Shown in pieces: positions 1 through 64,000 of a stretch of 64,000 bases of DNA (the stretch's first letter is position 1; every line of letters starts with the position of its first letter). The notes beneath the pieces were generated by a model. That model was not told the DNA's origin and ran no database searches. It saw nothing but the letters and a program-made list of their open reading frames with translations. This DNA comes from Candidatus Binatia bacterium (GTDB lineage Bacteria; Desulfobacterota; Binatia; UBA9968; JAJDTQ01). The DNA lies in NCBI GenBank assembly GCA_022824205.1, contig JAJEAI010000171.1, positions 1,193 to 65,192 on the forward strand, in the 5' to 3' direction. The position numbers were made by a program, and so were the translations under genes.

Positions 1-66
1 CGGGCGGGACCGCTGTTGAGGAGAGCGGCCGCGGCGGGCTTTCGGCAACAGGACCAGTATGAATGA
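1..66 (+). CDS. 3' end of an upstream serine protease-Sel1 repeat paralog (partial, gene continues off the window)
   Basis: nt 1-66 are homologous to the 3' tails at 1095-1162, 3253-3320 and 4236-4303. In the homologous frame it reads ...RQQDQYE* with the TGA at 64-66 overlapping the ATG (59) of the next copy. Confidence 0.55.
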   Translation, partial: RAGPLLRRAAAAGFRQQDQYE

Positions 67-1162
67 CACACGACTGCCGGCCTTGGTGCTTGCGGCTCTT
101 TTCGCTGTCGCGCTCTCCACACTCGGCTTGGCCTCACGCTCGGCCGCCGTGGACCTTGAGCATGTCCGAGGCGGGGTATGGAAGGTCTGGAACTGGACCC
201 CGGTGAAGAAAGCGAGGGAAAGTAAGTGGAAGGTCGGAACCACCTTCGCCATCGGACCGAGGTACATGGCAACCGCCCTCCACGTGCTGGCCTCGCACCG
301 CAGGAGGGGAACCCCCATTGCCGACCTCATTCTGAAATACTGGCATCGCGGCTACGTGTCGCCACCCCTCAGAATCAGGAGAGTGGCGGCAATGTCTGCC
401 GTTCATGATCTCGCCATCTTCGAGATCGGAAAGGACAACACCTATCTCCGGCTGGCAGAAGAACCGGTTCCGTCCGGTAGCAGGGGCTTGACGGGGTTCG
501 GCTATCCGGAAGCGGCGGGTAAGGGACTGCGAGTCTTGAGGCAAATCGGCAACGGAATCACCGTGGATCATCGGGTCGCCTCTCGAATCTACATGGCGGT
601 CGACATGGAGAAGCTGGGAGGGGCCAGCGGCGGACCCGTCCTGAGTTCGAAGGGGAAGGTCGTGGGTGTCCAGGTCGCCGGCGATGACAACATCTCCATC
701 GCGGTTACGATCCAACGCCTATGGGATCTCGCGGACGGCAAATCGGGCGTGATATGCCCTGCGTCCACCTCCTTCAATCACTGTTATGAACTGGCAATTG
801 AAGACATGAGAACGGTCGCTGGAAGGCACCATCCGGCGGCGGTCTACAGCCTGTGGAAACACTATGTCGATGGAGACCTCGAGGGCGGGCACGCCGACAA
901 GCTTCATTTGCTCAAGGAAGCTGCGGAACGGGGACACGTTTTGGCGCAACATAACTTGGCGGTGCGTTATGCCGAGGGAGATGTCGTTGAGAAGGATTGG
1001 CGAAAGGCTGACCTGTGGATGGAGCGGGCTGCCAAGCAGAACTTTCCGCCATCTCTCCACCAGTTGGGCAAACGGTATGAGGCCGACGGCGACTCGCGGG
1101 CCGGACCGCTGTTGAGGAGAGCGGCTGCCGCAGGCTATCTGCGAAAGGAGCAATATGAGTGA
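59..1162 (+). CDS. Secreted trypsin-like (S1) serine protease fused to C-terminal Sel1-like repeats, paralog 1 (367 aa)
   Basis: N-terminal hydrophobic signal peptide. His (TALHVLASH), Asp (HDLAIFEI) and Ser (GGASGGPV, GDSGGP-like) triad motifs are present. C-terminal Sel1/TPR-like repeats (GHVLAQHNLAVRYAEGDVV...). About 88% aa identity to the copy at 2208-3320. Confidence 0.8.
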   Translation: MNDTRLPALVLAALFAVALSTLGLASRSAAVDLEHVRGGVWKVWNWTPVKKARESKWKVGTTFAIGPRYMATALHVLASHRRRGTPIADLILKYWHRGYVSPPLRIRRVAAMSAVHDLAIFEIGKDNTYLRLAEEPVPSGSRGLTGFGYPEAAGKGLRVLRQIGNGITVDHRVASRIYMAVDMEKLGGASGGPVLSSKGKVVGVQVAGDDNISIAVTIQRLWDLADGKSGVICPASTSFNHCYELAIEDMRTVAGRHHPAAVYSLWKHYVDGDLEGGHADKLHLLKEAAERGHVLAQHNLAVRYAEGDVVEKDWRKADLWMERAAKQNFPPSLHQLGKRYEADGDSRAGPLLRRAAAAGYLRKEQYE

Positions 1163-1259
1163 TTGAGTAGAGCCATCTGTTCCTCGGCCAAGGCCTCGGT
1201 TTGTTGCTCGGTGAAGCGGGATTCCATCATGTGCTTGACGCATCTATGCGTGTCGAATG
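1163..1259 (-). pseudogene. Remnant (5' half only) of a DUF1640-like small gene; the 87-aa ORF 1135-1398 is a chimeric read-through
   Basis: About 97 bp near-identical to 4465-4561. It encodes ...AFDTHRCVKHMMESRFTEQQTEALAEEQMALLN, matching the N-terminal half of the intact copy at 4348-4590. The C-terminal half is missing and the frame runs into the antisense of the protease tail. Confidence 0.4.
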
Positions 1260-1291
1260 CGATGCCTTCACGCATGGGTTGATCTTGTCGG

Positions 1292-2104
1292 GTGAGTCCC
1301 CGTGGTAGCTGGAATGCCCTGGCCATGAAACAGGCCGTGCAAGTCGCCCGCCCGGCCGGACCATGCCATATTCCGCCCATGCGCTTCTTCAACACCACCG
1401 GGCCGGTGCAGGCGGAGAAGCACTACAGCATCCCGCCGCTGAGCCGGCTGGATCTGGAAGACGTGCTAACGCTCATTCGCGATGAGCGTTACTTCGCTCT
1501 GCTGGCGGCCCGCCAGACCGGCAAGACGACTGCCCTGCTGGCGCTTCGAGAGCTGTTGAACAGCGGCACCGAGGGCGGCTACCGGTGTGTGTACGCCAAT
1601 GTCGAGGCGGCGCAGGCGGCGCGCGAAGACACCGAACGGTCCATGCGCGCGATCCTGAGCGAATTGGCTCACTGGGCACGCTCGACGTTGGGCGACGGAA
1701 CGCTGGCCGGGATGTGGCCCGGGATTCTTGCCGAGGCCGGGCCGAACGGCGCGCTTCGCGAGGCGCTGAGCCGCTGGTCCGAGGCCGACCCGCGGCCGTT
1801 GGTGCTGCTCATCGACGAGATCGACGCGCTGGTGGGCGACACTTTGCTGTCGGTGCTGCGGCAGCTTCGGGCGGGATATGTCCAGCGCCCCCGAGGCTTT
1901 CCCCAGAGCATCATCCTGTGCGGCGTGCGTGACGTGCGCGACTACCGGATCCATTCCAGCGCCGAGAAGGAGATCATCTCGGGCGGGAGCGCGTTCAACG
2001 TCAAGGCCGAGTCGTTGCGGTTGGGGGATTTCTCCGAGGCCGAGGTGCGCGGGTTGCTGGCACATCAAGGTGCTCTGCTTGCGCCCTTCCTGGAACCGGC
2101 GTAA
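1292..2104 (+). CDS. AAA-like ATPase domain protein (RQTGKT P-loop), probably a truncated fragment
   Basis: Motif ...RYFALLAARQTGKTTALLAL... followed by a hhhhDEID Walker-B-like stretch (LVLLIDEIDAL) resembles AAA-like/archaeal-ATPase domains (PF14516-like). Only 270 aa and it is wedged between two protease paralogs; its 5' end overlaps the repeated module. Confidence 0.5.
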   Translation: MSPRGSWNALAMKQAVQVARPAGPCHIPPMRFFNTTGPVQAEKHYSIPPLSRLDLEDVLTLIRDERYFALLAARQTGKTTALLALRELLNSGTEGGYRCVYANVEAAQAAREDTERSMRAILSELAHWARSTLGDGTLAGMWPGILAEAGPNGALREALSRWSEADPRPLVLLIDEIDALVGDTLLSVLRQLRAGYVQRPRGFPQSIILCGVRDVRDYRIHSSAEKEIISGGSAFNVKAESLRLGDFSEAEVRGLLAHQGALLAPFLEPA

Positions 2105-2207
2105 CGTCTGCCGTAACGAATCCGTCCCTCCGGCAACACGCGCGCGCCGGCGATTGGTGCCGTGTTCACGCGGACACGTCCCGCCTACGATCAGGCAAAG
2201 GCATCCC

Positions 2208-3320
2208 ATGGATTCAGCCTCGAATACACGATGCGCGACCGTGATCGTCGCAGCCTTTCTCGTTGTCGCGTTCTCCCTTCTCGGCTCGGTCTCACGCTCG
2301 GCGGCCGTGGACCTGGACCATGTCAGAGGCGGTGTATGGAAGGTCTGGAACTGGACCCCGGTGAAGAAACCGGGAGAGAAGAAGTGGAGAGTGGGGACCG
2401 CCTTCGCCATCGGGCCAAGATACATGGCGACCGCCCTCCATGTGCTGGCGTCGCACCGCAGGAGAGGGACCCCCATTGCCGACCTCATTCTGAAGTACTG
2501 GCATCGCGGCTACGTGTCGCCGCCTCTCCGAATCAAGAGAGTGGCGGCAATGTCTGCCGTTCATGATCTCGCCATCTTCGAGATCGGGAAGGACAACACC
2601 TATCTGCGGCTGGCGGAAGAACCGGTTCCGTCCGGTAGCAGGGGCTTGACGGGGTTCGGCTACCCGGAAGCGGCGGGTAAGGGACTGCGAGTCTTGAGGC
2701 AACTCGGCAACGGGATCACCGTCGATCACCGGGTCGCGTCTCAAATCTACATGGCGGTCAACATGGAGAAGCTGGGCGGGGCCAGCGGCGGACCTGTTCT
2801 GGATTCGAAGGGGAAGGTTGTCGGTGTCCAGGTCCAAGGCGCCGGCAACCTGTCCATCAACGTCACGATCCAACGTCTCTGGGATCTTGCCGATGGCAAG
2901 CTGGGAGTGATTTGCCCCGAGGTTGCCTCCTTCGATCGCTGTTATGAGACGGCAATGGAAGACATGAGAGGGCGCGCGGCAAAGAGAGACCCGGTCGCCG
3001 CCTACAGACTGTGGGAGCACTATTTCGATGGCGACCTCGAGGGCGGGTACGCCGACAAGCTTCATTTGCTCAAGGAAGCTGCCGAACAGGGACACGTCCT
3101 GGCGCAGGTTAACTTGGCGTGGCTTTATGCGCAGGGAGATGTCGTTGGTAAGGACTACCGGAAGGCCGACCTGTGGATGGCGCGGGCCGCGAAGCAGGAC
3201 CATCCGCCAGCCCTGTACGACTTGGGCAAATGGTATCAAGACGACGGCGACTCGCGGGCCGGACTGTTGTTGAGGAGAGCGGCCGCGGCAGGCTATCTGC
3301 AGGAAGACCAGTATGAGTGA
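2208..3320 (+). CDS. Secreted trypsin-like (S1) serine protease fused to C-terminal Sel1-like repeats, paralog 2 (370 aa)
   Basis: The ATG at 2208 gives MDSASNTRCATVIVAAFLVVAFSLLGS... (signal peptide). The rest is collinear with paralog 1: same catalytic motifs, Sel1 repeats and conserved 3' tail ending ...GYLQEDQYE*. The track ORF 1878-3320 has a spurious 5' extension. Confidence 0.8.
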   Translation: MDSASNTRCATVIVAAFLVVAFSLLGSVSRSAAVDLDHVRGGVWKVWNWTPVKKPGEKKWRVGTAFAIGPRYMATALHVLASHRRRGTPIADLILKYWHRGYVSPPLRIKRVAAMSAVHDLAIFEIGKDNTYLRLAEEPVPSGSRGLTGFGYPEAAGKGLRVLRQLGNGITVDHRVASQIYMAVNMEKLGGASGGPVLDSKGKVVGVQVQGAGNLSINVTIQRLWDLADGKLGVICPEVASFDRCYETAMEDMRGRAAKRDPVAAYRLWEHYFDGDLEGGYADKLHLLKEAAEQGHVLAQVNLAWLYAQGDVVGKDYRKADLWMARAAKQDHPPALYDLGKWYQDDGDSRAGLLLRRAAAAGYLQEDQYE

Positions 3321-3429
3321 ACGCAACCGGAGAGATTCCGTTCCAGGCAGGCTGGCAGGAACCAATTGTCGGAGGCTTGGCGACGCCCATTTCCGACCTT
3401 ATGTCCAAGTACGGGCACCCCAGCCCTCG

Positions 3430-3553
3430 GGATCAAGCCCGGCTCGAAACTACCTTGCGTCCCTCCCGAAACCGGCCCAACATCAACACGTAGACTTGGC
3501 GACCCGTCGGCGCCTTTATTGCCATCGCCGGCTTGGTTGTTGTCATCACCTGA
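3430..3553 (+). pseudogene. Decayed remnant of a DUF1640-like gene C-terminus (in-frame TAG)
   Basis: The plus-strand frame reads ...PNINT*TWRPVGAFIAIAGLVVVIT*. Compare the intact copy at 5103-5336: ...AAINTQTWRLIGAAIAIAGLAVAITRLL*. The CAG codon is replaced by TAG. Confidence 0.3.
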
Positions 3554-3614
3554 GTGCTCCGAGAGCCCTGTCCCCGGTAAACGAACTTGACGGGTTGCCG
3601 CACAGGAGAGCGAG

Positions 3615-3845
3615 ATGGATAGAATAGCTGTCGATCCACGGGTTCACTTCGGCAAGCCGTGTGTTGCCGGCACGCGCATCGCGGTACAGGACGTCCTGGA
3701 ACTTGTCGACGAGGAGATCCCTTTCGTTCAGATCATTCGTGATTACTATCCCGACCTCACGACCGAGGACATCCATGCGTGCATTCGGTACGCAATTGCC
3801 TTGGTCGGAGCAGAAGGCATCCACCTACGCACGACGTCCGCCTGA
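3615..3845 (+). CDS. DUF433 family protein (antitoxin-like partner of DUF5615)
   Basis: MDRIAVDPRVHFGKPCVAGTRIAV... is typical DUF433. The stop overlaps or abuts the ATG of the next gene. Confidence 0.8.
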   Translation: MDRIAVDPRVHFGKPCVAGTRIAVQDVLELVDEEIPFVQIIRDYYPDLTTEDIHACIRYAIALVGAEGIHLRTTSA

Positions 3846-4208
3846 ATGAGATTTCTGCTCGACCAGGACGTGTACGCAGCCACGGCCCGGCATCCGGAGA
3901 GTCTTGGACACGATGTCGTTCGTGCATCCGAAATCGGTCTCTCCCGCGCCACGGACGAAACGTTGCTTGAGGTCGCTTGTGAAGACGAAAGGGTGTTCGT
4001 TACTCGTGACAGAGACTTCGGGCGCATCGTGTTCCTGAATCGACAGCATGGGGCGGTTCTATACTTGCGTATGCTCCCCTCAACACAAGACGCCGTTCAC
4101 CGGGAACTTGACGCAGTACTGCAAACGTATGGGACAGACGAGTTGGCGAAGGCATTTGTCGTCGTCGAACCAGGTGGTCACAGGCTCAGACGACTGCCCT
4201 CGGGGTGA
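3846..4208 (+). CDS. DUF5615 family (PIN-like / Mut7-C-like) putative toxin
   Basis: MRFLLDQDV..., 120 aa, immediately downstream of and coupled to DUF433: a common two-gene arrangement. Confidence 0.7.
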   Translation: MRFLLDQDVYAATARHPESLGHDVVRASEIGLSRATDETLLEVACEDERVFVTRDRDFGRIVFLNRQHGAVLYLRMLPSTQDAVHRELDAVLQTYGTDELAKAFVVVEPGGHRLRRLPSG

Positions 4209-4235
4209 TCGGCCAGCCCGCGCCGAGAACCGTTT

Positions 4236-4303
4236 CGCGGGCCGGACCGTTGTTGAGGAGAGCGGCTGCGGCAGGCTATCTGCGGAAGGATCAGTATGAG
4301 TGA
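4236..4303 (+). repeat. Orphan copy of the conserved protease-Sel1 3' tail (encodes RAGPLLRRAAAAGYLRKDQYE*), remnant of a deleted paralog
   Basis: Near-identical to 1095-1162 and 3253-3320. Not part of any long ORF here; in a different frame from the track ORF 4048-4299. Confidence 0.6.
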
Positions 4304-4347
4304 ACGCAGCCGGGGAGCTTCTGTCCCGCACCGACGCTGCGAGTGCG

Positions 4348-4590
4348 CTACAACAGCTTGACCAAGGTGACGACCAAGCCTCCTTGGGCGATCAACGCCC
4401 CCAGGGTCCACTTCAGTAGATCTGCCTTGACGGCCTCGATGTCCGCCTTGGTCGCCAAGTTGCCATTGAGTAGAGCCATCTGTTCCTCGGCCAAGGCTTC
4501 GGCCTGTTGCTCGGTGAAGCCGGATTCCGTCATGTGCTTGACGAATCTATGCGTGTCGAATGCGGCGTGAGTATCGAGGAGGAGCCTCAC
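4348..4590 (-). CDS. DUF1640-like small protein with C-terminal hydrophobic anchor (80 aa), intact copy
   Basis: MRLLLDTHAAFDTHRFVKHMTESGFTEQQAEALAEEQMALLNGNLATKADIEAVKADLLKWTLGALIAQGGLVVTLVKLL. Same architecture as the 5103-5336 copy (FDT..GF..QAEA..A...LATKADL...W..G....GL.V....LL). Confidence 0.55.
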   Translation of the reverse strand: MRLLLDTHAAFDTHRFVKHMTESGFTEQQAEALAEEQMALLNGNLATKADIEAVKADLLKWTLGALIAQGGLVVTLVKLL

Positions 4591-4596
4591 TTCGGC

Positions 4597-4827
4597 TCAA
4601 CCCTCCCAAGCCGCCAGTTCGTCCTCCGGCAGTGGCTCCAGGATGCTGTCGTCGACGGCGACTTGCCCCTTCATGGCACCGAAGCGTCGCTTGCCGGGTG
4701 ACTTGCAGCGAACAAGCCGTGCGACGGGTTGGCCCCGACGGGCGATCACCACATCTTCCCCCGCCTCGACTTGGGCCAGAAGGCGGGAGAGCTGAGTTTT
4801 CGCTTGATGGACGTTGACGACGGGCAT
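4597..4827 (-). CDS. Phd/YefM-family type II antitoxin (no cognate toxin recognisable)
   Basis: MPVVNVHQAKTQLSRLLAQVEAGEDVVIARRGQPVARLV... is the classic Phd/YefM N-terminus. The downstream gene is the DUF1640-like protein rather than a PIN/Doc/RelE toxin. Confidence 0.8.
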   Translation of the reverse strand: MPVVNVHQAKTQLSRLLAQVEAGEDVVIARRGQPVARLVRCKSPGKRRFGAMKGQVAVDDSILEPLPEDELAAWEG

Positions 4828-5102
4828 GACCTTGGATCTCCTAAGGACAGACTTGGCTAAGAGTATGATTAAGCGCTGAAAACAATCAAGGCCTCGCCGG
4901 GGGTCGAGATCGAGGTGTGGGGCATGTGAGCGGGCACGGCGCCTCGGCGGATCGCCATGACAGGCATCTCAAGACTTCAGCCGCAGACAAACGGTGGGGC
5001 GGCATCGAGAGGGAATACGGCCTGGGGCGGTGGCGTACGGCTTTAACACCTTCGAGGTCATCCATCTTGCGCCCATCCCGAAACCAGCGTAACATTCTCA
5101 AC

Positions 5103-5336
5103 GTGGACGTCGATGTCGACACCGTGGAGATCTCGCGCGAACTGACCCAAGCCGGCGTTGAACGCGATCAAGCGGATGCGATTGCCAGCGCAATGCGTAG
5201 GGTCGCTCATGGTAGCCGCGAGGATTTGGTGACAAAAGCCGACCTGGAGGCGGCGATCAACACGCAGACTTGGCGGTTGATAGGTGCCGCGATTGCGATA
5301 GCGGGCCTCGCCGTCGCCATCACCCGCCTGCTTTGA
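5103..5336 (+). CDS. DUF1640-like small protein with C-terminal hydrophobic anchor; putative GTG start
   Basis: (M)DVDVDTVEISRELTQAGVERDQADAIASAMRR...LVTKADLEAAINTQTWRLIGAAIAIAGLAVAITRLL. The track ORF 4917-5336 probably over-extends at the 5' end. Confidence 0.5.
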   Translation: MDVDVDTVEISRELTQAGVERDQADAIASAMRRVAHGSREDLVTKADLEAAINTQTWRLIGAAIAIAGLAVAITRLL

Positions 5337-5378
5337 CAACGTCAACCCTGAACTCGCCCCGTCTCACCTCGCCCCATA

Positions 5379-6251
5379 TCACCGAATCGCCGTAATCATC
5401 ACCACCCCCAGCACGATCAGCCCCGCGGCCACCACCTTGCGTGACGTGATGACCTCCACGTTCCGGAGGAATATCGCCGACAGCACCAGGCTGTAGAGCG
5501 GGCTCAGGCTGGCCAGCGGGGCGACGATGACGACGTCCGACAAGTGCAGGGACATGAAGATGCTGGCGACGCTGAGGGTCACGGCGAAGCCGGCGAGGAG
5601 GAACCAGCCCAGGGCGCGGCGGTGGAAGCGCACCATGGACCAGTTGCGCGAGACGGTCAGGGAAACGGCGATGGCGACGAGGGAGGTGCCGGTGGTGGTG
5701 GCGGCGCCGAGGATGGGGAGGCTGATGCCGGCGAGGCCGATCTTGCGGATGACCTGGGTGGAGCCGGCGACGAAGGCGCTGAGAAGGGGCAGGGCCACCA
5801 GGATGTTGAGCTTCATCCATGCGCCGGTCTTTCCCTCGCTCAGGCTCAGGAGCGTGATCCCGACCACCACGAGGGCGGTGCCCGCGCCCACGGCCGGGGT
5901 GAGCTGCTCGCCGAGCACGGCGATGGCCAGGAGCGACGAGAAGAGAGGCGTGGTGGCGCGGAGGGGCGCGGTGACGGCCACGCCCACTTTCTCCACGCTC
6001 AGATACGCGAGGAAGCGCGTGCCGCCGGGCTGGATCAGGCCCACCAGCACGAAGATCAGGACCTCGGGACGGAGGATCTCGTCCCACGGCAGCACCGCCA
6101 GGACGAAGCTCCAGAAGCTCAGCACGTTGATGGCGAGGGAGAGGACGGTGGCGCTGATGGGATTGCCGTGGGCCAATCCCTTCTTGAGGAAGATCAGGTT
6201 GATGGCGGTGAAGAGCCCGCAGGCGAGCGCGAAGGCTTCGGCCGGGATCAC
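5379..6251 (-). CDS. EamA/DMT-family transporter
   Basis: 290 aa, about 10 TM helices, duplicated EamA-like halves. Confidence 0.8.
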   Translation of the reverse strand: MIPAEAFALACGLFTAINLIFLKKGLAHGNPISATVLSLAINVLSFWSFVLAVLPWDEILRPEVLIFVLVGLIQPGGTRFLAYLSVEKVGVAVTAPLRATTPLFSSLLAIAVLGEQLTPAVGAGTALVVVGITLLSLSEGKTGAWMKLNILVALPLLSAFVAGSTQVIRKIGLAGISLPILGAATTTGTSLVAIAVSLTVSRNWSMVRFHRRALGWFLLAGFAVTLSVASIFMSLHLSDVVIVAPLASLSPLYSLVLSAIFLRNVEVITSRKVVAAGLIVLGVVMITAIR

Positions 6252-6294
6252 GTGAGGAAGGAGAAGAAAACGGTATTCGTGGTCGTGGCGGTCA

Positions 6295-7286
6295 TCAGAA
6301 CCGGATCACGGAGGCGCCCCAGGCGAAGCCCGCGCCGAAGGCGTTCAGCAGCACGATGTCCCCCTCGGCGATGCGCCCCGCGCGCCGCACCTCGTCCAGC
6401 GCCACGGGCACGGACGCGGCGGACGTGTTGCCGTACTTGTCCAGGTTGACGACGACCTTTTCCATGGGAATTTCGAGGCGCGCTGCCAGGGCGGCGATGA
6501 TCCGGCGATTGGCCTGATGCGGCACCACCAGGGAGACGTCCTCCACGCCCAGACCGGCCTCGGCGAGCACTCGCCGGCTGATGTCTTCCATGGACCGGAC
6601 GGCCACCTTGAAGACTTCCTTGCCGTTCATGAAGATGGAGTGCTCGCGGTTCTCCACCGTCTCCCGCGTGGCCGGCTTCTTGGTGCCTCCCGCACGGATG
6701 TAAAGCGTCTCGGCGTAGGAACCGTCGGTCTGGAGCCGGGTGCTGAGGATGCCCTGGTCGCCGTTTTCGCCGGGCCCCAGCACCGCGGCGCCGGCGGCGT
6801 CGCCGAACAGGATGCAGGTGCTGCGGTCCTGCCAGTCGAGGTAGCGGCTGAGCACGTCGCTGCCCACCACCAGGGCTTTGCCGATGCGGCCGGAACGGAT
6901 GAACAGATCGGCCACCGAAAGCGCGTTGAGAAAGCCCGAGCAGGCCGCGTTCACGTCGAACGAGAACACTTCCTTGGCGCCGAGCTTGGCTTCGAGGACG
7001 CAGCCCAGGCTGGGGAACTGGTAGTCCGGCGTGCACGTGCCCGCGATGATGGCGTCCAGTTCGCCGACGTCGAGGCCGGCGTCCTCCAGTGCCCGCTCCG
7101 AGGCGAGCAGCGCCAGGTCCGAGGTGGCCTTGCTGTCCTCCAGCACACGCCGCTCCTTGATGCCCGTGCGGGTGGTGATCCATTCGTCGCTGGTGTCGAC
7201 GATCTTGGCCAGGTCGTCGTTGGTGACGACCTGGGAGGGAACGGCGGAACCCGTGCCCAGTATGACGCTGCGCGGTGCTGTCTGTG

Positions 7287-7290
<4 letters not shown>
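6295..7290 (-). CDS. fabH: 3-oxoacyl-ACP synthase III
   Basis: [44 protein letters not shown]...AACSGF...HQAN.. is the canonical FabH. 4-bp overlap with fabF. Confidence 0.9.
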
Positions 7291-8540
<1,250 letters not shown>

Positions 8541-8593
8541 GGTGTCTTCTCAGGATGCCGTAAGCTGTCGCGGCCGCGCCGAAGCCGCTTGCT

Positions 8594-9619
8594 CTACCAA
8601 TACCGTTCGCGTATCCGGAGCACCTCCCGGATACGGGTCGCGATGCGCTCCCCGCTCCCGTCGAAGGAGGCGGCTTCTTCCGACTGCATGCACTCCAGCA
8701 CGGTGGCCACGGAGTTGCGCAGCGCGGCGAGATCGTATCCCCCTTCCAGAAGAAAAGCGATCTTGCCGCCGGTGTGTCTCCGCGCCAGCTCCAGCAACGC
8801 GTTGGCCATGACGCCGAAGCCGCGCTCGGTGACGCCCATGGCGCCGAGGGGATCGTCGCGGTGCGAGTCGAACCCGGCCGACACGAGCAGCCAGTCGGGC
8901 TCATAGCGCTCGATGGCCGGGACGATGATGTCCCGGAATACCGCCAGATACTCGGCGTCGCCGCAACCGGCCGGCAGCGGCACGTTTACCGTGTAGCCCT
9001 CTCCCCGGCCGTTCCCTGCCTCGTCCGCGGCTCCGGTGCCTGGATAGTACGGGTACTGGTGCGTCGACAGGAACAGCACGGACGGGTCGTCGTAGAACGC
9101 GTCCTGCGAGCCGTTGCCGTGGTGCACGTCCCAGTCCATGATGGCGACCCGCCGCGCGCCGTGTTTCTCCTGCAGATAGCGGGCGCCGATGGCCACCGTG
9201 TTGAACAGGCAGAACCCCATGCCGCGGTTCCGCAGCGCGTGATGCCCCGGCGGCCGCGCCATGGTGAAACCGTTGCCGTAGTCCGCCGCCGCCACCGCGT
9301 CCAGAAGCTGCAGGAACCCGCCCACCGCCATCAACGCCACGCCGAAGGAGTCCCGGCAGGTGATGGTGTCGCCGTCGAGAGCGAACCGGTTGTGCTCGGA
9401 AGTCGAGCGGACAAGGTCGATGTAGTCGGAACCGTGGCACAACTCCAGCTCCGCCTGCACCGCCGCTCGCAACGGCAGCAGCTCGAAGCGGTCGCCACCG
9501 GCCGCGACCTCGCCGGCGAGGTCGAGAAGCGTCTGGATCCGCTGCGGGTGCTCGGGGTGATACGGACCCGGTTCGTGCTTGAGGAACACCGGGTCGGTGA
9601 CGATGGCGGAACGGGGCAT
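8594..9619 (-). CDS. Histone deacetylase-family protein (acetoin utilisation AcuC / acetylpolyamine amidohydrolase-like)
   Basis: ...PPGHHA...DWDVHHGNG...GFDSHRDDPLG...EGGY: HDAC/arginase-fold signature. Confidence 0.85.
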   Translation of the reverse strand: MPRSAIVTDPVFLKHEPGPYHPEHPQRIQTLLDLAGEVAAGGDRFELLPLRAAVQAELELCHGSDYIDLVRSTSEHNRFALDGDTITCRDSFGVALMAVGGFLQLLDAVAAADYGNGFTMARPPGHHALRNRGMGFCLFNTVAIGARYLQEKHGARRVAIMDWDVHHGNGSQDAFYDDPSVLFLSTHQYPYYPGTGAADEAGNGRGEGYTVNVPLPAGCGDAEYLAVFRDIIVPAIERYEPDWLLVSAGFDSHRDDPLGAMGVTERGFGVMANALLELARRHTGGKIAFLLEGGYDLAALRNSVATVLECMQSEEAASFDGSGERIATRIREVLRIRERYW

Positions 9620-9678
9620 GCTCCGCGCAATCTACCATCATGCAGGATACGGGTCAAAGATCCGGCTTGTCCCCTTGT

Positions 9679-9804
9679 CCAGCAAAGACGGAATTTTGAG
9701 CGACGCCGTGCCGGCCAATCCGGTCCCGGTGGAACCGATGGCGGATGAGGTACGCTACGGTCTCACGCCATCAACCGGCCGGCCCATACCTCCATCGCCA
9801 CCCG
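9679..9804. repeat. Direct repeat A (~126 bp), decayed copy of the 3' end plus downstream region of the ADP-ribosylglycohydrolase gene
   Basis: About 90% identical to 10804-10932. The minus frame is broken relative to copy B. Confidence 0.7.
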
Positions 9805-9946
9805 CCGCCCGGTCGATTCGAAGAAGAACGCCAAGGGCTTTGTCGAGACCTGGAGGGGCTACGCCGCACGGCGGAGAGCGGTGGAGTGGACGACGCCGGG
9901 CGTCGGGGGCGAGCCTGGCGCCCCGGGGCCGGGAGGCGGGCGCCCG

Positions 9947-10441
9947 CTACGCCCGCCGCTCGGCGAGCTTTTGGCGCACCTCCTCGATCAGGCTGAGGAT
10001 GTTGGCGCGCGCCTTCTGCACTTCGTCCCGCTGGGCGAGTTCCTCTAGGGCCTCGACGACGCGTTCGTCGCCGAAGTCCACCATCTGCTGGATCGCTTTC
10101 TTGTGCGGCGGCTCCGCGTAGAAGGGGTAGGCGTCCGAGTGCTCCTTCGGCTCCCTTACGATGTGCAGCAGGTGTTGGCGTATCTCCTCGGTGTCTGGGG
10201 AGGGCTGCCACACCTCTCGCGGGCCCATTCCGCCGACGACGTACACCGGGCCGATGGGGATGGGGTCACGGTTGGGCCGGTGGTGGGGGTGGTTGGCGCA
10301 GTAGGTGTAGTAGGGGTTGGAGATTTCGAGCTGGCGAATCTCGCAGTGGCTGGGAATCTTGAAGTCGGCGTGGCCCCTCTCCCCGCCGTTGGCGCGGTTG
10401 AACCAGCAGGTCCCGCAGCAATCCGACCCTCCGTTCGGCAT
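9947..10441 (-). CDS. Hypothetical Cys/His-rich protein (164 aa)
   Basis: Good SD (aaggag, 8 nt upstream). N-terminus MPNGGSDCCGTCWFN...HCEIRQ...YCANHPHH has a possible metal-binding motif. No family recognised. Flanked by the 126-bp direct repeats. Confidence 0.5.
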   Translation of the reverse strand: MPNGGSDCCGTCWFNRANGGERGHADFKIPSHCEIRQLEISNPYYTYCANHPHHRPNRDPIPIGPVYVVGGMGPREVWQPSPDTEEIRQHLLHIVREPKEHSDAYPFYAEPPHKKAIQQMVDFGDERVVEALEELAQRDEVQKARANILSLIEEVRQKLAERRA

Positions 10442-10803
10442 CGTTCCGTTCTCCTTTCTGCTTGGCGAGGGCTACTTGGCGTCGCCGCCCAAAAAAGCTC
10501 GACCGTCAGAACTCCTAGCGCAAGCGCTTCCCTGTTCGTCCAGATTGTTGATCTCGGCACGGACTTCAACGAAAACCGCACATGGGGTTGAAATACCAGT
10601 TCGATGCCAGCGAGACGTTGTTGCTGACGCCGCCGCGAAGTCGTCAACCCCCCTTCCAACTCACCTCGCAACCCCCCTCCTACGCTCAACTCCCCCGGTC
10701 TCACACATCTCGAAACCTCTCAACGCCCGCCTATGAATCCCGTTGGCCCTCGCTCCAGGTATGCCATCCCGCGCCAATTCTCAGAACGAATTTGTCGTGC
10801 TTT

Positions 10804-10932
10804 TCCAGCAAAGACGGGGATTGTGAGCGACGCCGTGACGGCCAATCCGGTCCAAGTGGAGACCGATAGCGGATGAGGCACGCTATGGTCTCACGCCATC
10901 AACCGGTCGGCCCATACCTCCATCGCCACCCG
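10804..10932. repeat. Direct repeat B (~129 bp), overlaps the genuine 3' end of the ADP-ribosylglycohydrolase pseudogene
   Basis: See repeat A. Confidence 0.7.
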
Positions 10933-11936
10933 GTCTACACGCAATGACGCTACCTGCTCGCGCCAACGCCTCGGAATCGCCTCGATGCCGAATCGCGCGC
11001 CAAGCACCGCGCCCGCCACGGCGCCGTTGGTGTCGGTGTCCCCGCCGGCGTTGACGACGGCGATCAGCGCCTCCTCGAAGTCCGTGGCCCGACGCGCGCA
11101 CCACAGGGCCACCCGCATGGTCTTGAGGGTGTAGCCCATGTCCTGCCCATCCAGGCCAATCTCCTCCGGCATGGTGATATCCGAAACGTCCAAGGCTTGC
11201 GTCATCTTAGTCCGCGCGGGTGCGTCGATGCCGAACGGCGCCAAGGCATCGCCAAGCGTTTCCCGCGCCCGTTCGGCGCGCTCAACGAGCGGCAACGCGC
11301 TGTCCGGCGATTCCTGCAGGAGCGAAGCAATGGCGAGATTCACGAACACCGAGGACCAAGTGCAGCGGGGATCCCAGTGGGTGACCACGGCGCTGACGAT
11401 GGTGTTGCGAACCAGCGCCACGTCGTCATGTCGCCAGCGAATGGCAAGGGGCGCGCAGCGCATGACCGCGCCATTGCCGGCCGCGTTGCCGCCGGTCTCC
11501 TCCCAAGCCACGAAAGGAGCCTCCGAGCAGGCAAGCCCACCGGCTCACGCGCCGGCTGGAAGTCCGGCGGCGCCGAGCTGCGTCGGCGCACAGAGAGAGA
11601 CCGGTAACGTCTGGGCGGGCTGCCGCCGTATAGGGTCAATACCCGAGACGTCAAGTTGCCCATGCCAAGGCCGTTTTCCTCACCCCAGACCCAGAAACGC
11701 CGGGCGAGGTCGTCGGCATCCAGGGCCGCCGCGCCGTCACACGCCTCGGCTAGAATGACGGCCTGCGCCACGTCGTCATCGTCGGGGTAGCCCGGTTTCG
11801 CTTCGATGTCGCGCACGCCGTTGGGCCTGCGGAGGCGGATTTCCTCCCGCGGCCAACCCTCCCACGGAATGCCGAGCAGGTTACCGACCGCGAGCCCGAC
11901 CATGAGGCCACGACAACGATCCTGAAGTTCCATTGG
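10891..11936 (-). pseudogene. ADP-ribosylglycohydrolase (DraG/ARH family), frameshifted into two ORFs
   Basis: N-terminal part (ORF 11340-12002): MELQDRCRGLMVGLAVGNLLGIPWEG...DDDVAQA. C-terminal part (ORF 10891-11511): ...GNGAVMRCAPLAI...NAGGDTDTNGAVAGAVLGA.... The frame break is near 11.5-11.7 kb. Confidence 0.65.
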
Positions 11937-12235
11937 CGTATCCTTTCCTGTTGTTTTGAATGGCGGGCCGGTGGGGGCCGGTGGTTTGACCCCTTGATCC
12001 AAGCGGCGCGCAGCTTACGATGTCAAAGCCTTGACACTATCTGCTTGTGCATAACGACAAAAATCGATTTTTTGAAACGATCTGACGGTATTCATAAATC
12101 GTCTTGCGCCTGATAAAATCCGTGCCTTAGATCCGATTCCTCAAGACCTCTGTGGGACTTCCACCAACTTCCACCACTTGCATAGGTCCAAACGAACCAA
12201 GATAATAGCAGGGAGGCGACAAAGGGGAGGCCGGT

Positions 12236-12661
12236 ATGAAAGTCTTCATCAGCCACGCGCAGACGGATGACACATTTGTCAGGAAGGTCGAAGCCGGTCT
12301 GGAAAAGGTTGGTTTGGAGGTGTGGGACGCCAGCCGCGAAATCCTGCCCGGAGACAACTGGGCCGACAAAGTCGCGCAGGCGTTGAAGGAGTCCGAGGCC
12401 ATGGTCGTCTTCCTCACCCCGGACGCGCTACGGTCGCCTTGGGTCCGTTGGGAGATTGAGTATGCCTTGGGCGAACGGCGTTATCGCAAGCGTCTTGTCC
12501 CGGTCCTTGCAGGGAAACCGGACGGAGACGTCCCCTGGATCCTTCGGCACCTTCGCATGATCGACATGGAAGAATTGACCGAGGACGAAGGGGTCAACCA
12601 GATCTCACAGGCACTTCTGAAGACCGCCCAATCCCCGGCTTCGGCGGCGGAGACCCCTTGA
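12236..12661 (+). CDS. Stand-alone TIR-domain protein 1 (141 aa)
   Basis: KVFISHAQTDDTFVRKV...VWDASREILPGDNWADKV...AMVVFLTPDALRSPWVRWEIEYAL is a TIR fold signature with the conserved Glu in the W.E motif. AT-rich upstream region with SD ggggagg. Confidence 0.75.
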   Translation: MKVFISHAQTDDTFVRKVEAGLEKVGLEVWDASREILPGDNWADKVAQALKESEAMVVFLTPDALRSPWVRWEIEYALGERRYRKRLVPVLAGKPDGDVPWILRHLRMIDMEELTEDEGVNQISQALLKTAQSPASAAETP

Positions 12662-12665
12662 TGTC

Positions 12666-13076
12666 ATGCTGCCGAGGGAAGTATTCATATCTCATTCTGA
12701 CCAGGATCGACCGTTCGTTGTAGAACTGGTCTCCATGATGCGGCGCCATGGGCTGCCGGTCTGGTTCAGCAACACCGATATCGTGGGGGCAAGGCAGTGG
12801 CATGATGAGATCGGGGCGGCGCTTCGCCGTTGCGATTGGTTTGTGCTTGTCTTGTCTCCACGTTCAGTGGAATCCATCTGGGTCAAGAGGGAACTCCTGT
12901 TTACCCTCCAGCAACAGCGCTTCGACAACAGGATTGTCCCATTGCTCTACCAATCCTGCCAGTACGAGGAACTTTCCTGGACGCTGTCTGCCTTCCAGAT
13001 GATTGATTTCACAGATACCTTTGAGGCGGGTTGTCAGGCTCTGCTGCGTCTGTGGGGTTTGGGATTTCAGCGGTGA
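12666..13076 (+). CDS. Stand-alone TIR-domain protein 2 (136 aa)
   Basis: EVFISHSDQDRPFVVEL...LPVWFSNTDIVGARQWHDEI...WFVLVLSPRSVESIWVKRELLF is a second TIR domain. It starts 4 nt after the TIR1 stop. Confidence 0.75.
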   Translation: MLPREVFISHSDQDRPFVVELVSMMRRHGLPVWFSNTDIVGARQWHDEIGAALRRCDWFVLVLSPRSVESIWVKRELLFTLQQQRFDNRIVPLLYQSCQYEELSWTLSAFQMIDFTDTFEAGCQALLRLWGLGFQR

Positions 13077-13220
13077 CGAGACACGGTGCAAATGCCGTAA
13101 ATCGATAAACCGACGTAGTCCCGCGGACAAGCGAAGCCCCTGCCTTGTCCTTCAGGCGGTCGGTCTCTCACTCTTTGACTCCCCCCCGCAAATGCCTTAG
13201 CCTACCCTCTGGGAGTCGAA

Positions 13221-13493
13221 ATGTTTGGTATCGGAATGCCCGAGCTGCTCTTGATCCTGGCCGTGGCCTTGATCGTCCTGGGGCCCAAGAAGTTGCCCGA
13301 GATGGCGCGCGCCCTGGGCCGTGGGCTGGCCGAGTTTCGCCGCACCACGGATGACATGAAACGCGAATTGCAGACCGCGGCCGACGAGATCGAGACGCCT
13401 CCGCCCGCCGAGAACACGCATTCCGAACCGTCCGGAGAAGGCGCCCCCGCCAATACCATGTCTCCAGCGGGCGATCCCCCCACGAAAGAGTGA
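13221..13493 (+). CDS. tatA: Twin-arginine translocase subunit TatA/E
   Basis: [41 protein letters not shown]. Confidence 0.85.
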
Positions 13494-13567
13494 ACGCGGA
13501 CGAAGGAGCGGGCGCGGAAGAGAGCGCCGGCGCGGACGAGGAGGAGCGCCTGTCGGACGACGCCAGC

Positions 13568-14311
13568 ATGTCGCTCACCGCGCATCTGGAGGAGCTGCGT
13601 TCCCGCCTCATCAAGTCCGCCGTGGCCGTGCTCCTGGCTTTCCTGGCCTGCTACACGGTGGCGGGCTGGCTCATCGCCTTCATGACCGCGCCCCTCCTGC
13701 GCCTGGAGGCCGCGGGTCTCACCGTCATCGGCACGGGCGTCGCCGAGGCCTTCTTCGCCAAGCTCAAGGTCGCCTTCGTGGCCGCGGTCTTCGTGGCGTT
13801 GCCGGTGCTCCTGTGGCACGCTTGGCAGTTCGTGGCGCCGGGCCTCTACAGCACCGAGAAGCGCTACGCCAGGGCCTTCGTGGTCTACGGCACGCTGTTT
13901 TTCCTGCTGGGGGCGGGGTTCTGCTACGTCGTGATCTTCGACGTGGGCTATCGCTTCTTCCTGGAACAATACGCGCAACTGGACGTCCGCCCGGCCATTC
14001 GCGTGAGCGAGTACCTGGGGTTTTCGGCCAAGCTCATGCTGGCCTTCGGCACCGTGTTCGAGTTGCCGGTGGTGGGGGTGTTCCTGGCGCGGGTGGGGCT
14101 CATCGACCACCGCATGATGATGCGGCACTTCCCCTACGCCCTGCTCGGCATCGTGGTGCTGGGCGCCGTGCTCACGCCGCCCGACGTGGTCTCGCAGATC
14201 CTGCTGGCGCTGCCGCTGACCGCGCTCTACGGACTGACCATCGTGCTGGTCTATTTCATGAGGCGGAAGGACGCGGGGACGGATGAAGGGGACGAGGGGG
14301 ACGAAGAATAG
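13568..14311 (+). CDS. tatC: Twin-arginine translocase subunit TatC
   Basis: MSLTAHLEELRSRLIK... with 6 TM helices. An alternative GTG start at 13490 overlapping the tatA stop is also possible. Confidence 0.85.
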   Translation: MSLTAHLEELRSRLIKSAVAVLLAFLACYTVAGWLIAFMTAPLLRLEAAGLTVIGTGVAEAFFAKLKVAFVAAVFVALPVLLWHAWQFVAPGLYSTEKRYARAFVVYGTLFFLLGAGFCYVVIFDVGYRFFLEQYAQLDVRPAIRVSEYLGFSAKLMLAFGTVFELPVVGVFLARVGLIDHRMMMRHFPYALLGIVVLGAVLTPPDVVSQILLALPLTALYGLTIVLVYFMRRKDAGTDEGDEGDEE

Positions 14312-14317
14312 GCGCCA

Positions 14318-14827
14318 TCACTCCACGATCACCAGCACCTGCCCCGCTTCCACCGCTTCGCCGGTCTTGACGCGGACCTCCTTGACCTCGCCGGGGCCGG
14401 GGGCGCGCACCTCGTTCTCCATCTTCATGGCTTCGACGATGACCAGACCTTGTCCCTTGGCCACGGTGTCGCCCTCGTTCACGAGCACGGTGACGACCTT
14501 GCCGGGCATGGGAATCCTGACCTCCTGGCGGCCCGACACCTCGATGCCGGACTGGTTGCCGCCGACCCGCACCTGGCGCTCGTCGGACATGCTGATGTGG
14601 TAGGTGCGGCCGTCGAGGAGCACGCGGTACTCGTCTTCGGTGGCGTCCACGTCGACGTCCACCTCGAAGGAGCGGTTGTCGATCAGGAGCGAGTAGTTGT
14701 TGCGTCCGGTGCGCCGGCCGTCCACCGTGAACTCGTGCCCGTCCACCACCACCTTGTAGATGGATTTCTCCGTTTCCGTGATGCGCACCACCGAGGTCTG
14801 GCCGCCGAGCTTTGCGATGAACGCCAT
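14318..14827 (-). CDS. Biotin carboxyl carrier protein (biotinyl domain, AMKM motif)
   Basis: C-terminus ...GQGLVIVEAMKMENEVRAPGPGEV.... Start taken at MAFIAKL. Confidence 0.8.
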   Translation of the reverse strand: MAFIAKLGGQTSVVRITETEKSIYKVVVDGHEFTVDGRRTGRNNYSLLIDNRSFEVDVDVDATEDEYRVLLDGRTYHISMSDERQVRVGGNQSGIEVSGRQEVRIPMPGKVVTVLVNEGDTVAKGQGLVIVEAMKMENEVRAPGPGEVKEVRVKTGEAVEAGQVLVIVE

Positions 14828-14831
14828 GGCC

Positions 14832-16370
14832 TCACCACCCGCGTCCCGGGGCGGACGCATCGGGCCGGAGCCGGAGCGCCTCCCGGCGCCCGACGTCACG
14901 CCATCCCGATTCTTCCACCGCGCCCTTCTCCACCATCTGCAGCGCTCGTTCCTGCTCCCGGTGCAGCGCCACGATGGCCGCGGAGGCCAGCGCGACGTGG
15001 CGGTTCGGGTATATTTCCTCCCGCGTCATGAACCCGCGCTGCTCGTCCACGAACCCGGTATGGAAGTCGCCCTCGATGAACTGGGGGTGGCGCAGCATCC
15101 ACTGGTGGAACGGGATGTTGGTCTTGACGCCCCGGACCTGGTACTCGCGCAAGGCGCGCTTGAGGCGCCGGATGGCCTCGGCGCGGTCCTCGCCCCAGAC
15201 GATGAGCTTGGCGATCATGGGGTCGTAGTAGATGGGGATCTCGGCGCCCTCGTACACGCCGCAGTCGTTGCGGATGCCGAAGCCCTCGGGCAGGCGCAGC
15301 CCCTCGATCTTGCCCGGACAGGGCATGAAGTCGGTCTCGGGGTCCTCGGCGTAGATGCGGCACTCGATGGCGTGGCCCGCGCCCTGGATCTGGCGCTGGG
15401 ACCAGGGCAGCGGCACGCCCGCGGCCACGTTGATCTGTGCCTTTACCAGGTCGATGCCCATGACCCGCTCGGTGATGGCGTGTTCCACCTGCAGGCGGGT
15501 GTTCATCTCCAGGAAGTAGTAGTTCTTCTGGCGGTCCACCAGGAACTCCATGGTGCCGACGCCGGTGTACTTGAGCGCCTTGGCACCCTGGGCCGCGGTC
15601 TTGCCCATGGCCTTCTGCATGCGCAGGTCGATGGTCGGCGCGGGACACTCCTCGATGATCTTCTGGTGGCGCCGCTGGATGGAGCATTCGCGGGTGAACA
15701 GGTGCAGCACCTTGCCGTAGATGTCCGCCAGGAGCTGGACCTCGATGTGGCGGCAGCGCTCCAGGTACTTCTCGACGTAGAGCCGGGAGTCGCCGAAGGA
15801 CGAGGCGGCTTCGGAGCGCACCGCGCGGAAGGCCGAGCGCACCTCGTCGCTCGATTCCACGAGCCGCAGCCCCTTGCCACCGCCCCCGGCCACGGCCTTG
15901 AGCACGCACGGGTAGCCGATGGCCTCGGCGGTTTCCAGCACTTCTTCCTCGGAGCTGAGAATGTCGTCCGAACCCGGGATCACCGGCAGGCCGGCCTTCT
16001 TCATCAGGGCGCGGGCGTGGACCTTGTCGCCCATCTGCTTGATGACGTCCGGGGCCGGCCCCAGGAAGACGAGGCCGGCCTCGCCGCAGGCGCGGGCGAA
16101 CGCGGGGTTCTCCGCGAGAAAGCCGTAGCCCGGATGGATTGCCTCGGCGCGGCTCTTCCTGGCCGCGTCGATGATGCGGTCGATGCGCAGGTAGCTCTCG
16201 GCCGAAGGCGCCGGCCCCACCGGATAGGAGTAGTCGGCGTACTTCACGTGGAGCGCGTCGCGGTCCGCCTCGGAGTAGACCGCTACGCTCTCGATATCCA
16301 GCTCGCGGCATGCTCGGATGACGCGGACGGCGATCTCGCCGCGGTTGGCTACCAGGATTCGTTTGAACAT
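14832..16370 (-). CDS. Acyl-CoA carboxylase biotin carboxylase subunit
   Basis: MFKRILVANRGEIAVRVIRA... ATP-grasp, 512 aa, AccC-like. Confidence 0.9.
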   Translation of the reverse strand: MFKRILVANRGEIAVRVIRACRELDIESVAVYSEADRDALHVKYADYSYPVGPAPSAESYLRIDRIIDAARKSRAEAIHPGYGFLAENPAFARACGEAGLVFLGPAPDVIKQMGDKVHARALMKKAGLPVIPGSDDILSSEEEVLETAEAIGYPCVLKAVAGGGGKGLRLVESSDEVRSAFRAVRSEAASSFGDSRLYVEKYLERCRHIEVQLLADIYGKVLHLFTRECSIQRRHQKIIEECPAPTIDLRMQKAMGKTAAQGAKALKYTGVGTMEFLVDRQKNYYFLEMNTRLQVEHAITERVMGIDLVKAQINVAAGVPLPWSQRQIQGAGHAIECRIYAEDPETDFMPCPGKIEGLRLPEGFGIRNDCGVYEGAEIPIYYDPMIAKLIVWGEDRAEAIRRLKRALREYQVRGVKTNIPFHQWMLRHPQFIEGDFHTGFVDEQRGFMTREEIYPNRHVALASAAIVALHREQERALQMVEKGAVEESGWRDVGRREALRLRPDASAPGRGW

Positions 16371-16434
16371 CTCTTGGACGGTCCCGCTGCTCGGCCCGGT
16401 CTAAGCCCATTCGTGACGCAGATGACGCAGCACA

Positions 16435-17985
<1,551 letters not shown>

Positions 17986-18220
17986 CTATGTCCTTTACGC
18001 GGCAAACCCCGTGGCGTGGCCACGCTCCCTTGTCCGACGGCCCTCGCGTACTCCCGGCGAGGGCCGGGACGTCCTTCCGGTTGACCCGGGAGGGTCGCCG
18101 CGGTAGTCAATGTCGTTGGATCCTGGGGGCCCAATTGGATCTTGCAAAGCATAGGCTCCATGGAGTGAAAATTCAAGGAACGCCCCGGATTCCATCCCTG
18201 CCGCGACCGCCATCGGGACC

Positions 18221-19048
18221 ATGACGGATTTCCTTTCACCCGCATTCTTTTCGGGGCCGGTGCCGCGCATCGCCGGGCATCGGGGCGCCGCCGGCACCTT
18301 GCCGGAAAACACCCTGCCGTCGTTTCGACGCGGCCTGGAGGAAGGCGCGACCTTTCTCGAAATGGATGTCCATGGGACCGCCGACGGCGAGATCGTCATC
18401 ATCCATGACGGGACCCTCGAGCGCACCACCGACGGCGCCGGACGGGTGCGGGAAACCAGCCTGGAGGCGTTGATGCGCCTCGACGCGGGGTACCGTTTCA
18501 CGGCCGACGGCGGCGCCACGCATCCCTTTCGGGGGCAGGGGATACGCATACCGACGCTGCGGGAGTTTTTCCTGGAGTTCCCCGGGGCCAGGGCAACGGT
18601 GGAGATCAAGGAGTTGCCGGCGCCGGCCATGGAGACGTTGTTCGACGTGATCGAGGAGTTCGGCAAGGCGGGACAGGTCTTGGTGGCGGCCGAAGGCGAC
18701 GCCACGATGCGCTCCGCCCGCGCGGTCATCCGCGGGCGCGGCCTGCCCGTCGCCACGGGCTTCTCCACCGGCGAGATCCGCTCCCTCATGACCGCGCTGT
18801 GGTCGGGACAGGGAGGGCCGCCGGAGGTCCCCGGCCGGGCGCTCCAGATCCCGCGCCGCCACGAGGGCATCGATCTCGTCACGCCCGCGTCGGTGGCCGC
18901 CGCCCATGCCCTGGGCGTCGAAGTTCACGTCTGGACCGTCAACGATCCCGACGAGATGCGGGAACTGCTGGTGCTCGGCGTGGACGGCATCATCACGGAC
19001 TATCCCTCCCGCCTGCGCGACGTGATCGATCAATCCGAAGCGCGTTGA
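18221..19048 (+). CDS. Glycerophosphodiester phosphodiesterase family protein
   Basis: IAGHRGAAGTLPENTLPSFRRGLEEGATFLEMDVHGTADGEIVIIHD is the GDPD signature. Confidence 0.85.
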   Translation: MTDFLSPAFFSGPVPRIAGHRGAAGTLPENTLPSFRRGLEEGATFLEMDVHGTADGEIVIIHDGTLERTTDGAGRVRETSLEALMRLDAGYRFTADGGATHPFRGQGIRIPTLREFFLEFPGARATVEIKELPAPAMETLFDVIEEFGKAGQVLVAAEGDATMRSARAVIRGRGLPVATGFSTGEIRSLMTALWSGQGGPPEVPGRALQIPRRHEGIDLVTPASVAAAHALGVEVHVWTVNDPDEMRELLVLGVDGIITDYPSRLRDVIDQSEAR

Positions 19049-19073
19049 GGCCCCGCGTCCATCCTGGGCATTC

Positions 19074-19724
19074 TTGTACCGCGGTATGGGGGATACCACA
19101 CTGGACCAGCGCATGGGGCCGCTGCTCGAAGCGCTGGAGCAAACCGACAAGGCGGTGGTGCGCCGCGCGGTGGAGGAGCTGGTGGCCCTGGCGGTGGCGG
19201 AACCCAGGGTTGCCGACCTCCTCGACCGACGCTTGCACGCCGCGCCGCGTTGGACCGTTGCCTACGCCCTCGGACAAATGGCGCGCCCCTCCACGCTCTG
19301 TCTCGATGTGCTTGCCCACGGCCTCGGAAGCGGCGACCAGGACCTGCGCTGGGCCACGCAGCTCCTGCTTACCGACCTCGGGAAACGTTACCCGGAGGCG
19401 GAGGCGCGCCTTCAAGCGCTTCTGCGCGACGGCTCGGCCACCCAGCGGCGCATGGCCGTGTACTGCCTGCGTGACATCCATGAGGGGCAAGACGCCGGCG
19501 CCGCCGGCATCGGTCGCGCGCCCGCCTTCCTCGAAGCCATGCGCGACCCCGAGCCGCTGGTCCGTGTGGCGGTGGTGACGAGCCTCGCCAAGACGGCGGA
19601 GGTGAGCGCGGAAGCCCTGGACGCGCTCACCCGTGCAGCCACCGGCGATGCCGACGCACGGGTGCGCAACGCCGCCACCTTCGCCGTGAAGAAGCTCGCG
19701 GCCGCACGGACAAGGGCTCCATAA
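19074..19724 (+). CDS. HEAT-repeat (PBS-lyase-like) protein
   Basis: Repeated ...VRR.A...L..... / D.D..VR..A modules. Confidence 0.7.
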   Translation: MYRGMGDTTLDQRMGPLLEALEQTDKAVVRRAVEELVALAVAEPRVADLLDRRLHAAPRWTVAYALGQMARPSTLCLDVLAHGLGSGDQDLRWATQLLLTDLGKRYPEAEARLQALLRDGSATQRRMAVYCLRDIHEGQDAGAAGIGRAPAFLEAMRDPEPLVRVAVVTSLAKTAEVSAEALDALTRAATGDADARVRNAATFAVKKLAAARTRAP

Positions 19725-19767
19725 GGGTGGCTTGGGGTGGTTTCGCCCCCTGTGTTGCGGAAAATGT

Positions 19768-19796
19768 TTGACAAGCGCCGCCCCCTTCCCTAGGAT
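19768..19796 (+). promoter_or_regulatory. Sigma70-like promoter, TTGACA - 17 nt - TAGGAT
   Basis: Near-consensus -35 (19768-19773) and -10 (19791-19796) in a locally AT-rich patch of a 67% GC genome. Confidence 0.4.
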
Positions 19797-19828
19797 GGTG
19801 GTCAGCAGAGAAAGGAGGTGGTCAAAAT

Positions 19829-19867
19829 ATGAGTGACATATGTAACTGCGAGGTGACTGAGACCTAG
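19829..19867 (+). other. 13-codon mini-ORF (MSDICNCEVTET*) preceded by a strong SD (AAAGGAGGTG); candidate leader peptide or small-RNA-embedded ORF
   Basis: SD at 19811-19820, about 8-nt spacing to the ATG. Confidence 0.3.
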
Positions 19868-19922
19868 GCTCTCGAGCCTTTTCGGAATTGAGGGTCTTGG
19901 TCAATTCCGACAGTGCACCGAG

Positions 19923-19962
19923 CCCTGGCTGGCCATTGCGTCAGCCAGGGCTTTCTGTTTCC
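19923..19962 (+). terminator. Intrinsic terminator-like hairpin (ccctggctg-N10-cagccaggg) followed by a T-rich tract
   Basis: 9-bp perfect stem plus cTTTcTGTTTcc. A second 8-bp hairpin (ggaattga...tcaattcc) lies at 19883-19907. Confidence 0.45.
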
Positions 19963-19987
19963 GGCGCGTTATCCTCAACGCGCATCT

Positions 19988-20779
19988 TCAACGTGTATCC
20001 GACCAACCGATGAAGCCGGCCTGCCGCCCGGTGACGCCGGCGCCGTTCCCGGACTCCCGCCGATACGAGAAGAACTCCGCGGGGTGACACGCGGTGCAGG
20101 GACCGCTGGTAAAGATGTGCTCCTCGCGGACGCCGCTCGCCGCCAGTAGCGCGGCGTTCAGCCGCCTCAGGTCGAGGTAGACGCCGCCGTCCCGGGATTG
20201 AAGCGCCGCCTCCGCCCGCTCCCCCCACTCCCGCACCAGCGGGTCGGCCACGTCGGCGCCGATCTCGTAGCAGCACGGTCCGATGGCCGGTCCCAGGGCG
20301 CACGCCAGATCGCCGGGCGCCGTGCCGTAACGCCGCTCGATGTGCCGCACCGCCTTCATCGCCACCCCGGCCAGGGTGCCGCGCCAGCCCGCGTGGATGA
20401 CCGCCGCCAGCCGGCGCTTCGGGGTGTGCGCCCAGCACACGATGGGAACGCAGTCGGCGGTGAGCACTCCCAGGAAGACCCCCGGCGCATCCGTCACCAT
20501 GGCGTCGCCCTCGCCGGCCTCCTTGCACGACTCGGCGACGTCGAGGATGGTGTCGCCGTGCCGTTGCCGCATGGTGACCATGCGGGTCCCGGTCATGCCC
20601 ACGGCCCCCTTCATGGCGCAGTAGTTGTCCTGGACCGCCCGGGGGTCGTCGCCCACGTTGAAGGAGACGTTGAGGCTCGCGAAAGCGCCCGCGCTGTTGC
20701 CGCCGCTCCGGCCCATGAAGCCGTGCCTCAGTCCGGGCTCGGCCGTCCACGACGGCACGCGATAAACCGTCAAGTCCAC
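19988..20779 (-). CDS. pgeF: Peptidoglycan editing factor PgeF / YfiH (DUF152, laccase-domain) family
   Basis: ...HGDTILDV...TADCVPIV...HAGWRG...GPCCYEIG... Probable GTG/TTG start near 20772-20779; the track ORF 19988-21067 over-extends. Confidence 0.8.
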   Translation of the reverse strand: MDLTVYRVPSWTAEPGLRHGFMGRSGGNSAGAFASLNVSFNVGDDPRAVQDNYCAMKGAVGMTGTRMVTMRQRHGDTILDVAESCKEAGEGDAMVTDAPGVFLGVLTADCVPIVCWAHTPKRRLAAVIHAGWRGTLAGVAMKAVRHIERRYGTAPGDLACALGPAIGPCCYEIGADVADPLVREWGERAEAALQSRDGGVYLDLRRLNAALLAASGVREEHIFTSGPCTACHPAEFFSYRRESGNGAGVTGRQAGFIGWSDTR

Positions 20780-20808
20780 GAGTCGTTCCTCTTCCCGCCG
20801 GAGGATGC

Positions 20809-21555
20809 TCAAAACCGCGACAGCAGGTTTCCGAAGCCCTCGACCTTGTCCGACAGGCCGTTCTGGCGCAGCGCGTACCAGTAGATGGCCGTGTTGATGG
20901 CGATGACCGGCTTGCCCATGTGTTGTTCCGCCTCCGCCGCGACACGCGCCATGGCCAGGTTGGTGCCCACCTGGACCACGGCGTCCACGTCGTCGCCGTT
21001 CACTTCCTCGATGGCGGCTTCCAGCGTGTCCGCCTGAACGTGCGCGATCAGCACCGGGCTCTCGCACTTGAGCCCCTTGAGGCGCGCCACCTCGTAGCCG
21101 CAGTCGGTGAAGAAGCGCACCACCTGGGAGTCGCCCACGGGCATGTACGGCGTGATCACCCCCAGGCGGCGGATGCCGCCGTAGGCCTCGAGCGCCGCCT
21201 CGCAGGCATAGGAGCCCATGGCCACGCGGACCCCGGACCGGTCCTCCACGTTGGCCAGGAGGCGCCGGCTGCCTTCGGCGCCGTCCCAGAACGTCTCCGA
21301 GGACATGCCCATGATCAGGTAGTCCGGCCGGCAGGTCATGACGCGGTCAATGGCGTTGTCCACCTCCGCGCGGATGTTGCGCATCAACTGCTCGAAGTCC
21401 TCGTCGTCGTGGATGGGATCGTCGGGGATCCAGATGCGGGCGAAGTGGTTGGTCACGCCCTCCGGCCGCATCTCGTCGAACTCGGGCTGCACCGAGGTAT
21501 TCGTGGAAGGGGCGATGACGGCGAACTTGCGCCGCCATCCCAGGGCGTCACTCAT
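20809..21555 (-). CDS. Asp/Glu/hydantoin-racemase-superfamily protein (maleate isomerase / arylmalonate decarboxylase-like)
   Basis: ...FAVIAPSTNTSVQPEF..., 248 aa. Confidence 0.7.
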   Translation of the reverse strand: MSDALGWRRKFAVIAPSTNTSVQPEFDEMRPEGVTNHFARIWIPDDPIHDDEDFEQLMRNIRAEVDNAIDRVMTCRPDYLIMGMSSETFWDGAEGSRRLLANVEDRSGVRVAMGSYACEAALEAYGGIRRLGVITPYMPVGDSQVVRFFTDCGYEVARLKGLKCESPVLIAHVQADTLEAAIEEVNGDDVDAVVQVGTNLAMARVAAEAEQHMGKPVIAINTAIYWYALRQNGLSDKVEGFGNLLSRF

Positions 21556-21782
21556 GGTCGTTCCTCCGCGGGGCCGTGCGCGGAGAGCCCCGGTCGAGTA
21601 TTGCTGGACGCGCGTTCATGGGCCAAGTTATAACATCGCGGGGTCGCGGTTTCCTATCGCGGGGCTCGGACAGCGCATGGCCGAGGCCGTTGGACTCTCC
21701 GACCCCCGGACAGGGGCGCGTGCAGACCCGCGCGCCGCTGGAGCGGTGTGGGGCGAGAGCGCCCGCGACCGGAAAGGACGAC

Positions 21783-22271
21783 ATGGCCATACCGGAACGC
21801 TACAACACGGGCTACAACATCGGGGTGGGCGGGGCCGTGGTGCGCGACGGACGCCTGCTCTTCGTGCGCCGCGCGTCGCGTCGCGGGCACGGCAACTGGC
21901 AGGTGCCCGGCGGCTTCATCGAGCCGGACGAAACCATCGAGGACGCGGTGGTGCGCGAAGTGGCCGAGGAGGCCGGCGTCGAGGCCGAAGTCGAGGGGGT
22001 GCTGGGCATCCGCAGCCGCTACGACGCCGAGTCCGGCAACAGCCTCTACGTCGTGCTGCTGCTCCGGGGCCTGACCGCGGAGCCCACGCCGGACGGGCGG
22101 GAGGTGGACCGGGCCGTGTACCTTTCGCTGGACGAGATCCGCGCGCTGGACCCGCTGCCGCAGACCAACTGGGAGGTGGCGCGGAGCGCGCTGGTGCCGG
22201 AGCCGCGGCTCCTCATGCCCAAGACGGTGGCGAACCAGCGGGGCGCGATCTTCCAGCTCTTCATCGGCTAG
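21783..22271 (+). CDS. NUDIX hydrolase
   Basis: ...GGFIEPDETIEDAVVREVAEEAGVEAE is the Nudix box. ATG at 21783. Confidence 0.8.
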   Translation: MAIPERYNTGYNIGVGGAVVRDGRLLFVRRASRRGHGNWQVPGGFIEPDETIEDAVVREVAEEAGVEAEVEGVLGIRSRYDAESGNSLYVVLLLRGLTAEPTPDGREVDRAVYLSLDEIRALDPLPQTNWEVARSALVPEPRLLMPKTVANQRGAIFQLFIG

Positions 22272-22318
22272 CCCGCCCGGTGCGCGGGCGGCGGTTTGGT
22301 TGCGGAATCGCACCCCTC

Positions 22319-23362
22319 ATGTTACACGAAACCCCCATGAACAACGTGGAACCGAGGTACGCGGATCTCGCGGAAAAGTCGCTCGCCGGAGAACTCCTGT
22401 CCCCGGCTGAATTGAAGTCGGTCATTCACGGCGCCGACGAGAGGTTGCCGGAATTGCTCGACGCCGCCTTCCGTGTCCGCCACCACTACTTCGGCAAGCG
22501 GGTGCAGATCCATGTGCTGATGAACGCCAAGAGCGGCCTGTGCCCCGAGGATTGCGGCTACTGCTCGCAGTCGTCGGTTTCCGAGGCCGAGATCGACAAG
22601 TACCCGTTCCTCGCCAAGGAGGAGTTGGTGGAGGCCGCGGTGAGGGCCAAGGAAGCGGGCGCCATGCGCTTCTGTCTGGTCAACAGCGGCCGCGGCCCTA
22701 CGCTCAAGGAAACCGAGCGGATGGCCGACGCCGTGGCCGAGATCAAGCGCCACGTCCCCATCAACATCTGCGCGTGCATGGGGTTGCTCACGGAGTCCAA
22801 GGCGCGCATCCTCAAGGAAGCCGGGGTCGAGCGGGTCAACCACAACCTCAACACCAGCAGCCGCTACCACCCGGAGGTGGTTACGACGCACACCTACGAG
22901 GACCGCGTCGCCACCCTCGAAAGCGTCAAGGCCGCCGGGCTGTCCACCTGTTGCGGCGGCATCGTCGGCCTCGGCGAGCAGGACGACGACGTCATCGACC
23001 TGGCGGTGTCGCTCCGGCAACTGGACGTGGATTCCATCCCGGTGAACTTCCTGCACGCCATCCCCGGGACCCCCATGGCCGGGCGTTCCAACCTGACGCC
23101 GCAGTACTGCCTCAAGGTCCTGTGCCTGTTCCGCTTCGTCAACCCGAGCAAGGAGGTCCGAGTGGCCGGCGGCCGGGAAGTCAACTTGCGCTCGCTGCAG
23201 CCGCTGAGCCTCTACCCGGCCAACTCCATCTTCGTCAACGGCTACCTGACCACGTCGGGCCAGGACGCCTCCGACGCCCACCGGATGATCGAGGACCTGG
23301 GCTTCGAGATCGAGACGTCGGCGCGGGAAGAGGTCCTGGAACAGCGGCCGAGCTTCGCGTAA
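22319..23362 (+). CDS. bioB: Biotin synthase
   Basis: [11 protein letters not shown] radical-SAM motif plus ...YCLK... BioB signature. An alternative ATG lies at 22337. Confidence 0.9.
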
Positions 23363-23376
23363 CAGGAGAGAATGCC

Positions 23377-23583
23377 GTGGCAAGAATTACCGTCGAAGAC
23401 TGCCTCAACGAGGTTACCAACCGCTTCAAGCTCGTCATGCTTGGTTCCCAGCGCACCAAGCAGCTCCTCAAGGGCGCCAGGCCCCTGGTGGACGCCGACA
23501 ACCGCGAGATCGTCGTGGCCCTGCGGGAGATCGCCGCGGGCAAGGTGCGGGAATTGCCGCCGGAATCGACGGAGCTGGAATAA
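23377..23583 (+). CDS. rpoZ: DNA-directed RNA polymerase subunit omega
   Basis: (V)[29 protein letters not shown]...[15 protein letters not shown] start with SD aggagag. Confidence 0.8.
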
Positions 23584-23611
23584 TCCCGTTAACCGCCGAA
23601 CGGAGGTTGTG

Positions 23612-24640
23612 TCACGCTCGTTGCGGCTCGATGATGACCTTCAGCGAATCCTGCGCGTTGGCTACGAGTCGAAAACCCGTTCCCGTCTCGGCAAGGGAAA
23701 GGCGGTGGGTGACAAGCTCCTCCACGCGCACCTTCCCGCCGGCCAACAGATCCACCGCATCCTTCAAGTCTTGGGGACTCGCGCCATAGGAGGTGACGAG
23801 GCTCACCTCGTCGCGCCACATTTCGTATAGCGGCATGGGCACCTCGTGCCCGGCGGGTGTGGAGGCGAAGAAGAGCAGCCGTCCGCCGCGCTCGACGCTC
23901 TGGAACGCCTGCCGGATCGCCGGCGCCGCTCCGGTGCACACGATCACGAGGTCGGCGAGACGTCCGCCGCAGCACTCGCGTACGCGCGCGGGCACGTCGT
24001 CGGTGGCGTGGAAGGTGTGGTCCGCGCCCAGGGACCGTGCCAGCCGCAGCCGCTCGTCGTTGATGTCGGTGGCGATCAGCGTCTTGACGCCCCGGCTCCG
24101 TGCGAGTTGGAGGTGCAGCAGGCCGGCGACGCCGGCGCCGATGACCAGCACGTTCTCCTGCATCGGCGCGCTGGCATGCTGCTGAGCCCGCACGACGCAG
24201 CCCAGAGGCTCGACGAAAGAGCCCGCCTCGAAGGAAAGCGACTCGGGAAGCAGGAAGGTGCCCGAGTCCACGTTGACCTTGGGCAGGCGCAGGTACTCGG
24301 CGAAGCCGCCCGGGTCGAAATGGGTCTCGCGCATGAGCTGACACACCGAAGCGTGGCCGGAGCGGCAGTGGTGACAGTCGTTGCAGGGCACGTGGTGGGT
24401 GGTGACGATGCGGTCGCCGGGCGCGAAACCGGTGATGCCGGCGCCCACCTCCGTCACCTCCCCGGTGACCTCGTGACCGAGCACCCTGGGCGCCTGCTGC
24501 CGGCGGTACCACTCCAGCACGTCGGTGCCGCAGATGCCGCTGGCCTCCACCCGCATCAGCAACTCGCCCGGGCCGGCCTTGGGGACCGGCAGTTCCTCCA
24601 GCCGGACGTCATCGTTGCTGTAGTACATGGCGACGCGCAT
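23612..24640 (-). CDS. Zn-dependent alcohol dehydrogenase (MDR family, threonine/sorbitol-DH-like)
   Basis: GICGTDV..GHE..G...C..C..C, 342 aa. Confidence 0.85.
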   Translation of the reverse strand: MRVAMYYSNDDVRLEELPVPKAGPGELLMRVEASGICGTDVLEWYRRQQAPRVLGHEVTGEVTEVGAGITGFAPGDRIVTTHHVPCNDCHHCRSGHASVCQLMRETHFDPGGFAEYLRLPKVNVDSGTFLLPESLSFEAGSFVEPLGCVVRAQQHASAPMQENVLVIGAGVAGLLHLQLARSRGVKTLIATDINDERLRLARSLGADHTFHATDDVPARVRECCGGRLADLVIVCTGAAPAIRQAFQSVERGGRLLFFASTPAGHEVPMPLYEMWRDEVSLVTSYGASPQDLKDAVDLLAGGKVRVEELVTHRLSLAETGTGFRLVANAQDSLKVIIEPQRA

Positions 24641-24710
24641 GGCTCGTTTCCGAAAGGCGGCTTCAGCCAGACTGCGTCAAAACTCGGCTTGGACAAGAAA
24701 TGGCACCAAC

Positions 24711-24880
24711 CCCCTGGATAGTCATTCCCGCGGAAGCGGGAATCCAGGGGTGGAGAGGGGCCGAACGGCGTATTCCCCCGCCTCACCCCTCCTGGATTCC
24801 CGCTTCCGCGGGAATGACGATTCGATGCGTCGTTGCCTCGTGAATTTTTACACAACCTGTTCCGCGGGAATGACGGTTCG
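24711..24880. repeat. Palindromic repeat cluster: inverted pair of the 33-bp unit gtcattcccgcggaagcgggaatccaggggtgg (24721-24753 / 24786-24818) plus a half-unit (24860-24875)
   Basis: ATTCCC-N8-GGGAAT core. The same unit recurs at 25912-25944 and 63866-63962. Confidence 0.6.
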
Positions 24881-24898
24881 AAAGCTCCCCGGTTTCGC

Positions 24899-25702
24899 CT
24901 ACCCGGCGGCGCGTTCCGACGCCGACGGCCGCGACGACTGGTAGATCCCGTAGGCGTCCTCGACGGAGGCGCCGCCGTGAACGATGGCCCGCACCGCCTG
25001 GATCATCCCCGCGGGGCTGTCGGACTGGAAGATGTTGCGGCCCATGTCGACGCCCACCGCGCCGTGGTCCACGGCGTTCTTGGTCAGTTCCAGCGCTTCC
25101 ATCTCCGGGGTCTTCTTGCCACCCGCCACGATCACGGGAATCGGACAACTGTTGACCAGGTTCTCGAAGCCCTCGCAGTAGTAGGTCTTGACGATGTGGG
25201 CGCCCTGTTCCGCGGCGATGCGGCACGACAGGCTGAGGTAACGCTCGTCCCGTGCCATGTTCGTGCCCACGGCGGTGACCGCTAGAACAGGGATGCCGTA
25301 CCGCTCGCCCTCGTCCACCAGCTTCGCCAGGCTCACCAGCGTCTCCTTCTCGAACTCCGACCCCACGAAGATCGACAGCGCCATGGCCGAGACGTTGAGC
25401 CGGATGGCGTCCTCGATGGACACGGTGATGTCCTCGTTGGACAGTTCCTTGAGGATGCTGGTGCCGCCGGACACGCGCAGCACCACCGGCGCCTGCATGT
25501 TGGCGTCCACGGCGGTGCGAAGCACGCCGCGGGTGAGCATGATGGCGTCGGCATGGGGCAGCAGTGGCTCGATGGTCTCCCGCGGCTGCTCCAGACCGCT
25601 GGTCGGTCCCAGGAAGTAGCCGTGGTCCACGGCCAACATCACGCAGCGCCCGTCCGCCGGCTGGATGATGCGCGCCATTCTGTTTTCCATACCCCAGTGC
25701 AT
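24899..25702 (-). CDS. DhnA-type (archaeal-type class I) fructose-bisphosphate aldolase / LsrF-like aldolase
   Basis: ...DHGYFLGP...VGTNMARDE...KTYYCEGF...; Schiff-base Lys context. Confidence 0.8.
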   Translation of the reverse strand: MHWGMENRMARIIQPADGRCVMLAVDHGYFLGPTSGLEQPRETIEPLLPHADAIMLTRGVLRTAVDANMQAPVVLRVSGGTSILKELSNEDITVSIEDAIRLNVSAMALSIFVGSEFEKETLVSLAKLVDEGERYGIPVLAVTAVGTNMARDERYLSLSCRIAAEQGAHIVKTYYCEGFENLVNSCPIPVIVAGGKKTPEMEALELTKNAVDHGAVGVDMGRNIFQSDSPAGMIQAVRAIVHGGASVEDAYGIYQSSRPSASERAAG

Positions 25703-25843
25703 GTGATCCCCCTGCGTTCTTGGTGTCTTTGTTTCGATGATGCCGGTCGGGATTCGGTCCGACTTGAGACACGACACTAACACATACCCGGTTCGGCCGC
25801 GAGTCTTGTTAGCCCGGGAAAGCCGCGCCAAACACCCCGAATA

Positions 25844-25944
25844 GTCATCCCCGCGGAACAGGGTGTGTTAAAATCCCGAACGAACACGGAATGGCACGGC
25901 TACCCCGAACCGTCATTCCCGCGGAAGCGGGAATCCAGGGGTGG
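25844..25944. repeat. Palindromic repeat units (variant half-unit 25844-25867; full unit 25912-25944)
   Basis: Same family as 24721-24753. Confidence 0.55.
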
Positions 25945-25994
25945 GGTGGGGGCGCTCGATTGACAGGTATGGGGCTATCGGTTACGCAGCTTCC

Positions 25995-26867
25995 ATGATC
26001 GACCTCCCCCCTGGCGTAAGCAGCCACCTCGTCCAAGTGGGCCAGATCCGTACCCATTACCTCGAAGCCGGCGCCGGCCGCGGTTCTACCGTGGTGCTGA
26101 TCCACAGCGGCGAGTTCGGCGGCCGGGCCGAGTTCAGTTGGCGCTACAACATCGCCCAGCTCGGCGAGCACTTCCACGTCTACGCTCCCGACCTGGCCGG
26201 TTTCGGCCGCACCGACCTGGTGTACAACTTCAGCGACGCCGTGGGCTTCCGGCTCAAGCACGTCGACGGTTTCCTCCGCACAATGTGCCTTGGTCCGGTG
26301 CACCTCATCGGCAACTCCTTCGGCGGCGGCTTCTGCCTGCAGATGGCCACGGACCCGCGCTTCAACGTGGCCTCGGTCATCGCCGTGAGCGGCGGCGGCA
26401 AGGCGCCCGACAACGAGGAACGCAAGGTCCTCACCGGCTACACCGGCGAGCGGGAACAGATGCGCGACATCCTGCGCGTGTGCTTCTACAACGAGCGCTG
26501 GTGGGCCGACGACGTGGTGGAGGAGCGCTGGCAGGCCAGCCTGGAACCGGGGGTGTGGGAGGCCTGCGCCGCCGCGCGCCTGGCCCCCTCGGGAAAGCCT
26601 CGCGGGTTCCGTCCGGTGCGGCCCGACTACGGCAAGATCCAGTGCCCGGTGCTGATCGTGGCGGGCGCCCAGGACCCGCTGCGGTTCCCGACCTACGCCA
26701 CCGACCTCCAGGCCGAGATACCCGGATCCGAGGTGAAGGTTTTCGAAAACTCGCGGCACTGTTCCCACGCGGAGCACCCCGAGGAGTTCAACGGATTGGC
26801 CATCGATTTCATCAAGCGGCACGCGGAAGAGGCACAGGGGCACGCGGGGGAGGCGCAGGGTTCATGA
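25995..26867 (+). CDS. Alpha/beta-fold hydrolase (meta-cleavage-product hydrolase-like)
   Basis: ...VVLIHSGEFGG...HLIGNSFGGG (GXSXG). Confidence 0.8.
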   Translation: MIDLPPGVSSHLVQVGQIRTHYLEAGAGRGSTVVLIHSGEFGGRAEFSWRYNIAQLGEHFHVYAPDLAGFGRTDLVYNFSDAVGFRLKHVDGFLRTMCLGPVHLIGNSFGGGFCLQMATDPRFNVASVIAVSGGGKAPDNEERKVLTGYTGEREQMRDILRVCFYNERWWADDVVEERWQASLEPGVWEACAAARLAPSGKPRGFRPVRPDYGKIQCPVLIVAGAQDPLRFPTYATDLQAEIPGSEVKVFENSRHCSHAEHPEEFNGLAIDFIKRHAEEAQGHAGEAQGS

Positions 26868-27658
26868 CGTGGGTTTCCGAGACCATGGAGGTGGATGGCG
26901 TCAAGCTCGGGGTGCGCCGGCGCGGAGAGGGCGCCCCGGTCGTAATCCTCTACGGCGACCAACTCGAAACGCCGGTCCCGCCGTTCGACGACGCGCTGGC
27001 CGCGGGTATCCAGGCCGTGGTGCCGTCCCTGCCCGGCGTGAACCGGTCGGAGCTGCCCGGCTGGGTCGACACCATGGAAGACCTGGCCTTCCTGGGGCTG
27101 GACCTGCTCGAGGGCCTGGACGCCGGTCCGGTGGATGTCATCGGCCACGGCTTCGGCGGCTGGGTGGCCGCCGAGATGGCGGTGCGCTCACACCAGCAGA
27201 TCCGGCGGCTGGCGCTGGTGGATTCCGTGGGCATCAAGGTGTCGGCTCCGACCGTGCGCGACGTGCAGGACGTCTATGTCTATACCGTCCAGGAAGTCGC
27301 CGAGCTGGCGTGGCACGATCCGGCGGCCGCCCAGGTGCTCCGGTGGCCGGGCATGGACGGCGTGGAGGGCGATGAACTGCTCACGCTGCTGCGCAACCGC
27401 CAGTCGGTGCTGAAGTTCGCCTGGCGCCCGTTCATGTACAACCCCAAGCTCATGCGGCGGCTCGCCCGGATACGGGTCCCCGTCCACCTGTTCTGGGGCG
27501 AGAGCGACCGGGTAGTGACCCCGGACTACGGCCGCGCCCTCCAGCAGGCCATTCCCGGCGCCGGCTTCACCGCGATACCCAAGGCCGGCCACTACCCGCA
27601 GTGGGAACAGCCCAAGGCCCTGGCCCGGGCGGTGACAAAGTTCCTGGAGAGTTCCTGA
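26864..27658 (+). CDS. Alpha/beta-fold hydrolase, second copy (ATGA overlap with upstream)
   Basis: ...VIGHGFGGWVAAEMA... GXGXG variant, 264 aa. Confidence 0.75.
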   Translation: MTWVSETMEVDGVKLGVRRRGEGAPVVILYGDQLETPVPPFDDALAAGIQAVVPSLPGVNRSELPGWVDTMEDLAFLGLDLLEGLDAGPVDVIGHGFGGWVAAEMAVRSHQQIRRLALVDSVGIKVSAPTVRDVQDVYVYTVQEVAELAWHDPAAAQVLRWPGMDGVEGDELLTLLRNRQSVLKFAWRPFMYNPKLMRRLARIRVPVHLFWGESDRVVTPDYGRALQQAIPGAGFTAIPKAGHYPQWEQPKALARAVTKFLESS

Positions 27659-27785
27659 TTGCGAACGGAAGGGAACTGGACGGGAACCCGCCGCCAGTGT
27701 CGCCATTGCCGTTCGTCCTGAGCGTAGTGGAGCGCAAGCGGAACGAAGTCGAAGGACCCCATTCCCCATAGAGGAGGACCAGGAA

Positions 27786-28907
27786 ATGCTGGCCTACCAT
27801 TTCACCGAGATGCCTTATCCTTTCCTGCCCGACGACGCGGAGGAAACCTACGGGGCCATGCGCGTGACCCTGCCCAGCCGCTACTGCGATCCCAAGATCG
27901 CCCACGATCTCTACAACCGCTACCTCGACGAGTACGAGTACGCCGACGAGCTGGGCCTGGAGATCATGCTCAACGAGCACCACGCCACCGCCACCTGCAT
28001 GGCCGCCAACGTCTCCATCACCGCCGGCACCCTGGTGCGCCGCACCAAGCGCGCCAAGATCCTGGTGCTGGGCTTCCCGCTGGCGCACCGGAGCCCCATC
28101 CAGGTGGCCGAGGACGCCGCCATGATCGACGTCATCTCCGGCGGCCGCCTCATCGCCGGCTTCGTTCGCGGCGTGGGAACCGAGATCCATCCCGCCAACA
28201 CCAACCCCTCCGACACCCGGGAACGCATGCAGGAGGCCCACGACCTCATCATCAAGGCATGGAAGACCCAGGACGTGTTCAACTGGGAGGGCAAGCACTA
28301 CCACTACCGCTACGTGAACCCATGGCCGCGCCCCTACCAGCAGCCCCATCCCCCCATCTGGATCACCGGCAGCCAGCCGGCGGCGGTACCCTGGGTGGCC
28401 GACCACCACTACACCCTGGCCACCGTCCTGACCTCCTACGAACAGACCGAAGCCCTCTTCACCGCCTACCGCAAGCGCTGCGAGGAGATGAACTACCCCG
28501 AGCCCGGCACCGACAGGTTCGCCTACTGCGCCCTCACCTTCACCGGCGAAACCGACAAGAAGGCGGAGGAGGGCGGCCGCAAGCTCCTCTGGTACCTCAA
28601 CAAGCGCCGCCCCGTGGGCTTCTTCGCCCCGCCGGGCTTCGTGCCGCCCCAAGGCCTCACCCGCTTCTTCGACCCCAAGGGCATGGCCCGTTACAACCGC
28701 ACCTACGAAGACCTCATCGACCAGGGCGTCATCATCGCCGGAACGCCGAAGAAGGTCATCGAGAAGGTGAAGTACTTGCATGACCGTTGCGGCGTGGGGC
28801 ACCTGCTGATGATGAACCAGGCGGGGTTCATGACCCACGAGGAGACCAAGCGGAGCATGGAGTTGTTTGCGACGGAGGTTTATCCGGAGTTGCGGACGTG
28901 GCAATGA
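27786..28907 (+). CDS. LLM-class (luciferase-like) flavin-dependent oxidoreductase
   Basis: 373 aa TIM-barrel luciferase-like signature. Confidence 0.85.
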   Translation: MLAYHFTEMPYPFLPDDAEETYGAMRVTLPSRYCDPKIAHDLYNRYLDEYEYADELGLEIMLNEHHATATCMAANVSITAGTLVRRTKRAKILVLGFPLAHRSPIQVAEDAAMIDVISGGRLIAGFVRGVGTEIHPANTNPSDTRERMQEAHDLIIKAWKTQDVFNWEGKHYHYRYVNPWPRPYQQPHPPIWITGSQPAAVPWVADHHYTLATVLTSYEQTEALFTAYRKRCEEMNYPEPGTDRFAYCALTFTGETDKKAEEGGRKLLWYLNKRRPVGFFAPPGFVPPQGLTRFFDPKGMARYNRTYEDLIDQGVIIAGTPKKVIEKVKYLHDRCGVGHLLMMNQAGFMTHEETKRSMELFATEVYPELRTWQ

Positions 28908-28957
28908 GCCGCAGCCAAGCCCGTTAGTCGCTGGATTTTGCTGGAGTGATTCAATAG

Positions 28958-29869
28958 ATGCGACTAATACACCCGATCTATCTCGATATACCGATGCTCG
29001 TGTCATTCGCGGCGGCAATCGAGGGTGGCCTGTCATTCGGAACCCAACTGACACGAGAGGAATCCAGTTCCACCCTGGCGACCGCGGAAGGCGGGGCGAA
29101 ATTTGGTCTGAGCAGTCTGTTCGGCCAATTTCTCGATCTGTCGGCCGATATCGATGCGAAGGGTACGCACGAGGGTATGGAACGATCTGTGGAGAAGAGT
29201 TCACGATCTCACACGGAGGCTTCTGTCGCGATTCTACTCTATGACAGGTTGCGCAACGACTCTGGTTACATTGTCGATCTCGATATCCTAGACGACGCCA
29301 AGAATGTAGAACCTGGAGCACTGGTCGAACTCGCCGGCACTGTCGAAAAGAACGCCATCGACGCCATGATTGACTACATAGATGCGGTGAATATCCTGGC
29401 CAGTTTGGGATCGGATGAGCCACGAAATCCTCAGGGTTCAACGAGTGGGAAACGTCGCGGTTCAGCCAGTGTCAGGAACAGACAGGAGAGCGAGGGTCCA
29501 CTGGAGCACATCCGAGATTCACTCGACAAAGACCGTAAGCGGACACCGATTTCCAATGTGCTGCTTCGATGCACGGTGCCGTCCAACGTCACAGGGGTCG
29601 TAACGTTGCGTACGGAGAATCTTCGAGACCTCACCCTGAGCGAGCTCCATAAGAACAGCGTACGCGTCCTTGGCAAGGTGACCAGGGTCATCGATCGAGG
29701 TGAGGGCATGAGCTCTTTCGAGAATTACGGAATGGCACTGATGCAACCGGAGAAACTACAGACTCTTCTGCGTGGTCTGTGTGAAACTGAGGAGATTACA
29801 CTCGACCTCAGCGAGGTGCAGGTGCAAGGCCCAGCGCTTCAGATATTGCCTTTGATGATATTTGTCTGA
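28958..29869 (+). CDS. Hypothetical protein (303 aa), low-GC, no family recognised
   Basis: Local GC clearly below the genome average; starts 50 bp after the LLM gene. Confidence 0.5.
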   Translation: MRLIHPIYLDIPMLVSFAAAIEGGLSFGTQLTREESSSTLATAEGGAKFGLSSLFGQFLDLSADIDAKGTHEGMERSVEKSSRSHTEASVAILLYDRLRNDSGYIVDLDILDDAKNVEPGALVELAGTVEKNAIDAMIDYIDAVNILASLGSDEPRNPQGSTSGKRRGSASVRNRQESEGPLEHIRDSLDKDRKRTPISNVLLRCTVPSNVTGVVTLRTENLRDLTLSELHKNSVRVLGKVTRVIDRGEGMSSFENYGMALMQPEKLQTLLRGLCETEEITLDLSEVQVQGPALQILPLMIFV

Positions 29870-29875
29870 AAGCCG

Positions 29876-30464
29876 TCACGCTCCGGACTGACGATTCACC
29901 TCGACCTCCACGTTCCGGATCCTTTCCATCAACGCATCGAACCGCGGTGCCTCGTCGCGAATGATGCTGGCGGTCCGCATCGCCTCGTAGTCCGATTCGA
30001 GAAGGACGAGTTGGTCTTCGTCGGGAACGAGCCTCAGCCGGCCGTCCAGGCAATGATTGTAGTTGGCGTAGGTGGCGTTGAAGAAAACCGTCTTATGACG
30101 GACGACATCCTCGAAGATAACGCGGTCGGTGAGGGCCGCTCGGCTGGCGTTGTGGTGGGCGAGGCACGCCAAGTCGAACCAGTGCCGAGATATCCGTTCC
30201 GGGTTCTGCGAAAGCCTGCGCCTGTGGCATTCGACATGGATGAGGGTGGCTGAAACGGTCGATGATTCCGTAGACCTTCGAAAGGGATGTGCCTCCCTTG
30301 AAGGCCATCGGGTGAAGATCCGGTATGGAGAAGAGTATCTGTAGAACCCAACAAATCCAGATGTCCTTCTCCAAGATGACCGCCGGCCGCCCTGACCGGA
30401 CGGCAATGGTCTCAAGGATGTCTCTCTGGTCTCGGGCATTCAACGAGAGGAAGGCTTCAGCCAT
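29876..30464 (-). pseudogene. AbiEii/AbiGii-family nucleotidyltransferase toxin, frameshifted
   Basis: N-terminal ORF (30093-30464): ...RPAVILEKDIWICWVLQILF...FKGGTSLSKVYGIIDRFS.... C-terminal part in another frame (29876-30439): ...HWFDLACLAHH.... Confidence 0.65.
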
Positions 30465-31065
30465 GGGCGGTGTCCTGGCCGGGGGCGTTGAGTGCCATCG
30501 CCATCCACGCGGGAACGTCGGCCGACCGTAGCTTCTCGAACTCCGCCGGGCTCATGGCAGACGCGATCGTGGCGACAGTCTCCGGTGTCACGTTGTCCTT
30601 GCCGAGATACCAGAGGGCGGAGAGTGCCAAGCCCGCCATCTCGCCGGCGAATTGAAGCCTCCGACTGTTCGACGTGTGGATCATCTTGACCGTGATGTTG
30701 CCGATGTGGATCGGGCGGCTGGACGCGCTGGTATGGAACACGGGCGCGCTAGGCACCTGGGTGCTGAGCCCGAACCGCCGCGCCGCTTCCGCGCCATGAA
30801 TTTGGACGGTTTCGCCATTGTGTTTGGCGATGGCTTGAACCACGTCGAAGACGCTGGGGACGACATTGCCAACGAAACGGTTCTTGCGCGGGCGAACGAA
30901 TACGCCCCGGGAGAGCCGCTCGAGTTCCCCCTCGTGGACGATTCGTGAAAGGGCACGGTCGACGGCTCCCCGCCGTCCGCAGTTGGCAAAGCGCGATGTT
31001 GTAAAGGGCTTGCCCGTGGGCAGGCTGCGTATACGGTTTCGAATGGCCTCCGCAGTGGACATCAT
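30457..31065 (-). CDS. AbiEi-family antitoxin / transcriptional regulator
   Basis: MMSTAEAIRNRIRSLPTGKPFTTSRFANCGRRGAVDRALSRIVHEGELERLSRGVFVRP is an AbiEi_4-like N-terminus. 8-bp overlap with the AbiEii start. Confidence 0.65.
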   Translation of the reverse strand: MMSTAEAIRNRIRSLPTGKPFTTSRFANCGRRGAVDRALSRIVHEGELERLSRGVFVRPRKNRFVGNVVPSVFDVVQAIAKHNGETVQIHGAEAARRFGLSTQVPSAPVFHTSASSRPIHIGNITVKMIHTSNSRRLQFAGEMAGLALSALWYLGKDNVTPETVATIASAMSPAEFEKLRSADVPAWMAMALNAPGQDTAHG

Positions 31066-31523
31066 AGGACTCCAGCTTGTCTTAAAATACAGTGGTTTTT
31101 CGGACAAATCAAGAGCCTCGGAGAGGGGTGCTGTGCAAGAGCCTGTGTCAGCAAGGGAGAGGGTACTCCAGTGGGTTGACCGAGGCGCACAACGGGTAAA
31201 CGCCAGGATCAGTCTCGATGATTTCGAGCCCCTCCCGAGTTCAATCAACCCCGTTCGTCGGTGATAAGTTCGTAGCTGGTACTGCGCCCGCGGAGATTAT
31301 GGGCACCATTCTCCGCAAACCTCCCTCATCAGGATGTTGTTGCACCAATTCTGGAGACTGCGGCGAAGGGCTGTCGATGTCCGGCCGCTGATTGGAAGTA
31401 CGGGTCCCATGGTCTGACTTTGCCCTAAGGAGAGTCATCGGAGAACATTTTTCAGAGATCTAAGCATATGTTAGGATTATTCATATTCAATAGCTAGTTT
31501 TGCAGGACTTAGGAGCAGTTCTC

Positions 31524-33086
31524 ATGTCCTCTAATAAATTTAGCAGCAGCACTCACCTCCCGAATCATTTTTCAGGCCCCATAACCGTTTTTCAGGAGCG
31601 CCGGCTGTCAGTGCCGGCTACCCCAGCCGGTTATGCCGCACTCATCGGAGCCTACGGTCTGCGGGTACCGGTGCCGCGTACCCTGAGCGCCACGGGGGAA
31701 CGGCACAGGATCATTGAAGAAGGCGGCTGGCGCATCTATTCGCCGCGTCATGCGCCGAAACCCAGCCTGGAGGGCCACCTGACCTTCGCCCTCAAGCACG
31801 AGGGGCTCGACCTCTTGGTCCTCAAGCGCCTGTTTGCCGCCACGGGTCCGGGACCCGTCGAGAATCTGGTCAGGGTTAAGCCGACGGGCGCCTACGCTCG
31901 ACGCGTTTGGTTTCTCTACGAGTGGCTGACCGGACACCGGCTTGACTTGCCCGACGCCGAACGCGGGGCGTACGCTTCGGTCGTCGATCCGGGCCGCCAG
32001 TATGCCGCCCGCCCCGAGACCTCCAGGCGGCATCGGGTCAAGAACAACCTGCCGGGTACGCCGGCATTCTGTCCGCTGGTGTTTCGCACCGAAACCCTGG
32101 AACGTTTTGCGGCCATGGAGTTGCAGGCGCGGGCGCGGGAGGTCGTGGACGCGGTCCCGAAAGACCTGTTGGCGCGTACCGCGGCGTTTCTGCTGCTGAA
32201 GGATTCCAGGTCCAGCTTCGCCATTGAAGGCGAGCATCCGCCCCAGGACCGTATTCAGCGGTGGGGCCGGGCCGTAGGCGAGGCCGGACGCCGGCCGATC
32301 GATCTTGACGAGCTGTTGCGCCTGCAACGCATCGTCATCGGCGATGCCCGCTTTGTACAGCTCGGACTGCGCACGGAAGGCGGCTTTGTCGGTCAACGGG
32401 ATCGCGAGTCGGGGGCGCCGATCCCCGACCATGTCAGTGCTCGATCCGAGGATCTGGCTAGCCTCGTCGAAGGGCTGATCGCGTTCGACCAAGGGGCCGC
32501 GCAACAGCTCGATCCCGTCGTGGCCGCGTCGGTCATCGGCTTCGGTTTTGTCTACATGCATCCGTTTGAGGACGGCAACGGCCGCATCCACCGTTACCTG
32601 ATCCACCACGCCCTCGCCCGGCGCGGGTTCAACCCGCCCGGCGTGGTGTTCCCGGTATCGGCGGCCGTGCTGGAACGGATCGACGACTATCGCGCCGCAC
32701 TCGAAGACTATTCGCAGCGGTTGCTTCCCGTGGTGGACTGGGAACCCACCGGGAACGGCAATGTACGGGTGCTCAACGATACCGGTGATTGTTACCGTTT
32801 CTTCGACGCCACGCCACAGACCGAGTTTCTATACGGGTGCGTGCAGCAGACAGTCGAGCGGGATCTGCCGGAGGAAGCTGCCTTCCTGAAACGCCATGAG
32901 GGGTTTCGTACGGCATTGAGTCTGCTGGTCGACATGCCCGAAAGGGTGTCCGACCTCCTGTTCCGCTGCCTCCACCAGAATGGAGGGAGGTTGTCCCGCC
33001 GCCGCAGGGAACGGGAATTCGCCGCGCTGACCGATAATGAAGTGGAGCGCATCGAAGCGGCCTATCGCGAGAATTTCCAAGCCTGA
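31524..33086 (+). CDS. Fic-family protein (AMPylator-type, HPFxxGNGR motif)
   Basis: ...YMHPFEDGNGRIHRYLIHHAL...; AT-rich promoter and SD aggagcag. Confidence 0.85.
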   Translation: MSSNKFSSSTHLPNHFSGPITVFQERRLSVPATPAGYAALIGAYGLRVPVPRTLSATGERHRIIEEGGWRIYSPRHAPKPSLEGHLTFALKHEGLDLLVLKRLFAATGPGPVENLVRVKPTGAYARRVWFLYEWLTGHRLDLPDAERGAYASVVDPGRQYAARPETSRRHRVKNNLPGTPAFCPLVFRTETLERFAAMELQARAREVVDAVPKDLLARTAAFLLLKDSRSSFAIEGEHPPQDRIQRWGRAVGEAGRRPIDLDELLRLQRIVIGDARFVQLGLRTEGGFVGQRDRESGAPIPDHVSARSEDLASLVEGLIAFDQGAAQQLDPVVAASVIGFGFVYMHPFEDGNGRIHRYLIHHALARRGFNPPGVVFPVSAAVLERIDDYRAALEDYSQRLLPVVDWEPTGNGNVRVLNDTGDCYRFFDATPQTEFLYGCVQQTVERDLPEEAAFLKRHEGFRTALSLLVDMPERVSDLLFRCLHQNGGRLSRRRREREFAALTDNEVERIEAAYRENFQA

Positions 33087-33134
33087 GGCGAGGGCCGGTC
33101 TGTGCTGAGCCGGGTATCCTTCGCCATGTGGCGT

Positions 33135-34175
33135 TCACCCCACCACCGCCCCGAACCCCATCCCGCTCACAACCGCGCCCACGACGGCGAACCCCACGTA
33201 GGCGGCGAACACCTGCCAGCGTACCAGCGACCACACGGCGACCATGGCCGGGACGCAGGTCATGGCGCCGGAGACCATGAAGGCCAGGGCGGCGCCCGCG
33301 CTCATGCCCTGTTCCATGAGGCCGGCGACGAGGGCGGGTGCGGCATAGCCGTTGAGGTAGGCGGGCGTACCCACCAGGGCGCCGATCACGATGGGGCCGG
33401 CACCGGGTCCGCCCACCAGGCTCGCGATGAACGCGGCGGGCACGTAGGTGACGAGCAGGGCCTGGATCAGGTAGGCGAACGCCAGCCACTTGACCAGGAA
33501 GTGCGCGTTCTGCAGCGTTTCGGAACGGAAGGTGGCCGCCCGCACCGGCTCACGCCAGAATCGCCAGACGATCTCGCCCGTCCCGAGGGTGCCGCCACAG
33601 GTGCCGCACCCGCCGGCCGCGTCTTCGCGCAGAGGGGCGGCGAACGCATGGCGCCGGACGAGGAGACGCACGCCGAAACCGCCGAAAAGCCCGATGGCGA
33701 CGGCCGCGGCCGCCTTCCCGAATGCGAAGTCCCAGCCGAGGGCGGCGGCGGTAATCAGCGCGGCGGGAGGGTCGATGACGGGGGAGGACAGCCAGAAGGC
33801 CATGATGGCGGAGAGCGGCGCGCCGATCGCCAGCAGCGCCGCGATGAAGGGGATGACCTCACAGGAGCAGAAGGGGGCGAGCCCGCCGACAAGCGCCGCC
33901 AAGAAGATCATGCGCGTCTCGCGGCCCTCGAAGGCGCGCGCCACGAGGGCCGTGGTTCCCGTCGCCTTGAGATACGCGATGAGCAGGACCGCCACGACGA
34001 TGAAGGGCAGCGTTCCCGCGAATGCCACCGACGCGATGCGCAGGATGTCCGGCAGGCTGGTGGTGTCGAGCGCCGCTACGGCGAGCGGGATCGCCAGCAT
34101 GAGCCCCCAGGCCGACGCCATGCCCCGGAACCCCACGCGCAGCCCGTTGAATCCGTTCACGACCAGTTCCGTCAA
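33135..34175 (-). CDS. Predicted permease (DUF318/ArsP-like, CxxC-containing)
   Basis: About 8 TM helices with a central ...GGCGTCGGTLG.... Confidence 0.7.
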   Translation of the reverse strand: MTELVVNGFNGLRVGFRGMASAWGLMLAIPLAVAALDTTSLPDILRIASVAFAGTLPFIVVAVLLIAYLKATGTTALVARAFEGRETRMIFLAALVGGLAPFCSCEVIPFIAALLAIGAPLSAIMAFWLSSPVIDPPAALITAAALGWDFAFGKAAAAVAIGLFGGFGVRLLVRRHAFAAPLREDAAGGCGTCGGTLGTGEIVWRFWREPVRAATFRSETLQNAHFLVKWLAFAYLIQALLVTYVPAAFIASLVGGPGAGPIVIGALVGTPAYLNGYAAPALVAGLMEQGMSAGAALAFMVSGAMTCVPAMVAVWSLVRWQVFAAYVGFAVVGAVVSGMGFGAVVG

Positions 34176-34235
34176 TGCGGTTTCCTCGTGAAAGCACCGT
34201 GCATGGCATTGCCTTGGCGCAACTGTAGTGGCGCG

Positions 34236-34523
34236 CTATGCGGCAGCGATCCGTTTGACCTTGAGGGTCCGCTCCAAGTGGCGGGACCTCGCAAGGTCGA
34301 AGGCCAACTGCATGCCTAGCCATGTCTCGGGAGTGGAACCGAATGCCTTGGATAAGCGATAGGCCATGTCGATCGAGATGGACGCTTTCTCATTGACCAA
34401 GTTGGATAGCGTCTGGCGCCCGACCCCGAGCCACCTTGCGCCATCGGTGACCGACAGTCCCAGAGGCTTCAAGCAGTCTTCGCGCACGATGGCGCCGGGA
34501 TGTACGCGGTTTTTCATCGTCAT
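34236..34523 (-). CDS. higA: HigA-family antitoxin (XRE HTH), orphan
   Basis: ...VHPGAIVREDCLKPLGLSVTDGARWLGVGRQTLSNLVNEKASISIDMAYRLSKAFG.... No HigB-sized ORF fits in the 120-nt upstream gap. Confidence 0.8.
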   Translation of the reverse strand: MTMKNRVHPGAIVREDCLKPLGLSVTDGARWLGVGRQTLSNLVNEKASISIDMAYRLSKAFGSTPETWLGMQLAFDLARSRHLERTLKVKRIAAA

Positions 34524-34643
34524 TGAGAGCCTCCGAATGGTAGTCCAGTTAATCGACGTCCACGGCGTGCCCGCCAGCCCGAAGTCGCCGCCCTTGGCGA
34601 GGGAGGGGAAGACGGCGTTGAACCCTGCTTCGTTGCCCGTCCC

Positions 34644-37600
34644 TCAATGTCGCAGCCTCTGGTCGATTTCCGCTTCGTCGTCTTGCCGTAGCGCCTCCCG
34701 GTCGTAGTCGGCCGCGATATTCTCCAGCATACTCCCCACGTAGGGGTAGTGAGGGCTCCGCTGTCTGGCCCAGCTTCGATACTCCTTCGCAAGGTCGCGT
34801 TCCTGCTCCCCTCCCTCCCCGATGGCGCGCGAGACCACGCCGCGTCCATTGTGGATGCCGATGCTGAATCCTGAACCGATATCCGGGGATCCAATCTGTT
34901 CCATCGCTTCGCATACTGCAAGACAAGGCTTGATGCCGTCGTTATCGGCCGGAGCCCTCGACAAAATCTGACCGATATAGTGATCTCCGATTTTCACGCG
35001 GCCATACTCCGCGCATAGTCGCCGCGCCTCGGCTATCCACTGAGACAACACCTCCACATCAATGTCGCCTCCTTCCCCGATACCCGGAACAAGGCTGATC
35101 CGTTCAAGAAGCCCATAAGCGGCGGCAGTCAGTGCGGCCCTTTTCTCGGTGTCTTCGGTTTGCCATTCAGGAGGATCCTGTCCTCCGTCGTCACGTTTGA
35201 ATACAAGTGCCAGGACTTGAACAAAGCCAAAAGGAGATTCGGAGAGCCACTGCTCTAGGTTGGGAATCCCGTGCTCACTGTATTCCAACGTTTGGATATA
35301 CATAAATTCCAATCGTACCATCTCGTCTCGGCTGACGTCGCCGCGGCCGTTGAGTTCGCTCAATGCCTCTGAGATATAGTGACTCTCAAGCCTATATTGG
35401 TCCGCGGATTCAGTGCCTGCGGTGCCGGCATCGAAGAGCAGACGTTTCAGCCGCAACGACTCGATTTTGGACAACTCCAGGTGCGCAACGTGGAATGCAG
35501 CACGGGGACGTTTCACGTCCAGTAGGCGATCGATGAGCTCAATCAGTTCCGCCTCGTCGTAACGGTTCCATTCCGGGACGACCGCCCGCCAATAGTGATC
35601 TTGGACCTCCGCGTCGTACCGGTCGAGCAGGCGCCACGTGCGTCGCCCTAACGGAGCGCAACGGTATAGTCGGGCGATCTGAGCGGTGTCAGCGTCCACG
35701 GCGTCAGCCGTAAGGAGAGTGCCGCGCGCGTCGTCGCTGGCGGACCAGAGAAACCCCCGAATGCATAACTCGGCCTTCTCCCGCAGATGGTCGGTGACAG
35801 AAAGGCACTGCCTCAGAAAATCAACTCGCGCATCTTCCTCTGGGATGCAGGATTCCAACCCTGCCCCAACGACACCGGGGGCGCCGGTATCCGACAGTAA
35901 CGCGGTGACGCCCTCGAATCCGCGTGCGGTCCATATCTCCTTCATCGCAGCAGTGCGGAGCCTGCGCGTTGTCTCCGCGTCCTTCTCGTAGTCGCGTTCT
36001 TCGTCCTCGATTTCGTCGGAGGAAGGCTCAATCCAGGAATTCGTGAACAGCCAAGCATGCCGGACCACCGGATCCCGTGGTTCCAGCCGATCGTATGCCA
36101 CGCGCGCCCGGTCTACCGCCGTACCTTGCAGGCCGTGCCGACGACCGCGTCGGGTAAACGCGAGCCGGCGAAGCCGCTCTCGAAGATCGGCTTTGGCCCT
36201 GTCGTCCGTTTCCGAGTCCGCCCATGTATCGATCAAGTCCCAAACCGTGTTCTGGCCTTCGTCGGGCAATTCCTGAATTCGCTCCAGGAGATCTCCAAGC
36301 GTCCGTTGGTCATGCTTCGGCCATTCGAGGGCGAGCGCGAGTGCCTTGCGCCTGAACTCATGGAATTGTCCCGCCGTTACGTTAGCGCTCGGCGAGTCGT
36401 CCCGCCAGCGCGGACGGTAGCTGGGCAGCGCCATTTGGGGGCCGGTATCCAACTGTGCGACACAAACTTGCCAGCCGATATCCGGAAACCGCTTCGTCAA
36501 CGTCTTAAGGGCCGCTACCCGTTCCGCGAGCGAAGCGGATGTCTGCGGTAACCACGACCGGTAGAGCGCGGCAAGGCTGGCAGAGGGTTTGTTTGCCCAG
36601 TTGTCGGTGATCGTGATTGTCGACAGCCGCGCGAGTATCAAGCTCACGCGCCCGAGATGATTCCAGGCGAGACAGTCCAAGGCCCACAATAGTCCCGTTC
36701 GCAGGCATCGACCGAAAGGGCCGCTTTCGGCGGGCTTGAGCAGGCCGAAGACGGTTGGCTCCGGCTCTCGCAAATCGGTTTCGATCAGCTTCAGAAACGT
36801 GTCCGGAGCGGCCTCGGCATAGTTTGGAAGATCGTCCTGGTGCGAAAGCAGCTTGTCAATTGTCAGCGGCGTGAGCAGCCGTTGGATGATAGAGGAAACC
36901 CGAGCGTCGAGATCGACACCCAGCCGGTTCCGGAACAGCGTGTCGCCGTGGACCGAGAGGAGCACCAGCGTTTCGCGGATGCCCACTCGCAGTGCGGTGG
37001 AGTGATCGCGTACCTTGCCATGCACGTTGGCGAGCCATCTCTCGTCTTCCGGCAATTCCAGCGCGGGATCGGTTTCCGAAAGCACTCGTTCCGCTACTGA
37101 GAACAAATTGTCGAGATCCGATTCGGTCACGAATCTGGCAATCCCGAACAGGGAGTCGATCCGTGAGACCACTCCCCGATATTCCCCTGTCGACCATAGG
37201 GGTGAGTCTTCGAGAGCCAACAACTCCATGACGCCGGATTCCATGTCGTTGGCGTCGCCCCCCCAGCCGAGTCGCCGGACAATTTCGCAGTCGGCTGGAG
37301 AGGTCTTACGCCAAGCACCAACCAGCGCCGCCGGCAGCAACTTCCGCGCCGTCTGAGCGTCCTCCGCCCAGGCAGGGCTACGGACCGCCGGGCTCGTGGA
37401 TAGCCGTCGGCGCAGGACGGTCGGTGATCGACCCGATTCCCGGGCGAGCAGGTCAATCTTGTCATTGGGTAGTTCCATCGATTCCAGGGCGTCCGAGAAG
37501 TCTTTCCAACCCGGAAGCCCGAGCCTGATGTCGGAATTGGCGTTTACATCGTTACCGGGCCGGACAATGACGCAGTGACAACGCCGGTGGAGATCCCCGA

Positions 37601-38720
37601 TATGCGTTTCGACTTGGTCGTTGTGAACGATTGCCATGCGCGGGGCGGCATTCGATTCATGAAACCGTCGCACGGCTTCAGGTGTGTCGAACACGAGCGC
37701 GCCGGTGCCCGGCTCGTCTGTTTCAGACTTGGCCTCGCCGACAAGACAACACAGGAAAGCAAGCGCCTCATCGCGAGAGTCGGCAGCCACGATGAAAGGT
37801 CGCATCGGCGGTTCGCCCAGCCAACGCCGGAACTCGGCAGAGAAATCCCGGGTCGCTGCATTAAACAGAGCAGGTGAAAGCACCGGGTCGCAGATTTCGG
37901 CCCAATCGGACCAGCATCGTTCGAGCGAGCGATAGCCACTATCGTAGTTGTCGAGACGTTCAGCGAACCAGATTTGCACCGGCGCAGACTGCTCAAGCCA
38001 TTGCTCCAGATCATCCGCATCATGGGCGTGAACATCCTTCCAGTCACCGAGGGCCGCCTTTTCGTCCCGCCATGTTTCTTTCCCCGGCCAGTTGCGCGGT
38101 GTCACGAAGACGAACGTCATGTCGCGACGTTCCTGTGGTGGAACCGACTTCACACGAGCGTCGTAGTCGTGCTGCGCCTTGCGTTTGGGGTCTTGGTTGC
38201 AACCGAACTCCCAGCCGGACTTGCCTTCCGGTATCCATGGCGTCGGCGTCTTGGCCTGTACGACACCGTCCCATCCACGCCGTTCGGCATTGCCGAAGGC
38301 GGGGAAGTCGACATGGGTGAGGTCGCGCCCGGTGGAGTGAATCAGCCGCCGCAGCAGCGCTGGAAGTTCTTGCCGCGCATTGATCTGGTTCGCCCAGCGG
38401 TCTATTTCCCCGGCCCTGACTGAGGCGAGATCCGGCGCGTGCCGCCCAGCGACCACTGGTCGCCGCATCGCATCCCCCTGGCGGTCGTATCGTGTCTGGA
38501 AGTCCAGCAGAGCCTCGCGGTCCGCTCCGAAGGCACGCTCCAATCGCAACGCCATCTCCTGTGACAGCGCGGCTTTGCCGTTCAGGAAGTTAGACAACGC
38601 CGGTCGTCCTATCCCAAGCAATGTGGCGGCCTTGGTGACCGTCATGCCCTCCGGGATCACATGTCGCCTGACATATACGCCGGGATGGATCGGCCTCTGT
38701 TTTGCCCCATGTGGGATCAT
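34644..38720 (-). CDS. Large (1358 aa) protein with N-terminal HigA-type XRE HTH domain; remainder uncharacterised
   Basis: N-terminus ...IHPGVYVRRHVIPEGMTVTKAATLLGIGRPALSNFLNGKAALSQEMALRLERAFG.... No P-loop, nuclease or peptidase motifs found by eye. Confidence 0.7.
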   Translation of the reverse strand: MIPHGAKQRPIHPGVYVRRHVIPEGMTVTKAATLLGIGRPALSNFLNGKAALSQEMALRLERAFGADREALLDFQTRYDRQGDAMRRPVVAGRHAPDLASVRAGEIDRWANQINARQELPALLRRLIHSTGRDLTHVDFPAFGNAERRGWDGVVQAKTPTPWIPEGKSGWEFGCNQDPKRKAQHDYDARVKSVPPQERRDMTFVFVTPRNWPGKETWRDEKAALGDWKDVHAHDADDLEQWLEQSAPVQIWFAERLDNYDSGYRSLERCWSDWAEICDPVLSPALFNAATRDFSAEFRRWLGEPPMRPFIVAADSRDEALAFLCCLVGEAKSETDEPGTGALVFDTPEAVRRFHESNAAPRMAIVHNDQVETHIGDLHRRCHCVIVRPGNDVNANSDIRLGLPGWKDFSDALESMELPNDKIDLLARESGRSPTVLRRRLSTSPAVRSPAWAEDAQTARKLLPAALVGAWRKTSPADCEIVRRLGWGGDANDMESGVMELLALEDSPLWSTGEYRGVVSRIDSLFGIARFVTESDLDNLFSVAERVLSETDPALELPEDERWLANVHGKVRDHSTALRVGIRETLVLLSVHGDTLFRNRLGVDLDARVSSIIQRLLTPLTIDKLLSHQDDLPNYAEAAPDTFLKLIETDLREPEPTVFGLLKPAESGPFGRCLRTGLLWALDCLAWNHLGRVSLILARLSTITITDNWANKPSASLAALYRSWLPQTSASLAERVAALKTLTKRFPDIGWQVCVAQLDTGPQMALPSYRPRWRDDSPSANVTAGQFHEFRRKALALALEWPKHDQRTLGDLLERIQELPDEGQNTVWDLIDTWADSETDDRAKADLRERLRRLAFTRRGRRHGLQGTAVDRARVAYDRLEPRDPVVRHAWLFTNSWIEPSSDEIEDEERDYEKDAETTRRLRTAAMKEIWTARGFEGVTALLSDTGAPGVVGAGLESCIPEEDARVDFLRQCLSVTDHLREKAELCIRGFLWSASDDARGTLLTADAVDADTAQIARLYRCAPLGRRTWRLLDRYDAEVQDHYWRAVVPEWNRYDEAELIELIDRLLDVKRPRAAFHVAHLELSKIESLRLKRLLFDAGTAGTESADQYRLESHYISEALSELNGRGDVSRDEMVRLEFMYIQTLEYSEHGIPNLEQWLSESPFGFVQVLALVFKRDDGGQDPPEWQTEDTEKRAALTAAAYGLLERISLVPGIGEGGDIDVEVLSQWIAEARRLCAEYGRVKIGDHYIGQILSRAPADNDGIKPCLAVCEAMEQIGSPDIGSGFSIGIHNGRGVVSRAIGEGGEQERDLAKEYRSWARQRSPHYPYVGSMLENIAADYDREALRQDDEAEIDQRLRH

Positions 38721-38889
38721 GGCTCAGACTCCTTGCAAACCGTGTGTTCACGGGTTATTGTACTCCGCAACGCTACACAATACAACACTCAACGCTAACC
38801 CTGTACTAAAGAGACTGTCAGCCAGTGTATTGTCGGCGAGCAAGACTGAGTTGGAGGGAACCGTTCAAGCGAAGGAGGAGCGGAAAAAC

Positions 38890-39201
38890 ATGAGGGTTGT
38901 CATCGATTGCAACGTCCTGGTTTCGGCAGCTCGGTCTGGAGGAGTTTGTGGCAAGATCATTGTCGAGGCGATACGTGACCATGAGGTCGTCATTGCCAAG
39001 CCCATTGTAGAGGAATACGACGCGATTGCCGGTCGACTCGCGGTCTTCGGTCTCAATGACCCCGATGATGAAGTCTATCTGGCAACCGCGGTGGCTGGCG
39101 GCGCTGTTCTCATCACCGGCAACAGGCGGGATTTCGTGAAACCGCGGTACGGGCCGGTCGAGATCATCTCTCCTCGTGCATTTCTGGAGCGACCGGAATG
39201 A
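38890..39201 (+). CDS. PIN-domain protein (putative TA toxin), no adjacent antitoxin
   Basis: MRVVIDCNVLVSAARSGG..., 103 aa. Confidence 0.7.
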   Translation: MRVVIDCNVLVSAARSGGVCGKIIVEAIRDHEVVIAKPIVEEYDAIAGRLAVFGLNDPDDEVYLATAVAGGAVLITGNRRDFVKPRYGPVEIISPRAFLERPE

Positions 39202-39268
39202 GAAATGACAATGTGCAACAGGCTGAGATCTGGCGCGTCAGGTCCCGTGAGCAATCAACCTGACTGCG

Positions 39269-39598
39269 TTACGAGCCTCCCTTGCTACGCCGAGGCGCTA
39301 GACCGCCTTCCCGCCTACCGCCCCGTTCCCTACGAAGCCGGGTGATGTCGGCGATAACGTCTTCCATGATCTCGTCCTCGGAGCGACCGGCGTCCTCGGG
39401 CGAGAGTTCAATTCGGGTGAGAATGGAAGCAACTTGGTCGGCGGCCGCGTTACGGTCCACCACTTCCTTGGGACGAAAAAGGATGCCGTCTCCAACCACG
39501 GTTGCCTCCAAGAGGTCGCCCTCATGCAGATCGAGCCCTCTGCGCAGTTTGGCCGGAATGGTGACTTGGAACTTCGGCTTCACGGTGACTAGAGACAT
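39269..39598 (-). CDS. AbrB/MazE/SpoVT-family DNA-binding protein (antitoxin-like), convergent with the PIN gene
   Basis: MSLVTVKPKFQVTIPAKLRRGLDLHEGDLLE.... Confidence 0.65.
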   Translation of the reverse strand: MSLVTVKPKFQVTIPAKLRRGLDLHEGDLLEATVVGDGILFRPKEVVDRNAAADQVASILTRIELSPEDAGRSEDEIMEDVIADITRLRRERGGRREGGLAPRRSKGGS

Positions 39599-39703
39599 GG
39601 TAAGCCTCGCGTAGGAAAGTAGTAAAGTTGTCCTATCACGGGGTGCGTATATACGCAATATCGGACCGCCCGACACGTGGTCACGGCTCGCCCTCTGACT
39701 TGG

Positions 39704-40744
39704 CTAGGAGTCAGGCACGAGCACCGGCTTGAGAGCCTCCCCGTCCCGGATGAGCTGAAATCCGCGGGTTGCTTCGGAGAGCGGCAGGACGTGGCTTCGG
39801 ACCGGGGCGAGATCGACGGCGCCGGCCGCGAGCAGTTCGGTGGCGCGCTGCCAGGTCTGCCAGATGAGCCGGCCGTGGATGTTGTGCAGCACCGGGCACT
39901 TGAGCAGCCAGTAGGTGAAGTCCACGGGGATGGCCGCCGCCGGCGCGCCCACCAGCCGGAAGTCGCCGCCCTTGGCGAGGCAGGCGAAGACGGCGTTGAA
40001 GCCGGCTTCGGTGCCCGACAGTTCCACGCCGACGTCCGCGCCCGCTCCGCCCGTCATGTCGCCCACCACGCTCGCCAGGTCCTCGTTCCCGGGGTCCACC
40101 GCGCGGTCCGCGCCCATGGTCTCGGCCGCCCGCAGCCGCACCGGGTTGATGTCGCAGGCGATGACCCTTCCAGCGCCCAAAGCGCGCGCCGCCGCCACCG
40201 CCATGAGCCCGATGGGGCCGCAGCCGTTCACCAGCACGGACAGGCCGGACACCCCAACGCCCGCGAGACAGGCATGAACGGCGATGCCGAAGGGCTCCAG
40301 CATGGCCGCGGTCTCGTGCGGAAGGCCCGGCGGGTTCACCCATGCGATGGACGCGGGCACCGTCAGGTACTCGGCGAACGCGCCGTCGATGTCGATGCCG
40401 GGGTAGCGGGTCTTCTCGCAAAGATGGGCGCGTCCGAGCCGGCAGGCCCGGCAGCGTCCGCAAAAGATGTGGCTCTCGAGGCTGACCCGATCGCCCACGG
40501 CGAGGCCCACCTCGACCCCCGGCTCCACGGCCTCCACCGTGCCCGAGACCTCATGGCCGAGGACCCGCGGCAGCACCATCCGGCGCGCCATGCGCGGCGC
40601 CCAGTTGTAGATCTGCATGTCGGTGCCGCAGATGCCGGCGGCGCCGACCCGGATCAGTATCTCACCGGAACCGGGCTCCCGCGGCTCCGTCTCCCGGACC
40701 GCGATGCCGCCTGCCTCGGGCGCGATCTTCTGAAGGCTCAGCAA
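39704..40744 (-). CDS. Zn-dependent alcohol dehydrogenase (MDR family)
   Basis: GICGTDM..GHE...C..C..C, 346 aa. Confidence 0.85.
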   Translation of the reverse strand: MLSLQKIAPEAGGIAVRETEPREPGSGEILIRVGAAGICGTDMQIYNWAPRMARRMVLPRVLGHEVSGTVEAVEPGVEVGLAVGDRVSLESHIFCGRCRACRLGRAHLCEKTRYPGIDIDGAFAEYLTVPASIAWVNPPGLPHETAAMLEPFGIAVHACLAGVGVSGLSVLVNGCGPIGLMAVAAARALGAGRVIACDINPVRLRAAETMGADRAVDPGNEDLASVVGDMTGGAGADVGVELSGTEAGFNAVFACLAKGGDFRLVGAPAAAIPVDFTYWLLKCPVLHNIHGRLIWQTWQRATELLAAGAVDLAPVRSHVLPLSEATRGFQLIRDGEALKPVLVPDS

Positions 40745-40762
40745 GGGGATCTCTACAGGTCT

Positions 40763-41269
40763 CTACAGGTGATAGATGTCCACCGGCCCTTCGAGCCGGT
40801 CGTCGATGAAGACGATCTTCTTGCGCGCGATCCTGAGCGCGCCGTCGATCCGCCGGAACGCGAAGTCGTAGCGGCTGCCGCGGGTCTGTGCCCCCTTCTT
40901 GCCGTAGACGTGCACGATGCAGTTGGCGGTGGCCTCGACCGCGTTCCCCTGCGCGCGCTCCACCAGCACGTTGCCGATGACGTGCACCGTGCGGTCGAGC
41001 GGAAGCGAAGCCCAGGACTGGCGCGACCCGATGCGGAAAACGCGGTCTTCGAGCCGGCCGCGGCCCTTGAGATAGAGCAGGTTGAGCTGGGTCTCGGGAT
41101 CGCTGGTGGTCTCCTCTTCGCTGGCCCAGGCCGGAGCCCAGTACACGGCGTCCTCGGCATAGAGGTCGAGCCACTCCTCCCAGCGGCGCCGGTCCAGCAG
41201 CATGGCCTCGCGGCTGATCAGCGCCGCCACCTCGCGTTCCAGAGCGGCGTCGATGCCGTTCGCGCTCAT
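40763..41269 (-). CDS. Aromatic-ring-hydroxylating dioxygenase beta subunit
   Basis: SnoaL-like small subunit, 168 aa. The ATGA overlaps the alpha-subunit stop. Confidence 0.8.
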   Translation of the reverse strand: MSANGIDAALEREVAALISREAMLLDRRRWEEWLDLYAEDAVYWAPAWASEEETTSDPETQLNLLYLKGRGRLEDRVFRIGSRQSWASLPLDRTVHVIGNVLVERAQGNAVEATANCIVHVYGKKGAQTRGSRYDFAFRRIDGALRIARKKIVFIDDRLEGPVDIYHL

Positions 41270-42666
41270 GCGCCGGCCGCTCCGTTCTCCGACGGCCTCG
41301 GCGCGCCGCCCGCTCCGTACTCCAGCCGCTCCAGCCACGTGCGGTAGAAGCCGTGGAACATGCCCTCGTGCTCCCAGTCCGGGCAGGACGCCGCCGCCTC
41401 GAAACCCAGTTCGCGGGCGTCCCGGTCGGGGCCGGCCACCATGACGTCCATGCCGCGGGTCATGTCGTTCCACTGGCTTGGCGGTCCCAGGGAGCCGTCC
41501 TGGATGGCTTCGAGGGCGGCGGCATCGTCCGACGTCGCCATCCCGGCCGTCAGGTAGAAGTCCTCGAACTTCCTGAGACGCGCGGCCCGTGCCGTGTCGC
41601 TCTCTCCCTTGGGCGCGATGCAGTAGACCGTGACCTCGGTCAATCGGGGCGACACCGGCTTCACGAACCGGATCTGCGTCGACGGGTTGTCCATCAGCAT
41701 CACGTTGGGAAAGAGGTAGAGGTTGCGGCCGCGGTTGAGTATCCACTCCACCTCTGCCGGCTCGAGACTCTCTACGAGCCACGCCCGCGCTTCGTAGATC
41801 GGACGGACATCCGGCGTGGTGTGCATCGCCCACAACCCCATGTGCCCGTTGCCCAGGTCGTAGGTGCCGCTGGGCACCTTGCCCTTGATGCGCCCGGACT
41901 CGGTCCGGCGCATGCCGGCGGTGGTGTCCCGGGCGTCGCGCTGGGCCACGGTGGCGGCGAAGACGCTGTGGAGGGTGGTCACGTGGTAGCCGTCGACGCT
42001 GTTCTCGGCCTGCAACTTCCAGTTGCCGTGGACCACGTAGGTGGAGCAGCCGGGCACCACCTCCAGCCCGTCCCGTCCCTGATCGGCCAGCAGGTCGATC
42101 CAGCGCGCCGCCGCCCCCAGATGGTCCCGGAGCGGGGGCACGTCGCTCCGCAGGCTCCCGAACACGAACCCCTTGTAGGAGTCGAGGGCGCCGATCCTCT
42201 GCAGGTTGAAGCGCTCGCGCGCGCCTTCCGAAACCGGGTAGCCCAACTCTTCGTTCTTGATCTTGACGCAGCGTCCACCGCGGTCGTACACCCAGCCGTG
42301 GAAGCGGCAGGTCAGCACGTTGGCGCTACCCTGCTTGAGGGGGGTCAGCACCGCGCCCCGATGGGAGCAGACATTGATGAAGCAGCCCAGCGATCCGTCG
42401 GTCTGGCGCATCACGAAAACCGCCTGGCGGCCGATTTCCGTCGACCAATAGTCGCCCGGCCTCTCCACCTGGCTTTCGTGGCAGAGAAACACCCAGCCGC
42501 CCTCGAAGATGCGCTCGATCTCCGCCTGAAAGACCGCATCGTCGGTGTAGACCGCCCGGTCGACGCGAAAGACCCCCTCGTCGACCCGGTCATCCACCAG
42601 GTGGCGGAAGCCGTCCCGTTCCGCCCCACGGTTCATCTCATGGCCCGTTCGTTCGTTCCGCATCAT
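41266..42666 (-). CDS. Rieske non-haem-iron aromatic-ring-hydroxylating dioxygenase alpha subunit
   Basis: CSHRG...CRFHGW Rieske motif plus catalytic domain. Start chosen at MMRNER... Confidence 0.85.
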   Translation of the reverse strand: MMRNERTGHEMNRGAERDGFRHLVDDRVDEGVFRVDRAVYTDDAVFQAEIERIFEGGWVFLCHESQVERPGDYWSTEIGRQAVFVMRQTDGSLGCFINVCSHRGAVLTPLKQGSANVLTCRFHGWVYDRGGRCVKIKNEELGYPVSEGARERFNLQRIGALDSYKGFVFGSLRSDVPPLRDHLGAAARWIDLLADQGRDGLEVVPGCSTYVVHGNWKLQAENSVDGYHVTTLHSVFAATVAQRDARDTTAGMRRTESGRIKGKVPSGTYDLGNGHMGLWAMHTTPDVRPIYEARAWLVESLEPAEVEWILNRGRNLYLFPNVMLMDNPSTQIRFVKPVSPRLTEVTVYCIAPKGESDTARAARLRKFEDFYLTAGMATSDDAAALEAIQDGSLGPPSQWNDMTRGMDVMVAGPDRDARELGFEAAASCPDWEHEGMFHGFYRTWLERLEYGAGGAPRPSENGAAGA

Positions 42667-42866
42667 TGCCTTCTTCACCGTATGGCCGCCGTCTCGGTGC
42701 ACAACTCCACGAATTGCAGTAAACTGCCCGGAACGGTGTCCGTCGTGGTCCGACGACACGCTTCTCCTTCGGTGAAAACTACAGGAAGTTGGTCGCACGG
42801 ATCAAGGACGGATGGCGCCCGCGAACGGTGCGTTAGCGAATCGACCAAGCTGGAATTCAACCACGA

Positions 42867-44210
42867 ATGACGGAACGCGTTTCCATACTCGCCATCGGCG
42901 ACGTGCATCTGGGCACCGCCTGTTCGGGAGTGCCCGAGGGAATGGCGGACCGCGGCGTCGACCCGCATGAGTTGACGCCCGCGGCCGCGCTCGCGGGTTG
43001 CGTGGATCTGGCGGTGAAGGAGCGTGTCGACGCCGTGCTCTTCGCCGGCGACGTCGTGGAGAGCACCAACGCGAGATTCGAGGCCATGGCGCCCCTCGAG
43101 GAGAGCGTCCGGCGGCTGGTCGACGCCGGAATCGAGGTCATCGCCGTTGCCGGCAACCACGACGTCGAGGCTCTGCCGCGGCTCGCGGCTCTGATCGACG
43201 GCTTCACCCTGTTGGGCGCCGGCGGCCGCTGGGAGACGCGAACGATACCCAAGGACCGGCCCCCGGTGGCCCAGGTGGTGGGCTGGTCTTTCGCTGAAGA
43301 GCGCGTGCGCCACAGCCCGGTGGCGGAGCTTCTGAAACAGCCGTTGGCTGTGCCCTCGCCGCCGGTCCCCAGGATCGGTCTGCTGCACGCGGATCTGGAC
43401 GCGTCCGGCGGACACTACGCACCCATCCGGCAGTCGGAGCTGGACGACACCGGCTATGGCGCCTGGCTCCTGGGGCACATCCACAAGCCCTCGATCGAGG
43501 GGCTGGCGGCGTCGAACGGGACCCGGCCGTGCGGTTATCTCGGTTCGCTCGTGGGTCTCGACTTGTCGGAAACGGGTCCTCACGGTCCCTGGCTCCTCGA
43601 TGTATCTCGTGAGGGCGCCCTCGCGTGCAGACAGATTCCCCTCGCCCCTCTCCGATGGGAGCGCGTGACGGTGTCCGTGGACGGGCTCGAACATGTGGAC
43701 GATGTGCCCGACCGTTTGATGAGCGAAGCCGAGACCCGGGTGCGCCGGCTCGGGGAAGTGGACCGCCTCCCCCGAGCCCTCGGCCTGCGTGTGCATCTCA
43801 CCGGGACGACCGGCTGTTACGAGGGACTCCGGCGCTGGATCGAGGGCGAAGCATGGCGCTCCATGGGGCGGGTGGTGGAAGGCACCGGCGTCTTCTTCAG
43901 CGACGTCGTCGACGCCATGGCGCTGCCGTTGGACCTGGAGGCCATTGCCGCGGGAGACGATCCCGCCGCCCTGGTGGCCCAGAGGCTCCTGGTGCTCGGA
44001 CGCGACGACGAACGGTCGAGGAAGCTCCTCGCCGAGGCCCGCGCGGAGATGGACGGAACCGCTCGCGAGTTGGTGTGGCAGCCCGTTCACGAACACCGCC
44101 ATGCCGCGGACCCCCTGTCGGACGACGCCCTGCGCGACGTTCTGGTGCGGGCGGGAAGGGCGGTCCTCAGCGCCATGATGGCCGGCCGCGAGCAAGGCGA
44201 TTCGACGTGA
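42867..44210 (+). CDS. SbcD/Mre11-like metallophosphoesterase (DNA repair exonuclease-like)
   Basis: GDVHLG, AGDVVE, GNHD and GHIH phosphoesterase motifs. Divergent C-terminal half. Confidence 0.8.
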   Translation: MTERVSILAIGDVHLGTACSGVPEGMADRGVDPHELTPAAALAGCVDLAVKERVDAVLFAGDVVESTNARFEAMAPLEESVRRLVDAGIEVIAVAGNHDVEALPRLAALIDGFTLLGAGGRWETRTIPKDRPPVAQVVGWSFAEERVRHSPVAELLKQPLAVPSPPVPRIGLLHADLDASGGHYAPIRQSELDDTGYGAWLLGHIHKPSIEGLAASNGTRPCGYLGSLVGLDLSETGPHGPWLLDVSREGALACRQIPLAPLRWERVTVSVDGLEHVDDVPDRLMSEAETRVRRLGEVDRLPRALGLRVHLTGTTGCYEGLRRWIEGEAWRSMGRVVEGTGVFFSDVVDAMALPLDLEAIAAGDDPAALVAQRLLVLGRDDERSRKLLAEARAEMDGTARELVWQPVHEHRHAADPLSDDALRDVLVRAGRAVLSAMMAGREQGDST

Positions 44211-47200
44211 AACTGAAGCGGCTCGCCATCAATCGGCTGCCGGGCATCAGCCAACCCTTCGAGATCGAAGCGTCCGGGGCGGGCCTCCACGTCGTGTTCG
44301 GACCCAACGGGATCGGCAAGTCGAGCATCTGCCGCGCCGTCGAGGGGTTGTACTGGGAAGACCGCCATCCTTCTCCACTCACGTCGGTAACCGGGGAGTT
44401 CGAATGGGACCGTGAGTCGTGGTGGGTACACCGCGACGGGACGCGCGTCACTTGGCAACGCAACGGCACCGGCAGCGTTTCTCCGAGTCTTCCCTCGTCC
44501 CACCATGAGCGTTGCTTCTTCCTGCGCCTGTGGGACCTGATCGAGCCCTCCCGTGACGGCGCCGCCGACATCGCCGCGGAGATCCGGCGCCAGATGTCCG
44601 GCGGATTCGACCTGGACGAGATTGCTTCCGGCCTCTTCCCCGGCGTGAGCCGCAACCAGGGCCGGCGGCAACGCGACGACTTCAACAATGCCTCGGAAGC
44701 GGTGGCGAAGACCGTGGCACGGCAGAGCGGCCTCCAGGGGCGCGCGGATCGACTCGGCAGGTTGAGGAGCGATCTCGTGGAAGCGGAAACCGCCGCCCGC
44801 CGGCGCCCCTTCGTGGAGCGCGCCATCGGGCTCGCGCGCCGCCGGAAGGAATTGGCCCGCGTCGTGGAACAGGTCGCGGCGCTGCCCGCGCCGTTGGCCA
44901 AGCTCACCGGCAAGGAGGTCGACGAGGTCCGGCGTTACCAAGACCAAGCGGGCACGTTCACCGAGCGGATGCGCTCGCTGGAAGAGGACTTGCGCCGGGC
45001 GCGCGATAACCGGCGGGAAACCGCCCTCGACCGCCCCGTCGATCGAGCCGAGCTTGCCGTGTGGCGCCAGAAGGCGGACGACCTGCGGCGCGCCGAACAG
45101 GCTCTCGATGTGGCGCGAAGCGAACGCGGGGCCACCGGGAGAGCGCTTGCCTCGGCTTTGTCGGCCGTGGGCGGAGCTGACGTTGACAGGATCTCGTTCA
45201 CACCGTTCGAACACGGCGAGCTGTTCGACTTCCTGCGTTCCAGCCAGGCCCACGGCGCCCGTGCCGGCGCCATTCGGGAACGGTTGCGTCTCATCAAGCA
45301 CGTTGACCTGCCAGAAGGCGCCGAACAACAACTCGCCACGTACCGGGAGGCAACGGAAGCCCTGCGGTCGTGGCTGCGCGTGCCCGAGCCGGACGGTCCT
45401 GTCCGCCGGCTGCGCAACCGGTGGCCCTGGCTCCTGCTTGCTCTCGCGCTGGTGCTGGCCGGCGCCGGACTGGCCGCGATGGCCGATCCCGGCGCCAGCT
45501 TCATCGGCTCCCTCGTCGGTGATCTCGTCCCGCCCGTGCCGTCCGGACTCGCTTCCCTTTCCGCGCTGCTTCTGGGGGTGGGAGGCGGCGTTGCCTTGGC
45601 CGTACTCCTGATGGGCGATCAGCGGCGCTCCATGGCGGCCAGAAGGGCCGCGCGGGAGGCGTTCGAAAGGCTGGCCGCCGACGGCCCCGACAAGTGGGAG
45701 CTTTCGTCCGTGGCGGTCCTCCTGCGCCAACTGGAGCGGCGGATCGCGGCGGCCGAGGCGTGGTTGCAACGGGTGCGCGACCGGGACGTGGAACGGCAAG
45801 CGCTCGAAAACGAGTTGAAGGGTTTGTCCGGACAGGAGGCCGCCCTCGCGGCCCGCCGGGAGGAGCTCCAGGACAGACTGGGCATGGATGCGCTGCCGCA
45901 CGACGCGGAGCTGGTGGACTTTGCCCGCGCCCTGGACCAGCTTCGCCAGACCCGTGCCGGCGACGAAGCCGCGGCGGGCAAGTTGGAAGCCCTTGAGCGA
46001 CAACATGCGTCCCTCCTGGCGGAACTGGCCGCGGTCCTGGAGCAGCATGGCGAGCCGGCGCCGGGAGATGCTGCCACGGCGGCGGCGCGTATCCACAACG
46101 TGGCGGACCGCAATACGCGGTTGGATAAGGCGATCTCCGACGAACGCCACGTGGCCGCTCAACTCGAGGAGAATACCGCCAACCGCGAAGCAGCCCTCGC
46201 CGCCATCCGGCGGATCTACTGCGAGGCGTCGTTGAAGGAGGGAGATCTGGACGGCCTCCTGTCGCTCCTCGGCTCCTTGCAGCTCTATCGCGACCTGGTC
46301 CACGAAAAGACGAGCCTCGATGGCCAGATCGGCCTGGACCGCGCGGATCTCGAAAAGGCCGGGGAATCCGCCCTGGCGGAATGCGACGAGCCCACCCTCC
46401 ATGAGATCAAGCAGGAACTATCCGGCCAGGAGTCGAGCGCCGATGAGTTGAGGGCCGAGATTGCCGAGATCACCGCCGAGATGAACGCGGCCAGGCGCGG
46501 CAACGGGATGCAGGAACTTCTTGCCGCCCGTGAAGCCGCCCGCGCCGGGTTGCGGGATCTCCGCGACCGGGCGCTGTACGCGAAGGCGGGGAGATTCTTC
46601 ATCCAGGCGGTCGAAGCGGAGTATGAGCACAACCGGCTGCCGCGCGTCTTCGAACGCGCCCGCAACCATTTTTCCGGGTTCACACATCACAACTTCCAAC
46701 TGGAGCTGGACAAGGGCAGCGAGACTCCCCGGCTGTACGCGCGGGAATCGCGCAGCGGGGAGACGCGGGAACTGGATGAGCTGTCGGACGGCACACGCGC
46801 CCAACTGCTGTTGGCGGCGCGCATCGCCTACGCCGAGGAGGTGGAGCAGGGCAAGGTCCTGCCGCTGTTTCTGGATGAAGCGCTCGACCAGAGCGACCCC
46901 CAGCGGTTCGAGGCCATCGTGCGCAGTCTCGGGCGCGTGGCCCGGGAACAGGACCGCCAGATCTTCTATCTCACCAGCGACCCATTGGACGTCCACCGCA
47001 TCAGGGACGCCCTCGGCAAGGAGGAGTGCCGCATCGCCGCCGCCATCGACCTGGGCCGGATACGAACGAAGGCCGCGAGCGTCAGCGGCGCGGATGCGCT
47101 CCGCGTCGATCCGGCACCGACGGTTCCGGCGCCCGATCATCTTTCCCTGGAGGAGTACGGTGCGGCCCTCGCCGTGCCCGAGTTCCGTCCGGATCTCGGC

Positions 47201-47773
47201 TACGCGGAGCAGCATTTCTACTATGTGCTGTGGGATGACCTGAACCTGCTGCGCGATTTCCTGTTGAACCGCATCGAGCGAGCCGGACAGTGGCAGACGG
47301 TCCGCGGCACGCCCCTCGCCGAGAGCCTGGGGTCCGGTTCGATCACTCCCGAGGAGATCACCGCGCGGCTGGAGCTGCTGGAAGTCTTTTGCGAGTTGTG
47401 GACGCAGGGAAGGAGCCGTCCCGTCGACCGCGCCGCGTTGGAGGACAGCGACGCCCTCACCGAACGCTACCTGGAGGACGTGGTGACCATCGCACGGGAA
47501 CTGGACGGTGATCCCGTGAGACTCCTCGCTGCCCTCGACGAAGCCCGGGACCCGAGGCTGCGCGGTTTCCGCCAGACCAGCGTCGAGCGCCTGCAGCGTT
47601 ATCTGACCGACGCCGGCTACCTCGACGAACGCCCCATTCTCACCGAGTCCGACCTCACCCTGCGCGCGTGCATCACCCCCGTCGCCGCCCGCATGCCAGA
47701 CCGCGTCACCAACGACTGCCTCAGGCGCTGGTGGGGTTGGGCGCGGAACGCGTCGGAACTCGGAGCGCGATGA
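44207..47773 (+). CDS. SMC/SbcC/YhaN-like AAA ATPase with internal hydrophobic segments (~1188 aa)
   Basis: GTG start overlapping the SbcD stop. Walker A GPNGIGKSS, signature LSDGTRAQ, Walker B LFLDEALD, long coiled-coil. Predicted TM stretch ...WPWLLLALALVLAGAGLAAMA...LLGVGGGVALAVLLMG. No CxxC zinc hook seen. Confidence 0.8.
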   Translation: MKLKRLAINRLPGISQPFEIEASGAGLHVVFGPNGIGKSSICRAVEGLYWEDRHPSPLTSVTGEFEWDRESWWVHRDGTRVTWQRNGTGSVSPSLPSSHHERCFFLRLWDLIEPSRDGAADIAAEIRRQMSGGFDLDEIASGLFPGVSRNQGRRQRDDFNNASEAVAKTVARQSGLQGRADRLGRLRSDLVEAETAARRRPFVERAIGLARRRKELARVVEQVAALPAPLAKLTGKEVDEVRRYQDQAGTFTERMRSLEEDLRRARDNRRETALDRPVDRAELAVWRQKADDLRRAEQALDVARSERGATGRALASALSAVGGADVDRISFTPFEHGELFDFLRSSQAHGARAGAIRERLRLIKHVDLPEGAEQQLATYREATEALRSWLRVPEPDGPVRRLRNRWPWLLLALALVLAGAGLAAMADPGASFIGSLVGDLVPPVPSGLASLSALLLGVGGGVALAVLLMGDQRRSMAARRAAREAFERLAADGPDKWELSSVAVLLRQLERRIAAAEAWLQRVRDRDVERQALENELKGLSGQEAALAARREELQDRLGMDALPHDAELVDFARALDQLRQTRAGDEAAAGKLEALERQHASLLAELAAVLEQHGEPAPGDAATAAARIHNVADRNTRLDKAISDERHVAAQLEENTANREAALAAIRRIYCEASLKEGDLDGLLSLLGSLQLYRDLVHEKTSLDGQIGLDRADLEKAGESALAECDEPTLHEIKQELSGQESSADELRAEIAEITAEMNAARRGNGMQELLAAREAARAGLRDLRDRALYAKAGRFFIQAVEAEYEHNRLPRVFERARNHFSGFTHHNFQLELDKGSETPRLYARESRSGETRELDELSDGTRAQLLLAARIAYAEEVEQGKVLPLFLDEALDQSDPQRFEAIVRSLGRVAREQDRQIFYLTSDPLDVHRIRDALGKEECRIAAAIDLGRIRTKAASVSGADALRVDPAPTVPAPDHLSLEEYGAALAVPEFRPDLGYAEQHFYYVLWDDLNLLRDFLLNRIERAGQWQTVRGTPLAESLGSGSITPEEITARLELLEVFCELWTQGRSRPVDRAALEDSDALTERYLEDVVTIARELDGDPVRLLAALDEARDPRLRGFRQTSVERLQRYLTDAGYLDERPILTESDLTLRACITPVAARMPDRVTNDCLRRWWGWARNASELGAR

Positions 47774-48459
47774 TGTCGTTGGGGCGAGGCTTTACGATTG
47801 GTCTCTACGTCATCGTGCCCCCCGAGTACAGGCGGCTCGGCTGTTTGCCAGCGGAGCAATTCGTCCCGGCTCTCATGGAGCGCCGGGGCCTCCCGTACTA
47901 CGTCGGCCTTCTGTCCGCAGCGCAGTACCACGGTGCGGCTCACCATCGTCCGCAGGAATTCCAGGTGCTCATCGAGAAGAACAGACCCGTGTTCGCCTGC
48001 GGTTCGGTCAAGGTGGCCTTTGTCGCGCGCTGGAACATGCTTGTCGTCCCGGTTCAGAGCTTCAATAATCCTCGGGGAACGGTTCTGGTTTCGACCGTGG
48101 AGGCCACGGCGGTCGACGTTGTCGGATACATGCACCGCGCTGGCGGAGTGGATAGGGTCACCGGAGTCTTCTCCGAACTCGCCGACGACATGGAGCCCCA
48201 GCGCCTCGTCGATGCTTCGAATACGGCGTCGATCCTCTGGGCCCAGCGCCTGGGCTACCTCCTTGAACATGTCGGAGCCGGAAAAAAGGCCGCGCTTCTC
48301 AAGGATCACGTTCGAAAGATCGCACGAAACTTCACGAGACTGCTGCCGGGCGGGAATGTCGAAGGTGCGCCGCGATCGAATGACTGGCGGCTGTACATCA
48401 ACGCGGATGTCGACGGGATATGTGCAGCCGTGTCGGAGAACGGCGTCAGTTTACTGTGA
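47770..48459 (+). CDS. AbiEi/COG5340-like putative antitoxin/regulator-family protein (tentative), translationally coupled (ATGA) to the SMC-like gene
   Basis: ...YYVGLLSAAQYHGAAHHRPQEFQVLIEK... resembles the conserved core of AbiEi-type antitoxins. The assignment is from memory only. Confidence 0.45.
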   Translation: MMSLGRGFTIGLYVIVPPEYRRLGCLPAEQFVPALMERRGLPYYVGLLSAAQYHGAAHHRPQEFQVLIEKNRPVFACGSVKVAFVARWNMLVVPVQSFNNPRGTVLVSTVEATAVDVVGYMHRAGGVDRVTGVFSELADDMEPQRLVDASNTASILWAQRLGYLLEHVGAGKKAALLKDHVRKIARNFTRLLPGGNVEGAPRSNDWRLYINADVDGICAAVSENGVSLL

Positions 48460-49642
48460 GCGACCCCGCAGGCGACTGCGCCGGCAGCCCAAGAACTCTC
48501 ACCTCATCAATCAAGTATTCGACTTCCTTCCTGTCTCTCTCCGATAGTTGATCCGTATTTTGGATACCATAGACAAACCGAAGACTAAGGGTCTTTTTTC
48601 GCTTTGGATTCTCGATGGAGACGTTGCTCTTGGTCCAAGAAACACCGTCTTTGGGGTGATTCCCGCAAAAGGCAATTCGGTGGTTCCAACGTTCGTTGTC
48701 AAACTTATAGTACAAGTTTAGCGAGCTGTCGCAGTTATGTATATTACGTGTTCGTGGGTTCGAGGTGGATGTTTTCCAGAATTCGATCCGCACTCGTGAA
48801 TATGAGGAGACGTCCACGCTCGGTAGTTGTGCTGGGTTCGATGTTATGTACTTCCTGGTTGGCGGATTACCCTTCGGTATCACGTTCGCCGCAGAAGACG
48901 TTGAATTTGCCCCGCCTGCAGTAATTTCCCACTGCGGTGCGCCTCCGGCGGGTTCAAAAAATGGAAGGAACGGGTTGCTGTTGCGTTGTCGCAAGTCGAA
49001 GTTCACAGACACGAGCTCGTCGGCATTTGCCGATGTGACTTTGCGGGGTTCGGTGCTTGTTTGGGCGGGTCTCCGAACGTCAGGTAGTGAAACAGTAATC
49101 CAGTGGGCCAAGTCAGCGACGGCGCCATCACCGAATGTCAAGTCAACTCGCTGCGTCGTGCCGCAGCCGAACAGGCGGGGATGTGATGAACTTTTTTCAC
49201 ACGGATAGAAGACTAAAGGCCATTTTTGTGCTTGGAAAATAGGGCATTCTCCGACTATTGCAAGGTCTGCGTTCCAGGACGTTAGTAACGAGGCCGCCAC
49301 ACGGTCGATGTCCTTAGATGTGCTTGACGCGTAAGCGCGTGGGGGGTTTTCGGAAACACGGGCCGAACGGTGCAATGAAATCGCCTCAACCTTCTGAACG
49401 TTTTGCGCCAAAGCGGTTTGGCATTTTCCTCCCTTGTCGTTCTTCAGCCAGGAGAGGACCACGCGGCGCGTGTTGGAGGGCCATTGGGGGTCGGACACGA
49501 CGTATTTGATGTTGCCGAGCCCACGATGGACGCGGTGAAAAGAGGGGATTAGGTCGAGGACGGGGGTAAGCCAACTGATGAAAAGTCCGGCGAACAATGC
49601 AACGAGTAGTCTGATGGATTGGGCCGCGAAGAGCTTGTTCAA
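48446..49642 (-). CDS. Low-GC hypothetical protein with N-terminal TM anchor (putative TTG start)
   Basis: AT-rich 48.46-49.7 kb block. Frame continuous from (M)NKLFAAQSIRLLVALFAGLFISWLTPVL... to ...EVRVLGLPAQSPAGSLTVN*. The upstream 49.65-50.67 kb part of the track ORF is antisense to the aminotransferase and is rejected. Confidence 0.4.
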   Translation of the reverse strand: MNKLFAAQSIRLLVALFAGLFISWLTPVLDLIPSFHRVHRGLGNIKYVVSDPQWPSNTRRVVLSWLKNDKGGKCQTALAQNVQKVEAISLHRSARVSENPPRAYASSTSKDIDRVAASLLTSWNADLAIVGECPIFQAQKWPLVFYPCEKSSSHPRLFGCGTTQRVDLTFGDGAVADLAHWITVSLPDVRRPAQTSTEPRKVTSANADELVSVNFDLRQRNSNPFLPFFEPAGGAPQWEITAGGANSTSSAANVIPKGNPPTRKYITSNPAQLPSVDVSSYSRVRIEFWKTSTSNPRTRNIHNCDSSLNLYYKFDNERWNHRIAFCGNHPKDGVSWTKSNVSIENPKRKKTLSLRFVYGIQNTDQLSERDRKEVEYLIDEVRVLGLPAQSPAGSLTVN

Positions 49643-49761
49643 CAGACGTGGGGGGGCTCGGCGAGGACGATTGGAGGCGTGCTGAAACACACGGGCAGCT
49701 TTGAGTGACGGGCGACGGAGGAGCCGATAACGCCGAAGTTGTGGGGTTCGTCGCACCCAAT

Positions 49762-50934
49762 CTATCCTTCGCCATAAACGATCTCGATCGCCCGCAATGC
49801 CTCCTCCACCGCCACATCCGCCCCCTCTTCCCGCAGGATCTGTCCCAGCGCCTCCACCAGGGCGACGACGTTCTCTTTCCGGCTCGACTCGCCCATGAGG
49901 CCGATGCGCCAGGTCTTGCCGGCGAGGGCGCCCAAGCCGCCGCCGATCTCGATGTTGAAGTCGAGGAGCAGGCGCTTGCGGATGGCGCCGTCGTTGGCGC
50001 CCTCGGGGATCTTGACGCTGTTGAGCATCCACAGGCGGTGGCCTTCCTGGGAGGCGAGGGGGATGCCGAGGGATTGCAGGCCGGCGACCAGGGCTCGGTG
50101 GTTCAGCTCGTGGCGCGCGAAGCGGGCTTCCAGGCCTTCGCGTTCGATCTCGCTCAGGGCGGCGTGGAGGCCGTAGTTCATGGAGATGGGGGCGGTGTGG
50201 TGGTAGGCGCGCTCCTCGCCCCAGTAGCGCTCGATCATGGTGAAGTCGAGGTACCAACTCTTGACCTTGCTCTTGCGCCGCGCCAGCTTGTCGCGCGCCG
50301 CGGGGCCGAAGGACACGGGCGACAGCCCGGGAGGGCAGCTCAGGCACTTCTGCGTGCCGCTGTAGGCGGCGTCGACGTTCCAGGCGTCGAGGGTCACGGG
50401 GCATCCCCCCAGCGAGGTCACGGTGTCCAGCACCAGCAGGGCGCCGGCGTCGTGGGCGAGCCGGGAAATCTCTTCCACCGGCTGCAAGACGCCGGTGGAG
50501 GTCTCGGCGTGCACCAGGGTGACGATGTCGACCTTGTGCTCCTTGAGGACCTGCTCCACCTGCTCGGGCCGGATGATCTCGCCCCAGGGAGCCTCCACCT
50601 TGACGAGGTTCCCGCCCAGGCGCTCGACGATGTCGGCCATGCGCGTGCCGAACACGCCGTTGACGCACACGAGCACCGTGTCTCCCTCCTCGATGAGGTT
50701 CACGAGGCAGGCCTCCATGCCCGCGCTGCCGGTGCCCGACACCGGGAAGGTCAGCTCGTTCCCGGTGTGGAACAGCCAGCGCAGCATGGCCTTGTTCTCT
50801 TCCATGATCTTGAAGAATTCCGGGTCCAGGTGTCCGACCACGGGGGCCGACAACGCCTCCAGCACCGCCGGGTGGGGGTTGCTGGGGCCGGGTCCGAGGA
50901 GGATTCTCTTGGGCGGATTGAGCGGTGAGGCCAT
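49762..50934 (-). CDS. Class V aminotransferase (alanine-glyoxylate / serine-pyruvate aminotransferase)
   Basis: MASPLNPPKRILLGPGPSNPHPAVLEA...SGTQK... (PLP Lys). Confidence 0.85.
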   Translation of the reverse strand: MASPLNPPKRILLGPGPSNPHPAVLEALSAPVVGHLDPEFFKIMEENKAMLRWLFHTGNELTFPVSGTGSAGMEACLVNLIEEGDTVLVCVNGVFGTRMADIVERLGGNLVKVEAPWGEIIRPEQVEQVLKEHKVDIVTLVHAETSTGVLQPVEEISRLAHDAGALLVLDTVTSLGGCPVTLDAWNVDAAYSGTQKCLSCPPGLSPVSFGPAARDKLARRKSKVKSWYLDFTMIERYWGEERAYHHTAPISMNYGLHAALSEIEREGLEARFARHELNHRALVAGLQSLGIPLASQEGHRLWMLNSVKIPEGANDGAIRKRLLLDFNIEIGGGLGALAGKTWRIGLMGESSRKENVVALVEALGQILREEGADVAVEEALRAIEIVYGEG

Positions 50935-51103
50935 GCGCGTGCTCCTGTGGGTTGTTGGGGGACGGCTCGGTTGTGAGCAGTGCCGGGTGCGGTGTATTCT
51001 GCCAGACGGTTTGTCACGGTACGCTATAACAACCGTGTACCGTACCATCAACACACATGGGAGCCACGGCGCGCCTCCATCCGTGCCTTCCTGCCTCGCT
51101 TGA

Positions 51104-52630
51104 ATGGAACTCCACCGGAAACTCGCGGAGACCTTGCGCGGGAGTGGCCTCCTGGCTCCCGGTGACGCGGTGCTCGTGGGCGTCTCGGGCGGCCCGGATT
51201 CCGTGGCGCTGCTGCACCTTCTGACGGAGGTCGCGCCGGCTCTCTCGCTCTCCCTGGAAGTGGCCCACGTGGAACACGGTATTCGCGGAGCCCGGAGCCG
51301 GGAGGACGCGGAGTTCGTCCGGCGGACGGCCGCCGGGCTGTCGCTGCCGTTCCATCTTGTTCAACTGGACTTGCCCGGCGCCGAACACCGCGAAGCGGCA
51401 AGTCCCGATGCCCCTGATGTGCGTGCCGGAGCCCTGGAAGCCCGTGCGGGGGACGGGGGAAGCGCGGGCAACCTGGAAGCCCGGGCGCGCGCGGAACGTT
51501 ACCGCTTCTTCGCTCGGGTGGCGGCGGAGCGGCGCCTCGCCAAGGTCGCGGTGGGACACAACCGCGGGGACCAGGTGGAGACCATGTTGATGTGGCTGCT
51601 CCGCGGCTGCGGCCCCGAAGGGCTGGCGGGCATGCCGGCGGCGCGACCACTGGACCCCGACGCGGCCGGCGGCGCGGGTCCGTTGCTCATCCGTCCGTTG
51701 CTGGAGGTATCCCGCGACGAGATCCTCGGGTATCTGGAAAGCCGCCGGCTGGAGTACCGGGAGGACCACACCAACCGCGACACCCGTTACCTGCGGAACT
51801 CGATCCGCCGGACCCTGCTGCCGGCGCTGCGGGAACGGACGGACGCCGGGCTGGATCTCCGCCTTGCCCGGCTCGCCGGCATGCTGCGGTCCGACAACGT
51901 GCTGCTGGAACGTCAGGCAGCCGGGGTCTACCGTCGTGTCAGCAGCGCGGACGTGCTGGACCGGGCCGCCTTTCTCGGGCTGGAGCCCGAGATGAAGCCC
52001 CGGGTGGTTCGGTTCTGGCTGGCCCGGGTCATGGGTACGCTCCGGCGCGTCGGTTATGCCCACGTGGATGCCGTCCTCGATCTCATCGCCGGAAGCCGTC
52101 CTCACGCCCGCGTATCCCTCCCCGGGCCGTGGACCGTGGTCCGGGAGTACGAATCCGTGCGGCTGGTCCCCGCCACCGGCGAAGCACCCGAAGGCGCAAG
52201 GAGCGAAGGGCAATATTCCTACCCGCTCCCACTCGAAGGCGAGCTTCTGCTGCCCGAGGCCGGGCTACGGGTCACGGCCTGGCGCTCGGACAGCCTCGAC
52301 CTGCCGGCAAGCCCCTGCGAGGCCGCCTTCGACCTCCACGCCGTGGAGCGGGTCGAGGGTGTTCTGCGGGTGCGGAACTTCCGGCCGGGCGACCGCTTCC
52401 GTCCCCTGGGCATGGCCGGACACAAGAAGCTCAAGGACCTGTTCATCGAGAAGAAGCTGCCGCGGCGGCGGCGGCGCACGCTGCCGCTGGTTCTGGCGGG
52501 GGAGGAGATCGTGTGGATTCCCGGGTGCGCCCGAGGCGACTTCGGCAGGATGGAGCCGGCGAGCCGCGCGGCGTGGCGTGTCAAGGTCGCTCCCTCGTTC
52601 GAGCGCGACTCGTCCGTGAGGCGCGGTTGA
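51104..52630 (+). CDS. tilS: tRNA(Ile)-lysidine synthetase
   Basis: VGVSGGPDSVALL PP-loop. Conserved position upstream of ftsH. Confidence 0.85.
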   Translation: MELHRKLAETLRGSGLLAPGDAVLVGVSGGPDSVALLHLLTEVAPALSLSLEVAHVEHGIRGARSREDAEFVRRTAAGLSLPFHLVQLDLPGAEHREAASPDAPDVRAGALEARAGDGGSAGNLEARARAERYRFFARVAAERRLAKVAVGHNRGDQVETMLMWLLRGCGPEGLAGMPAARPLDPDAAGGAGPLLIRPLLEVSRDEILGYLESRRLEYREDHTNRDTRYLRNSIRRTLLPALRERTDAGLDLRLARLAGMLRSDNVLLERQAAGVYRRVSSADVLDRAAFLGLEPEMKPRVVRFWLARVMGTLRRVGYAHVDAVLDLIAGSRPHARVSLPGPWTVVREYESVRLVPATGEAPEGARSEGQYSYPLPLEGELLLPEAGLRVTAWRSDSLDLPASPCEAAFDLHAVERVEGVLRVRNFRPGDRFRPLGMAGHKKLKDLFIEKKLPRRRRRTLPLVLAGEEIVWIPGCARGDFGRMEPASRAAWRVKVAPSFERDSSVRRG

Positions 52631-52723
52631 CTTGGCCGCTCCCCGTTCTTATTGAAGAAGGGGTACCCGTATGTTAACGTTTTCCGGGTACGACAGGGGT
52701 GGGAAAGGCTGGAGAGACCCTCT

Positions 52724-54562
52724 TTGAACCAAGCGACAAAAAACCTTGCTCTGTGGCTCGTGCTCGGGCTGATGTTTCTGCTGCTCTTCAACGTCTTCAC
52801 GCGGCAGCAGGGCAGGGACCCGGAGATCATCTACAGCGACTTCTGGTCGGCGGTGGAGCGCGGCGACGTGCAGGAAGTGACGATCCAGGGCCGGTACGTC
52901 CACGGCAAGTACCAGAGCGGCGAGCGATTCCGCACCTTCTCGCCGAATGATCCGGGGCTGGTGACCACGCTGCGGGAAAAGAACATCCGCATCGCCGCCA
53001 AGCCGGAGGAAGATTCGCCCTGGTACTTCGTGCTGCTGGTGAACTGGTTCCCGATGCTGCTGCTGGTGGGGGTGTGGATCTTCTTCATGCGGCAGATGCA
53101 GGTGGGGGGCGGCAAGGCCATGTCCTTCGGCAAGAGCCGGGCGCGCCTGCTGAACGAGAACCAGGCGCGGGTCACGTTCAGCGACGTGGCCGGGGTGGAC
53201 GAGGCCAAGGACGAGCTTCAGGAAGTCATTGCGTTCCTCAAGGACCCGAAGAAGTTCACGCGCCTGGGCGGGCGCATCCCCAAGGGCTGCCTGCTGGTGG
53301 GGCCTCCGGGCACGGGCAAGACGCTCTTGGCGCGGGCCATCGCCGGCGAGGCGGGCGTGCCCTTCTTCAGCATCAGCGGATCGGACTTCGTCGAGATGTT
53401 CGTGGGCGTGGGCGCGTCGCGGGTGCGCGACCTGTTCGTCCAGGCCAAGAAGCAGGCGCCGTGCATCGTTTTCGTGGACGAGATCGACGCGGTGGGGCGC
53501 CAGCGCGGCGCCGGTCTCGGCGGCGGGCACGACGAACGCGAGCAGACCCTCAACCAGTTGCTGGTGGAGATGGACGGGTTCGAGGCCAACGACGGCGTCA
53601 TCCTCATCGCCGCCACCAACCGGCCGGACGTGCTCGACCCCGCGTTGCTGCGGCCTGGACGGTTCGATCGCCGGGTGGTGGTGCCGCCGCCCGACGTCAA
53701 GGGACGCGAGGGCATTCTCGCGGTGCACGCCGGCCGGGTGCCGCTGGAAAACGACGTGGACATCCGGGTGCTCGCGCGCGGGACCCCCGGCTTCGCCGGC
53801 GCGGATCTCGAGAACCTTGTCAACGAGGCTGCGCTGCTCGCGGCGCGGCACGACAAGGAAAAGGTCAACATGAATGACTTCGAGTTGGCCAAGGACAAAG
53901 TCATGATGGGGACCGAGCGCAAGAGCATGATCATCAGCGACGATGAGAAGCGCAACACGTCCTATCACGAGTCCGGTCACGCGCTGGTGGCGAAGCTCCT
54001 GCCGGGCGCGGACCCGGTGCACAAGGTGACCATCATCCCGCGCGGCATGGCCCTGGGCCTGACCCAGCAGCTCCCCATGGACGAGCGCCACAGCCAGGAC
54101 AAGGAATACCTCCTCAACACCATGACCATCCTTTTCGGCGGACGCGTGGCCGAGGAACTGGTGCTCGATCACATGACCACCGGCGCGGGCAACGACATCG
54201 AACGCGCCACCGAGCTGGCCCACCGCATGGTGTGCGAGTGGGGCATGAGCGAGAAGCTGGGACCCATGACCTTCGGAAAGAAAGAAGAGCAGATCTTTCT
54301 CGGGCGCGACTTCACCCAGCAGCAGGATTACTCCGAGAGCACCGCGGTGGAAATCGACATGGAGGTGCGGCGCATCATCCAGGACTGCTACGGCCGGGCG
54401 AAGGACCTCCTGACCACGCACATTGAGCTGCTGCACCAGGTCGCCAAGGAGTTGCTGGAGAAGGAAGTGCTGGACGGCGCGGAGATCGACGCCATCGTCA
54501 AGGAATACATGGGAGACAGCGGTCCCGACCAGCCTACGATCCCCTTTCCCGCCGGCGACTGA
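52724..54562 (+). CDS. ftsH: ATP-dependent zinc metalloprotease FtsH
   Basis: [18 protein letters not shown] Walker A, SRH, HESGHAL zinc site. TTG start with SD ggagag preferred over the track start at 52652. Confidence 0.9.
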
Positions 54563-54666
54563 CCGGACCGGCATCCCGACACAGTCCAGCTCCGTGTGGT
54601 TTTCACGGAAGGGTGTGTGTTCGGTGTCGTGTCCCGCGTAAACACCAACCTCCGCCCGGATACGAA

Positions 54667-55599
54667 ATGCCACTGACGCCCGCGAACGTCATCCCCCAGG
54701 CGCCGGCGTCCGAGGACCCGCGTACGGAAATGGCTCCAGTGCTGGAAACGCGCCACGGCGTCGTGGACATGCGCCGGCGGACGGCGATCATGGGTATCCT
54801 GAACGTGACCCCGGACTCCTTTTCCGACGGGGGCCGTTACGTGGATTTCGACGCGGCGCTGGCCCGAGGCATCGAGATGGCGCGGGAGGGCGCGAGCATC
54901 GTGGACGTGGGCGGGGAATCGACGCGTCCGGGCGCGGCCGCGGTTCCGCCGGAAGCGGAGCTGGAGCGGGTGGTCCCGGTCATCCGCGAGCTGCGTGCGC
55001 AGGTCTCCGTGCCCATCAGCATCGATACGTACAAGGAGGCGGTGGCCCGGCGGGCACTGGAAGCCGGTGCGGACATGGTCAACGACATCAGCGCCCTTCG
55101 ATTCGACCCGGCCATGGCCCGTCTGGTGGCAGCCGAGGAAGTTCCGGTGGTACTCATGCACATGCAGGGCCGGCCCCGCACCATGCAGCGCGCGCCGCGC
55201 TACGTCAACGTCGTGCGGGAGGTGGCCGCCTTCCTCCGGGAACGCGTGACCTTTGCCATGGAACGCGGGGTGGGCGCCCACCGCATCGTGGTGGACCCCG
55301 GCATCGGCTTCGGCAAGGACATGGGCCACAACCTGGAGTTGCTGCGGCGCCTGGACGCCGTGGTGTCGCTGGGACAGCCGGTGCTCGTGGGGCTCTCCCG
55401 CAAGGCGTTTCTCGGCCGCCTGCTGGATGAGGGAACGCCGGAGGCCCGCCTGGAGGGCAGCCTCGCGGGGGCGGCCGCGGCGGTGCTGGCCGGCGCCCAC
55501 ATGATCCGTGCCCACGACGTGGCGCAAACCTGCCGGGCCGTGCGCGTGGCGGAGGCCATCCGCGCGGGCGCGCCGGCCGTTTCGCGTGGCGGAGCCTGA
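54667..55599 (+). CDS. folP: Dihydropteroate synthase
   Basis: IMGILNVTPDSFSDGG...DVGGESTRPG.... Start uncertain (54667 or 54730). Confidence 0.85.
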   Translation: MPLTPANVIPQAPASEDPRTEMAPVLETRHGVVDMRRRTAIMGILNVTPDSFSDGGRYVDFDAALARGIEMAREGASIVDVGGESTRPGAAAVPPEAELERVVPVIRELRAQVSVPISIDTYKEAVARRALEAGADMVNDISALRFDPAMARLVAAEEVPVVLMHMQGRPRTMQRAPRYVNVVREVAAFLRERVTFAMERGVGAHRIVVDPGIGFGKDMGHNLELLRRLDAVVSLGQPVLVGLSRKAFLGRLLDEGTPEARLEGSLAGAAAAVLAGAHMIRAHDVAQTCRAVRVAEAIRAGAPAVSRGGA

Positions 55600-55623
55600 T
55601 CGCTGATCTTCCGGAAGGGAGCC

Positions 55624-57057
55624 ATGACCTCGGACAGACAACAAGGAGCGCCGGGCCGGCGTCGCCTGTTCGGCACCGACGGAATCCGCGGCATTGCCAA
55701 CCAGGAGCCCATGACCGCGGAGACGGCCCTGCGGCTCGGGCGGGCCATCGCCCACGTGGTCGGCGGTCACAACGGCGCGACGGAGGTGCGCGGCGCACTT
55801 GGGCGGAAGCGCACGCGCCGGCGCCGGATCCTTATCGGCAAGGACACGCGCCTTTCGGGCTACATGTTCGAGACCGCTCTTGCGTCCGGTATTTGCTCCA
55901 TGGGCGCGGACGTCCTGCTGGTCGGGCCGCTGCCGACGCCGGCCGTCGCCTTCCTCACCCGGAGCATGCGCGCCGATGGCGGAGTGGTGATCTCGGCGTC
56001 GCACAACCCGTATCAGGACAACGGCATCAAGTTTTTCTCCCGGGACGGCTTCAAGCTGCCGGACGCTTGGGAGCGGCGCATGGAGGGGCTGGTGCTGGAA
56101 GGTGAGTACGGCGCAAACCGTCCGGCGGCCACGGACATCGGCAAGGCGTTTCGCGTCGGCGACGCCCTGGGCAGGACCGTGGACTTCCTCGAGAGCGCAT
56201 TCCCCGGTCGGCTGACCCTGGAGGGCCTCAAGATCGTCGTGGACTGCGCCAACGGCGCCGCCTACCGGGTGGCGCCGGAGGTTCTGACGGAACTGGGCGC
56301 CGACGTGATTCCGGTGGCGGTGGAGCCCGACGGCACCAACATCAACCGGGAGTGCGGCTCGATGTACCCGGAGACGGCCCGGGCGGCGCTGCTGGAGCAC
56401 GGCGCGGACTTGGCCGTGTGCCTCGACGGCGACGCGGACCGGGCGGTGTTCATCGACGACAAGGGGGAGCTGGTGGACGGCGACGAGGTGCTGGCCATGT
56501 GCGCCGTCGCGCTGCAACGCGCCGGGCGGCTGCCCACGGGCGCGGTGGTGGCCACGGTGATGAGCAACATGGGGCTGGACGTCGCCCTGCGCGGGCACGG
56601 CATCGAGGTCCTGCGCACCGCCATCGGCGACCGTTACGTGGTGGAGGAGATGCGCCGCGGCGGCCACAACCTGGGGGGCGAGCAGTCGGGCCACATGGTG
56701 TTCCTGGACCACAACACCACCGGCGACGGCTGCCTCACCGCGCTCCAGGTGCTGGCGCTCATGGTCGAGCAGGAGAAGCCGCTGAGCGAGCTGCGCCGGA
56801 TCATGGGCAAGCTGCCGCAGGTGATCGTCAACGTGCCGGTGCGCGGGAAGCGCCCGCTCTCCGAGATGGAGCAGGTGCAGGTGCGCATCAGCGAGAGCGA
56901 GAGCCTGCTCGACGGCCGCGGCCGCGTACTGGTGCGCTACTCGGGAACGGAGCCGCTGGCCCGGGTGATGGTCGAGGGCGAGTCCGAGGACGAGATCCGG
57001 CGGCTGGCGCGGGGCATCGCCGACGCGATCCAATCGAGCAGTGGGTCCGGAGAATAG
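55624..57057 (+). CDS. glmM: Phosphoglucosamine mutase
   Basis: GTDGIRG...SASHNP. Confidence 0.9.
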
Positions 57058-57067
57058 AGGTTCCGAC

Positions 57068-57799
57068 ATGATTCGTCTCGGAGTCAACGTGGACCACGTG
57101 GCCACCGTGCGCCAGGCACGGATGATCGACATCCCGGATCCGGTGGAGGCGGCGCTCCTGGCCGAAACGGGCGGCGCCGACCTGATCACCGTGCACCTGC
57201 GCGAGGACCGCCGGCACATCCAGGAGTACGACGTGGCCCGGCTGCGGGAGCGGCTGAGCGTGGGCCTCAACCTGGAGATGGCGGGAACCGGGGAGATGAC
57301 CGCGCACGCGCTGGCCCTCCGGCCCGACGACGCCTGCCTGGTGCCGGAGCGGCGCGAGGAGCTGACCACCGAGGGCGGTCTCGACGTGGTCGCCCACGCG
57401 GATCAGCTACGCGAGGTCGTGGCGCGGCTGCGCGGCGCCGGGATTCGGGTGAGTCTCTTCGTGGACCCCGATCCGCGGCAGATCGAGGCCAGCCGGGAGC
57501 TGGGCGCCGACGCGGTGGAGCTTCACACCGGCACCTACTGCGACGCCGCCGTGGACCGGGTGGCACGCGAGTTGGAGGCCGTGCGCCGTGGCGCCGCGCT
57601 GGCGGCGGGCCTGGGCCTGGAGGTCCACGGCGGGCACGGCCTCAACACGGAGAACGTGACGCCCATCGCCGCCATCGAGGAGATCGTGGAACTCAACATC
57701 GGACACAGCATCGTCGCCCGGTCCATCATGGTGGGGATGGTCGAGGCGGTGCGGGAGATGAAGGCCCTCATCGCGGGGGCGGAAACGGCGGGTGGCTGA
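57068..57799 (+). CDS. pdxJ: Pyridoxine 5'-phosphate synthase
   Basis: [18 protein letters not shown].... Confidence 0.9.
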
Positions 57800-57802
57800 G
57801 TC

Positions 57803-59371
57803 ATGCACGTGGTGACCGCGGCGGAGATGCGCCGAATGGATGAGCTCACGATCCAGGGCCACGGCGTCCCGAGCCTGCGGCTCATGGAGCGCGCGGGGCA
57901 GGGCGTGGTGGACGTGATCCTCCAGCGCTGGACGCAACTGGCCAAGCGCGGGGCGCTGGTGGTGGCGGGCAAGGGCAACAACGGCGGCGACGGGCTCGTG
58001 GTGGCCCGGCTGCTGCACCAGCGGGAGTTCCCGTGCGAGGTGGCGTGCGTGGCCCGGGCGCACGAGTTGTCGCCGGACGCGACCACGAATCTCCAGCGCT
58101 ATCGCACGGCGGGCGGCCGGTTCACCGAGATTCCCGGCGGCGATCTGGACGCCCTGCGCGGGCGCTTCGCGGACAAGGGGTTCCTGGTGGACGCGCTCCT
58201 GGGCACGGGGCTGCGCGCGCCGGTCGAGGGGTTCCTGGCCGATGTGGTGGAGCTGATGAACGCCTCGGGCCTGCCCATCATCGCGGTGGACACCCCGTCG
58301 GGGCTGGATGCCGACAAGGGCGGCCCGCTGGGCTCGACGATACAGGCGGACGTCACGGTGGCCCTCGGCTACCCCAAGACGGGTCAGGTAGTCTACCCCG
58401 GAGTCACCTATTGCGGCGACCTGGTGGTGGCCGACATCGGCCTCTGGGACAAGGCCGTGGCCGAGGTCGCTCCGTCCGCGGAGCTGCTGGACTCCGCCGA
58501 CCTGGTGTGGTTCCTGCCGCGCCGGGCGGAGGAGTCGCACAAGGGCAGTTATGGCCACCTGCTGGTGATGGCCGGTTCGCGCGGCAAGACCGGCGCGGCG
58601 GTGCTGGGCTGCCGCGGGGCCATGCGGGTGGGCACCGGGCTGGTGACGCTGGCCGCGCCCAGCGGGCTCAACGACATCCTGGCGGGTGCGCTGGTGGAGC
58701 CCATGACCGAGACCCTGGGCGAGCCGGGCGCGGAACAGTGGCTGGCGCTGGACGCGTCCGACTGGGAGGGGCTGGCGGAGCGCAGGAACGCGGTCCTTTT
58801 CGGCCCGGGCGTGGGCGTCCATGACGGCGCGCAACGAACACTGGAAACGCTGCTGGAGCATTGCGCCCTGCCGTGGCTCATCGACGCCGACGGGCTCAAC
58901 AACCTGGCGGCGGACGTCAACCGCTTGAAGGAGGCGCGCGTCGCGCCGGTGCTGACGCCCCATCCCGGGGAAATGGGCCGGCTTGCCGGCCTGGACACGG
59001 CGGCGGTCAACGCCGACCGCATCGGCGTCGCCCGCGCGTTCGCCGCGGAGCAGCGCTGCTACGTGGTGCTCAAGGGGGCGAGGACGGTGGCGGCCACTCC
59101 CGAGGGGCGGATCGCCATCAACCCCACGGGCAATGCCGGCATGGCCACCGGCGGCATGGGCGACGTCCTCGCGGGAATCATCGCCGGCTTTCTGGCGCAG
59201 GGATTGCGACCGGAGGATGCCATGCGCCTGGGGGTGTATCTCCACGGCCGTGCCGGAGACCGCGTCGCGGACCAACGCGGCGAGGTGGGACTGATCGCGT
59301 CGGACCTCGTCGACGAATTGCCGCACACCATCAAGGAACTGATGCAGATTCGGGAACTGGTTCAAGGATGA
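57803..59371 (+). CDS. nnr: Bifunctional NAD(P)H-hydrate repair enzyme (epimerase + dehydratase, YjeF)
   Basis: N-terminal YjeF_N (GKGNNGGDG) plus C-terminal carbohydrate-kinase-like domain. Confidence 0.85.
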   Translation: MHVVTAAEMRRMDELTIQGHGVPSLRLMERAGQGVVDVILQRWTQLAKRGALVVAGKGNNGGDGLVVARLLHQREFPCEVACVARAHELSPDATTNLQRYRTAGGRFTEIPGGDLDALRGRFADKGFLVDALLGTGLRAPVEGFLADVVELMNASGLPIIAVDTPSGLDADKGGPLGSTIQADVTVALGYPKTGQVVYPGVTYCGDLVVADIGLWDKAVAEVAPSAELLDSADLVWFLPRRAEESHKGSYGHLLVMAGSRGKTGAAVLGCRGAMRVGTGLVTLAAPSGLNDILAGALVEPMTETLGEPGAEQWLALDASDWEGLAERRNAVLFGPGVGVHDGAQRTLETLLEHCALPWLIDADGLNNLAADVNRLKEARVAPVLTPHPGEMGRLAGLDTAAVNADRIGVARAFAAEQRCYVVLKGARTVAATPEGRIAINPTGNAGMATGGMGDVLAGIIAGFLAQGLRPEDAMRLGVYLHGRAGDRVADQRGEVGLIASDLVDELPHTIKELMQIRELVQG

Positions 59372-59904
59372 CGGCGAACGCGTTTCAGATCACGACAGGC
59401 TCGCAAGAGGCCACCCGGGCGCTGGGGCGAACCCTCGGCGGCCTCCTGGCCGGTGGCGAGGTCCTGGGCCTTACGGGCGATCTCGGCAGCGGCAAGACCT
59501 GCTTCGTCCACGGTCTCGCCGAAGGGCTCGAGGTGGGCCGGAACAGTTGGGTGCGGAGTCCCACCTTCACGCTCATCAACGAATACGAGGGACGGGTGCC
59601 ACTGGTCCACGTGGACCTCTTCCGCGTGGCCCAGGGTGCGGAGATGGAAGACCTGCACCTGGAGGAGTACTTTGCGTCCGGCAGCGTCTGCGTCATCGAG
59701 TGGTTCGAGCGCCTGGACGCCGTCGGCGTGGACGAGTTCCTGGCCGTGGCCTTCCGCTACGTCGACGAAGACCGGCGGGAGTTGCGCTTCGCCGCCCGAG
59801 GCCGGCGTTACGAGGAACTGGTCGCCGCATTACGGCGAGACGATGGCGCGGCGAGAGACAGGGCCGCGAACGCGCCCGTTGGTCCTGAGCGTAACGAGGC
59901 GTAG
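59368..59904 (+). CDS. tsaE: tRNA threonylcarbamoyladenosine biosynthesis protein TsaE
   Basis: LTGDLGSGKT P-loop. ATGA overlap with nnr. Confidence 0.8.
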   Translation: MTANAFQITTGSQEATRALGRTLGGLLAGGEVLGLTGDLGSGKTCFVHGLAEGLEVGRNSWVRSPTFTLINEYEGRVPLVHVDLFRVAQGAEMEDLHLEEYFASGSVCVIEWFERLDAVGVDEFLAVAFRYVDEDRRELRFAARGRRYEELVAALRRDDGAARDRAANAPVGPERNEA

Positions 59905-59996
59905 GAAAGTGTCCCGCGTACAACCAGTGCGACGACAAAATGCCCTCGCGGATTCATCAAGCTGTTTGTGACACACCACACTAGCGAACTCGAAGG

Positions 59997-61211
59997 ATGG
60001 CACTGATCGTGCAGAAATACGGCGGCACGTCCGTCGGCATGGTGGAACGCATCCGCAACGTCGCCAGACGCGTGGCGGCCACGCGCGAAGCGGGGAACGA
60101 CGTGGTGGTGGTGGTGTCGGCCATGTCCGGTGAGACCAACCGCCTGCTGAACCTGGCCAACCAGGTGTCGGCGCGCGTGGACGACCGGGAGATCGACGTG
60201 CTGCTGGCGTCGGGCGAGCAGGTGTCGTGCGCGCTCCTGGCCCTGGCGCTCAAGGACCTGGGGCAGCCGGCGCGCTCGTTTCTCGGGCACCAGGTGCGCA
60301 TCGCCACCGACAGCGTGTACGGCCGGGCGCGCATCAAGAGCATCGACGCTACCCGCGCGCTGCAAGCGCTCGAGCGCCAGGAGGTGGTGGTGGTGGCGGG
60401 TTTCCAGGGGGTGGACGAGGACGACAACATCACCACCCTGGGGCGCGGCGGCTCGGACACGAGCGCCGTGGCCATGGCCGCCGCCCTGAACGCCGCGGTG
60501 TGTGAAATCTACACGGACGTGGACGGAATCTACACGGCCGATCCCTTCGTATGCCCGCGGGCGCGGAAGCTCGACCGCATCACCTACGACGAAATGCTGG
60601 AGATGGCCAGCATGGGCGCCCGGGTGCTGCAGATCCGCTCGGTGGAGCTGGCGAAGAAATTCGACGTCCCGGTGCACCTGCGCTCGAGTTTCAACGACGT
60701 GGAGGGCACCTGGCTGGTCGAGGAGGAAGAGCAGATGGATTCGGCTCTGGTTTCGGCAGTGACCTGCGACAACGACGAAGCCAAGATCACCATCCGCGGG
60801 GTGCCGGATCGCGCCGGCCTCGCGGCGCAGATCTTCGGCCCCATCGCGGACGCCAACATCGTCGTGGACATGATCATCCAGAACGCCGGCGAGGACGGGA
60901 CCACCGACGTGACCTTCACGGTGCCCAGGAAAGACCATGCCAAGGCCATGGAATTGATTGAAAAAACCGCGCCCTTGATCCAAGCTAAGGGGGTGGCCGC
61001 CGACACCCGCGTGGCCAAGGTCTCGGTGGTGGGCGTGGGGGTGAGAACAAACGCGGGCGTGGCCGCGAAGATGTTCAAGGCGCTGGCCGACCAGTCCATC
61101 AACATCGAGATGATTTCGACCTCCGAGATCAAGGTGTCGGTGGTGGTGAATGAGGAAGACAGCCGCCGGGCCGTGGATTCGCTGCACGCTTCGCTGATCG
61201 AAGGCAGGTGA
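59997..61211 (+). CDS. lysC: Aspartate kinase (with C-terminal ACT domains)
   Basis: [14 protein letters not shown]...[12 protein letters not shown].... Confidence 0.9.
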
Positions 61212-61215
61212 GGGC

Positions 61216-62847
61216 ATGAGTAATTTGTTGCTTTACGATACCACTTTGCGGGATGGGTGCCAGAGCGAGGACGTCTCCTTCAGCCTGAAGGACAAGCTGC
61301 GCATCGCGGAGAGCCTGGCGGAGCTGGGCATTCATTACATCGAGGGTGGCTATCCCGGTTCCAACCCGCGCGACGCCGAGTTCTTCAAGGAGGTGCCGAA
61401 GCTGAACCTCCGGAAGACCCGGGTGGCGGCCTTCGGCACCACCCGGCGGCCTTCGGTGAAGCCGTCGCAGGATGCCAGCCTGAAGCTCTTGCTGGCGGCC
61501 AAGACCCCGGTGGTGACGCTGGTGGGCAAGACCTGGGACCTGCACGTGCGCGACGACCTGCGCATCAGCCAGAAGGCCAACCTGGAGGTGATCGCCGATT
61601 CCATCGCCTACATGAAGAAGCACGTCGACGAGGTGATGTTCGACGCCGAGCATTTCTTCGACGGCTACCGCAACAACCCGAAGTTCGCCCTGGAGTGCCT
61701 GAAGGCGGCGGAGGAGGGCGGCGCCGACTGGATCGTCCTGTGCGACACCAATGGCGGCGGCCTGCCGGCCGACGTCGAGGCGGCGGTGGTGCGGGTCAAG
61801 GAGGAGGTGAAGACGCCGCTGGGGGTCCATTGCCACAACGACGGCGAGCTGGCGGTGGCCAACACCATGACGGCGGTGGAGAACGGCGTGCGCCAGATCC
61901 AGGGCACCATCAACGGCTTCGGCGAGCGCTGCGGCAACCTGAACCTGTGCTCGGTGCTGCCCAACCTCCAGTTGAAGCAGGGACACAAGATCGTCCGGGC
62001 GTCGCAGTTGCGCCGGCTGCGGGAGATATCGCACCTGCTGTACGAGCTGGCCAACGTGGTGCCCAACAAGCGCCAGCCTTACGTCGGCGAAAGCGCGTTC
62101 GCGCACAAGGGCGGGCTCCACGTCTCGGGCATCATCAAGAACCGCGAGACCTACGAGCACATCGAGCCGGAGCTGGTGGGGAGCCGCCAGCGCGTGCTGG
62201 TGTCGGACCTGTCGGGCCGGAGCAACATCGTCTACAAGGCGCGGGAATACGACATCGACCTGAACGGCCAGGACCAGGCCGTGCACCAGATCCTCAATCG
62301 CATCAAGGAGCTGGAGAGCCAGGGCTACGAGTTCGAGGCCGCGGAGGCTTCCTTCGAGCTTCTGATCCAGGAGGCATTGGGCAAGAAGAAGCGCAACTTC
62401 CGCCTCGACGGGTTCCGGGTCATCGACGAGAAGCGGGTGGAGACCGAGCCGCCACTGTCCGAGGCCACGGTCAAGGTGGAGGTGAACGGCGTGATGGAGC
62501 ACGCGGCCGCCCTGGGCAGCGGTCCGGTGCACGCGCTGGACCAGGCCCTGCGCAAGGCCCTCACAGGCTTCTATCCGTCCCTGGAGGAAGTGGAGTTGCT
62601 GGACTACAAGGTCCGGGTGCTGTCGTCGGGGGAGGGCACCAGCGCCGCCGTCCGGGTGCTCATCGAGTCGGGGGACGGCAATGTCAACTGGGGCACGGTA
62701 GGCGTTTCCCACAACGTCATCGAGGCGAGCTGGCAGGCGCTGGTCGACAGCATCGACTACAAGCTCTACAAGGACCGGAAGAAGAAGGTCCACGCGGGCA
62801 AGAGCCGCGCCGGGAAAGCCCATTCCGCGGCGGCGCCCGCGTCCTGA
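61216..62847 (+). CDS. cimA: (R)-citramalate synthase / 2-isopropylmalate-synthase-family (CimA-type, long form)
   Basis: [22 protein letters not shown]...HCHND.... A CimA-type sequence immediately after aspartate kinase is typical of the citramalate isoleucine pathway. Confidence 0.8.
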
Positions 62848-63004
62848 ACGGAAGGGTCCGCGTTCGTCCCGCCCATGCGCGTGCCGAACCGCGCATCCGG
62901 GCACCCGTGACGGCGACCTGCCGGCGTCTCGGGACCACGGTGCCCCGAAGCGCGTGCGCGTGACCGAGACCGTGCGGTAGTCGGATCTTTCACGGGAGCC
63001 GCCG

Positions 63005-63718
63005 ATGTGGAGTCTTCTGAAAGAGGACGTGCGCGTCGCCTTCGAGCGCGACCCCGCGGCGCGGAACCTCGGCGAGGTTCTGCTCAGCTACCCCGGCGTG
63101 CACGCGTTGCTGGCTCACCGCCTCGCCCACGGGCTGTGGTACGGCGGCTGGAAGAACCTGGCGCGCTTCGTGAGCCACCTGGGCCGTTTCCTCACCGGCA
63201 TCGAGATTCATCCCGGCGCCACCGTCGGGAGGAGGTTCTTCATCGATCACGGCATGGGAGTGGTCATCGGCGAGACCGCGGACATCGGCGACGACGTGAC
63301 GCTGTACCAGGGCGTGACCCTGGGCGGCATCAGCCTGCGCAAGGAGAAGCGCCACCCCACGGTGCAGGACTGCGTCATCATCGGTGCCGGCGCCACCGTG
63401 TTGGGACCGGTGGTGGTGGGGCGGAACAGCAAGATCGGTTCGGGCTCCGTGGTGGTAAAGGACGTGCCGCCCAACTCCACCGTGGTGGGCGTGCCCGGGA
63501 AGGTGGTGGAAGGGGACGGCGTGCACCGGGATCCGGTGGAACACCAGATCGCCCTGGACCACGACCGCTTGCCCGACCCCATGGCCAAGTCCCTGGGCCA
63601 GTTGGCCGACCACATCCGCAAGCTGGAAGAGCGGGTGAACGAGCTGGACGTCAAGCAGGGCGGGCTGGAGGCGCGGCAGCGGGAAGAGGACAAAGAGATC
63701 CGGCGGTACAAGAACTGA
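63005..63718 (+). CDS. cysE: Serine O-acetyltransferase
   Basis: ...[28 protein letters not shown]... hexapeptide LbH. Confidence 0.85.
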
Positions 63719-63720
63719 CC

Positions 63721-64000
63721 CTCGAATCGTCATTCCCGGCCCGCAATGCATCATTCCCGGCCCTCCAACATGTCGTTCCCGGCCCCCCGAATACGTCATT
63801 GATATGAAAACAGAATCTTGTTCAATGATCTCTGGTAGTTACGGAATACCGCTACCCCCCAACGAGTCATTCCCGCGGAAGCGGGAATCCAGGTGGGGTG
63901 GGGCCGGGCAATGACGCCGCCACACCCCCCCACCCCTGGATTCCCGCTTCCGCGGGAATGACGTATCGGGGGGCCGGGAATGACGACTCGAAGAGTCTCA
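63721..64000. repeat. MITE-like composite palindromic element: terminal inverted repeats ctcgaatcgtcattcccggcc / ggccgggaatgacgactcgaag, three direct tcattcccggcc units, and an inverted pair of the ATTCCC-N8-GGGAAT unit (63866-63903 / 63929-63962)
   Basis: Read directly from the sequence. Same family as 24721-24818 and 25912-25944. Confidence 0.6.

Follow-up and report, generated by a model that had tools for sequence, protein, structure and literature searches.

The window analysed here, a 64,000-nt stretch of a contig (L001) from an uncultured Binatia-like bacterium, carries a ~5.8-kb islet of atypical composition amid core metabolic genes. GC content is 0.615 in the islet versus 0.657 in the remaining window, and GC3 of the protease genes is 0.67-0.79 versus 0.88-0.95 in adjacent core genes. 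Sample labels suggest that the source habitat is a sponge microbiome. The islet holds two intact protease paralogs and two short copies of their 3′ end, together with several unrelated genes and gene remnants; a three-copy array on another contig, L003 (copies a-b-c), is orthologous to it and serves as the reference below.

1 to 66, plus strand: 3′ tail of a pseudogene, copy 0, the positional ortholog of L003 copy a
59 to 1162, plus strand: copy 1, an intact Trypsin_2 protease with Sel1-like repeats, predicted to be exported; 367 aa, mosaic
1162 to 1261, minus strand: DUF1640 (CCDC90-like) gene fragment abutting the copy 1 stop codon, 94% identical to 4465-4564
1292 to 2104, plus strand: truncated AAA_22-type ATPase open reading frame, inserted between copies 1 and 2
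2076 to 2207, plus strand: copy 2 leader, common to copy 0 and L003 copy a
2208 to 3320, plus strand: copy 2, an intact Trypsin_2 protease with Sel1-like repeats, predicted to be exported; 370 aa, ortholog of L003 copy c
3454 to 3558, plus strand: 28-30-nt motif and, after it, a DUF1640 remnant with an internal deletion
3615 to 4208, plus strand: paired genes for DUF433 and DUF5615 (PIN/Mut7-C-like) proteins that separate copy 2 from the orphan tail, probably a toxin-antitoxin module
4235 to 4327, plus strand: orphan stump, the 3′ end of a fourth protease paralog (last 22 codons, stop codon and 24 nt downstream)
4348 to 4590, minus strand: DUF1640 (CCDC90-like) gene 3′ of the orphan tail

The limits of both full genes are as the earlier note had given them, and the ATG at 2208 matches the starts of homologs; the orphan tail, which it had confined to 4236-4303, extends past its stop codon. 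Copy 2 is 94.7% identical to L003c at the nucleotide level, and its leader opens with a 28-30-nt imperfect palindrome (2078-2107). The ATPase reading frame has no counterpart in the orthologous b-c junction of L003. At the 1162-1261 junction, 161 nt are missing compared with the arrangement around the orphan tail; the same DUF1640 neighbour formerly adjoined copy 1.

An array of this kind might be an assembly artefact, made of collapsed or chimeric repeats, and the source is indeed a short-read metagenome scaffold in which paralogs share stretches of ~100-190 nt at 97-99% identity. Against this, the window source, scaffold_377 (SAMN22237345) and scaffold_1067 (SAMN22237344) share the array at 99.98-99.99% identity over more than 10 kb, and copy order and junctions agree with those of the L003 array, which stems from another study. 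Moreover, the copies are only 85% identical overall, so that short reads would resolve them easily. We regard an artefact as highly improbable.

The proteins

Each intact paralog consists of a predicted N-terminal export signal or anchor of Sec type, a Trypsin_2 protease domain and ~3.5 Sel1-like repeats, so that the earlier description of tandem S1-type proteases fused to Sel1 repeats is borne out by Pfam and profile matches, with export as a prediction. The protease domains of the two copies score 42.2 and 44.3 bits against Trypsin_2 (PF13365; cutoff 27.6), with the whole model covered. The catalytic triad, H75 (ATALHV), D117 (HDLAI) and S190 (GASGGP), is invariant across the family, and its motifs align with TNKHV, DIA and GxSGS of SplE and SplD. 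A family profile searched against solved structures retrieves SplE, SplD, SplA, MarP and V8 at E values from 1e-9 to 1e-5, with TN.HV, DLA and G.SG aligned. In the AlphaFold (AF2) model (pLDDT 75), the beta strands at residues 40-217 form a predicted beta-barrel protease with poorly predicted loops at 138-172; a Foldseek search with this model returns Deg8, HtrA, DegS, MarP and Esp at probability 1.0, the target-normalised TM score being at most 0.62. The double beta-barrel of such proteases is thus present in a model of moderate confidence. By its sequence the domain is assigned to the chymotrypsin-fold serine peptidases (MEROPS clan PA, S1B/S1C-like) and is presumably active; its nearest proteases are staphylococcal Spl and V8, MarP and HtrA.

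The Sel1 assignment depends on how the search is done. Single sequences score 21-25 bits against Sel1 (PF08238), below the 30.7 cutoff, whereas a search with the family profile recovers Sel1-repeat proteins of solved structure over positions 246-367 at E = 9e-62 to 1e-19, which makes the identification by profile unambiguous. The model places seven helices at residues 239-357 (pLDDT mostly 82-94), in keeping with the tandem antiparallel helix pairs of ~36-44 residues typical of Sel1-like repeat proteins. By analogy with the PDZ domain of HtrA proteases, the repeats presumably bind a partner or substrate. The N-terminus has a single Arg, a hydrophobic core of 15-20 residues and then (S/L)-x-A preceding V; the signal peptide was called by a heuristic alone, and a hydrophobic core of ~20 residues fits a membrane anchor equally well.

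The subfamily is lineage-restricted and very narrow. About 17 close relatives were found among 5.8 billion proteins, all in a single 50%-identity cluster, with 367-373 aa and ~3.5 repeats. As the earlier note had proposed to check, homologs do occur in arrays elsewhere: arrays of two to three copies are found in four kinds of contig, namely in the window, in L003 (n=3, with the same 8-nt overlap between a and b as between copies 0 and 1), in L009 (n=3) and in L010 (n=2), and single genes are found at L002/L008, L005, L006, L007, L011 and L013. The contigs that carry these 71-95% identical genes are labelled inconsistently as Chromatiales, Syntrophobacterales, Bryobacterales and Binatia.

The reiterated 3′ end

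Four copies of the 66-nt tail are present in the window (1-66, 1097-1162, 3255-3320 and 4238-4303), and its 29-nt core has four matches at three or fewer mismatches where none is expected. The earlier note took this reiteration for a near-identical, specially conserved 3′ module. From what is now known of the family, that view does not hold. The local tails are 79-93% identical, the mean across the family is ~78% nucleotide identity, not above the gene average, and synonymous divergence in the tail (dS 0.80) is the highest of all gene regions. Extra copies outside intact genes were found in this lineage only, and at none of nine other loci.

Both of these are deletion stumps. Copy 0, whose last bases do share 8 nt (ATGAATGA) with the start of copy 1 as first described, is not a full gene; it is an internally deleted, frameshifted pseudogene at 9254-9675 of the parent contig, of which 9254-9609 lie upstream of the window. 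Its leader and first 49 codons are joined to the last ~46 codons via a 4-nt microhomology, leaving start codon and tail in different frames. The 5′ 280 nt are 91% identical to the leader and N-terminus of copy 2, and the 138-nt tail is 96% identical to that of L003a. The orphan stump (93 nt) is 93% identical to the copy 1 tail and 88% identical to that of copy 2. The reiterated module is nothing more than the ordinary 3′ ends of the two intact genes, together with what is left of two inactivated ones. That both stumps retained their 3′ ends is explained in part: in the copy 0 tail lie a Shine-Dalgarno-like AGGA and the copy 1 ATG, and copy 1 takes its start from this tail, a role that the orphan tail does not have.

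Another idea is that the tail is kept as a functional nucleic-acid element, a translational-coupling joint in which a Shine-Dalgarno sequence and an ATG overlapping the stop codon would drive the downstream gene. An ATG lies in the last 8 nt of all 17 tails, with AGGA or AAGGA 5-6 nt upstream in most; at the junctions of copy 0 with copy 1 and of L003a with L003b the next gene starts at this ATG; and the copy 0 stump retains exactly leader and joint. In L009 and L010, however, the next copy begins 88 nt downstream with its own GGAGG, single-copy loci have the same tail with no downstream partner, and the gene next to the orphan tail is convergent with it. Set against the other Tyr codons of the family, TAT at residue 366 shows no excess conservation, a comparison that yields no signal of selection for the embedded ATG. 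Coupling may well operate at individual junctions; as the reason for the tail's persistence we think it unlikely.

The other suggestion of the earlier note, a polymorphic-effector array, fares worse. In systems of the Rhs/CdiA type, a variable C-terminal toxin domain and its adjacent immunity gene are reiterated as orphan pairs. A tandem set of predicted exported proteins with an orphan 3′ fragment, and with toxin-antitoxin-type genes nearby, recalls that logic. Yet the piece that is reiterated here is the conserved last helix of the Sel1 domain and not a variable toxin domain, and what comes after the tails is part of a DUF1640 gene, unrelated intergenic sequence or a DUF1640 gene in convergent orientation, with no immunity gene following them. 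The neighbourhood has neither a demarcating motif nor a secretion-system gene, and PADLOC matches are at the level of the protease domain only. We find it hardly credible that the locus is of this kind.

Mosaicism and selection

Divergence is distributed along the genes in a manner other than first described. The protease domains of the two copies, put at more than 95% identity by the earlier note, come close to that figure without exceeding it (~90-100% of residues per 30-residue window; ~91% in nucleotides). The Sel1 repeats, which were said to be the most divergent part, are 70-90% identical; divergence is greatest in the signal peptide, at 40% amino-acid identity, and next in the linker at residues 241-270, at 53%. 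Across the family, mean nucleotide identity reaches ~87% in the core; the linker and Sel1 repeats follow at ~77-81%, and the signal peptide at ~67%.

Relatives differ from one part of a gene to the next. Nearest neighbours change along copy 1, L010a and L011. In copy 1, residues 1-42 resemble L003b, 43-102 L003a, 103-165 copy 2 and L003c, and 163-367 the L010a, L006 and L005 types; compared with L003b, its signal peptide is 89% identical and its linker and Sel1 repeats only 72-76%. The tail of L010a is 97% identical to that of L009b, with a near-identical spacer, and the signal peptide of L010b is 93% identical to that of L009c. Two junction units are thus conserved, each joining the 3′ end of one gene to the 5′ end of the next: copy 0 tail with copy 1 signal peptide matches L003a tail with L003b signal peptide, and L010a tail, spacer and L010b signal peptide match those of L009b and L009c. 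Within the reading frames, the pairing of 5′ and 3′ parts is broken although these units are kept. The congruence of junction units comes from two junction cases among four comparable arrays, not from full phylogenies. The PHI statistic was 0.465 versus 0.536 +/- 0.007 under permutation, a value reached in 0 of 2000 permutations, and identical-run tests gave p = 0.0002 to 0.01; both tests were home-made implementations. All sequences but one chromosome are short-read metagenome assemblies, in which chimeras of paralogs or strains could add to the apparent mosaicism. Taken together, the sequences strongly indicate segment exchange among copies, by gene conversion or recombination.

Selection is purifying throughout. 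The dN/dS analysis by domain that the earlier note had called for gave 0.18-0.27 in all regions but the signal peptide (0.59), with medians of 0.27 (linker) and 0.25 (Sel1 repeats) and 0-1 of 105 pairs exceeding 1 by this region-wide measure, which gives no sign of diversifying selection on the variable region. Synonymous divergence is lowest in the protease core (dS 0.39).

These results bear on the gene-conversion cassettes proposed by the earlier note, of which the exchange of segments stands and the cassettes do not. In systems of the pilE/pilS and vlsE/vls type, silent, promoterless partial copies hold a variable region flanked by conserved blocks, and that region is under diversifying selection. 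A programmed system of this sort, with one expressed protease-Sel1 gene diversified from silent partial cassettes and the 3′ module as homology anchor, would account for the exchange and for the partial copies that lie beside full ones. The partial copies, however, have no linker and Sel1 region to donate, copy 0 comprising codons 1-49 and the last ~46 and the orphan 22 codons; both full copies are intact, each with its own start; and the stumps are absent from the nine other loci. With the highest dS of the gene, the tail is not maintained as a block of DNA homology, and dN/dS is below 1 everywhere. Programmed conversion is therefore very unlikely.

Evolution of the array

The reading that we prefer, and hold to be probable, is birth-and-death evolution of the ordinary kind, with gene conversion, in a recombining tandem family of exported protease-Sel1 proteins. 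Tandem duplication would have enlarged the family into a same-strand array of a-b-c and at least one further copy. At the a-to-b junction, the terminal codons (...AGGA-N5-ATGARTGA) would give the next gene its ribosome-binding site and start codon. The well-conserved protease core would serve as substrate for homologous recombination or gene conversion among paralogs and alleles, and recombination there would shuffle the variable ends, the signal peptide on the 5′ side and the linker with the Sel1 repeats on the 3′ side, with the junction units of 3′ end and next 5′ end remaining linked. Copies would be inactivated in two ways, by illegitimate deletions whose junctions have 1-4 nt of homology and by the insertion of other sequences (the ATPase fragment, DUF1640 and toxin-antitoxin genes), and stumps would remain of them.

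Relation to known systems

The closest precedent for this mode is the tandem lipoprotein-like paralogs (lpl) of Staphylococcus aureus, where a conserved central region is the recombination substrate, the unit of 3′ end, intergenic region and next 5′ end is conserved between genomes, and the two variable ends of a reading frame group with different relatives (Tsuru & Kobayashi 2008, PMC2568036). As with lpl, same-strand tandem paralogs of exported proteins lie in a genomic islet and have a conserved core between variable 5′ and 3′ regions; both signatures of the lpl model, incongruent 5′/3′ relatives and conserved junction units, are found here. Protein family and phylum differ, and the present arrays have two to three live copies each and clear decay products.

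For the protease itself, the nearest parallel is the spl operon (SplA-F) of S. aureus, a set of tandem paralogs of secreted S1B-type chymotrypsin-fold serine proteases on a variable genomic island (PMC8765433, PMC5061998). It too is a tandem protease array, and when the protease domain is compared by sequence with solved structures, Spl proteins rank first, at remote identity (E ~1e-9, by profile only). Spl proteins are single-domain, without Sel1 repeats, and their host is unlike the uncultured Gram-negative-type lineage here. HtrA/DegP/DegS and MarP, the top Foldseek matches of the model, appear to share the plan, in which a chymotrypsin-fold protease is exported and has a protein-binding domain at its C-terminus; here that domain consists of Sel1 repeats and not of PDZ, and sequence similarity is marginal.

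The same two-domain architecture carries the NCBI name [quoted passage not shown], which is also given to one family member (P0013). The profile search matched many proteins of 420-560 aa over both domains; compared with these, the present subfamily of ~17 close members is shorter and arrayed. We know of no protein of this architecture with a characterised function. The domain architecture was already annotated and the evolutionary mode already described, and no new mechanism is involved.

An effector role for the exported protease-Sel1 proteins is possible. A bolder idea is that sponge-associated Binatia, and symbionts living alongside them, have in these proteins a mix-and-match set of secreted effectors, in which paralogs, strains and possibly phyla recombine, Sel1 targeting modules being reassorted on a constant protease to track targets in hosts or competitors. 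The arrays would then be the workshop, and the discordant taxonomic labels would reflect real horizontal exchange rather than mis-binning. We consider this rather unlikely. If the birth-and-death reading is right, the array offers a clean environmental, non-pathogen case of the tandem-paralog recombination model in an uncultured phylum, with the core as crossover site and the junction units preserved. Attention is also drawn to a very narrow family of protease-Sel1 fusions, arrayed and predicted to be exported; in these apparent sponge microbiomes, proteins of the host or of neighbours might be what they act on.

Array layout and assembly agreement

The window opens within a repeat, and the tail, the 66-nt 3' end of the protease-Sel1 genes, is found in it four times (1-66, 1097-1162, 3255-3320 and 4238-4303) by ORF listing, repeat finding and mismatch-tolerant search, against a chance expectation of none. 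The tandem paralogy proposed in the earlier note is borne out as two intact genes (copies 1 and 2) and two stumps (copy 0 and an orphan), arranged as follows.

59-1162, copy 1, intact gene, 367 aa, tail at its end
1162-1261 (-), DUF1640 (CCDC90-like) copy or fragment
1292-2104 (+), truncated AAA_22-type ATPase ORF, 270 aa, GC 0.69, an insertion separating copy 1 from copy 2
2078-2107, 3454-3483 and 5066-5095, 28-30-nt motif
2208-3320, copy 2, intact gene, 370 aa, tail at its end
3482-3558 (+), internally deleted DUF1640 remnant
3615-4208 (+), intact DUF433 and DUF5615 (PIN/Mut7-C-like) pair, 3' of copy 2 and ahead of the orphan tail; the stop codon of one gene abuts the start codon of the other
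4235-4327, homology of the orphan tail
4348-4590 (-), DUF1640 copy or fragment
4597-4827 (-), Phd/YefM antitoxin
5103-5336 (+), DUF1640 copy or fragment

Copy 0, upstream of the window, is no gene, its two parts being out of frame with each other: a 5' part is fused at a TGGA microhomology to the final 138 nt of a paralog, with about 820 nt lost. On L001, the parent-contig equivalent (window position = L001 position - 9609), 9254-9533 is 91% identical to the leader and first 49 codons of copy 2. Copy 1 begins within the first tail, the two sharing 8 nt that include its ATG (ATGAATGA). The orphan is a bare 3' stump that starts directly after the DUF433/DUF5615 pair, its homology reaching 24 nt past the stop codon and matching the region 3' of copy 2. 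Microhomology at all deletion junctions was considered and rejected: it amounts to 4 nt at the copy-0 junction only and to 1-2 nt at the others, and for that reason a "TGAGT microhomology" at the joint of copy 1 with DUF1640 was dropped. What the copy-0 stump retains is precisely the leader and the tail/ATG joint, which could account for its survival, possibly as promoter and start-site donor to copy 1.

The earlier note named assembly artefact as a check. An ENA scaffold of 78.9 kb (scaffold_377, which is L001) differs from the window by 2 mismatches in 11 kb, and scaffold_1067 (L012) by 1 in 10.7 kb; since these public scaffolds come from two different samples, independent assemblies concur on the array. 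An artefact is an unlikely source, because three assemblies are concordant and an orthologous array exists. The islet, the roughly 5.8-kb atypical region holding the array, has a GC of 0.615 versus 0.657 in the remaining window, and GC3 is 0.67-0.79 in the protease genes versus 0.88-0.95 in the neighbouring FabF, FabH, deacetylase and EamA genes. No tRNA or integrase was found at the islet edges. About 1.2 kb 5' of the window start (L001 8355-8478), some six tandem 20-nt units (CCTCCCTTCCGTCATTCCCG) adjoin a DUF1989 gene.

The protein family and its distribution

The domain content suggested from sequence holds: Trypsin_2 scores over the Pfam threshold, and Sel1, which falls under it with one sequence, is recovered when a family profile of 20 sequences is compared with solved structures (Sel1-repeat proteins at 246-367, E down to 9e-62). 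The protease part of the profile matches staphylococcal Spl proteases, V8/Esp glutamyl endopeptidases and MarP; a PDB search with the protease domain as a single sequence gave no match, so the profile was required. HMM alignment to SplE and SplD places the catalytic residues at H75 (ATALHV), D117 (HDLAI) and S190 (GASGGP), all three invariant across the family. In an AlphaFold model (pLDDT 75, pTM 0.78), seven helices come after a beta-rich protease, and Foldseek groups the protease with HtrA, DegS, MarP and Esp. The N-terminus of each member has a single Arg, then a hydrophobic core of 15-20 residues and then (S/L)-x-A preceding V, which by heuristic fits a Sec signal peptide or signal anchor; the invariant cysteines C233 and C242 would likewise be compatible with an exported protein. 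NCBIfam has no model at family level. The two-domain architecture is already named by NCBI ([quoted passage not shown]) and is common, many proteins of 420-560 aa matching the profile over both domains.

The family itself is small. Among 5.8 billion cluster representatives there are 22 matching proteins, 17 of them at 70-84% identity. The family falls into a single cluster at the 50%-identity level, and a scan of JGI metagenomes added only one further relative, single-copy. An exact look-up of copy 1 was empty, the gene caller having chosen a later start; the contig was reached through a 256-aa call, P0014. As the earlier note had asked, arrays do occur elsewhere, in a genomic context that differs at each locus. 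Partial copies were found at the window locus and at no other family locus.

Loci carrying family members
Window / L001 / L012: 2 intact copies and 2 stumps
L003 (= L004): 3 intact copies, tandem
L009: 3 copies, 88-nt spacers
L010: 2 copies, tandem
L002 (= L008) and L006: 1 copy each, two loci on one complete 4.77-Mb "Candidatus Binatia" chromosome
L005, L007, L011 and L013: 1 copy each, L005 close to a contig end

Carriers of 71-95% identical members (L003/L004, L005, L007, L006/L008) are labelled Chromatiales, Syntrophobacterales, Bryobacterales and Candidatus Binatia; either short repeat-bearing contigs were mis-binned, or there was horizontal transfer among co-resident lineages. Binatia MAGs have been reported from Ircinia sponges (PMC9531527), and together with the naming of samples (KELL22 and others) this suggests a sponge-microbiome origin. 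No literature on SRP109090 or OZ241976 was found. On the Binatia chromosome, L006 has a premature TAG five codons ahead of the usual stop (~11080-11104), with the downstream GGATCAGTATGAGTGA intact, so that protein P0004 ends ...AAAGFLE, which suggests that the very last part of the gene acquired a nonsense mutation recently.

The tail as protein, and its embedded start codon

The earlier note saw in the tail a reiterated, conserved 3' module. A functional module of that kind is not supported.

Median dN/dS and dS by region
Signal peptide: dN/dS 0.59, dS 0.62
Protease core: dN/dS 0.18, dS 0.39
Linker: dN/dS 0.27, dS 0.70
Sel1 repeats: dN/dS 0.25, dS 0.61
Tail: dN/dS 0.18, dS 0.80

With a dN/dS as low as that of the core and the highest dS of all regions, the tail is conserved as protein and not as DNA, and the idea of a specially conserved DNA module was rejected. 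The stumps are restricted to one lineage. The tail comprises the last Sel1 helix (modelled, residues 348-357) and a short (K/E)(D/E)QYE end. For the core, a low dS is consistent with homogenisation through gene conversion.

Within the final 8 nt of all tails lies an ATG, with an AGGA-like sequence 5-6 nt 5' of it, and at two junctions this ATG serves as the start of the next gene. Selection for the ATG was considered and set aside, conservation of its TAT codon not exceeding that of other Tyr codons. Read from the sequences, translational coupling would be a use to which the tail is put locally rather than the cause of its existence, because the Tyr codon that makes the ATG is not extra conserved and because single-copy genes retain the same tail.

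Across the 88-nt spacers of L009 (4129-4225, 5333-5429) and L010 (2393-2489), the tail ATG shares the reading frame of the copy that follows, with no intervening stop codon. Of the 5' leader, internal copies in these arrays retain the 3' portion; they lack a promoter-like TTGAAC-N18-TATATT, which precedes first or single copies; two of them start with TTG.

Orthologous array and mosaic copies

By position, the array in the window corresponds to the one in L003: the L003 a/b junction has the identical 8-nt overlap, the sequence 3' of L003c runs on into the window's post-copy-2 sequence, and identity is 94.7% between copy 2 and L003c and 96% between the copy-0 and L003a tails. The triplication is thus older than the split of the two organisms. 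Copy 1 is a mosaic.

Closest relatives of copy 1 by segment
aa 1-42: L003b, 89-90%
aa 43-102: L003a, 96-97%
aa 103-165: copy 2 / L003c, 94-99%
aa 163-367: L010a, L006 and L005 types, 80-95% (across linker and Sel1 repeats, L003b reaches only 72-76%)

L010a resembles L009a at its 5' end, L006 over residues 178-332 (93-98%) and L009b in the tail (97%), and L011 has segments resembling L009a, L007 and L009b. With 207 informative sites, a PHI-type test gave 0.465 versus 0.536 +/- 0.007 in permuted data, 0 of 2000 permutations reaching the observed value, and longest-identical-run tests on several pairs gave p = 0.0002 to 0.01. The hint of gene conversion in the earlier note is thereby strengthened, though chimeric assembly could enlarge the mosaic signal somewhat. 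In the two cases that allow arrays to be compared, the unit of 3' end, junction and next 5' end is kept while the 5' and 3' parts within one ORF are re-paired. The tandem lipoprotein-like (lpl) cluster of S. aureus has been described as behaving in this way, with recombination taking place in a central conserved region (PMC2568036).

Interleaved genes and the 28-30-nt motif

Four copies or fragments of DUF1640, a small membrane-protein gene, lie among the protease copies. Copy 1 runs at its stop codon straight into the interior of one DUF1640 gene, and the same sequence (94% identical) sits 161 nt past the orphan tail, which means that protease 3' end plus DUF1640 was formerly a duplicated unit. 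The AAA_22 ORF, whose 3' end continues into the 28-30-nt motif, is absent from the orthologous L003 b-c junction. The DUF433/DUF5615 pair is probably a type II toxin-antitoxin module.

One DUF1640 copy is internally deleted like copy 0, its 5' leader and 3' end kept. On the minus strand of 4348-4827, the Phd/YefM antitoxin is followed by a DUF1640 ORF rather than a toxin; the first nine codons of that ORF (MRLLLDTHA) resemble a PIN/VapC N-terminus, and this suggests a truncated toxin gene fused to DUF1640.

The motif, an imperfect palindrome (CTTGCGyCCnTCCyGrAACCrGCnyAACrT) also present at L001 9256-9285 and L003 4182-4211, is the exact left homology boundary 5' of copy 0, copy 2 and L003a. 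It also stands 5' of two unrelated DUF1640 genes or remnants, and is not in the remaining 58 kb of the window or at other loci. It could be a common promoter/operator or a recombination joint. Its GGAAC/GAAAC-N15-17-CGT resembles the ECF-sigma type, and an ECF sigma gene adjoins the L011 homolog; a sigma-70 scan of the islet gave no signal above background. Read as integron attC, it has an R''-like GCGTAAC but lacks the R' site to match, and the vicinity contains no integrase. An RNA hairpin was rejected, the three copies showing, by eye, no pair covariation.

Interpretation

A silent-cassette system does not agree with stumps that contain no variable region and selection that is purifying, nor does a polymorphic-toxin locus with the lack of an immunity-type partner. 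A defence-system reading was discarded, the PADLOC matches being at protease-domain level only. The best description is a lineage-restricted exported protease-Sel1 family evolving via tandem duplication, core-mediated recombination and decay. Its architecture and its evolutionary mode are both of already known kinds, and the effector role raised in the earlier note is a possible hypothesis for these proteins.

Follow-up and report, generated by a model that had tools for sequence, protein, structure and literature searches.

DUF1640 or CCDC90-like proteins (PF07798) are prokaryotic relatives of the mitochondrial MCUR1 and CCDC90B, and in DUF1640 the stalk starts with a beta-layer motif, [aliphatic]-A-T-K-[polar]-[D/E] (PMC4786415). 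The DUF1640 genes of the window, by which we mean the whole analysed stretch of 64,000 nucleotides, resemble this family in the N-terminal head motif FDTxxFVxxLxxxGFxxxQAEA, and the beta-layer motif was found in their translations as LATKAD (DUF_A) and LVTKAD (DUF_B). They differ from other members in their minimal form of 76-77 amino acids with almost no coiled-coil stalk; moreover, nine vapC codons stand in place of the first five in one copy, and two copies are fragments. The A3 profile of small relatives, both window proteins included, matched PDB 6h9m (CCDC90B head-GCN4) with E 5.5e-7, and the match spanned FDT..G...QAE. The highest Kyte-Doolittle 17-residue means were C-terminal, 1.79 for DUF_A (residues 64-80) and 2.04 for DUF_B (residues 60-76), in agreement with the membrane anchor that the sequence-only reading had proposed, and the DUF1640 proteins are thus predicted to be tail-anchored in the membrane.

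The locus also resembles the tandem paralogue arrays of accessory (variable) islands, in which unequal recombination and illegitimate deletion leave pseudogene remnants. Tandem protease copies with differing junctions were seen in the window and in the related loci L002, L008 and L021. As in such islands, an IS element, integrase fragments, toxin-antitoxin modules and a dip in GC content were encountered. Compared with such islands nothing in the window locus was unusual except the density of junctions.

Protease genes and their 3' tails

Four 3' tails of a protease gene are present in the window, at 1-66, 1094-1162, 3252-3320 and 4235-4303. Positions 1097-1162, 3255-3320 and 4238-4303 were 83-85% identical to the tail at 1-66, and the repeats were recovered in self-BLAST with E from 1e-13 to 1e-28. 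The first tail (+ strand) belongs to protease copy 0, which begins upstream of the window (L001 9386-9672) and is internally deleted, amino acids 1-49 being joined to amino acids 326-370. Protease 1 (59-1162, +; tail 1 at 1094-1162), whose start overlaps the stop of copy 0, is a trypsin-like peptidase with Sel1-like repeats and a signal peptide. Protease 2 (2208-3320, +; tail 2 at 3252-3320) showed 95% DNA identity to copy C of L002.

The Trypsin_2 match reached 42-44 bits in both window copies (42 bits in protease 1, with intact catalytic motifs), above the cut-off of 27.6, and both contain the catalytic His/Asp/Ser motifs ALHV, DLAIFE and GASGGP. Sel1 scored 21-25 bits, below its cut-off of 30.7; a 71% homologue is named 'bifunctional trypsin-like peptidase domain-containing/SEL1-like repeat protein' by NCBI. 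No delivery domain was detected in the window protease. Purifying selection acts on the intact proteases (dN/dS 0.2-0.3; 0.31 for protease 1 against protease 2). The family is narrow, with about 20 relatives returned from a collection of 5.8 billion proteins, and tends toward tandem arrays in accessory regions.

At 4235-4327 (+) an orphan tail was found, consisting of the last 22 codons and stop of a protease (4235-4303), the remainder of which is missing, and of 24 nt of a downstream frame. These 24 nt (4304-4327) repeat the beginning of an unnamed reading frame at 3317-3454 (+), of which only the start is present: its GTG overlaps the protease stop and it is cut off at 3454 in the window. 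The frame is 95% conserved at L002 7691-7827, where it also follows the orthologous protease.

DUF1640 sequences and their neighbours

Four DUF1640-like copies or remnants had been claimed beside the protease tails, two of them intact, at 4348-4590 (-) and 5103-5336 (+). Four tails and four such sequences do exist, but no tail adjoins DUF_B, which is separated from tail 4 by 800 nt that include DUF_A and a phd gene. The DUF_A frame at 4348-4590 matched PF07798 with 39.4 bits (E 7e-10; cut-off 33.5), which upheld the family assignment, but it is a vapC'::DUF1640 fusion and not an intact family copy. Codons 1-9 of vapC (4590-4565) are followed by DUF1640 codons 6-76 (4564-4348); the nine codons read VRLLLDTHA, the VapC N-terminus MRLLLDTHA replacing five DUF1640 codons. 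On a Burkholderia plasmid, the VapC whose gene neighbours a homologous phd begins with MRLLLDTHA (MRLLLDTHIYLW). The phd/yefM-type antitoxin gene (4597-4827, -; PF02604 38.3 bits, cut-off 29.8; TIGR01552 30 bits, cut-off 20.8) lies 6 nt upstream of the chimera. The window thus resembles the type II phd/yefM-vapC operon in having phd and, 6 nt later, an ORF starting MRLLLDTH, but differs from it in that DUF1640 follows after codon 9: no match to a PIN toxin domain was found in the chimeric ORF downstream of phd, where only nine vapC-like codons are left. A similar loss is seen on a Bosea plasmid, where a decayed vapC follows phd as well.

The chimera contains the head motif, LATKAD and the C-terminal membrane segment. 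Since it keeps every conserved residue of the family as well as an operon position, it could be an expressed, working gene and not debris. In the public gene call it begins at Met20 and has 61 amino acids.

The second DUF_A-type sequence, remnant 1 (1162-1275, -), abuts the stop of protease 1. A 5'-half remnant had been placed at 1163-1259; its match to locus 4 was confirmed (1162-1261 against 4465-4564, 94% over 100 nt, E 1e-39), but it reaches as far as an ATG of its own at 1275. Its 38 codons (MREGIAFDTHRC...ALLN) include the canonical N-terminus MREGIAFDTHR, and an Arg stands in place of the family-invariant Gly. It scored 15 bits against PF07798, as expected of a fragment, and its Kyte-Doolittle 17-residue maximum was 0.23, the membrane segment being missing. 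Locus 1 and locus 4 have 69 + 100 nt in common at 93-94% identity; beyond these, the sequences to either side show no relation. The deletion proposed between them (about 150 bp, 4304-4452) is present, but pairwise alignment put it at 162 nt, 4304-4465, with 1 nt ambiguous. Locus 1 is, though, not a plain deletion form of locus 4. The native DUF1640 start is kept in locus 1 and gone from locus 4, and the 3' half is kept in locus 4 and gone from locus 1; because of the native N-terminus in remnant 1, neither locus derives from the other.

DUF_B (5103-5336, +; 77 amino acids) was confirmed as a divergent intact copy. It scored 24.6 bits (E 2.5e-5), below the gathering cut-off of 33.5, but aligned full-length with family members of about 75-85 amino acids, 26 of 28 of which match PF07798, and it is the sole fully native DUF1640 copy in the window. 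A relative, 92-94% identical, stands beside EamA-FabH-FabF in another assembly (L024), and no protease was found in the 3.4-kb contig of that assembly. DUF_B is a resident gene next to EamA-FabH-FabF. Remnant 3 (3484-3553, +) is a C-terminal piece of DUF_B type reading INT, stop, TWRPVGAFIAIAGLVVVIT, stop. The in-frame TAG of the earlier description was found at 3491-3493, but the remnant starts at 3484 and not at about 3430, 3321-3454 being a different sequence. Positions 3482-3558 were 70% identical to 5256-5332 in DUF_B (E 7e-4), and the remnant corresponds to an up-element plus DUF_B minus about 160 nt, with a 2-nt microhomology, AT.

This 30-nt up-element (CTTGCGCC..GGAACCGGCGTAACGT) occurs three times on the + strand: at 2078-2107, heading the upstream region of protease 2; at 3454-3483 as a DUF_B-type variant directly before remnant 3; and at 5066-5095, 7 nt upstream of the DUF_B start. 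No copy was expected in the window by chance; the element was also found in L001, L002 and L024, always at junction sites only, and one copy stands ahead of the protease array. An AAA ATPase gene is split in two. Its 5' portion (1379-2067, +) has about 230 of the roughly 420 codons, is joined to the element and runs divergently from remnant 1; it is 92% identical to L002 3035-3561; the detached 3' end (4903-4940, +; ..VEIEVWGM and stop) is 92% identical to L002 4111-4149. Each part lies to the right of a DUF_A sequence and is followed by the element. This agrees with L002, where the order ATPase-element-protease is intact; an IS-type transposase ORF lies within its ATPase pseudogene. A two-gene toxin-antitoxin-like module, DUF433 (3615-3845) and DUF5615/PIN-like (3846-4208), was also found on the + strand (3615-4208; 71 and 78 bits). 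The GC content of the island is 57-62%, against 66-70% in its flanks.

The element and the tails could be taken for recombination sites of a site-specific cassette system, integron-like or similar. The element indeed occurs on both sides of the protease-2 segment (2078, 3454) and before DUF_B, and the 93-nt tail repeat flanks 3345-4234. Still, gene calls over the 20.8 kb surrounding the island include no integrase or recombinase, and the only inverted repeat at the element or the tails was a stretch of 23 nt, 74% complementary, in tails 1 and 4. Integron-type systems, which have an integron integrase and co-oriented cassettes between structured attC sites, differ from the window in the integrase gene, in the inverted repeat at the element and in gene orientation. 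Moreover, the element is conserved before the DUF_B orthologue of another organism (L024), as ordinary upstream sequence, the genes lie in both orientations, and the junction positions are unlike at every site with only 1-2 nt common. Neither a dedicated recombinase acting on the element nor repeated independent insertion at one exact position of it in other genomes was seen. We regard such a system as extremely improbable.

DUF1640 in related protease loci

The sequence-only reading had further proposed a small membrane protein consistently paired with the protease, and had likened this to an effector/immunity or cassette organisation. The DUF1640 protein would then be a membrane-anchored partner of the secreted protease (immunity protein, anchor or regulator) inherited with it as a cassette. 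DUF1640 sequences do lie 0-164 nt from three of the four tails, and their products are tail-anchored by prediction. We searched 10 related protease loci with 16 protease genes for DUF1640 by tblastn. A DUF1640 gene was found at one locus only (L007), not adjacent but 1.4 kb upstream of the protease and divergent, with a helicase fragment in between. The other 15 of the 16 protease genes had no DUF1640 nearby, and none was present in the intact tandem arrays L002, L008 and L021 or in the complete genome (L004, L005). Integrase genes or fragments were seen beside the protease in L007 and L023.

No homologue of DUF_A or DUF_B elsewhere had a protease neighbour. Close 76-amino-acid homologues of DUF_A adjoin guaB/guaA, SufBD/M17 peptidase, AAA_14-DUF4143 ATPases and GmrSD, and others are carried by phage-plasmids and conjugative plasmids. 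The intact proteases show purifying selection, while each DUF1640 sequence that touches a tail in the window is damaged, being chimeric, cut short or interrupted by a stop. The sites also vary in orientation and spacing: the sequence is convergent at loci 1 and 4 and a stop-containing fragment 164 nt away at locus 2. Effector/immunity (polymorphic toxin) cassettes are alike in their secreted enzyme, nearby small membrane-protein genes and orphan 3' fragments. They differ in that the relatives do not keep the adjacency, in that the small genes of the window are convergent or distant, not directly downstream and co-oriented, and in that no intact small gene of the same lineage accompanies the orphan tail. 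Functional pairing is largely refuted by this survey, and we hold it to be very unlikely.

As evidence to the contrary, the window and L007 each have a DUF1640 sequence no more than 1.5 kb from a protease. They share the topology DUF1640(-)/ATPase-or-helicase(+)/protease(+), and this is above chance for unlinked genes. The two come from sister samples, and the common topology may reflect shared ancestry. It is conceivable, with a low probability in our judgement, that the chimera is an expressed and selected tail-anchored DUF1640 gene captured behind phd, and that DUF1640(-)/ATPase(+)/protease(+) is a recurring functional module of a mobile island, seen in the window and in L007, in which the membrane protein works with the secreted protease.

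Proposed history of the island

The repeated recombination between modules that had been suggested was supported: at least seven junctions were counted in about 5.7 kb, together with duplicated multi-gene segments, and the three junctions measured had 1-2 nt of common sequence. Given that the region is rich in repeats and was assembled as part of a metagenome scaffold (KELL22-1 scaffold_377), the patchwork might represent mis-joins between paralogous repeats. Junctions with 1-2 nt in common are, however, not joinable by de Bruijn or overlap assemblers, and the repeats are 6-30% divergent and thus not collapsed copies. Furthermore, the independent assembly L002 shows the same head-to-tail fusion (A to B) as that between copies 0 and 1, and also the junction between the ATPase 3' end and the element. 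An assembly artefact is therefore most unlikely.

We consider it probable that the DUF1640 pieces were left behind by duplications and deletions as a variable island decayed, and that they do not represent a conserved system of protease and partner, which would make the finding an ordinary one. The lower-GC accessory island comprises the first 5.3 kb of the window and about 0.4 kb upstream, between a DUF1989 gene and EamA-FabH-FabF. It holds lineage-specific paralogues of a secreted trypsin-like/Sel1 protease in a tandem array, an AAA ATPase gene, now broken, two toxin-antitoxin modules and small tail-anchored DUF1640 (CCDC90-like) genes of two lineages. Multi-gene segments were probably duplicated, including [protease tail - DUF_A(-) - AAA(+) - 30-nt element - next gene] and [30-nt element - DUF_B], and a different deletion would have trimmed each copy. 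The presumed products are the 5' DUF1640 stub on the protease stop, the orphan protease tail, the stop-containing DUF_B tail, the split ATPase gene and the vapC'::DUF1640 chimera behind phd. What looks like joint travel would thus be one ancestral adjacency that was copied by duplication, not a functional pairing. This order of events is read from one metagenome scaffold, and the putative ancestral unit was found intact in none of the relatives.

Repeated adjacency in one locus can arise by segmental duplication and decay, and does not by itself imply a functional pair. The locus also documents, within a short distance, deletions that have 1-2 nt in common at the three checked junctions, and gene fusion, including a clean vapC'::DUF1640 chimera.

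Repeated protease tails and DUF1640-type sequences

Four copies of the last 66 nt of the trypsin-like/Sel1 protease gene were found (1-66, 1097-1162, 3255-3320 and 4238-4303). Relative to the first (1-66), the other three tails were 83–85% identical, and between tail 1 (1097-1162) and tail 4 (4238-4303), 61 of 66 positions agreed. Full-length protease genes own just two of the tails (59-1162 and 2208-3320; 85% DNA identity, dN/dS 0.31), and a Trypsin_2 domain, a signal peptide and the catalytic motifs were found in both. The tail at 1-66 ends copy 0, a gene that starts upstream of the window and lacks codons 50-325. At 9386-9672 of the source scaffold, L001 (window -224 to 63), its amino acids 1-49 are joined to 326-370, with a stop codon that overlaps the protease 1 start. 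This head-to-tail fusion of copy 0 to protease 1 (CAGTATGA[A/G]TGACACACGAC) recurs between copies A and B of another protease locus, L002. The fourth, at 4235-4303, is an orphan tail. Two further observations concern the tails. An unnamed reading frame (3317-3454), cut off in the window, has a GTG start that overlaps the protease stop (ATGAGTGA); its counterpart at L002 7691-7880 is 95% conserved with differences that by eye are mostly synonymous, and its first 24 nt are retained behind the orphan tail (4304-4327). In addition, an intact two-gene module of DUF433 and DUF5615 (PIN-like/Mut7-C) at 3615-4208 is bracketed by 93 nt of protease-tail sequence repeated in direct orientation (3252-3344 and 4235-4327).

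The ORF at 4348-4590 (-) passed the cut-off of Pfam PF07798 (39.4 against 33.5 bits), and the divergent gene DUF_B at 5103-5336 (+) scored 24.6 bits (E 2.5e-5). A word-index search with DUF_B gave a single relative, and its placement required an exhaustive HMMER search, which yielded 87 representatives, mostly of 70–90 aa, in end-to-end alignments. PF07798 was matched by 26 of 28 aligned small proteins, and the profile of these proteins matched the CCDC90B head structure 6h9m (E 5.5e-7). Both window proteins contain the beta-layer motif L-A/V-T-K-A-D documented for DUF1640 (PMC4786415) and a C-terminal hydrophobic segment. At the nucleotide level 1162-1261 matched 4465-4564 (94% over 100 nt, E 1e-39) and 3482-3558 matched 5256-5332 (70%, E 7e-4). 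From the tail identities and the DUF1640 profile and BLAST matches we judge the tail and DUF1640 repeats to be real, far beyond chance. The sequence-only reading had described them, and self-alignment, PF07798 and HMMER agree with it, with the anatomy corrected as follows.

Corrected anatomy of the DUF1640 copies

Alignment of 1085-1300 with 4226-4610 gave two common blocks of 69 nt and 100 nt with a gap between them, while the outer flanks of the two loci were unrelated on either side. The deletion proposed for locus 1 relative to locus 4 was therefore confirmed, but its size and extent are 162 nt (4304-4465, with one ambiguous A). The remnant in locus 1 had been recognised as a 5' part, but it reaches further, up to an ATG of its own (1275), and its translation, MREGIAFDTHRC..., is the canonical N-terminus of a widespread 76-aa family (MSEAIAFDTHRFVK...). 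A family-invariant Gly is replaced by Arg in this remnant, which is consistent with decay.

The ORF at 4348-4590 (-) had been taken for an intact copy. It begins with VRLLLDTHA, and 6 nt separate it from the stop codon of the phd antitoxin gene upstream (4597-4827). On a Burkholderia plasmid, the VapC behind a homologous phd starts with MRLLLDTHIYLW, and on a Bosea plasmid a decayed VRLLLDTH... was found at the equivalent place after phd. Because of this match to the VapC start, the ORF is a vapC(1-9)::DUF1640(6-76) fusion; it is DUF1640, but not intact. Public annotation gives it just 61 aa, from Met20. Locus 1 retains the 5' end missing from locus 4, and locus 4 the 3' half missing from locus 1; the two thus go back to a common intact ancestor, and neither was derived from the other.

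For the decayed C-terminal remnant, the in-frame TAG (3491-3493, where DUF_B has CAG) was confirmed, but not the extent. The sequence at 3321-3454 is 95% identical to that behind the orthologous protease of L002, where the continuation differs, and the DUF1640-derived part is therefore 3484-3553 only. An extension back to 3380, suggested by tblastn, was rejected for the same reason.

A duplicated unit and a 30-nt element

A 30-nt element, CTTGCRCC..TCC.GRAACCRGC..AAC.T (CTTGCGCC..GGAACCGGCGTAACGT), was found at 2078-2107, 3454-3483 and 5066-5095, with none expected by chance and no further copies in the 64 kb. Outside the window it occurs at L001 9256-9283 upstream of copy 0, at L002 4182-4209 behind the ATPase stop and ahead of the first protease, and at 34-61 of L024, a contig with a DUF_B orthologue, upstream of that gene. 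The element heads the upstream region of the protease array and also lies 7–12 nt before the DUF_B start codon in two organisms. As a guess, a weak TTGCGC-N17-TAACNT promoter of a nearly leaderless DUF_B mRNA may be read in it; this candidate matches at 7/12 only and was not detected by a consensus scan. Sigma-54 and ECF-type readings, made by eye, were dropped, as spacing and motifs did not fit.

Remnant 3 corresponds to the element plus DUF_B minus approx. 160 nt, with 2 nt in common at the junction. The broken AAA ATPase gene runs from 1379; its match to L002 ends at 2067, where it is joined to the element. Its final codons (..VEIEVWGM*) are found at 4903-4940, ahead of the element copy at 5066. 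From left to right, both DUF_A sequences, the remnant at 1162-1275 and the fusion, lie in one common order, in which a tail is followed by DUF_A (-), an ATPase part (+), the element and the next gene. On account of this order we propose as most likely a segmental duplication with several deletions in an accessory island, in which the multi-gene unit would have been duplicated and each copy then trimmed differently. The suggested recombination between modules was right in this respect. The three junctions measured have 1–2 nt of common sequence each. An assembly artefact is unlikely with so little in common at the junctions, with diverged repeats, and with two junction types recurring in the independent assembly of L002. 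A site-specific cassette mechanism lacks support, as no recombinase gene is called in the 20.8 kb around the island and neither structured sites nor consistent junction positions were seen.

Setting of the island and occurrence of the pairing

The window is part of the metagenome scaffold KELL22-1 scaffold_377 (78.9 kb), its position 1 being L001 position 9610. The island lies between EamA-FabH-FabF at 5379-8540 and, on the other side and outside the window, a DUF1989 gene; its GC content is 57–62% against 66–70% in the flanks. Just left of it, the interval separating the DUF1989 gene from a phosphoribosyltransferase-like gene contains approx. 8.5 tandem copies of a 20-nt unit (TCATTCCCGCCTCCCTTCCG; L001 8280-8478), some 1.1 kb outside the window on its upstream side. 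An Rfam scan of 1-6000 gave no RNA family, and no tRNA gene that could mark an integration site was found in L001, L002, L007 or L023.

The protease family is narrow (22 matches, approx. 17 of them close; approx. 20 relatives in a collection of 5.8 billion proteins), often with 2–3 paralogues in tandem on one contig, which are subject to purifying selection (dN/dS 0.2–0.3). The nearest loci are in MAGs labelled Ca. Binatia (a complete 4.77-Mb chromosome), Chromatiales, Syntrophobacterales and Bryobacter-like. Several homologues are annotated as 256-aa products starting at an internal Met. Exact-sequence look-ups found neither protease 1 nor the 80-aa ORF, because public gene calls start elsewhere. 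PADLOC gave weak matches to the protease, of generic trypsin-domain similarity, and no defence-system model for either DUF1640 protein; the sole DUF1640 match in PHROGs was phrog_17872, a family of unknown function.

An effector/immunity or cassette pairing of protease and DUF1640 had been suggested. The two are near each other in two loci from sister samples, the window and L007. Among 10 other loci with 16 protease genes, tblastn with several DUF1640 queries found the gene in L007 only, 1.4 kb upstream of the protease and divergent, with a helicase fragment between and an integrase fragment nearby. None was found in the intact tandem arrays L002, L008 and L021 or in either complete-genome locus, and a functional pairing is not supported. 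Close 76-aa homologues of DUF_A adjoin guaB/guaA or SufBD/M17 peptidase, or follow AAA_14-DUF4143 ATPases, and occur also in a phage-plasmid, a conjugative plasmid and a Methylomonas plasmid. In L011-L020 and L029-L031, loci of other bacteria, the gene has a fixed spot beside guaB/guaA; the bordering slot is strain-variable (GmrSD, an unknown 314-aa protein, AAA_14-DUF4143 ATPase) and resembles a hotspot for defence or accessory genes.

The DUF_B orthologue (92–94%) adjoins EamA-FabH-FabF as in the window, and DUF_B is therefore a resident gene. In L002, beside an array of three proteases, the ATPase is a pseudogene broken into several frames, and a 393-aa ORF (1669-2850), by eye a transposase of IS4/IS5 type, is inserted in its 5' part; L023 has two integrases. 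From this transposase ORF and these integrases, the protease arrays evidently inhabit accessory, decaying regions.

Follow-up and report, generated by a model that had tools for sequence, protein, structure and literature searches.

Immunity in bacteria, plants and animals relies centrally on TIR domains. Their known bacterial forms are the signal makers of Thoeris, which act with a linked effector, effectors fused to sensors (SPARTA, CBASS, Avs and retrons), and single short TIR proteins. Across Thoeris types I-XI, ThsB is linked to a cognate effector, whether SIR2-SLOG, Macro-TM, SLOG, caspase-like, DUF2270 or other. In SPARTA, a TIR-APAZ protein is encoded together with a short Argonaute. 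The TIR domains of SPARTA and SARM1 deplete NAD+, and they become active once brought together in asymmetric head-to-tail pairs. In the plant pair RPS4/RRS1, one TIR domain restrains the activity of the other. Toxins that target NAD also occur in type II toxin-antitoxin modules, for example RES-Xre and MbcT-MbcA.

In staphylococcal Thoeris, a type I system with two TIR proteins, ThsB1 binds the trigger and recruits/activates the enzyme ThsB2 (PMC12578639). In E. coli, the short TIR-only proteins TIR-V and TIR-VI as well as TIR-IX provide phage defence without a separate effector; their active-site residues are required, and phage structural proteins are the trigger (PMC11350192). A recent systematic survey removed standalone TIRs unless they shared a multigene operon with another gene; the pair of genes described here goes unmentioned in it (bioRxiv 10.64898/2025.12.03.692087).

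That pair, TIR1 and TIR2, lies in a 64,000-nucleotide stretch of DNA from a Candidatus Binatia bacterium, which we call the window. TIR1 (12236..12661, + strand) encodes a stand-alone, acidic TIR domain of 141 amino acids (pI 5.0), which we propose as the sensor or regulatory partner, and TIR2 (12666..13076, + strand) encodes a stand-alone TIR domain of 136 amino acids, which we propose as the catalytic NADase subunit. The stop codon of TIR1 and the ATG of TIR2 are separated by 4 nt, and the two proteins are 32% identical. An earlier note on this DNA had described two TIR-only reading frames, operonic and 4 nt apart, in a low-GC islet of host-foreign composition. The reading-frame coordinates and the domain matches given below confirm the first part of this description, and base composition confirms the second: GC content is 48.5% in the AT-rich spacer upstream of TIR1 (12003..12235, + strand), 60.1% in TIR1 and 54.5% in TIR2, compared with 65.3% over the whole window and 66-68% in the flanks, and GC3 is 0.73 in TIR1 and 0.65 in TIR2, as against 0.88-0.93 in neighbouring core genes. 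The note's view of the pair as a local oddity did not survive, however. TIR1-TIR2 is a widespread, fixed two-gene family, and this family is the real finding of our analysis.

Both proteins are TIR domains, as the note had supposed. Against the Pfam model PF13676 (TIR_2; cutoff 28 bits), TIR1 scores 97.4 bits (E 1e-27) and TIR2 92.3 bits (E 4e-26). The ThsB_TIR model PF08937 matches TIR1 at 34.6 bits (cutoff 21.2) and does not match TIR2. Several PADLOC models of ThsB match both proteins weakly (E 1e-10 to 1e-5), and the NCBIfam model of Thoeris type III ThcB4 reaches 31 and 21 bits, versus its cutoff of 220 bits; the best PADLOC models include an Argonaute-associated TIR (E 5e-13) and SAVED-TIR. 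There is no dedicated model for the TIR1-TIR2 pair in PADLOC v2 or in NCBIfam release 20. Neither a signal peptide nor an N-terminal extension is present, both proteins beginning at the first TIR strand, and according to Pfam and AlphaFold2 TIR1 contains no domain beyond the TIR, only a disordered tail of 8 residues.

The AlphaFold2 models (pLDDT 82.7 for TIR1 and 91.2 for TIR2) have the five alternating strands and helices of the flavodoxin-like TIR fold, and in Foldseek searches the top PDB matches of both are all TIR domains, with probability 1.00. For TIR1 the top matches are the TIRs of MyD88, SPARTA and AbTir, and its best matches also include MAL and a metazoan TIR-STING; for TIR2 they are the TIRs of SPARTA and SARM1, its closest solved structures (TM 0.70-0.79). 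Judged by sequence and by these predicted models, the closest relatives that have been characterised are effector TIRs that deplete NAD. The note had also placed a catalytic glutamate in both proteins, and alignment to the 'W..YE' glutamate of AbTir and BtTir supports it, at E73 in TIR1 (WVRWE) and E76 in TIR2 (WVKRE). In TIR2, W72 and E76 are conserved in 100% of 148 sequences. In TIR1 (156 sequences), 83% have E and 15% have D at position 73, and 82% have W at position 69.

The TIR1-then-TIR2 cassette occurs in Binatia, Latescibacterota, Poribacteria, Gemmatimonadota, Acidobacteriota, Spirochaetia, KSB1 and SAR202, and the pair is also found in metagenomes from soil, sediment and lakes, as well as in metagenome-assembled genomes (MAGs) labelled Pyrinomonadaceae, Acidobacteria and SAR202. 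Complete MAGs with the pair include OY762897, OZ220721 and OZ241362. The spread amounts to at least nine lineages of phylum or class rank plus hundreds of metagenome contigs, mostly from uncultured phyla; that these lineages have no cultured models may explain the missing PADLOC or NCBIfam model. Gene order is fixed. Among metagenome loci selected for TIR2 and with room upstream, a full TIR1 precedes 72 of 73 full-length TIR2 genes, and an intact TIR2 lies directly downstream of TIR1 in 32 of 49 loci selected for TIR1. The spacing has a median of 18 nt and is at most 40 nt in 92% of 97 pairs. Within several lineages the cassette is stably syntenic, and at two loci (L057 and L060) the pair forms tandem multi-copy arrays.

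The two proteins have also diverged together: the correlation of their distance matrices is r=0.69 in a Mantel test, whose maximum over 999 permutations was 0.16. TIR2 is the more conserved, with a mean distance of 0.36 as against 0.49 for TIR1 and a mean pairwise identity of about 64% across phyla. An HMMER search of 1.84 billion representatives yielded a natural fusion of 288 amino acids (P0368), in which TIR1 and then TIR2, in the same order, form one polypeptide. The top full-length HMMER scores belong to giant proteins with 3-7 tandem TIR domains; these scores sum weak domain matches, and we do not count the proteins as family members. As for mobile carriers, no relative of TIR2 was found in 2.9 million viral contigs, where TIR1 had only one distant TIR match (26% identity); TIR2 had no match in 50,697 phage records, and nothing above 37% identity was found in 72,556 plasmids.

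A fixed heteropair of bare TIR domains is a layout different from the known bacterial TIR systems, and the note's statement that the locus is unlike the described Thoeris, CBASS, STING and NLR architectures stands. The ThsA-ThsB1-ThsB2 form of Thoeris resembles it in having two different small TIR proteins side by side that work as a unit, but Thoeris needs a linked SIR2-SLOG effector, ThsA, whereas our pair has no recurrent partner in about 130 loci; moreover, TIR1 and TIR2 are canonical TIR_2 proteins with SPARTA- and SARM1-like structural neighbours, and their homology to ThsB is weak, at E 1e-8 to 1e-10. The E. coli TIR-only systems, which we liken to the pair by architecture, likewise consist of little more than a TIR domain and have no separate effector; they are single genes, however, and TIR1-TIR2 is an obligate heteropair in fixed order. 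Unlike SPARTA and SARM1, TIR1 and TIR2 carry no Argonaute, APAZ, ARM or SAM, and the second TIR of an active assembly would come from a separate gene. RPS4/RRS1 joins two unlike TIR domains in a heterodimer, and its structure (PDB 4c6t) is among the Foldseek matches of both our models, but these are eukaryotic multidomain NLRs, and the likeness is one of analogy only, with no specific relatedness.

The search for a third gene covered the 64-kb window and the gene neighbourhoods of the other loci. In the window, no PADLOC model of ThsA, SIR2, SLOG or Macro matches any of the 47 open reading frames at E<=1e-8, which bears out the note's observation that the pair has no neighbouring effector of the Thoeris type, and none of the 21 PADLOC families in the window's complete list is an Argonaute model. 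Clustering of the neighbours at 133 loci gave no family present in more than 15, and the families that recur follow lineage synteny. We also summarised Pfam and PADLOC matches for 150 neighbour representatives; the families listed, the best 25 of 132 and 25 of 123, are heterogeneous and include no Argonaute. Taking the clustering and the listed families together, neither a ThsA-like gene nor a recurrent partner was seen among about 130 loci; the note had reasoned that a ThsA-like effector elsewhere in an orthologous operon would make this a split but ordinary Thoeris, and none appeared among the families listed.

Two candidate partners were rejected. A downstream HNH gene is present at 14 of 133 loci, mostly in one syntenic lineage, and is therefore not a general partner. 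In some Latescibacterota and Gemmatimonadota loci, an 8xMP membrane protein lies just upstream of the pair. However, it has a dedicated ThsB_TIR partner of its own, and the 8xMP-ThsB_TIR unit occurs without TIR1-TIR2 in other genomes; it is thus a separate system nearby, not the pair's effector. A literature search for 8xMP, or octameric membrane protein, returned nothing relevant. In some genomes the pair sits inside a type I restriction-modification locus or adjoins ThsB_TIR+8xMP, Mrr or toxin-antitoxin genes. The association with defence genes is modest, and most neighbours are housekeeping genes.

Because the pair recurs in the same order in hundreds of uncultured bacteria without an effector gene, we take it to be, in all probability, a TIR module for defence or of toxin type that is complete in itself and as yet uncharacterised, and not a broken Thoeris. 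In the reading we prefer, to which we give a probability of about 0.45, TIR1-TIR2 is a self-contained TIR-TIR module in which TIR2 is the NADase, TIR1 its sensor or restraining partner, and NAD+ is depleted directly. TIR2, which is more conserved and has an invariant WxxxE, would be the NAD+-cleaving subunit, and TIR1 would be a co-evolving partner that binds it in a physical complex. TIR1 would then either hold TIR2 in check until it is set off, for instance by phage infection or a different stress, or nucleate the active assembly. Such a division of labour would parallel the split between sensor TIR and enzyme TIR in staphylococcal ThsB1/ThsB2, which by analogy offers the best model for it. 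Since the pair brings along no effector gene, its output would most likely be direct NAD+ depletion leading to growth arrest or abortive infection, as opposed to a signal sent to a separate effector. If this division of labour is true, two proteins of about 16 kDa provide a small and tractable system for the control of one TIR NADase by another TIR.

We infer a role in defence. Conservation is high for immune sensors, though, and synteny is stable, so that on sequence grounds a cellular cue that is itself conserved, or a role as toxin and antitoxin, would fit as well as phage sensing. Moreover, since 98% of TIR1 sequences have an acidic residue at the catalytic position, TIR1 may itself be enzymatic and not purely regulatory. 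More tentatively, we suggest that the pair could be a widespread but so far unnamed two-component TIR system of immunity or toxin type, in which TIR1 is both the guard or inhibitor of a dangerous NADase, TIR2, and the sensor of its trigger, so that the TIR-TIR heterocomplex is sensor and effector at once, with no other domain. If so, it would represent a minimal form of TIR immunity, and bacteria would have their own version of the paired-TIR logic seen in RPS4/RRS1.

Loss of the two genes is asymmetric; this asymmetry speaks for our preferred reading and bears also on a rather unlikely alternative, that of an addiction or stress module resembling a toxin-antitoxin system, in which TIR2 would be a constitutively dangerous NADase toxin and TIR1 its protein antitoxin, with no phage-specific sensing. 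This alternative overlaps with our preferred reading in mechanism and differs from it in biological role. Among the 49 loci selected for TIR1, six pair an intact TIR1 with a remnant or pseudogene of TIR2, and 11 lack TIR2 altogether, whereas only 1 of the 73 TIR2 genes stands without a full TIR1, the comparison being between two differently sampled sets, namely genomes rich in sponge-type MAGs and mostly soil metagenomes. That is, TIR2 has repeatedly been lost or pseudogenised beside an intact TIR1, and the reverse is essentially not seen, as expected if a toxin needs its antitoxin. As in RES-Xre and MbcT-MbcA, the pair is a small two-gene operon with a less conserved upstream gene, which is left as an orphan where the downstream one has been lost, and by analogy NAD+ is the likely target. 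The two co-directional genes, about 3-40 nt apart and with their own putative promoter, the faster evolution of the first-encoded TIR1, the tandem arrays, and the frequent position of the pair among toxin-antitoxin genes (for example HigB/HTH, PIN/FitA and PemK) all favour such a module too. Unlike the antitoxins of those modules, however, TIR1 is itself a TIR domain, with no DNA-binding or other antitoxin-type domain, and it retains E or D at its catalytic position. The contrast in charge between the proteins is weak (net -8 for TIR1 and -2 for TIR2). Furthermore, both genes are under purifying selection (omega 0.07-0.16 for TIR1 and 0.10 for TIR2), and TIR1 remains so after the loss of TIR2 (omega 0.13-0.27 in Poribacteria without TIR2), which is unusual for an orphan antitoxin.

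We consider it unlikely that the locus is a split or degenerate Thoeris, whose TIR proteins would be ThsB1/ThsB2-like synthases of a cADPR-type messenger with an effector elsewhere in the genome or lost. The matches of TIR1 to PF08937 and of both proteins to PADLOC ThsB models point that way, as does the 8xMP gene upstream of some pairs; systems with several ThsB proteins and a sensor/cyclase split are known (PMC12578639), and effectors are of many types (bioRxiv 10.64898/2025.12.03.692087). Yet the genes of a defence system are normally linked, and here neither the window nor the listed neighbour families supply an effector; 8xMP belongs to its own ThsB_TIR, and the structural neighbours of the pair are effector-type TIRs rather than ThsB. 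It is very improbable that these are eukaryote-like proteins by which sponge symbionts mimic MyD88/TLR-type adaptors and damp host immunity, as has been proposed for bacterial TIR proteins of the TcpB/BtpA type. The closest homologues do belong to phyla that are characteristic of sponge microbiomes (Poribacteria, Latescibacterota, Binatia, Gemmatimonadota and Spirochaetia; sponge origin is taken from names only), the MyD88, MAL and TIR-STING matches of TIR1 would agree, and TIR domains are counted among the eukaryote-like proteins of sponge symbionts (PMC6790972, PMC7848895). However, the pair is abundant in the soil, sediment and lake samples and in the MAGs named above, it has no export signal peptide or N-terminal extension, whereas bacterial TIR virulence factors of the TcpB/BtpA, TcpC and PdTIR type carry an additional targeting region at the N-terminus, its WxxxE is invariant in TIR2, and mimicry leaves the obligate two-gene architecture unexplained.

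In the window, the pair is flanked by an HDAC-like gene and tatA/tatC. The note had included a neighbouring ARH gene in the layout, which proved mistaken: the gene is broken into two reading frames (10891-11511 and 11340-12002), and the 2.5-kb segment that contains it (9673-12171) is absent from the corresponding site of the two closest genomes (L006 and L007). Being frameshifted and within a window-specific insertion, ARH is ruled out as a functional partner. A 164-amino-acid reading frame in the same segment (9947-10441) has no similarity to the 8xMP protein of equal length upstream of the pair at another locus (L003). With regard to the note's suggestion of horizontal acquisition, the host-foreign composition agrees with it, but a recent arrival does not hold: three Binatia genomes carry the cassette at one and the same place, with the HDAC-like gene on one side and tatA on the other, and dS of the cassette genes between them is 0.34-0.65. 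From these comparisons, its acquisition is not recent.

Of the AT-rich spacer, only the final ~64 nt (12172-12235) are conserved with other genomes: in blastn, homology to L006, L007 and a third genome (L001) starts at 12171-12175. No Rfam match to a riboswitch or other leader RNA was found at E<=1 across 11900-13300. The conserved block contains a promoter-like site (12178..12206, + strand), with TTGCAT (12178-12183), a 17-nt spacer and GATAAT (12201-12206). Both hexamers are invariant in an alignment of the window with these three genomes, including L001, where the genomic context is different; we regard the site as a putative promoter carried by the cassette. A generic promoter scan does not call it, because its -35 element matches only 3/6. 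The scan's own pick, 12091-12119, lies outside the conserved block, and the conserved site is therefore preferred. A Shine-Dalgarno-like AAGGGGAG (12222..12229, + strand), read from the sequence 6 nt before the TIR1 ATG, is also kept in the four-genome alignment.

The genes TIR1 (window 12236-12661, + strand, 141 aa) and TIR2 (12666-13076, + strand, 136 aa) are separated by 4 nt, and a TIR_2 domain covers the full length of each. With PF13676 scores of 97.4 bits for TIR1 and 92.3 bits for TIR2, given a Pfam cutoff of 28 bits, both ORFs pass the profile check for TIR domains, and the pair of stand-alone TIR genes described in the earlier note is confirmed. TIR1 additionally exceeds the Pfam cutoffs for PF01582, PF08937 (ThsB_TIR) and PF10137; the two proteins are 32% identical, and in NCBIfam neither has a family, every match lying far under cutoff. 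When solved structures are searched, AbTir, BtTir and PdTIR align to both proteins, and metazoan TIR-STING, MAL and MyD88 align to TIR1 as well. These alignments place the equivalent of the W..YE catalytic glutamate at E73 in TIR1 (WVRWE) and at E76 in TIR2 (WVKRE), as the claim of a retained glutamate in both had it. The AlphaFold2 models are confident (pLDDT 82.7 for TIR1, 91.2 for TIR2) and have an ordinary TIR fold, the nearest structures by Foldseek being the TIRs of MyD88, SPARTA and AbTir for TIR1 and those of SPARTA and SARM1 for TIR2. For both proteins the top PADLOC models are effector-type TIRs (SAVED-TIR, Argonaute-associated TIR), and ThsB models rank lower.

The real finding is that TIR1-TIR2 is a conserved, widespread and unnamed cassette. 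At E≤1e-5, homologues form 408 (TIR1) and 858 (TIR2) clusters at 90% identity, and among the matches listed nearly all are stand-alone proteins of 130-150 aa. A TIR1-profile scan, with one genome per species, yielded 43 loci labelled Binatia, Latescibacterota, Poribacteria, Gemmatimonadota, Spirochaetia, Acidobacteriota/Pyrinomonadaceae, KSB1, SAR202 and one gammaproteobacterium. Adding the window and loci from protein look-up, removing duplicates and leaving out L048, whose TIR1 is disrupted, gives 49 TIR1 loci: TIR2 is intact and directly downstream in 32, a remnant or pseudogene in six (L001, L007, L032, L036, L038, L051), and absent from 11. A metagenome scan with the TIR2 profile returned at least 494 confirmed stretches; the best 80 loci include 73 full-length TIR2 genes with room upstream, and a full-length TIR1 precedes 72 of these genes, within 150 nt in 70. 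Order and strand are constant throughout, and the intergenic spacing, over 97 distinct pairs, has a median of 18 nt and stays at or below 40 nt in 92%. The two genes co-diverge (Mantel r 0.69, against a permutation maximum of 0.16), with TIR1 evolving faster (mean distance 0.49, versus 0.36 for TIR2) and both under purifying selection (omega 0.07-0.26). In the 288-aa protein P0368, TIR1 and TIR2 are naturally fused, in that order. On two contigs, L057 (481-2830) and L060 (4631-6929), diverged pairs whose copies are 73-78% identical stand in tandem arrays, which suggests diversification through duplication.

The profile search also returned P0436, a decayed TIR1-TIR2 fusion, and P0382, a TIR2 domain with a C-terminal extension of about 500 aa. 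Its top scores belong to distant kin of the pair, giant proteins of 1000-2300 aa with 3-7 tandem TIR domains (P0361-P0365 and others); P0361, the only one inspected, ends in WD40-like repeats.

Conservation and loss are unequal between the two genes. Across 148 non-identical TIR2 sequences, W72, K74 and E76 of the WVKRE motif are 99-100% conserved, as are W45, D47, R55, C56, S70, P92 and W105; among cysteines and histidines, C56 stands at 100%, C98 at 97%, C123 at 86%, and H10, H28 and H46 at 97-99%, a set that may form a metal or redox site. Across 156 TIR1 sequences, W69, the equivalent of TIR2 W72, is tryptophan in 82%, and position 73 is glutamate in 83% and aspartate in 15%. TIR1 is acidic (median net charge -8) and TIR2 near neutral. 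Intact TIR2 is nearly always found with TIR1, and TIR2 has been lost from roughly one TIR1 locus in three, the two counts coming from differently sampled collections; because of this asymmetry, the data fit a model in which TIR2 cannot be maintained without TIR1 and TIR1 alone is harmless or useful. In Poribacteria that lack TIR2, TIR1 remains under purifying selection (omega 0.13-0.27).

The earlier note proposed a module lacking an effector, and the surroundings of the pair support it. When ORFs lying up to 3.5 kb from the pair were clustered all against all, no neighbour family appeared in more than 15 of 133 loci, and the families that recur follow lineage-specific synteny (for example an XdhC-like gene within one acidobacterial group from soil, a DHDPS/DAO/BMC block in Latescibacterota and a fixed block of Poribacteria). 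In Pfam and PADLOC summaries, 150 representatives of the first and second neighbours form a heterogeneous set, the families listed including ThiC, SecA, SelO, TatC, ATP synthase, some HNH, type I RM and transposases. A general partner gene, ThsA-like or other, can thus be excluded at these loci; rare single Thoeris effectors may occur beside the pair, since the summaries list the first 25 families. In the window, where the PADLOC list for 47 ORFs is complete at 21 families, no ORF matches ThsA, SIR2, SLOG or Macro at E≤1e-8, so the statement that no Thoeris-type effector is adjacent stands.

Since no effector gene accompanies the pair, we propose that its output would be direct NAD+ depletion. 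The most economical model is that TIR2 is a putative NADase and TIR1 its obligate partner, acting as sensor and/or restraint. A precedent for such partner and enzyme roles is ThsB1, which binds the phage capsid protein and next recruits and activates ThsB2 (PMC12578639); 29 effector types were defined in a large-scale survey of TIR-based signalling systems (bioRxiv 10.64898/2025.12.03.692087). A toxin-antitoxin-like role would involve the same biochemistry for another biological purpose. A split Thoeris, a further rival, would place the effector at a site unlinked to the pair. Host mimicry, conceivable for sponge symbionts, is weakened because the pair is abundant in metagenomes from soil and sediment and because TIR1 and TIR2 lack any secretion signal. 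We place TIR1-TIR2, as an unnamed candidate variant, among TIR-based NADase defence or toxin systems.

One candidate effector was rejected. A 164-aa membrane protein (PF24838, '8xMP'; its UniRef name is 'RipA family octameric membrane protein') is encoded upstream of the pair at several loci of Latescibacterota and Gemmatimonadota, often with a 138-aa ThsB_TIR protein ahead of it, as in L012, L013, L016, L022 and L025. The context of distant 8xMP homologues shows that ThsB_TIR (PF08937, 138-146 aa) and, after it, 8xMP (about 164 aa) make up a separate conserved unit of two genes (L134-L139), found without TIR1-TIR2 in defence islands beside type I RM, AbiU2 HEPN and GmrSD. Because it stands alone there, we regard 8xMP as part of a neighbouring system, which resembles a Thoeris-type system whose effector is a membrane protein. 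In the related genomes L003 and L050, the slot between hsdM and hsdS (type I RM) carries differing cargo, 8xMP-TIR1-TIR2 in one and HigB/HTH, a 75-aa gene, TIR1 alone and DUF6615 in the other; this resembles a defence hotspot in which cassettes turn over. Among IMG/VR viral contigs, nothing related turned up with the TIR2 profile, and only one distant TIR (26% identity) with the TIR1 profile; TIR2 had no match in phage records and nothing over 37% identity on plasmids.

The cassette is foreign by composition, since its GC and GC3 fall below those of its surroundings: GC is 48.5% in the spacer 12003-12235, 60.1% in TIR1 and 54.5% in TIR2, against 65.3% for the window and 66-68% for flanking genes, and GC3, at 0.73 for TIR1 and 0.65 for TIR2, compares with 0.88-0.93 for neighbouring core genes. 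The AT-rich islet is thereby borne out; the recent acquisition it had implied is not, for the cassette occupies the same position in the window and in the two closest Binatia genomes, L006 and L007 (TIR1 identity 95% and 92%), with dS of 0.34-0.65 in its genes. It is older than the split of these three genomes, which are syntenic on the left as far as an HDAC-like gene (8594-9619) and on the right from tatA (13221-13493; tatC follows at 13490-14311). In L007, TIR2 is deleted save for its first ~32 codons. About 64 nt directly 5' of TIR1 are kept in four genomes, one with a different chromosomal context; this block includes a Shine-Dalgarno-like AAGGGGAG (12222-12229, +), and a putative promoter, TTGCAT-N17-GATAAT (12178-12206, +), is invariant across the four. 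Rfam has no family match in 11900-13300.

The suggested link to the ADP-ribosylglycohydrolase (ARH) gene is not supported. The 2.5 kb at 9673-12171, containing ARH and a Cys/His-rich 164-aa ORF, are missing from the equivalent site in L006, which has a different 4.3-kb segment, and in L007, which has nothing; we therefore read ARH as an incidental, window-specific insertion and reject it as a partner. The gene is also broken across two overlapping minus-strand frames within 10891-12002 (11340-12002, Pfam positions 1-113; 10891-11511, positions 110-287), which could reflect a pseudogene or an assembly indel. The 164-aa ORF (9947-10441, - strand; starting MPNGGSDCCGTCWF) has host-like GC3 (0.89) and no match in Pfam, PADLOC, NCBIfam or PHROGs.

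Other parts of the window have low GC3. The island 28958-33086 holds DUF6414, an AbiEii-like gene (29876-30439), AbiEi/DUF6088 (30457-31248) and a 528-aa Fic protein (31500-33086); the PADLOC SoFic model matches one of the 47 window ORFs. In the segment 34236-39676 lie genes for an HTH protein and for a 1358-aa protein (34644-38720) that has an HTH at its N-terminus, as well as a MazE-like gene (39269-39676); the PADLOC candidate PDC-S24 matches one window ORF of the 47 at E 2e-201, probably the 1358-aa protein. Two low-GC3 trypsin-like peptidase paralogues, 81% identical (59-1162 and 1878-3320), match the protease part of PADLOC RT-Protease_XI models and are followed by a DUF5615/PIN-like gene (3846-4208), also of low GC3.

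Follow-up and report, generated by a model that had tools for sequence, protein, structure and literature searches.

Gene content and borders of the region

In a 64-kb stretch of DNA from a Candidatus Binatia bacterium (hereafter the window), a 10.8-kb variable region of defence and toxin-antitoxin-type genes, region 1, lies between a luciferase-like monooxygenase (LLM) gene and an operon encoding a Zn-ADH and a Rieske dioxygenase (Table 1). Its G+C content is 0.608, against 0.672 in the left flank and 0.689 in the right, and the GC3 of its genes is 0.60-0.78, the ArsP_1 gene apart, whereas LLM, ADH and the Rieske alpha-subunit gene reach 0.87-0.92. In blastn comparisons with 25 related Binatia loci, the left limit of homology falls at 28908-28917 and the right one at 39702-39711, where the two convergent flanking genes have their stop codons. 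The adjoining genes are chromosomal core (TilS, FtsH, folP-like, glmM-like, PdxJ), and LLM, which in every case has DeoC and two alpha/beta-hydrolase genes ahead of it, is 88-99% identical across about 25 Binatia genomes. Since the island arrangement recurs in three separate assemblies, an assembly chimera is ruled out. Profile and repeat searches found no integrase, transposase, tRNA gene, or flanking direct or att-like repeats in the window.

Table 1. Features of the locus, by window position or, for parts of the giant protein, by residue
Feature	Position	Strand	Evidence or remark
Luciferase-like monooxygenase (LLM)	27786-28907	+	Pfam Bac_luciferase, E 6.9e-36; conserved left anchor
Variable region 1 (hotspot part under study)	28912-39703		blastn breakpoints, low GC
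DUF6414 protein, 303 aa	28958-29869	+	Pfam DUF6414, E 1.2e-26, full length
AbiEii toxin pseudogene	29876-30464	-	two ORFs match PADLOC AbiEii in parts
AbiEi antitoxin/regulator (DUF6088 type), 201 aa	30457-31062	-	intact; PADLOC AbiEi, E 6.2e-61; Pfam DUF6088, E 9.4e-28
Fic-domain protein, 520 aa	31524-33086	+	intact; PADLOC PDC-S24, E 2e-201; Pfam Fic, E 7.8e-12
ArsP_1-type permease, 346 aa	33135-34175	-	Pfam ArsP_1, E 1.9e-38
Orphan HigA antitoxin-type HTH protein, 95 aa	34236-34523	-	TIGR02607, 95.9 bits vs cutoff 47.7
Zn-ADH gene fragment, 77 bp	34563-34639	-	90% identical to 39941-40017 in intact ADH gene
Giant protein, 1358 aa	34644-38720	-	intact ORF; sequence searches, AlphaFold, Foldseek, conservation
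 HigA-type HTH	residues about 8-80
 Alpha/beta domain, nuclease-like	residues about 100-255		strongly conserved
 Central region	residues about 296-620		poorly modelled, pLDDT 30-57
 HEAT/karyopherin-like all-alpha solenoid	residues about 620-1358
24-bp palindrome, putative HTH operator	38760-38783	-	consensus GTATTGTGTAGCGCTACACAATAC, 5 mismatches here
Short PIN_3-family protein, 103 aa	38890-39201	+	TIGR00305, PIN_3; divergent from giant gene
AbrB/MazE-type protein, 109 aa	39269-39598	-	Pfam MazE_antitoxin, E 6e-10; TIGR01439, E 1.6e-12
Operon: Zn-ADH, Rieske dioxygenase beta and alpha subunits	39704-42663	-	Pfam matches; right border of region 1
 Zn-ADH gene	39704-40744	-	intact
Variable region 2	42670-49769		7.1 kb: Metallophos, 1188-aa AAA_27 (SMC-like) ATPase, orphan AbiEi_1, 1.3-kb low-GC stretch
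Conserved core	49770 onward		Aminotran_5, TilS, FtsH

The left part of region 1 begins with a full-length member of DUF6414, a Pfam family that includes DolA of the Dodola system (bioRxiv 10.1101/2024.10.26.620412). We rejected an assignment to Dodola as defined (DolA plus the ClpB-like DolB), because the gene has no ClpB-like partner here and no PADLOC model matched the protein. The AbiEi gene overlaps the start of AbiEii in the usual operon layout of the AbiE type IV toxin-antitoxin/abortive-infection system, but here 428 bp are gone from the toxin gene and its frame is broken, which leaves the regulator/antitoxin alone. One of the two AbiEii ORFs corresponds to the N-terminal part of the PADLOC profile (positions 4-72) and the other to the C-terminal part (191-303), and when the DNA is aligned to the intact gene of a relative (L011:12106-13122, 338 aa), the internal gap falls at the junction 30251/30252. 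A pair so damaged cannot work as AbiE; judged by its sequence it is dead, with the toxin gene deleted in part and the antitoxin gene kept. The Fic protein matches PDC-S24, a single-gene Fic defence candidate, over profile positions 4-490 of 497, and would modify a target protein, by AMPylation or otherwise, as its intact HPFx[D/E]GNGR active-site motif suggests (HPFEDGNGRIHR at residue 346). Against the SoFic equivalog model it scores 22 bits, far under the cutoff of 550. PDC-S24 is a candidate, and a literature search found no experimental paper on it.

The ArsP_1 gene is host-like in composition (GC 0.71, GC3 0.91) and occurs at the same locus with about 90% DNA identity in six relatives (L011, L012, L015, L016, L018 and L019), and with 86% in L038, while L014 has a remnant of it. 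On these sequence data ArsP is a resident gene that splits region 1 into two sub-sites, LLM-ArsP and ArsP-ADH. In the right sub-site, HigA, PIN and AbrB are orphans. No HigB gene adjoins HigA. HigA and the giant protein's HTH share 46% identity, and HigA was found at this locus in no relative compared. The PIN protein may be degenerate, matching profile ends only (TIGR00305 positions 1-40, PIN_3 positions 88-115), and no cognate antitoxin is present in operon position; the PIN copy of a relative, L017, carries an additional 136-bp deletion. The AbrB gene lies 3' of ADH in the same orientation and converges with PIN; the island has it in common with L017 (about 90% identity). Right behind the stop codon of the giant gene lies the 77-bp ADH fragment (translation EAGFNAVF.LAKGGDF), a sequence that reads as a recombination scar.

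A preliminary description of this region had listed its genes, and profile searches, PADLOC among them, located every one where it had been placed and bore out the defence and toxin-antitoxin content: AbiEi, the AbiEii parts and PDC-S24 were matched by PADLOC, the DUF6414 protein was unmatched, and the giant protein had no match outside its HTH; the list had missed the ArsP_1 permease gene. The composition profile and the searches bear out its remarks on lower-GC genes and on the lack of an integrase or att repeats. It was right that AbiEii is broken, the lesion being an internal deletion and not the simple frameshift it had described.

The locus in related Binatia

Comparing the locus among relatives, we found an empty site in L025, where LLM and Zn-ADH are 88 bp apart (window positions 28911 and 39711 joined), while in L030 the locus is fully empty and 357 bp join LLM to window position 49782. 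About 20 further relatives carry other cargo in this position, and the cargo is nearly always different from genome to genome (21 relatives compared). The left part of the island, including DUF6414 and AbiE, is common only to L011. The HigA gene and an intact giant gene occur at this locus in no species-representative genome scanned, and L017 has decayed giant-PIN remnants of about 90% identity. Among 120 ORFs in the relatives' hotspots we count 17 Fic, 11 AbiEi, 9-11 AbiEii, 7 ArsP and 5 Metallophos, along with a type IV restriction enzyme (E 1e-246), SMODS, HD_assoc, a ResIII/PLD protein, RelE and one DDE transposase. Their AbiE genes include other subtypes, at 31-50% identity.

Turnover extends beyond the Zn-ADH gene. 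Variable region 2, with its orphan AbiEi (PADLOC AbiEi, E 2.6e-67) and its low-GC stretch (48460-49760, GC 0.542), gives way to 233 bp in L025 and is absent from L012, L014, L019 and L052; in L021 and L024, Metallophos and AAA_27 sit between LLM and ADH. The ADH-Rieske operon is kept in about 12 relatives and absent from L027, L028, L030 and L032; L029 retains just a 5' remnant of the alpha-subunit gene, and in L031 nothing matches to the right of LLM within the stretch fetched. Thus the operon is itself accessory in the clade, and the real right-hand anchor is Aminotran_5/TilS/FtsH. The preliminary description had seen one island interrupting a coherent catabolic cluster. Its insertion stands relative to the empty site, and the same genes in the same order were not seen at the LLM-ADH junction of any species-representative genome scanned; the coherent cluster is weakly founded, as LLM and ADH are convergent and not co-transcribed, and in place of the single island stands a hypervariable locus that has two or more sub-sites and carries different cargo in almost all relatives.

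We conclude, with a probability of about 0.8, that positions 28912-39703 make up the left two-thirds of a chromosomal defence/toxin-antitoxin hotspot that lacks an integrase, and are not one insertion. Between LLM on the left and Aminotran_5/TilS/FtsH on the right, three slots (LLM-ArsP, ArsP-ADH and Rieske alpha-Aminotran_5) would gain, exchange and lose cargo, most likely by DNA uptake and homologous recombination in the conserved flanking genes followed by illegitimate deletions. Such turnover is suggested by breakpoints lying exactly at gene ends, by the lack of a mobility gene and by scars (the 428-bp AbiEii deletion, the 77-bp ADH fragment and the decayed giant-PIN copy of L017). Gain and differential loss are only partly separable, since ArsP, AbrB and PIN diverge about as much as the flanks and since deletion is common at the locus, as the remnants in L017 and L029 show.

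It is improbable that the region dates back to the ancestor of the clade and that genomes differ by differential loss alone, with no insertion. The flank-like ArsP gene, host-like and about 90% identical in seven relatives, would fit such a history, as would the giant and PIN remnants of L017 and the Rieske alpha-subunit remnant of L029. However, the slots hold unrelated, mutually exclusive cargo (divergent AbiE subtypes, the type IV restriction enzyme, SMODS, or the Metallophos and AAA_27 pair of L021 and L024); DUF6414, AbiE, HigA, giant, PIN and AbrB genes all lie well under host values in GC and GC3; and the giant protein has its nearest relatives, at 80% or less, in other lineages, with a 60% homologue in Rhodobacteraceae. 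Less likely still is an origin as a single integrative mobile element (prophage, ICE or integrative island), now a remnant without its integrase: giant-family genes elsewhere adjoin mobility genes and one transposase occurs among the relatives' hotspot ORFs, but the window has no such gene, tRNA gene or flanking direct repeats, and the region matches no phage or plasmid DNA and is a mosaic whose modules are distributed differently among relatives around the host gene ArsP.

The hotspot resembles the core defence hotspots of Pseudomonas aeruginosa (Johnson et al. 2023, PMC10250203) and the integrase-less defence-island hotspots of E. coli (Hochhauser et al. 2023, PMC10121019) in its fixed chromosomal place between core genes, its genome-specific, defence-rich cargo and its lack of mobility genes. 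It differs in belonging to Binatota, a phylum known from metagenome-assembled genomes alone, in its three adjacent slots interleaved with ArsP and the ADH-Rieske operon, and in the predominance of Fic and AbiE genes. As an island it is ordinary and partly decayed. The words "old, decaying" used before suit the AbiEii deletion, the ADH fragment and the orphan antitoxin and toxin genes, and fit part of the region only, because its largest genes, giant and Fic, are intact.

The giant protein and its family

The giant ORF has the canonical length of a family that comprises at least 6,735 clusters at 50% identity (E<=1e-3). This very large family appears unstudied in a literature search with incomplete coverage after 2023, and it is annotated for its HTH alone; beyond the HTH, the protein matches nothing in Pfam, NCBIfam, PADLOC or PDB sequences. 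About 10% of members lack the HTH and yet keep the other ~1,260 residues. Invariant polar residues cluster at 116-245, and the stretch 900-1150 is least conserved. AlphaFold models residues 100-240 with pLDDT of about 70-95 (above 85 for 160-240) in an alpha-beta-beta-beta-alpha-beta topology, and Foldseek matches this domain to a phage "restriction endonuclease" (probability 1.0, 148 columns, rmsd 4.0, weak E 2e-2). This topology, the one match and the invariant or nearly invariant D151, E171 and K181 suggest that residues 100-255 are nuclease-like; the canonical (D/E)xK lysine position is a glycine (E171-F-G173). The C-terminal half (pLDDT 84) matches karyopherin/HEAT proteins in Foldseek (E 1e-4).

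Upstream of the gene, the 24-bp palindrome sits in the 169-bp divergent spacer between giant and PIN (38721-38889), which holds three copies of the hexamer TATTGT/ACAATA, compared with five in the entire window. The palindrome recurs upstream of giant-family genes, with eight or fewer mismatches, in 34 of 38 loci versus 0.3% of shuffled controls. In metagenomic loci of the family, the divergent gene immediately upstream is a Fic gene of varying subtype in 8 of 34 cases; contig similarity points to a ninth (L102). About three quarters of loci have no recurrent neighbour, and 109 of 122 neighbouring ORFs are singletons. Neighbours elsewhere include type I and type III restriction-modification genes, BrxL, SIR2, GmrSD, HEPN and TIR proteins and AbiE, as well as integrases, TraU, MobA/MobL and Tn7-like genes. 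Most of the copies seen in genomic context are carried by long contigs, which in four cases measure 0.7-6 Mb. Plasmid matches number 124 records, 63 of them conjugative or mobilizable, and some may cover the HTH alone, since no more than 14 records contain at least 80% of the protein; one full-length copy opens the record of Shewanella baltica plasmid pS19502. Phage genomes yielded one partial match, and the gene is almost absent from them.

Possible function of the giant protein

DSR2 and Avs (STAND) proteins are single-protein phage sensors of defence islands, in which one gene encodes an N-terminal effector and a large C-terminal helical-repeat sensor. The giant protein, with its conserved putative effector and variable repeat region, would follow the same logic. 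Unlike them it lacks both a SIR2 domain and a Walker A motif (the P-loop place reads IVAADSxDEALAF), and it adds an N-terminal HigA-type HTH with its own putative operator. Sequence similarity to DSR2 or Avs is not detectable, and the Foldseek match to the Avs4 structure 8dgf is weak (E 6e-3, probability 0.47). HigA proteins typically autoregulate through a palindromic operator, and CapRel offers a precedent for an antitoxin-like domain fused to a larger defence protein. The giant protein shares such a fused HigA-type HTH, but it has no HigB or RelE-fold toxin, and its fused part spans about 1,270 residues.

We tentatively consider it possible that the giant gene encodes a defence protein that is sensor and effector in one. 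Its HTH would repress its own promoter through the conserved palindrome, residues 100-255, with D151, E171 and K181, would form a PD-(D/E)xK-like nuclease effector, and the variable C-terminal solenoid would sense a phage or plasmid component. The proposed link to defence is one of guilt by association.

Two other functions seem less probable. It is unlikely that the protein is a large HTH regulator or antitoxin-like sensor, with no effector, that controls a neighbouring toxin (PIN here, Fic elsewhere), although its N-terminal domain is of HigA antitoxin type, the palindrome lies in a spacer common to the giant gene and its divergent neighbour, and the PIN toxin-type gene occupies in the window the place that Fic holds at those eight metagenomic loci. 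Against such a regulator stand the scarcity of recurrent neighbours, the HTH-less members that keep the rest of the protein, and the fact that residues 100-255 are the most conserved, with invariant acidic and basic residues as expected for an enzyme. Somewhat less likely again is a service to mobile elements (anti-defence, exclusion of competing elements or addiction) and not to phage defence of the host. The plasmid records, the pS19502 copy and neighbours such as TraU and MobA/MobL would agree with this, but the copies examined lie mostly on long contigs beside restriction-modification, BREX, SIR2, GmrSD and HEPN genes, the family is nearly missing from phages, and plasmids themselves often carry defence genes. 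If the sensor-effector reading is true, the intact giant protein of this hotspot may be a new one-protein immune sensor.

Variation between conserved chromosomal flanks

Scanning the LLM protein against one genome per species, we found it at 88-99% identity in about 25 Candidatus Binatia genomes; thus, the window is a segment of the Binatia chromosome. Locus maps made by tblastn and blastn show that the left flank, DeoC, two hydrolase genes, and LLM, is syntenic in about 25 genomes, and that the conserved right side consists of Aminotran_5, TilS, and FtsH; from 49.8 kb the window carries TilS, FtsH, a pterin-binding enzyme, a phosphoglucosamine-mutase-like enzyme, and PdxJ. Related Binatia loci are numbered L011-L052 here. 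Homology to them ends at 28908-28917 and restarts at 39702-39711, where LLM and ADH, which are convergent, reach their stop codons. A preliminary description had proposed one old, decaying toxin-antitoxin/defense island inserted at this junction within a catabolic cluster. The insertion itself is borne out by an empty site in L025, where LLM and ADH are 88 bp apart, and so is the low G+C, at 0.608 for 28912-39703 versus 0.672 and 0.689 in the flanks. The genes of 27.8-42.7 kb were mapped from an ORF listing, GC3 values, and HMM scans, and gene calls of the public contig containing the window agree with the map (see the table). GC3 is 0.60-0.78 in the island genes other than ArsP versus 0.87-0.92 in LLM, ADH, and the Rieske alpha subunit, and ArsP itself is host-like (GC 0.71, GC3 0.91). 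Two further G+C dips, at 12001-13000 (0.555) and 3001-4500 (about 0.59), may be other acquired segments.

Features of the variable region, the 1358-aa protein, and its downstream neighbors at other loci (window positions unless a locus or residues are named)
Feature	Coordinates	Strand	Remarks
LLM	27786-28907	+	
DUF6414	28958-29869	+	
AbiEii	29876-30464	-	two ORFs
AbiEi	30457-31062	-	
Fic	31524-33086	+	
ArsP_1 permease	33135-34175	-	missing from the preliminary description
HigA	34236-34523	-	
HTH protein ("giant"), 1358 aa	34644-38720	-	
PIN_3	38890-39201	+	
AbrB/MazE-like	39269-39598	-	
Zn-ADH	39704-40744	-	
Rieske beta subunit	40763-41269	-	
Rieske alpha subunit	41266-42663	-	
Metallophos phosphoesterase	42867-44210		second variable block
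AAA_27/SMC-like ATPase, 1188 aa	44207-47773		weak PADLOC matches to LmuB, PtuA, mads N-termini
Orphan AbiEi_1	47773-48459		second variable block
Giant, HTH	residues 10-80		AlphaFold confident; fold search: HigA proteins
Giant, alpha/beta	residues 100-250		AlphaFold mostly confident, pLDDT about 70-95, one short loop <50; order a-b-b-b-a-b-a-b
Giant, central	residues 296-450		AlphaFold poor, pLDDT 30-57; fold search: weak AAA+/Avs4/RFC matches
Giant, solenoid	C-terminal 758 residues		confident all-alpha solenoid, pLDDT 84; karyopherin/HEAT proteins, E 1e-4
AbiJ_NTD4 gene	L100:5582-6451		
AbiJ_NTD4 gene	L102:6227-7291		
AbiJ_NTD4 gene	L107:6752-7429		

While the insertion stands, its description as a single unit does not, since almost every genome has different cargo to the right of LLM. 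The closest relative, L011, shares DUF6414, AbiE, Fic, and ArsP with the window at 94-97% DNA identity, and its space from ArsP to ADH holds a small HTH gene and a second Fic, which replace HigA, the giant gene, PIN, and AbrB. L014, L015, and L017 carry other AbiE subtypes, with 31-50% identity to AbiEi/AbiEii of the window, L012 and L016 carry AbiE together with ArsP, L021 and L024 a Metallophos and AAA_27 pair between LLM and ADH, and L052 a type IV methyl-directed restriction enzyme (E 1e-246). ArsP, about 90% identical in seven genomes, splits the region into two slots. A Pfam and PADLOC scan of 120 ORFs of this space from 21 relatives gave, as raw counts, 17 Fic (PDC-S24 model 17), 11 AbiEi, 9-11 AbiEii, 7 ArsP, and 5 Metallophos, with SMODS, HD_assoc, ResIII/DUF3427/PLD, AAA_14/DUF4143, RelE, and a DDE transposase once each. 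HigA or an intact giant gene was found at this locus in no species-representative genome of the scan.

Two individual cargo sets deserve mention. In the slot of the window's HigA-giant-PIN-AbrB genes, L011:17021-18776 carries the small HTH gene, which is Csa3/HTH_20-like, and a Fic of 434 aa that shares 70% identity with the Fic paired with a giant-family gene at the metagenomic locus L133. Right of LLM, L031:15463-20897 carries a 435-aa ORF and a 1382-aa ORF, unlike the window's cargo and without a PADLOC match, the latter being another unannotated large gene within the same hotspot.

The ADH-Rieske operon varies as well. In L030, 357 bp separate LLM from the counterpart of window 49782 onward; the operon is also absent from L027, L028, and L032, and in L029 it is reduced to a 5' piece of the alpha-subunit gene (L029:13042-13444). 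The stretch fetched for L031 has no match right of LLM. The operon is therefore dispensable, and the "catabolic" neighbors are accessory cargo too. Directly after it, 42670-49769 is a second variable block, in whose place L025 has 233 bp and which is also absent from L012, L014, L019, and L052; its Metallophos-AAA_27 pair is the one that L021 and L024 have between LLM and ADH instead. Thus, the entire 28.9-49.8 kb is variable, and the earlier idea that a coherent catabolic cluster had been interrupted finds little in its favor. Within this block, 48460-49760 is a 1.3-kb stretch of the area's lowest G+C (0.542), without a called gene in the public record; on its minus strand, a frame is open for about 300 residues, with a hydrophobic helix at the N terminus, and may encode the partner that AbiEi_1 lacks or some other gene that has escaped annotation.

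As the preliminary description had it, integrases and att repeats are lacking: HMM scans of the window detected no integrase or transposase, and the borders have no direct or att-like repeats, the sole long repeat being an ADH fragment. The window also has no tRNA genes, megablast of 26000-44000 against plasmids gave no match, and tblastn of phage genomes with the giant protein gave one partial match at 24% identity. Chromosomal defense hotspots without integrases have been described in Pseudomonas aeruginosa (PMC10250203) and Escherichia coli (PMC10121019), where the usual explanation is that homologous recombination in conserved flanks exchanges the cargo. The Binatia site resembles these in having no integrase, transposase, tRNA gene, border repeats, or plasmid or phage DNA match, and it combines conserved syntenic flanks, an empty site, and differing cargo that is, by raw counts, rich in known defense systems with the absence of mobility genes at the site. 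The corresponding route here would be recombination between homologous flanks.

Partial decay of the cargo

The AbiEii gene lacks 428 bp found in the intact 338-aa gene of L011 (junction 30251/30252), and its remnant covers only profile positions 4-72 and 191-303, with about 73-190 gone. AbiE, a type IV toxin-antitoxin system, is thus represented by its antitoxin/regulator AbiEi (PADLOC, E 6.2e-61) without an intact toxin. Directly after the giant stop codon, a 77-bp fragment (34563-34639) matches the interior of ADH at 90% identity and is a recombination scar. HigA is an orphan, as previously described: it scores 95.9 bits against TIGR02607 (cutoff 47.7), but no HigB of a type II HigBA pair is adjacent, the upstream 120 bp holding only the ADH fragment and the downstream 60 bp running into ArsP. 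PIN matches only the ends of its profiles, and it is convergent with AbrB, whereas in VapBC the antitoxin lies directly upstream of PIN on the same strand. L017 has a decayed copy of the right-hand module, in which AbrB is intact, PIN has lost 136 bp internally, and the giant gene is reduced to 87 bp of its 3' end (91% identity). This copy indicates that the module is not recent in the lineage and is lost by deletion.

The picture of a decaying island accordingly holds for the AbiEii deletion, the ADH scar, and the orphan HigA, but not for Fic and the giant gene, which are intact. Fic has the motif HPFEDGNGRIHR at residue 346, conforming to HPFx[D/E]GNGRxxR, and matches the PADLOC candidate model PDC-S24 over positions 4-490 of 497 (E 2e-201), essentially full length; literature searches returned no mention of PDC-S24. 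DUF6414 is the Pfam family of DolA of the Dodola system (bioRxiv 10.1101/2024.10.26.620412), which pairs DolA with the ClpB-like DolB, but the window's DUF6414 has neither a ClpB-like gene nearby nor a PADLOC match. The region is thus confirmed as a familiar type of defense/toxin-antitoxin hotspot that has decayed in part and keeps two candidate defense genes intact. Considered as an island, it is a textbook defense hotspot, and it is of value mainly because Binatia, to our knowledge a phylum without cultured members, had no such site described before.

The 1358-aa protein and its family

The novel element of the region is the giant family, that is, the 1358-aa HTH protein and its homologues. 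Residues 8-80 are a HigA-type HTH (TIGR02607; PDB HigA/GraA sequences; Foldseek rmsd about 2 Angstrom), and the rest has no known match: five segments beyond the HTH gave nothing in Pfam even at E<=10, NCBIfam 20 and PADLOC 2.0 gave no match, and Pfam (2025) has no model for the family either. Searches of PDB sequences with the single protein, a 15-sequence profile (residues 96-262), and an 80-sequence full-length profile retrieved only HigA-type HTH proteins, the second yielding no nuclease match. The family is large, with >2,486 word-index matches, the best 120 of which are 55-100% identical and mostly 1,330-1,380 residues long. An exhaustive search of representatives at 50% identity returned 6,735 clusters at E<=1e-3 and 2,780 at E<=1e-30, nearly all of 1,340-1,380 residues and about 10% without the HTH. 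Members span Pseudomonadota, Actinomycetota, Bacteroidota, and Binatota, including plasmids or chromids of Rhodobacteraceae, Ensifer, Shewanella, Rhizobium, Cupriavidus, Ralstonia, Arthrobacter, and Adhaeribacter. Their annotations there go no further than "HigA family antitoxin" or "HTH regulator," leaving about 1,270 residues unexplained, and literature searches found no description of the family, which is not proof of absence. Two pairs of members (P0079/P0085 and P0090/P0112) have identical longest-contig sizes (2,804,115 and 2,367,175 bp), suggesting that some genomes carry two paralogues.

In a 254-sequence alignment, with which an 80-sequence alignment agrees, the invariant polar residues cluster (R116, R124, T130, D151, S168, E171, K181, D185, T207, K214, D234, D237, E239, and Q240), and the least conserved stretch is about 900-1150. 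The fold search with the alpha/beta part (residues 100-250) gave a single weak match, to a phage "restriction endonuclease" with probability 1.0 over 148 columns at rmsd 4.0, with an E value of only 2e-2. The topology of residues 100-255 fits the alpha-beta-beta-beta-alpha-beta core of PD-(D/E)xK nucleases, in which beta2 opens with an acidic residue and beta3 carries the (D/E)xK motif, and D151, E171, and K181 show little or no variation, but E171 is followed by F-G rather than x-K, and the canonical lysine position is a glycine. The D151...E171...K181 pattern on this predicted topology suggests, as a hypothesis, a divergent PD-(D/E)xK nuclease.

For the central region, an active NTPase was considered and is unsupported. 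A Walker A motif (GxxxxGK[ST]) is missing from the family, the consensus at the candidate strand-loop-helix being IxADSxxEALAFL, and for this reason the weak matches to Avs4, AAA+, and SAMD9 (probability 0.2-0.5, rmsd 15-27 Angstrom) in a Foldseek search of the N-terminal half against PDB, which HigA dominates, are not taken as evidence for it. Compared with Avs/STAND proteins, the giant protein has a modelled C-terminal helical repeat like that of their sensor part but lacks the P-loop NTPase.

Genomic neighbors, putative operator, and proposed role

Loci of the giant family from other genomes and metagenomes are numbered L006 and L093-L173. Seven contexts from long contigs contain integrases, type I and type III restriction-modification, a STAND protein, SLFN/AlbA, an SMC-like ATPase, an Mrr-helicase, SIR2, HEPN_AbiU2, GmrSD, BrxL, and a WYL/WCX regulator. 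Among 80 further metagenomic loci, 122 immediate neighbors were scanned at 34 and include restriction-modification, MmeI, PglX, LmuB, AbiE, a TIR effector, nSTAND3, HEPN, TraU, MobA, and ArdC-N. When these neighbors were clustered, only one partner recurred: at 8/34 loci (L100, L107, L133, L150, L156, L161, L168, and L173), the gene next to the giant on its upstream side is a divergent Fic, 36-220 bp away. The pairs belong to two giant subclades with differing Fic subtypes; L102 may be a ninth, its contig being near-identical to that of L133, but its upstream ORF falls outside the Fic cluster. At three loci of one subclade, a small AbiJ_NTD4 gene abuts or overlaps the giant 3' end (gap 0 or -45 bp) and may be a downstream operon partner. 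The remaining 109 neighbors are singletons; with only one recurrent partner, the giant gene is thus usually autonomous.

Within about 90 nt upstream of the giant start codon lies a 24-bp palindrome, consensus GTATTGTGTAGCGCTACACAATAC, often 10-20 nt after TTGACA and conserved across phyla. With <=8 mismatches it is present in 34/38 loci (absent from L006, L093, L154, and L158) versus 0.3% of shuffled controls, and at the Fic-giant loci it lies in the shared spacer. The window copy (38760-38783) is in the 169-bp spacer common to the giant gene and PIN, where a scan for the sigma-70 promoter consensus found none. Conservation of the palindrome across proteins that are only 33-80% identical argues, at the sequence level, that the HTH binds its own promoter. 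Such binding is known behavior of HigA antitoxins.

We consider it plausible, at a probability of about one in three (0.35), that the giant proteins, a very large family without a name, are single-gene sensors for immunity, or against mobile elements, built from four parts. In this architecture, a HigA-type HTH would autoregulate through the family-wide palindrome, a divergent PD-(D/E)xK-like module would be the effector, a degenerate alpha/beta module without a P-loop would follow, and a variable HEAT-type solenoid of about 750 residues would act as the sensor; in two subclades, the protein would work together with the divergently transcribed Fic. A rival explanation is that the giant protein regulates neighboring toxin genes: it carries an antitoxin-type HTH and in the window shares its palindrome-bearing spacer with PIN; against this, most of its neighbors elsewhere do not recur. 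A factor serving mobile elements is the other rival, with TraU and MobA among the neighbors of the family.

These results also show that metabolic neighbors that look coherent, such as LLM and ADH-Rieske, can be hotspot cargo themselves. The giant family comprises at least 6,700 clusters at 50% identity and is found among restriction-modification, BREX, SIR2, TIR, and Abi genes. If it is indeed a family of defense genes, it would add a widespread single-protein system, for which the conserved operator would provide a ready regulatory handle and the invariant residues clear point mutants to test.
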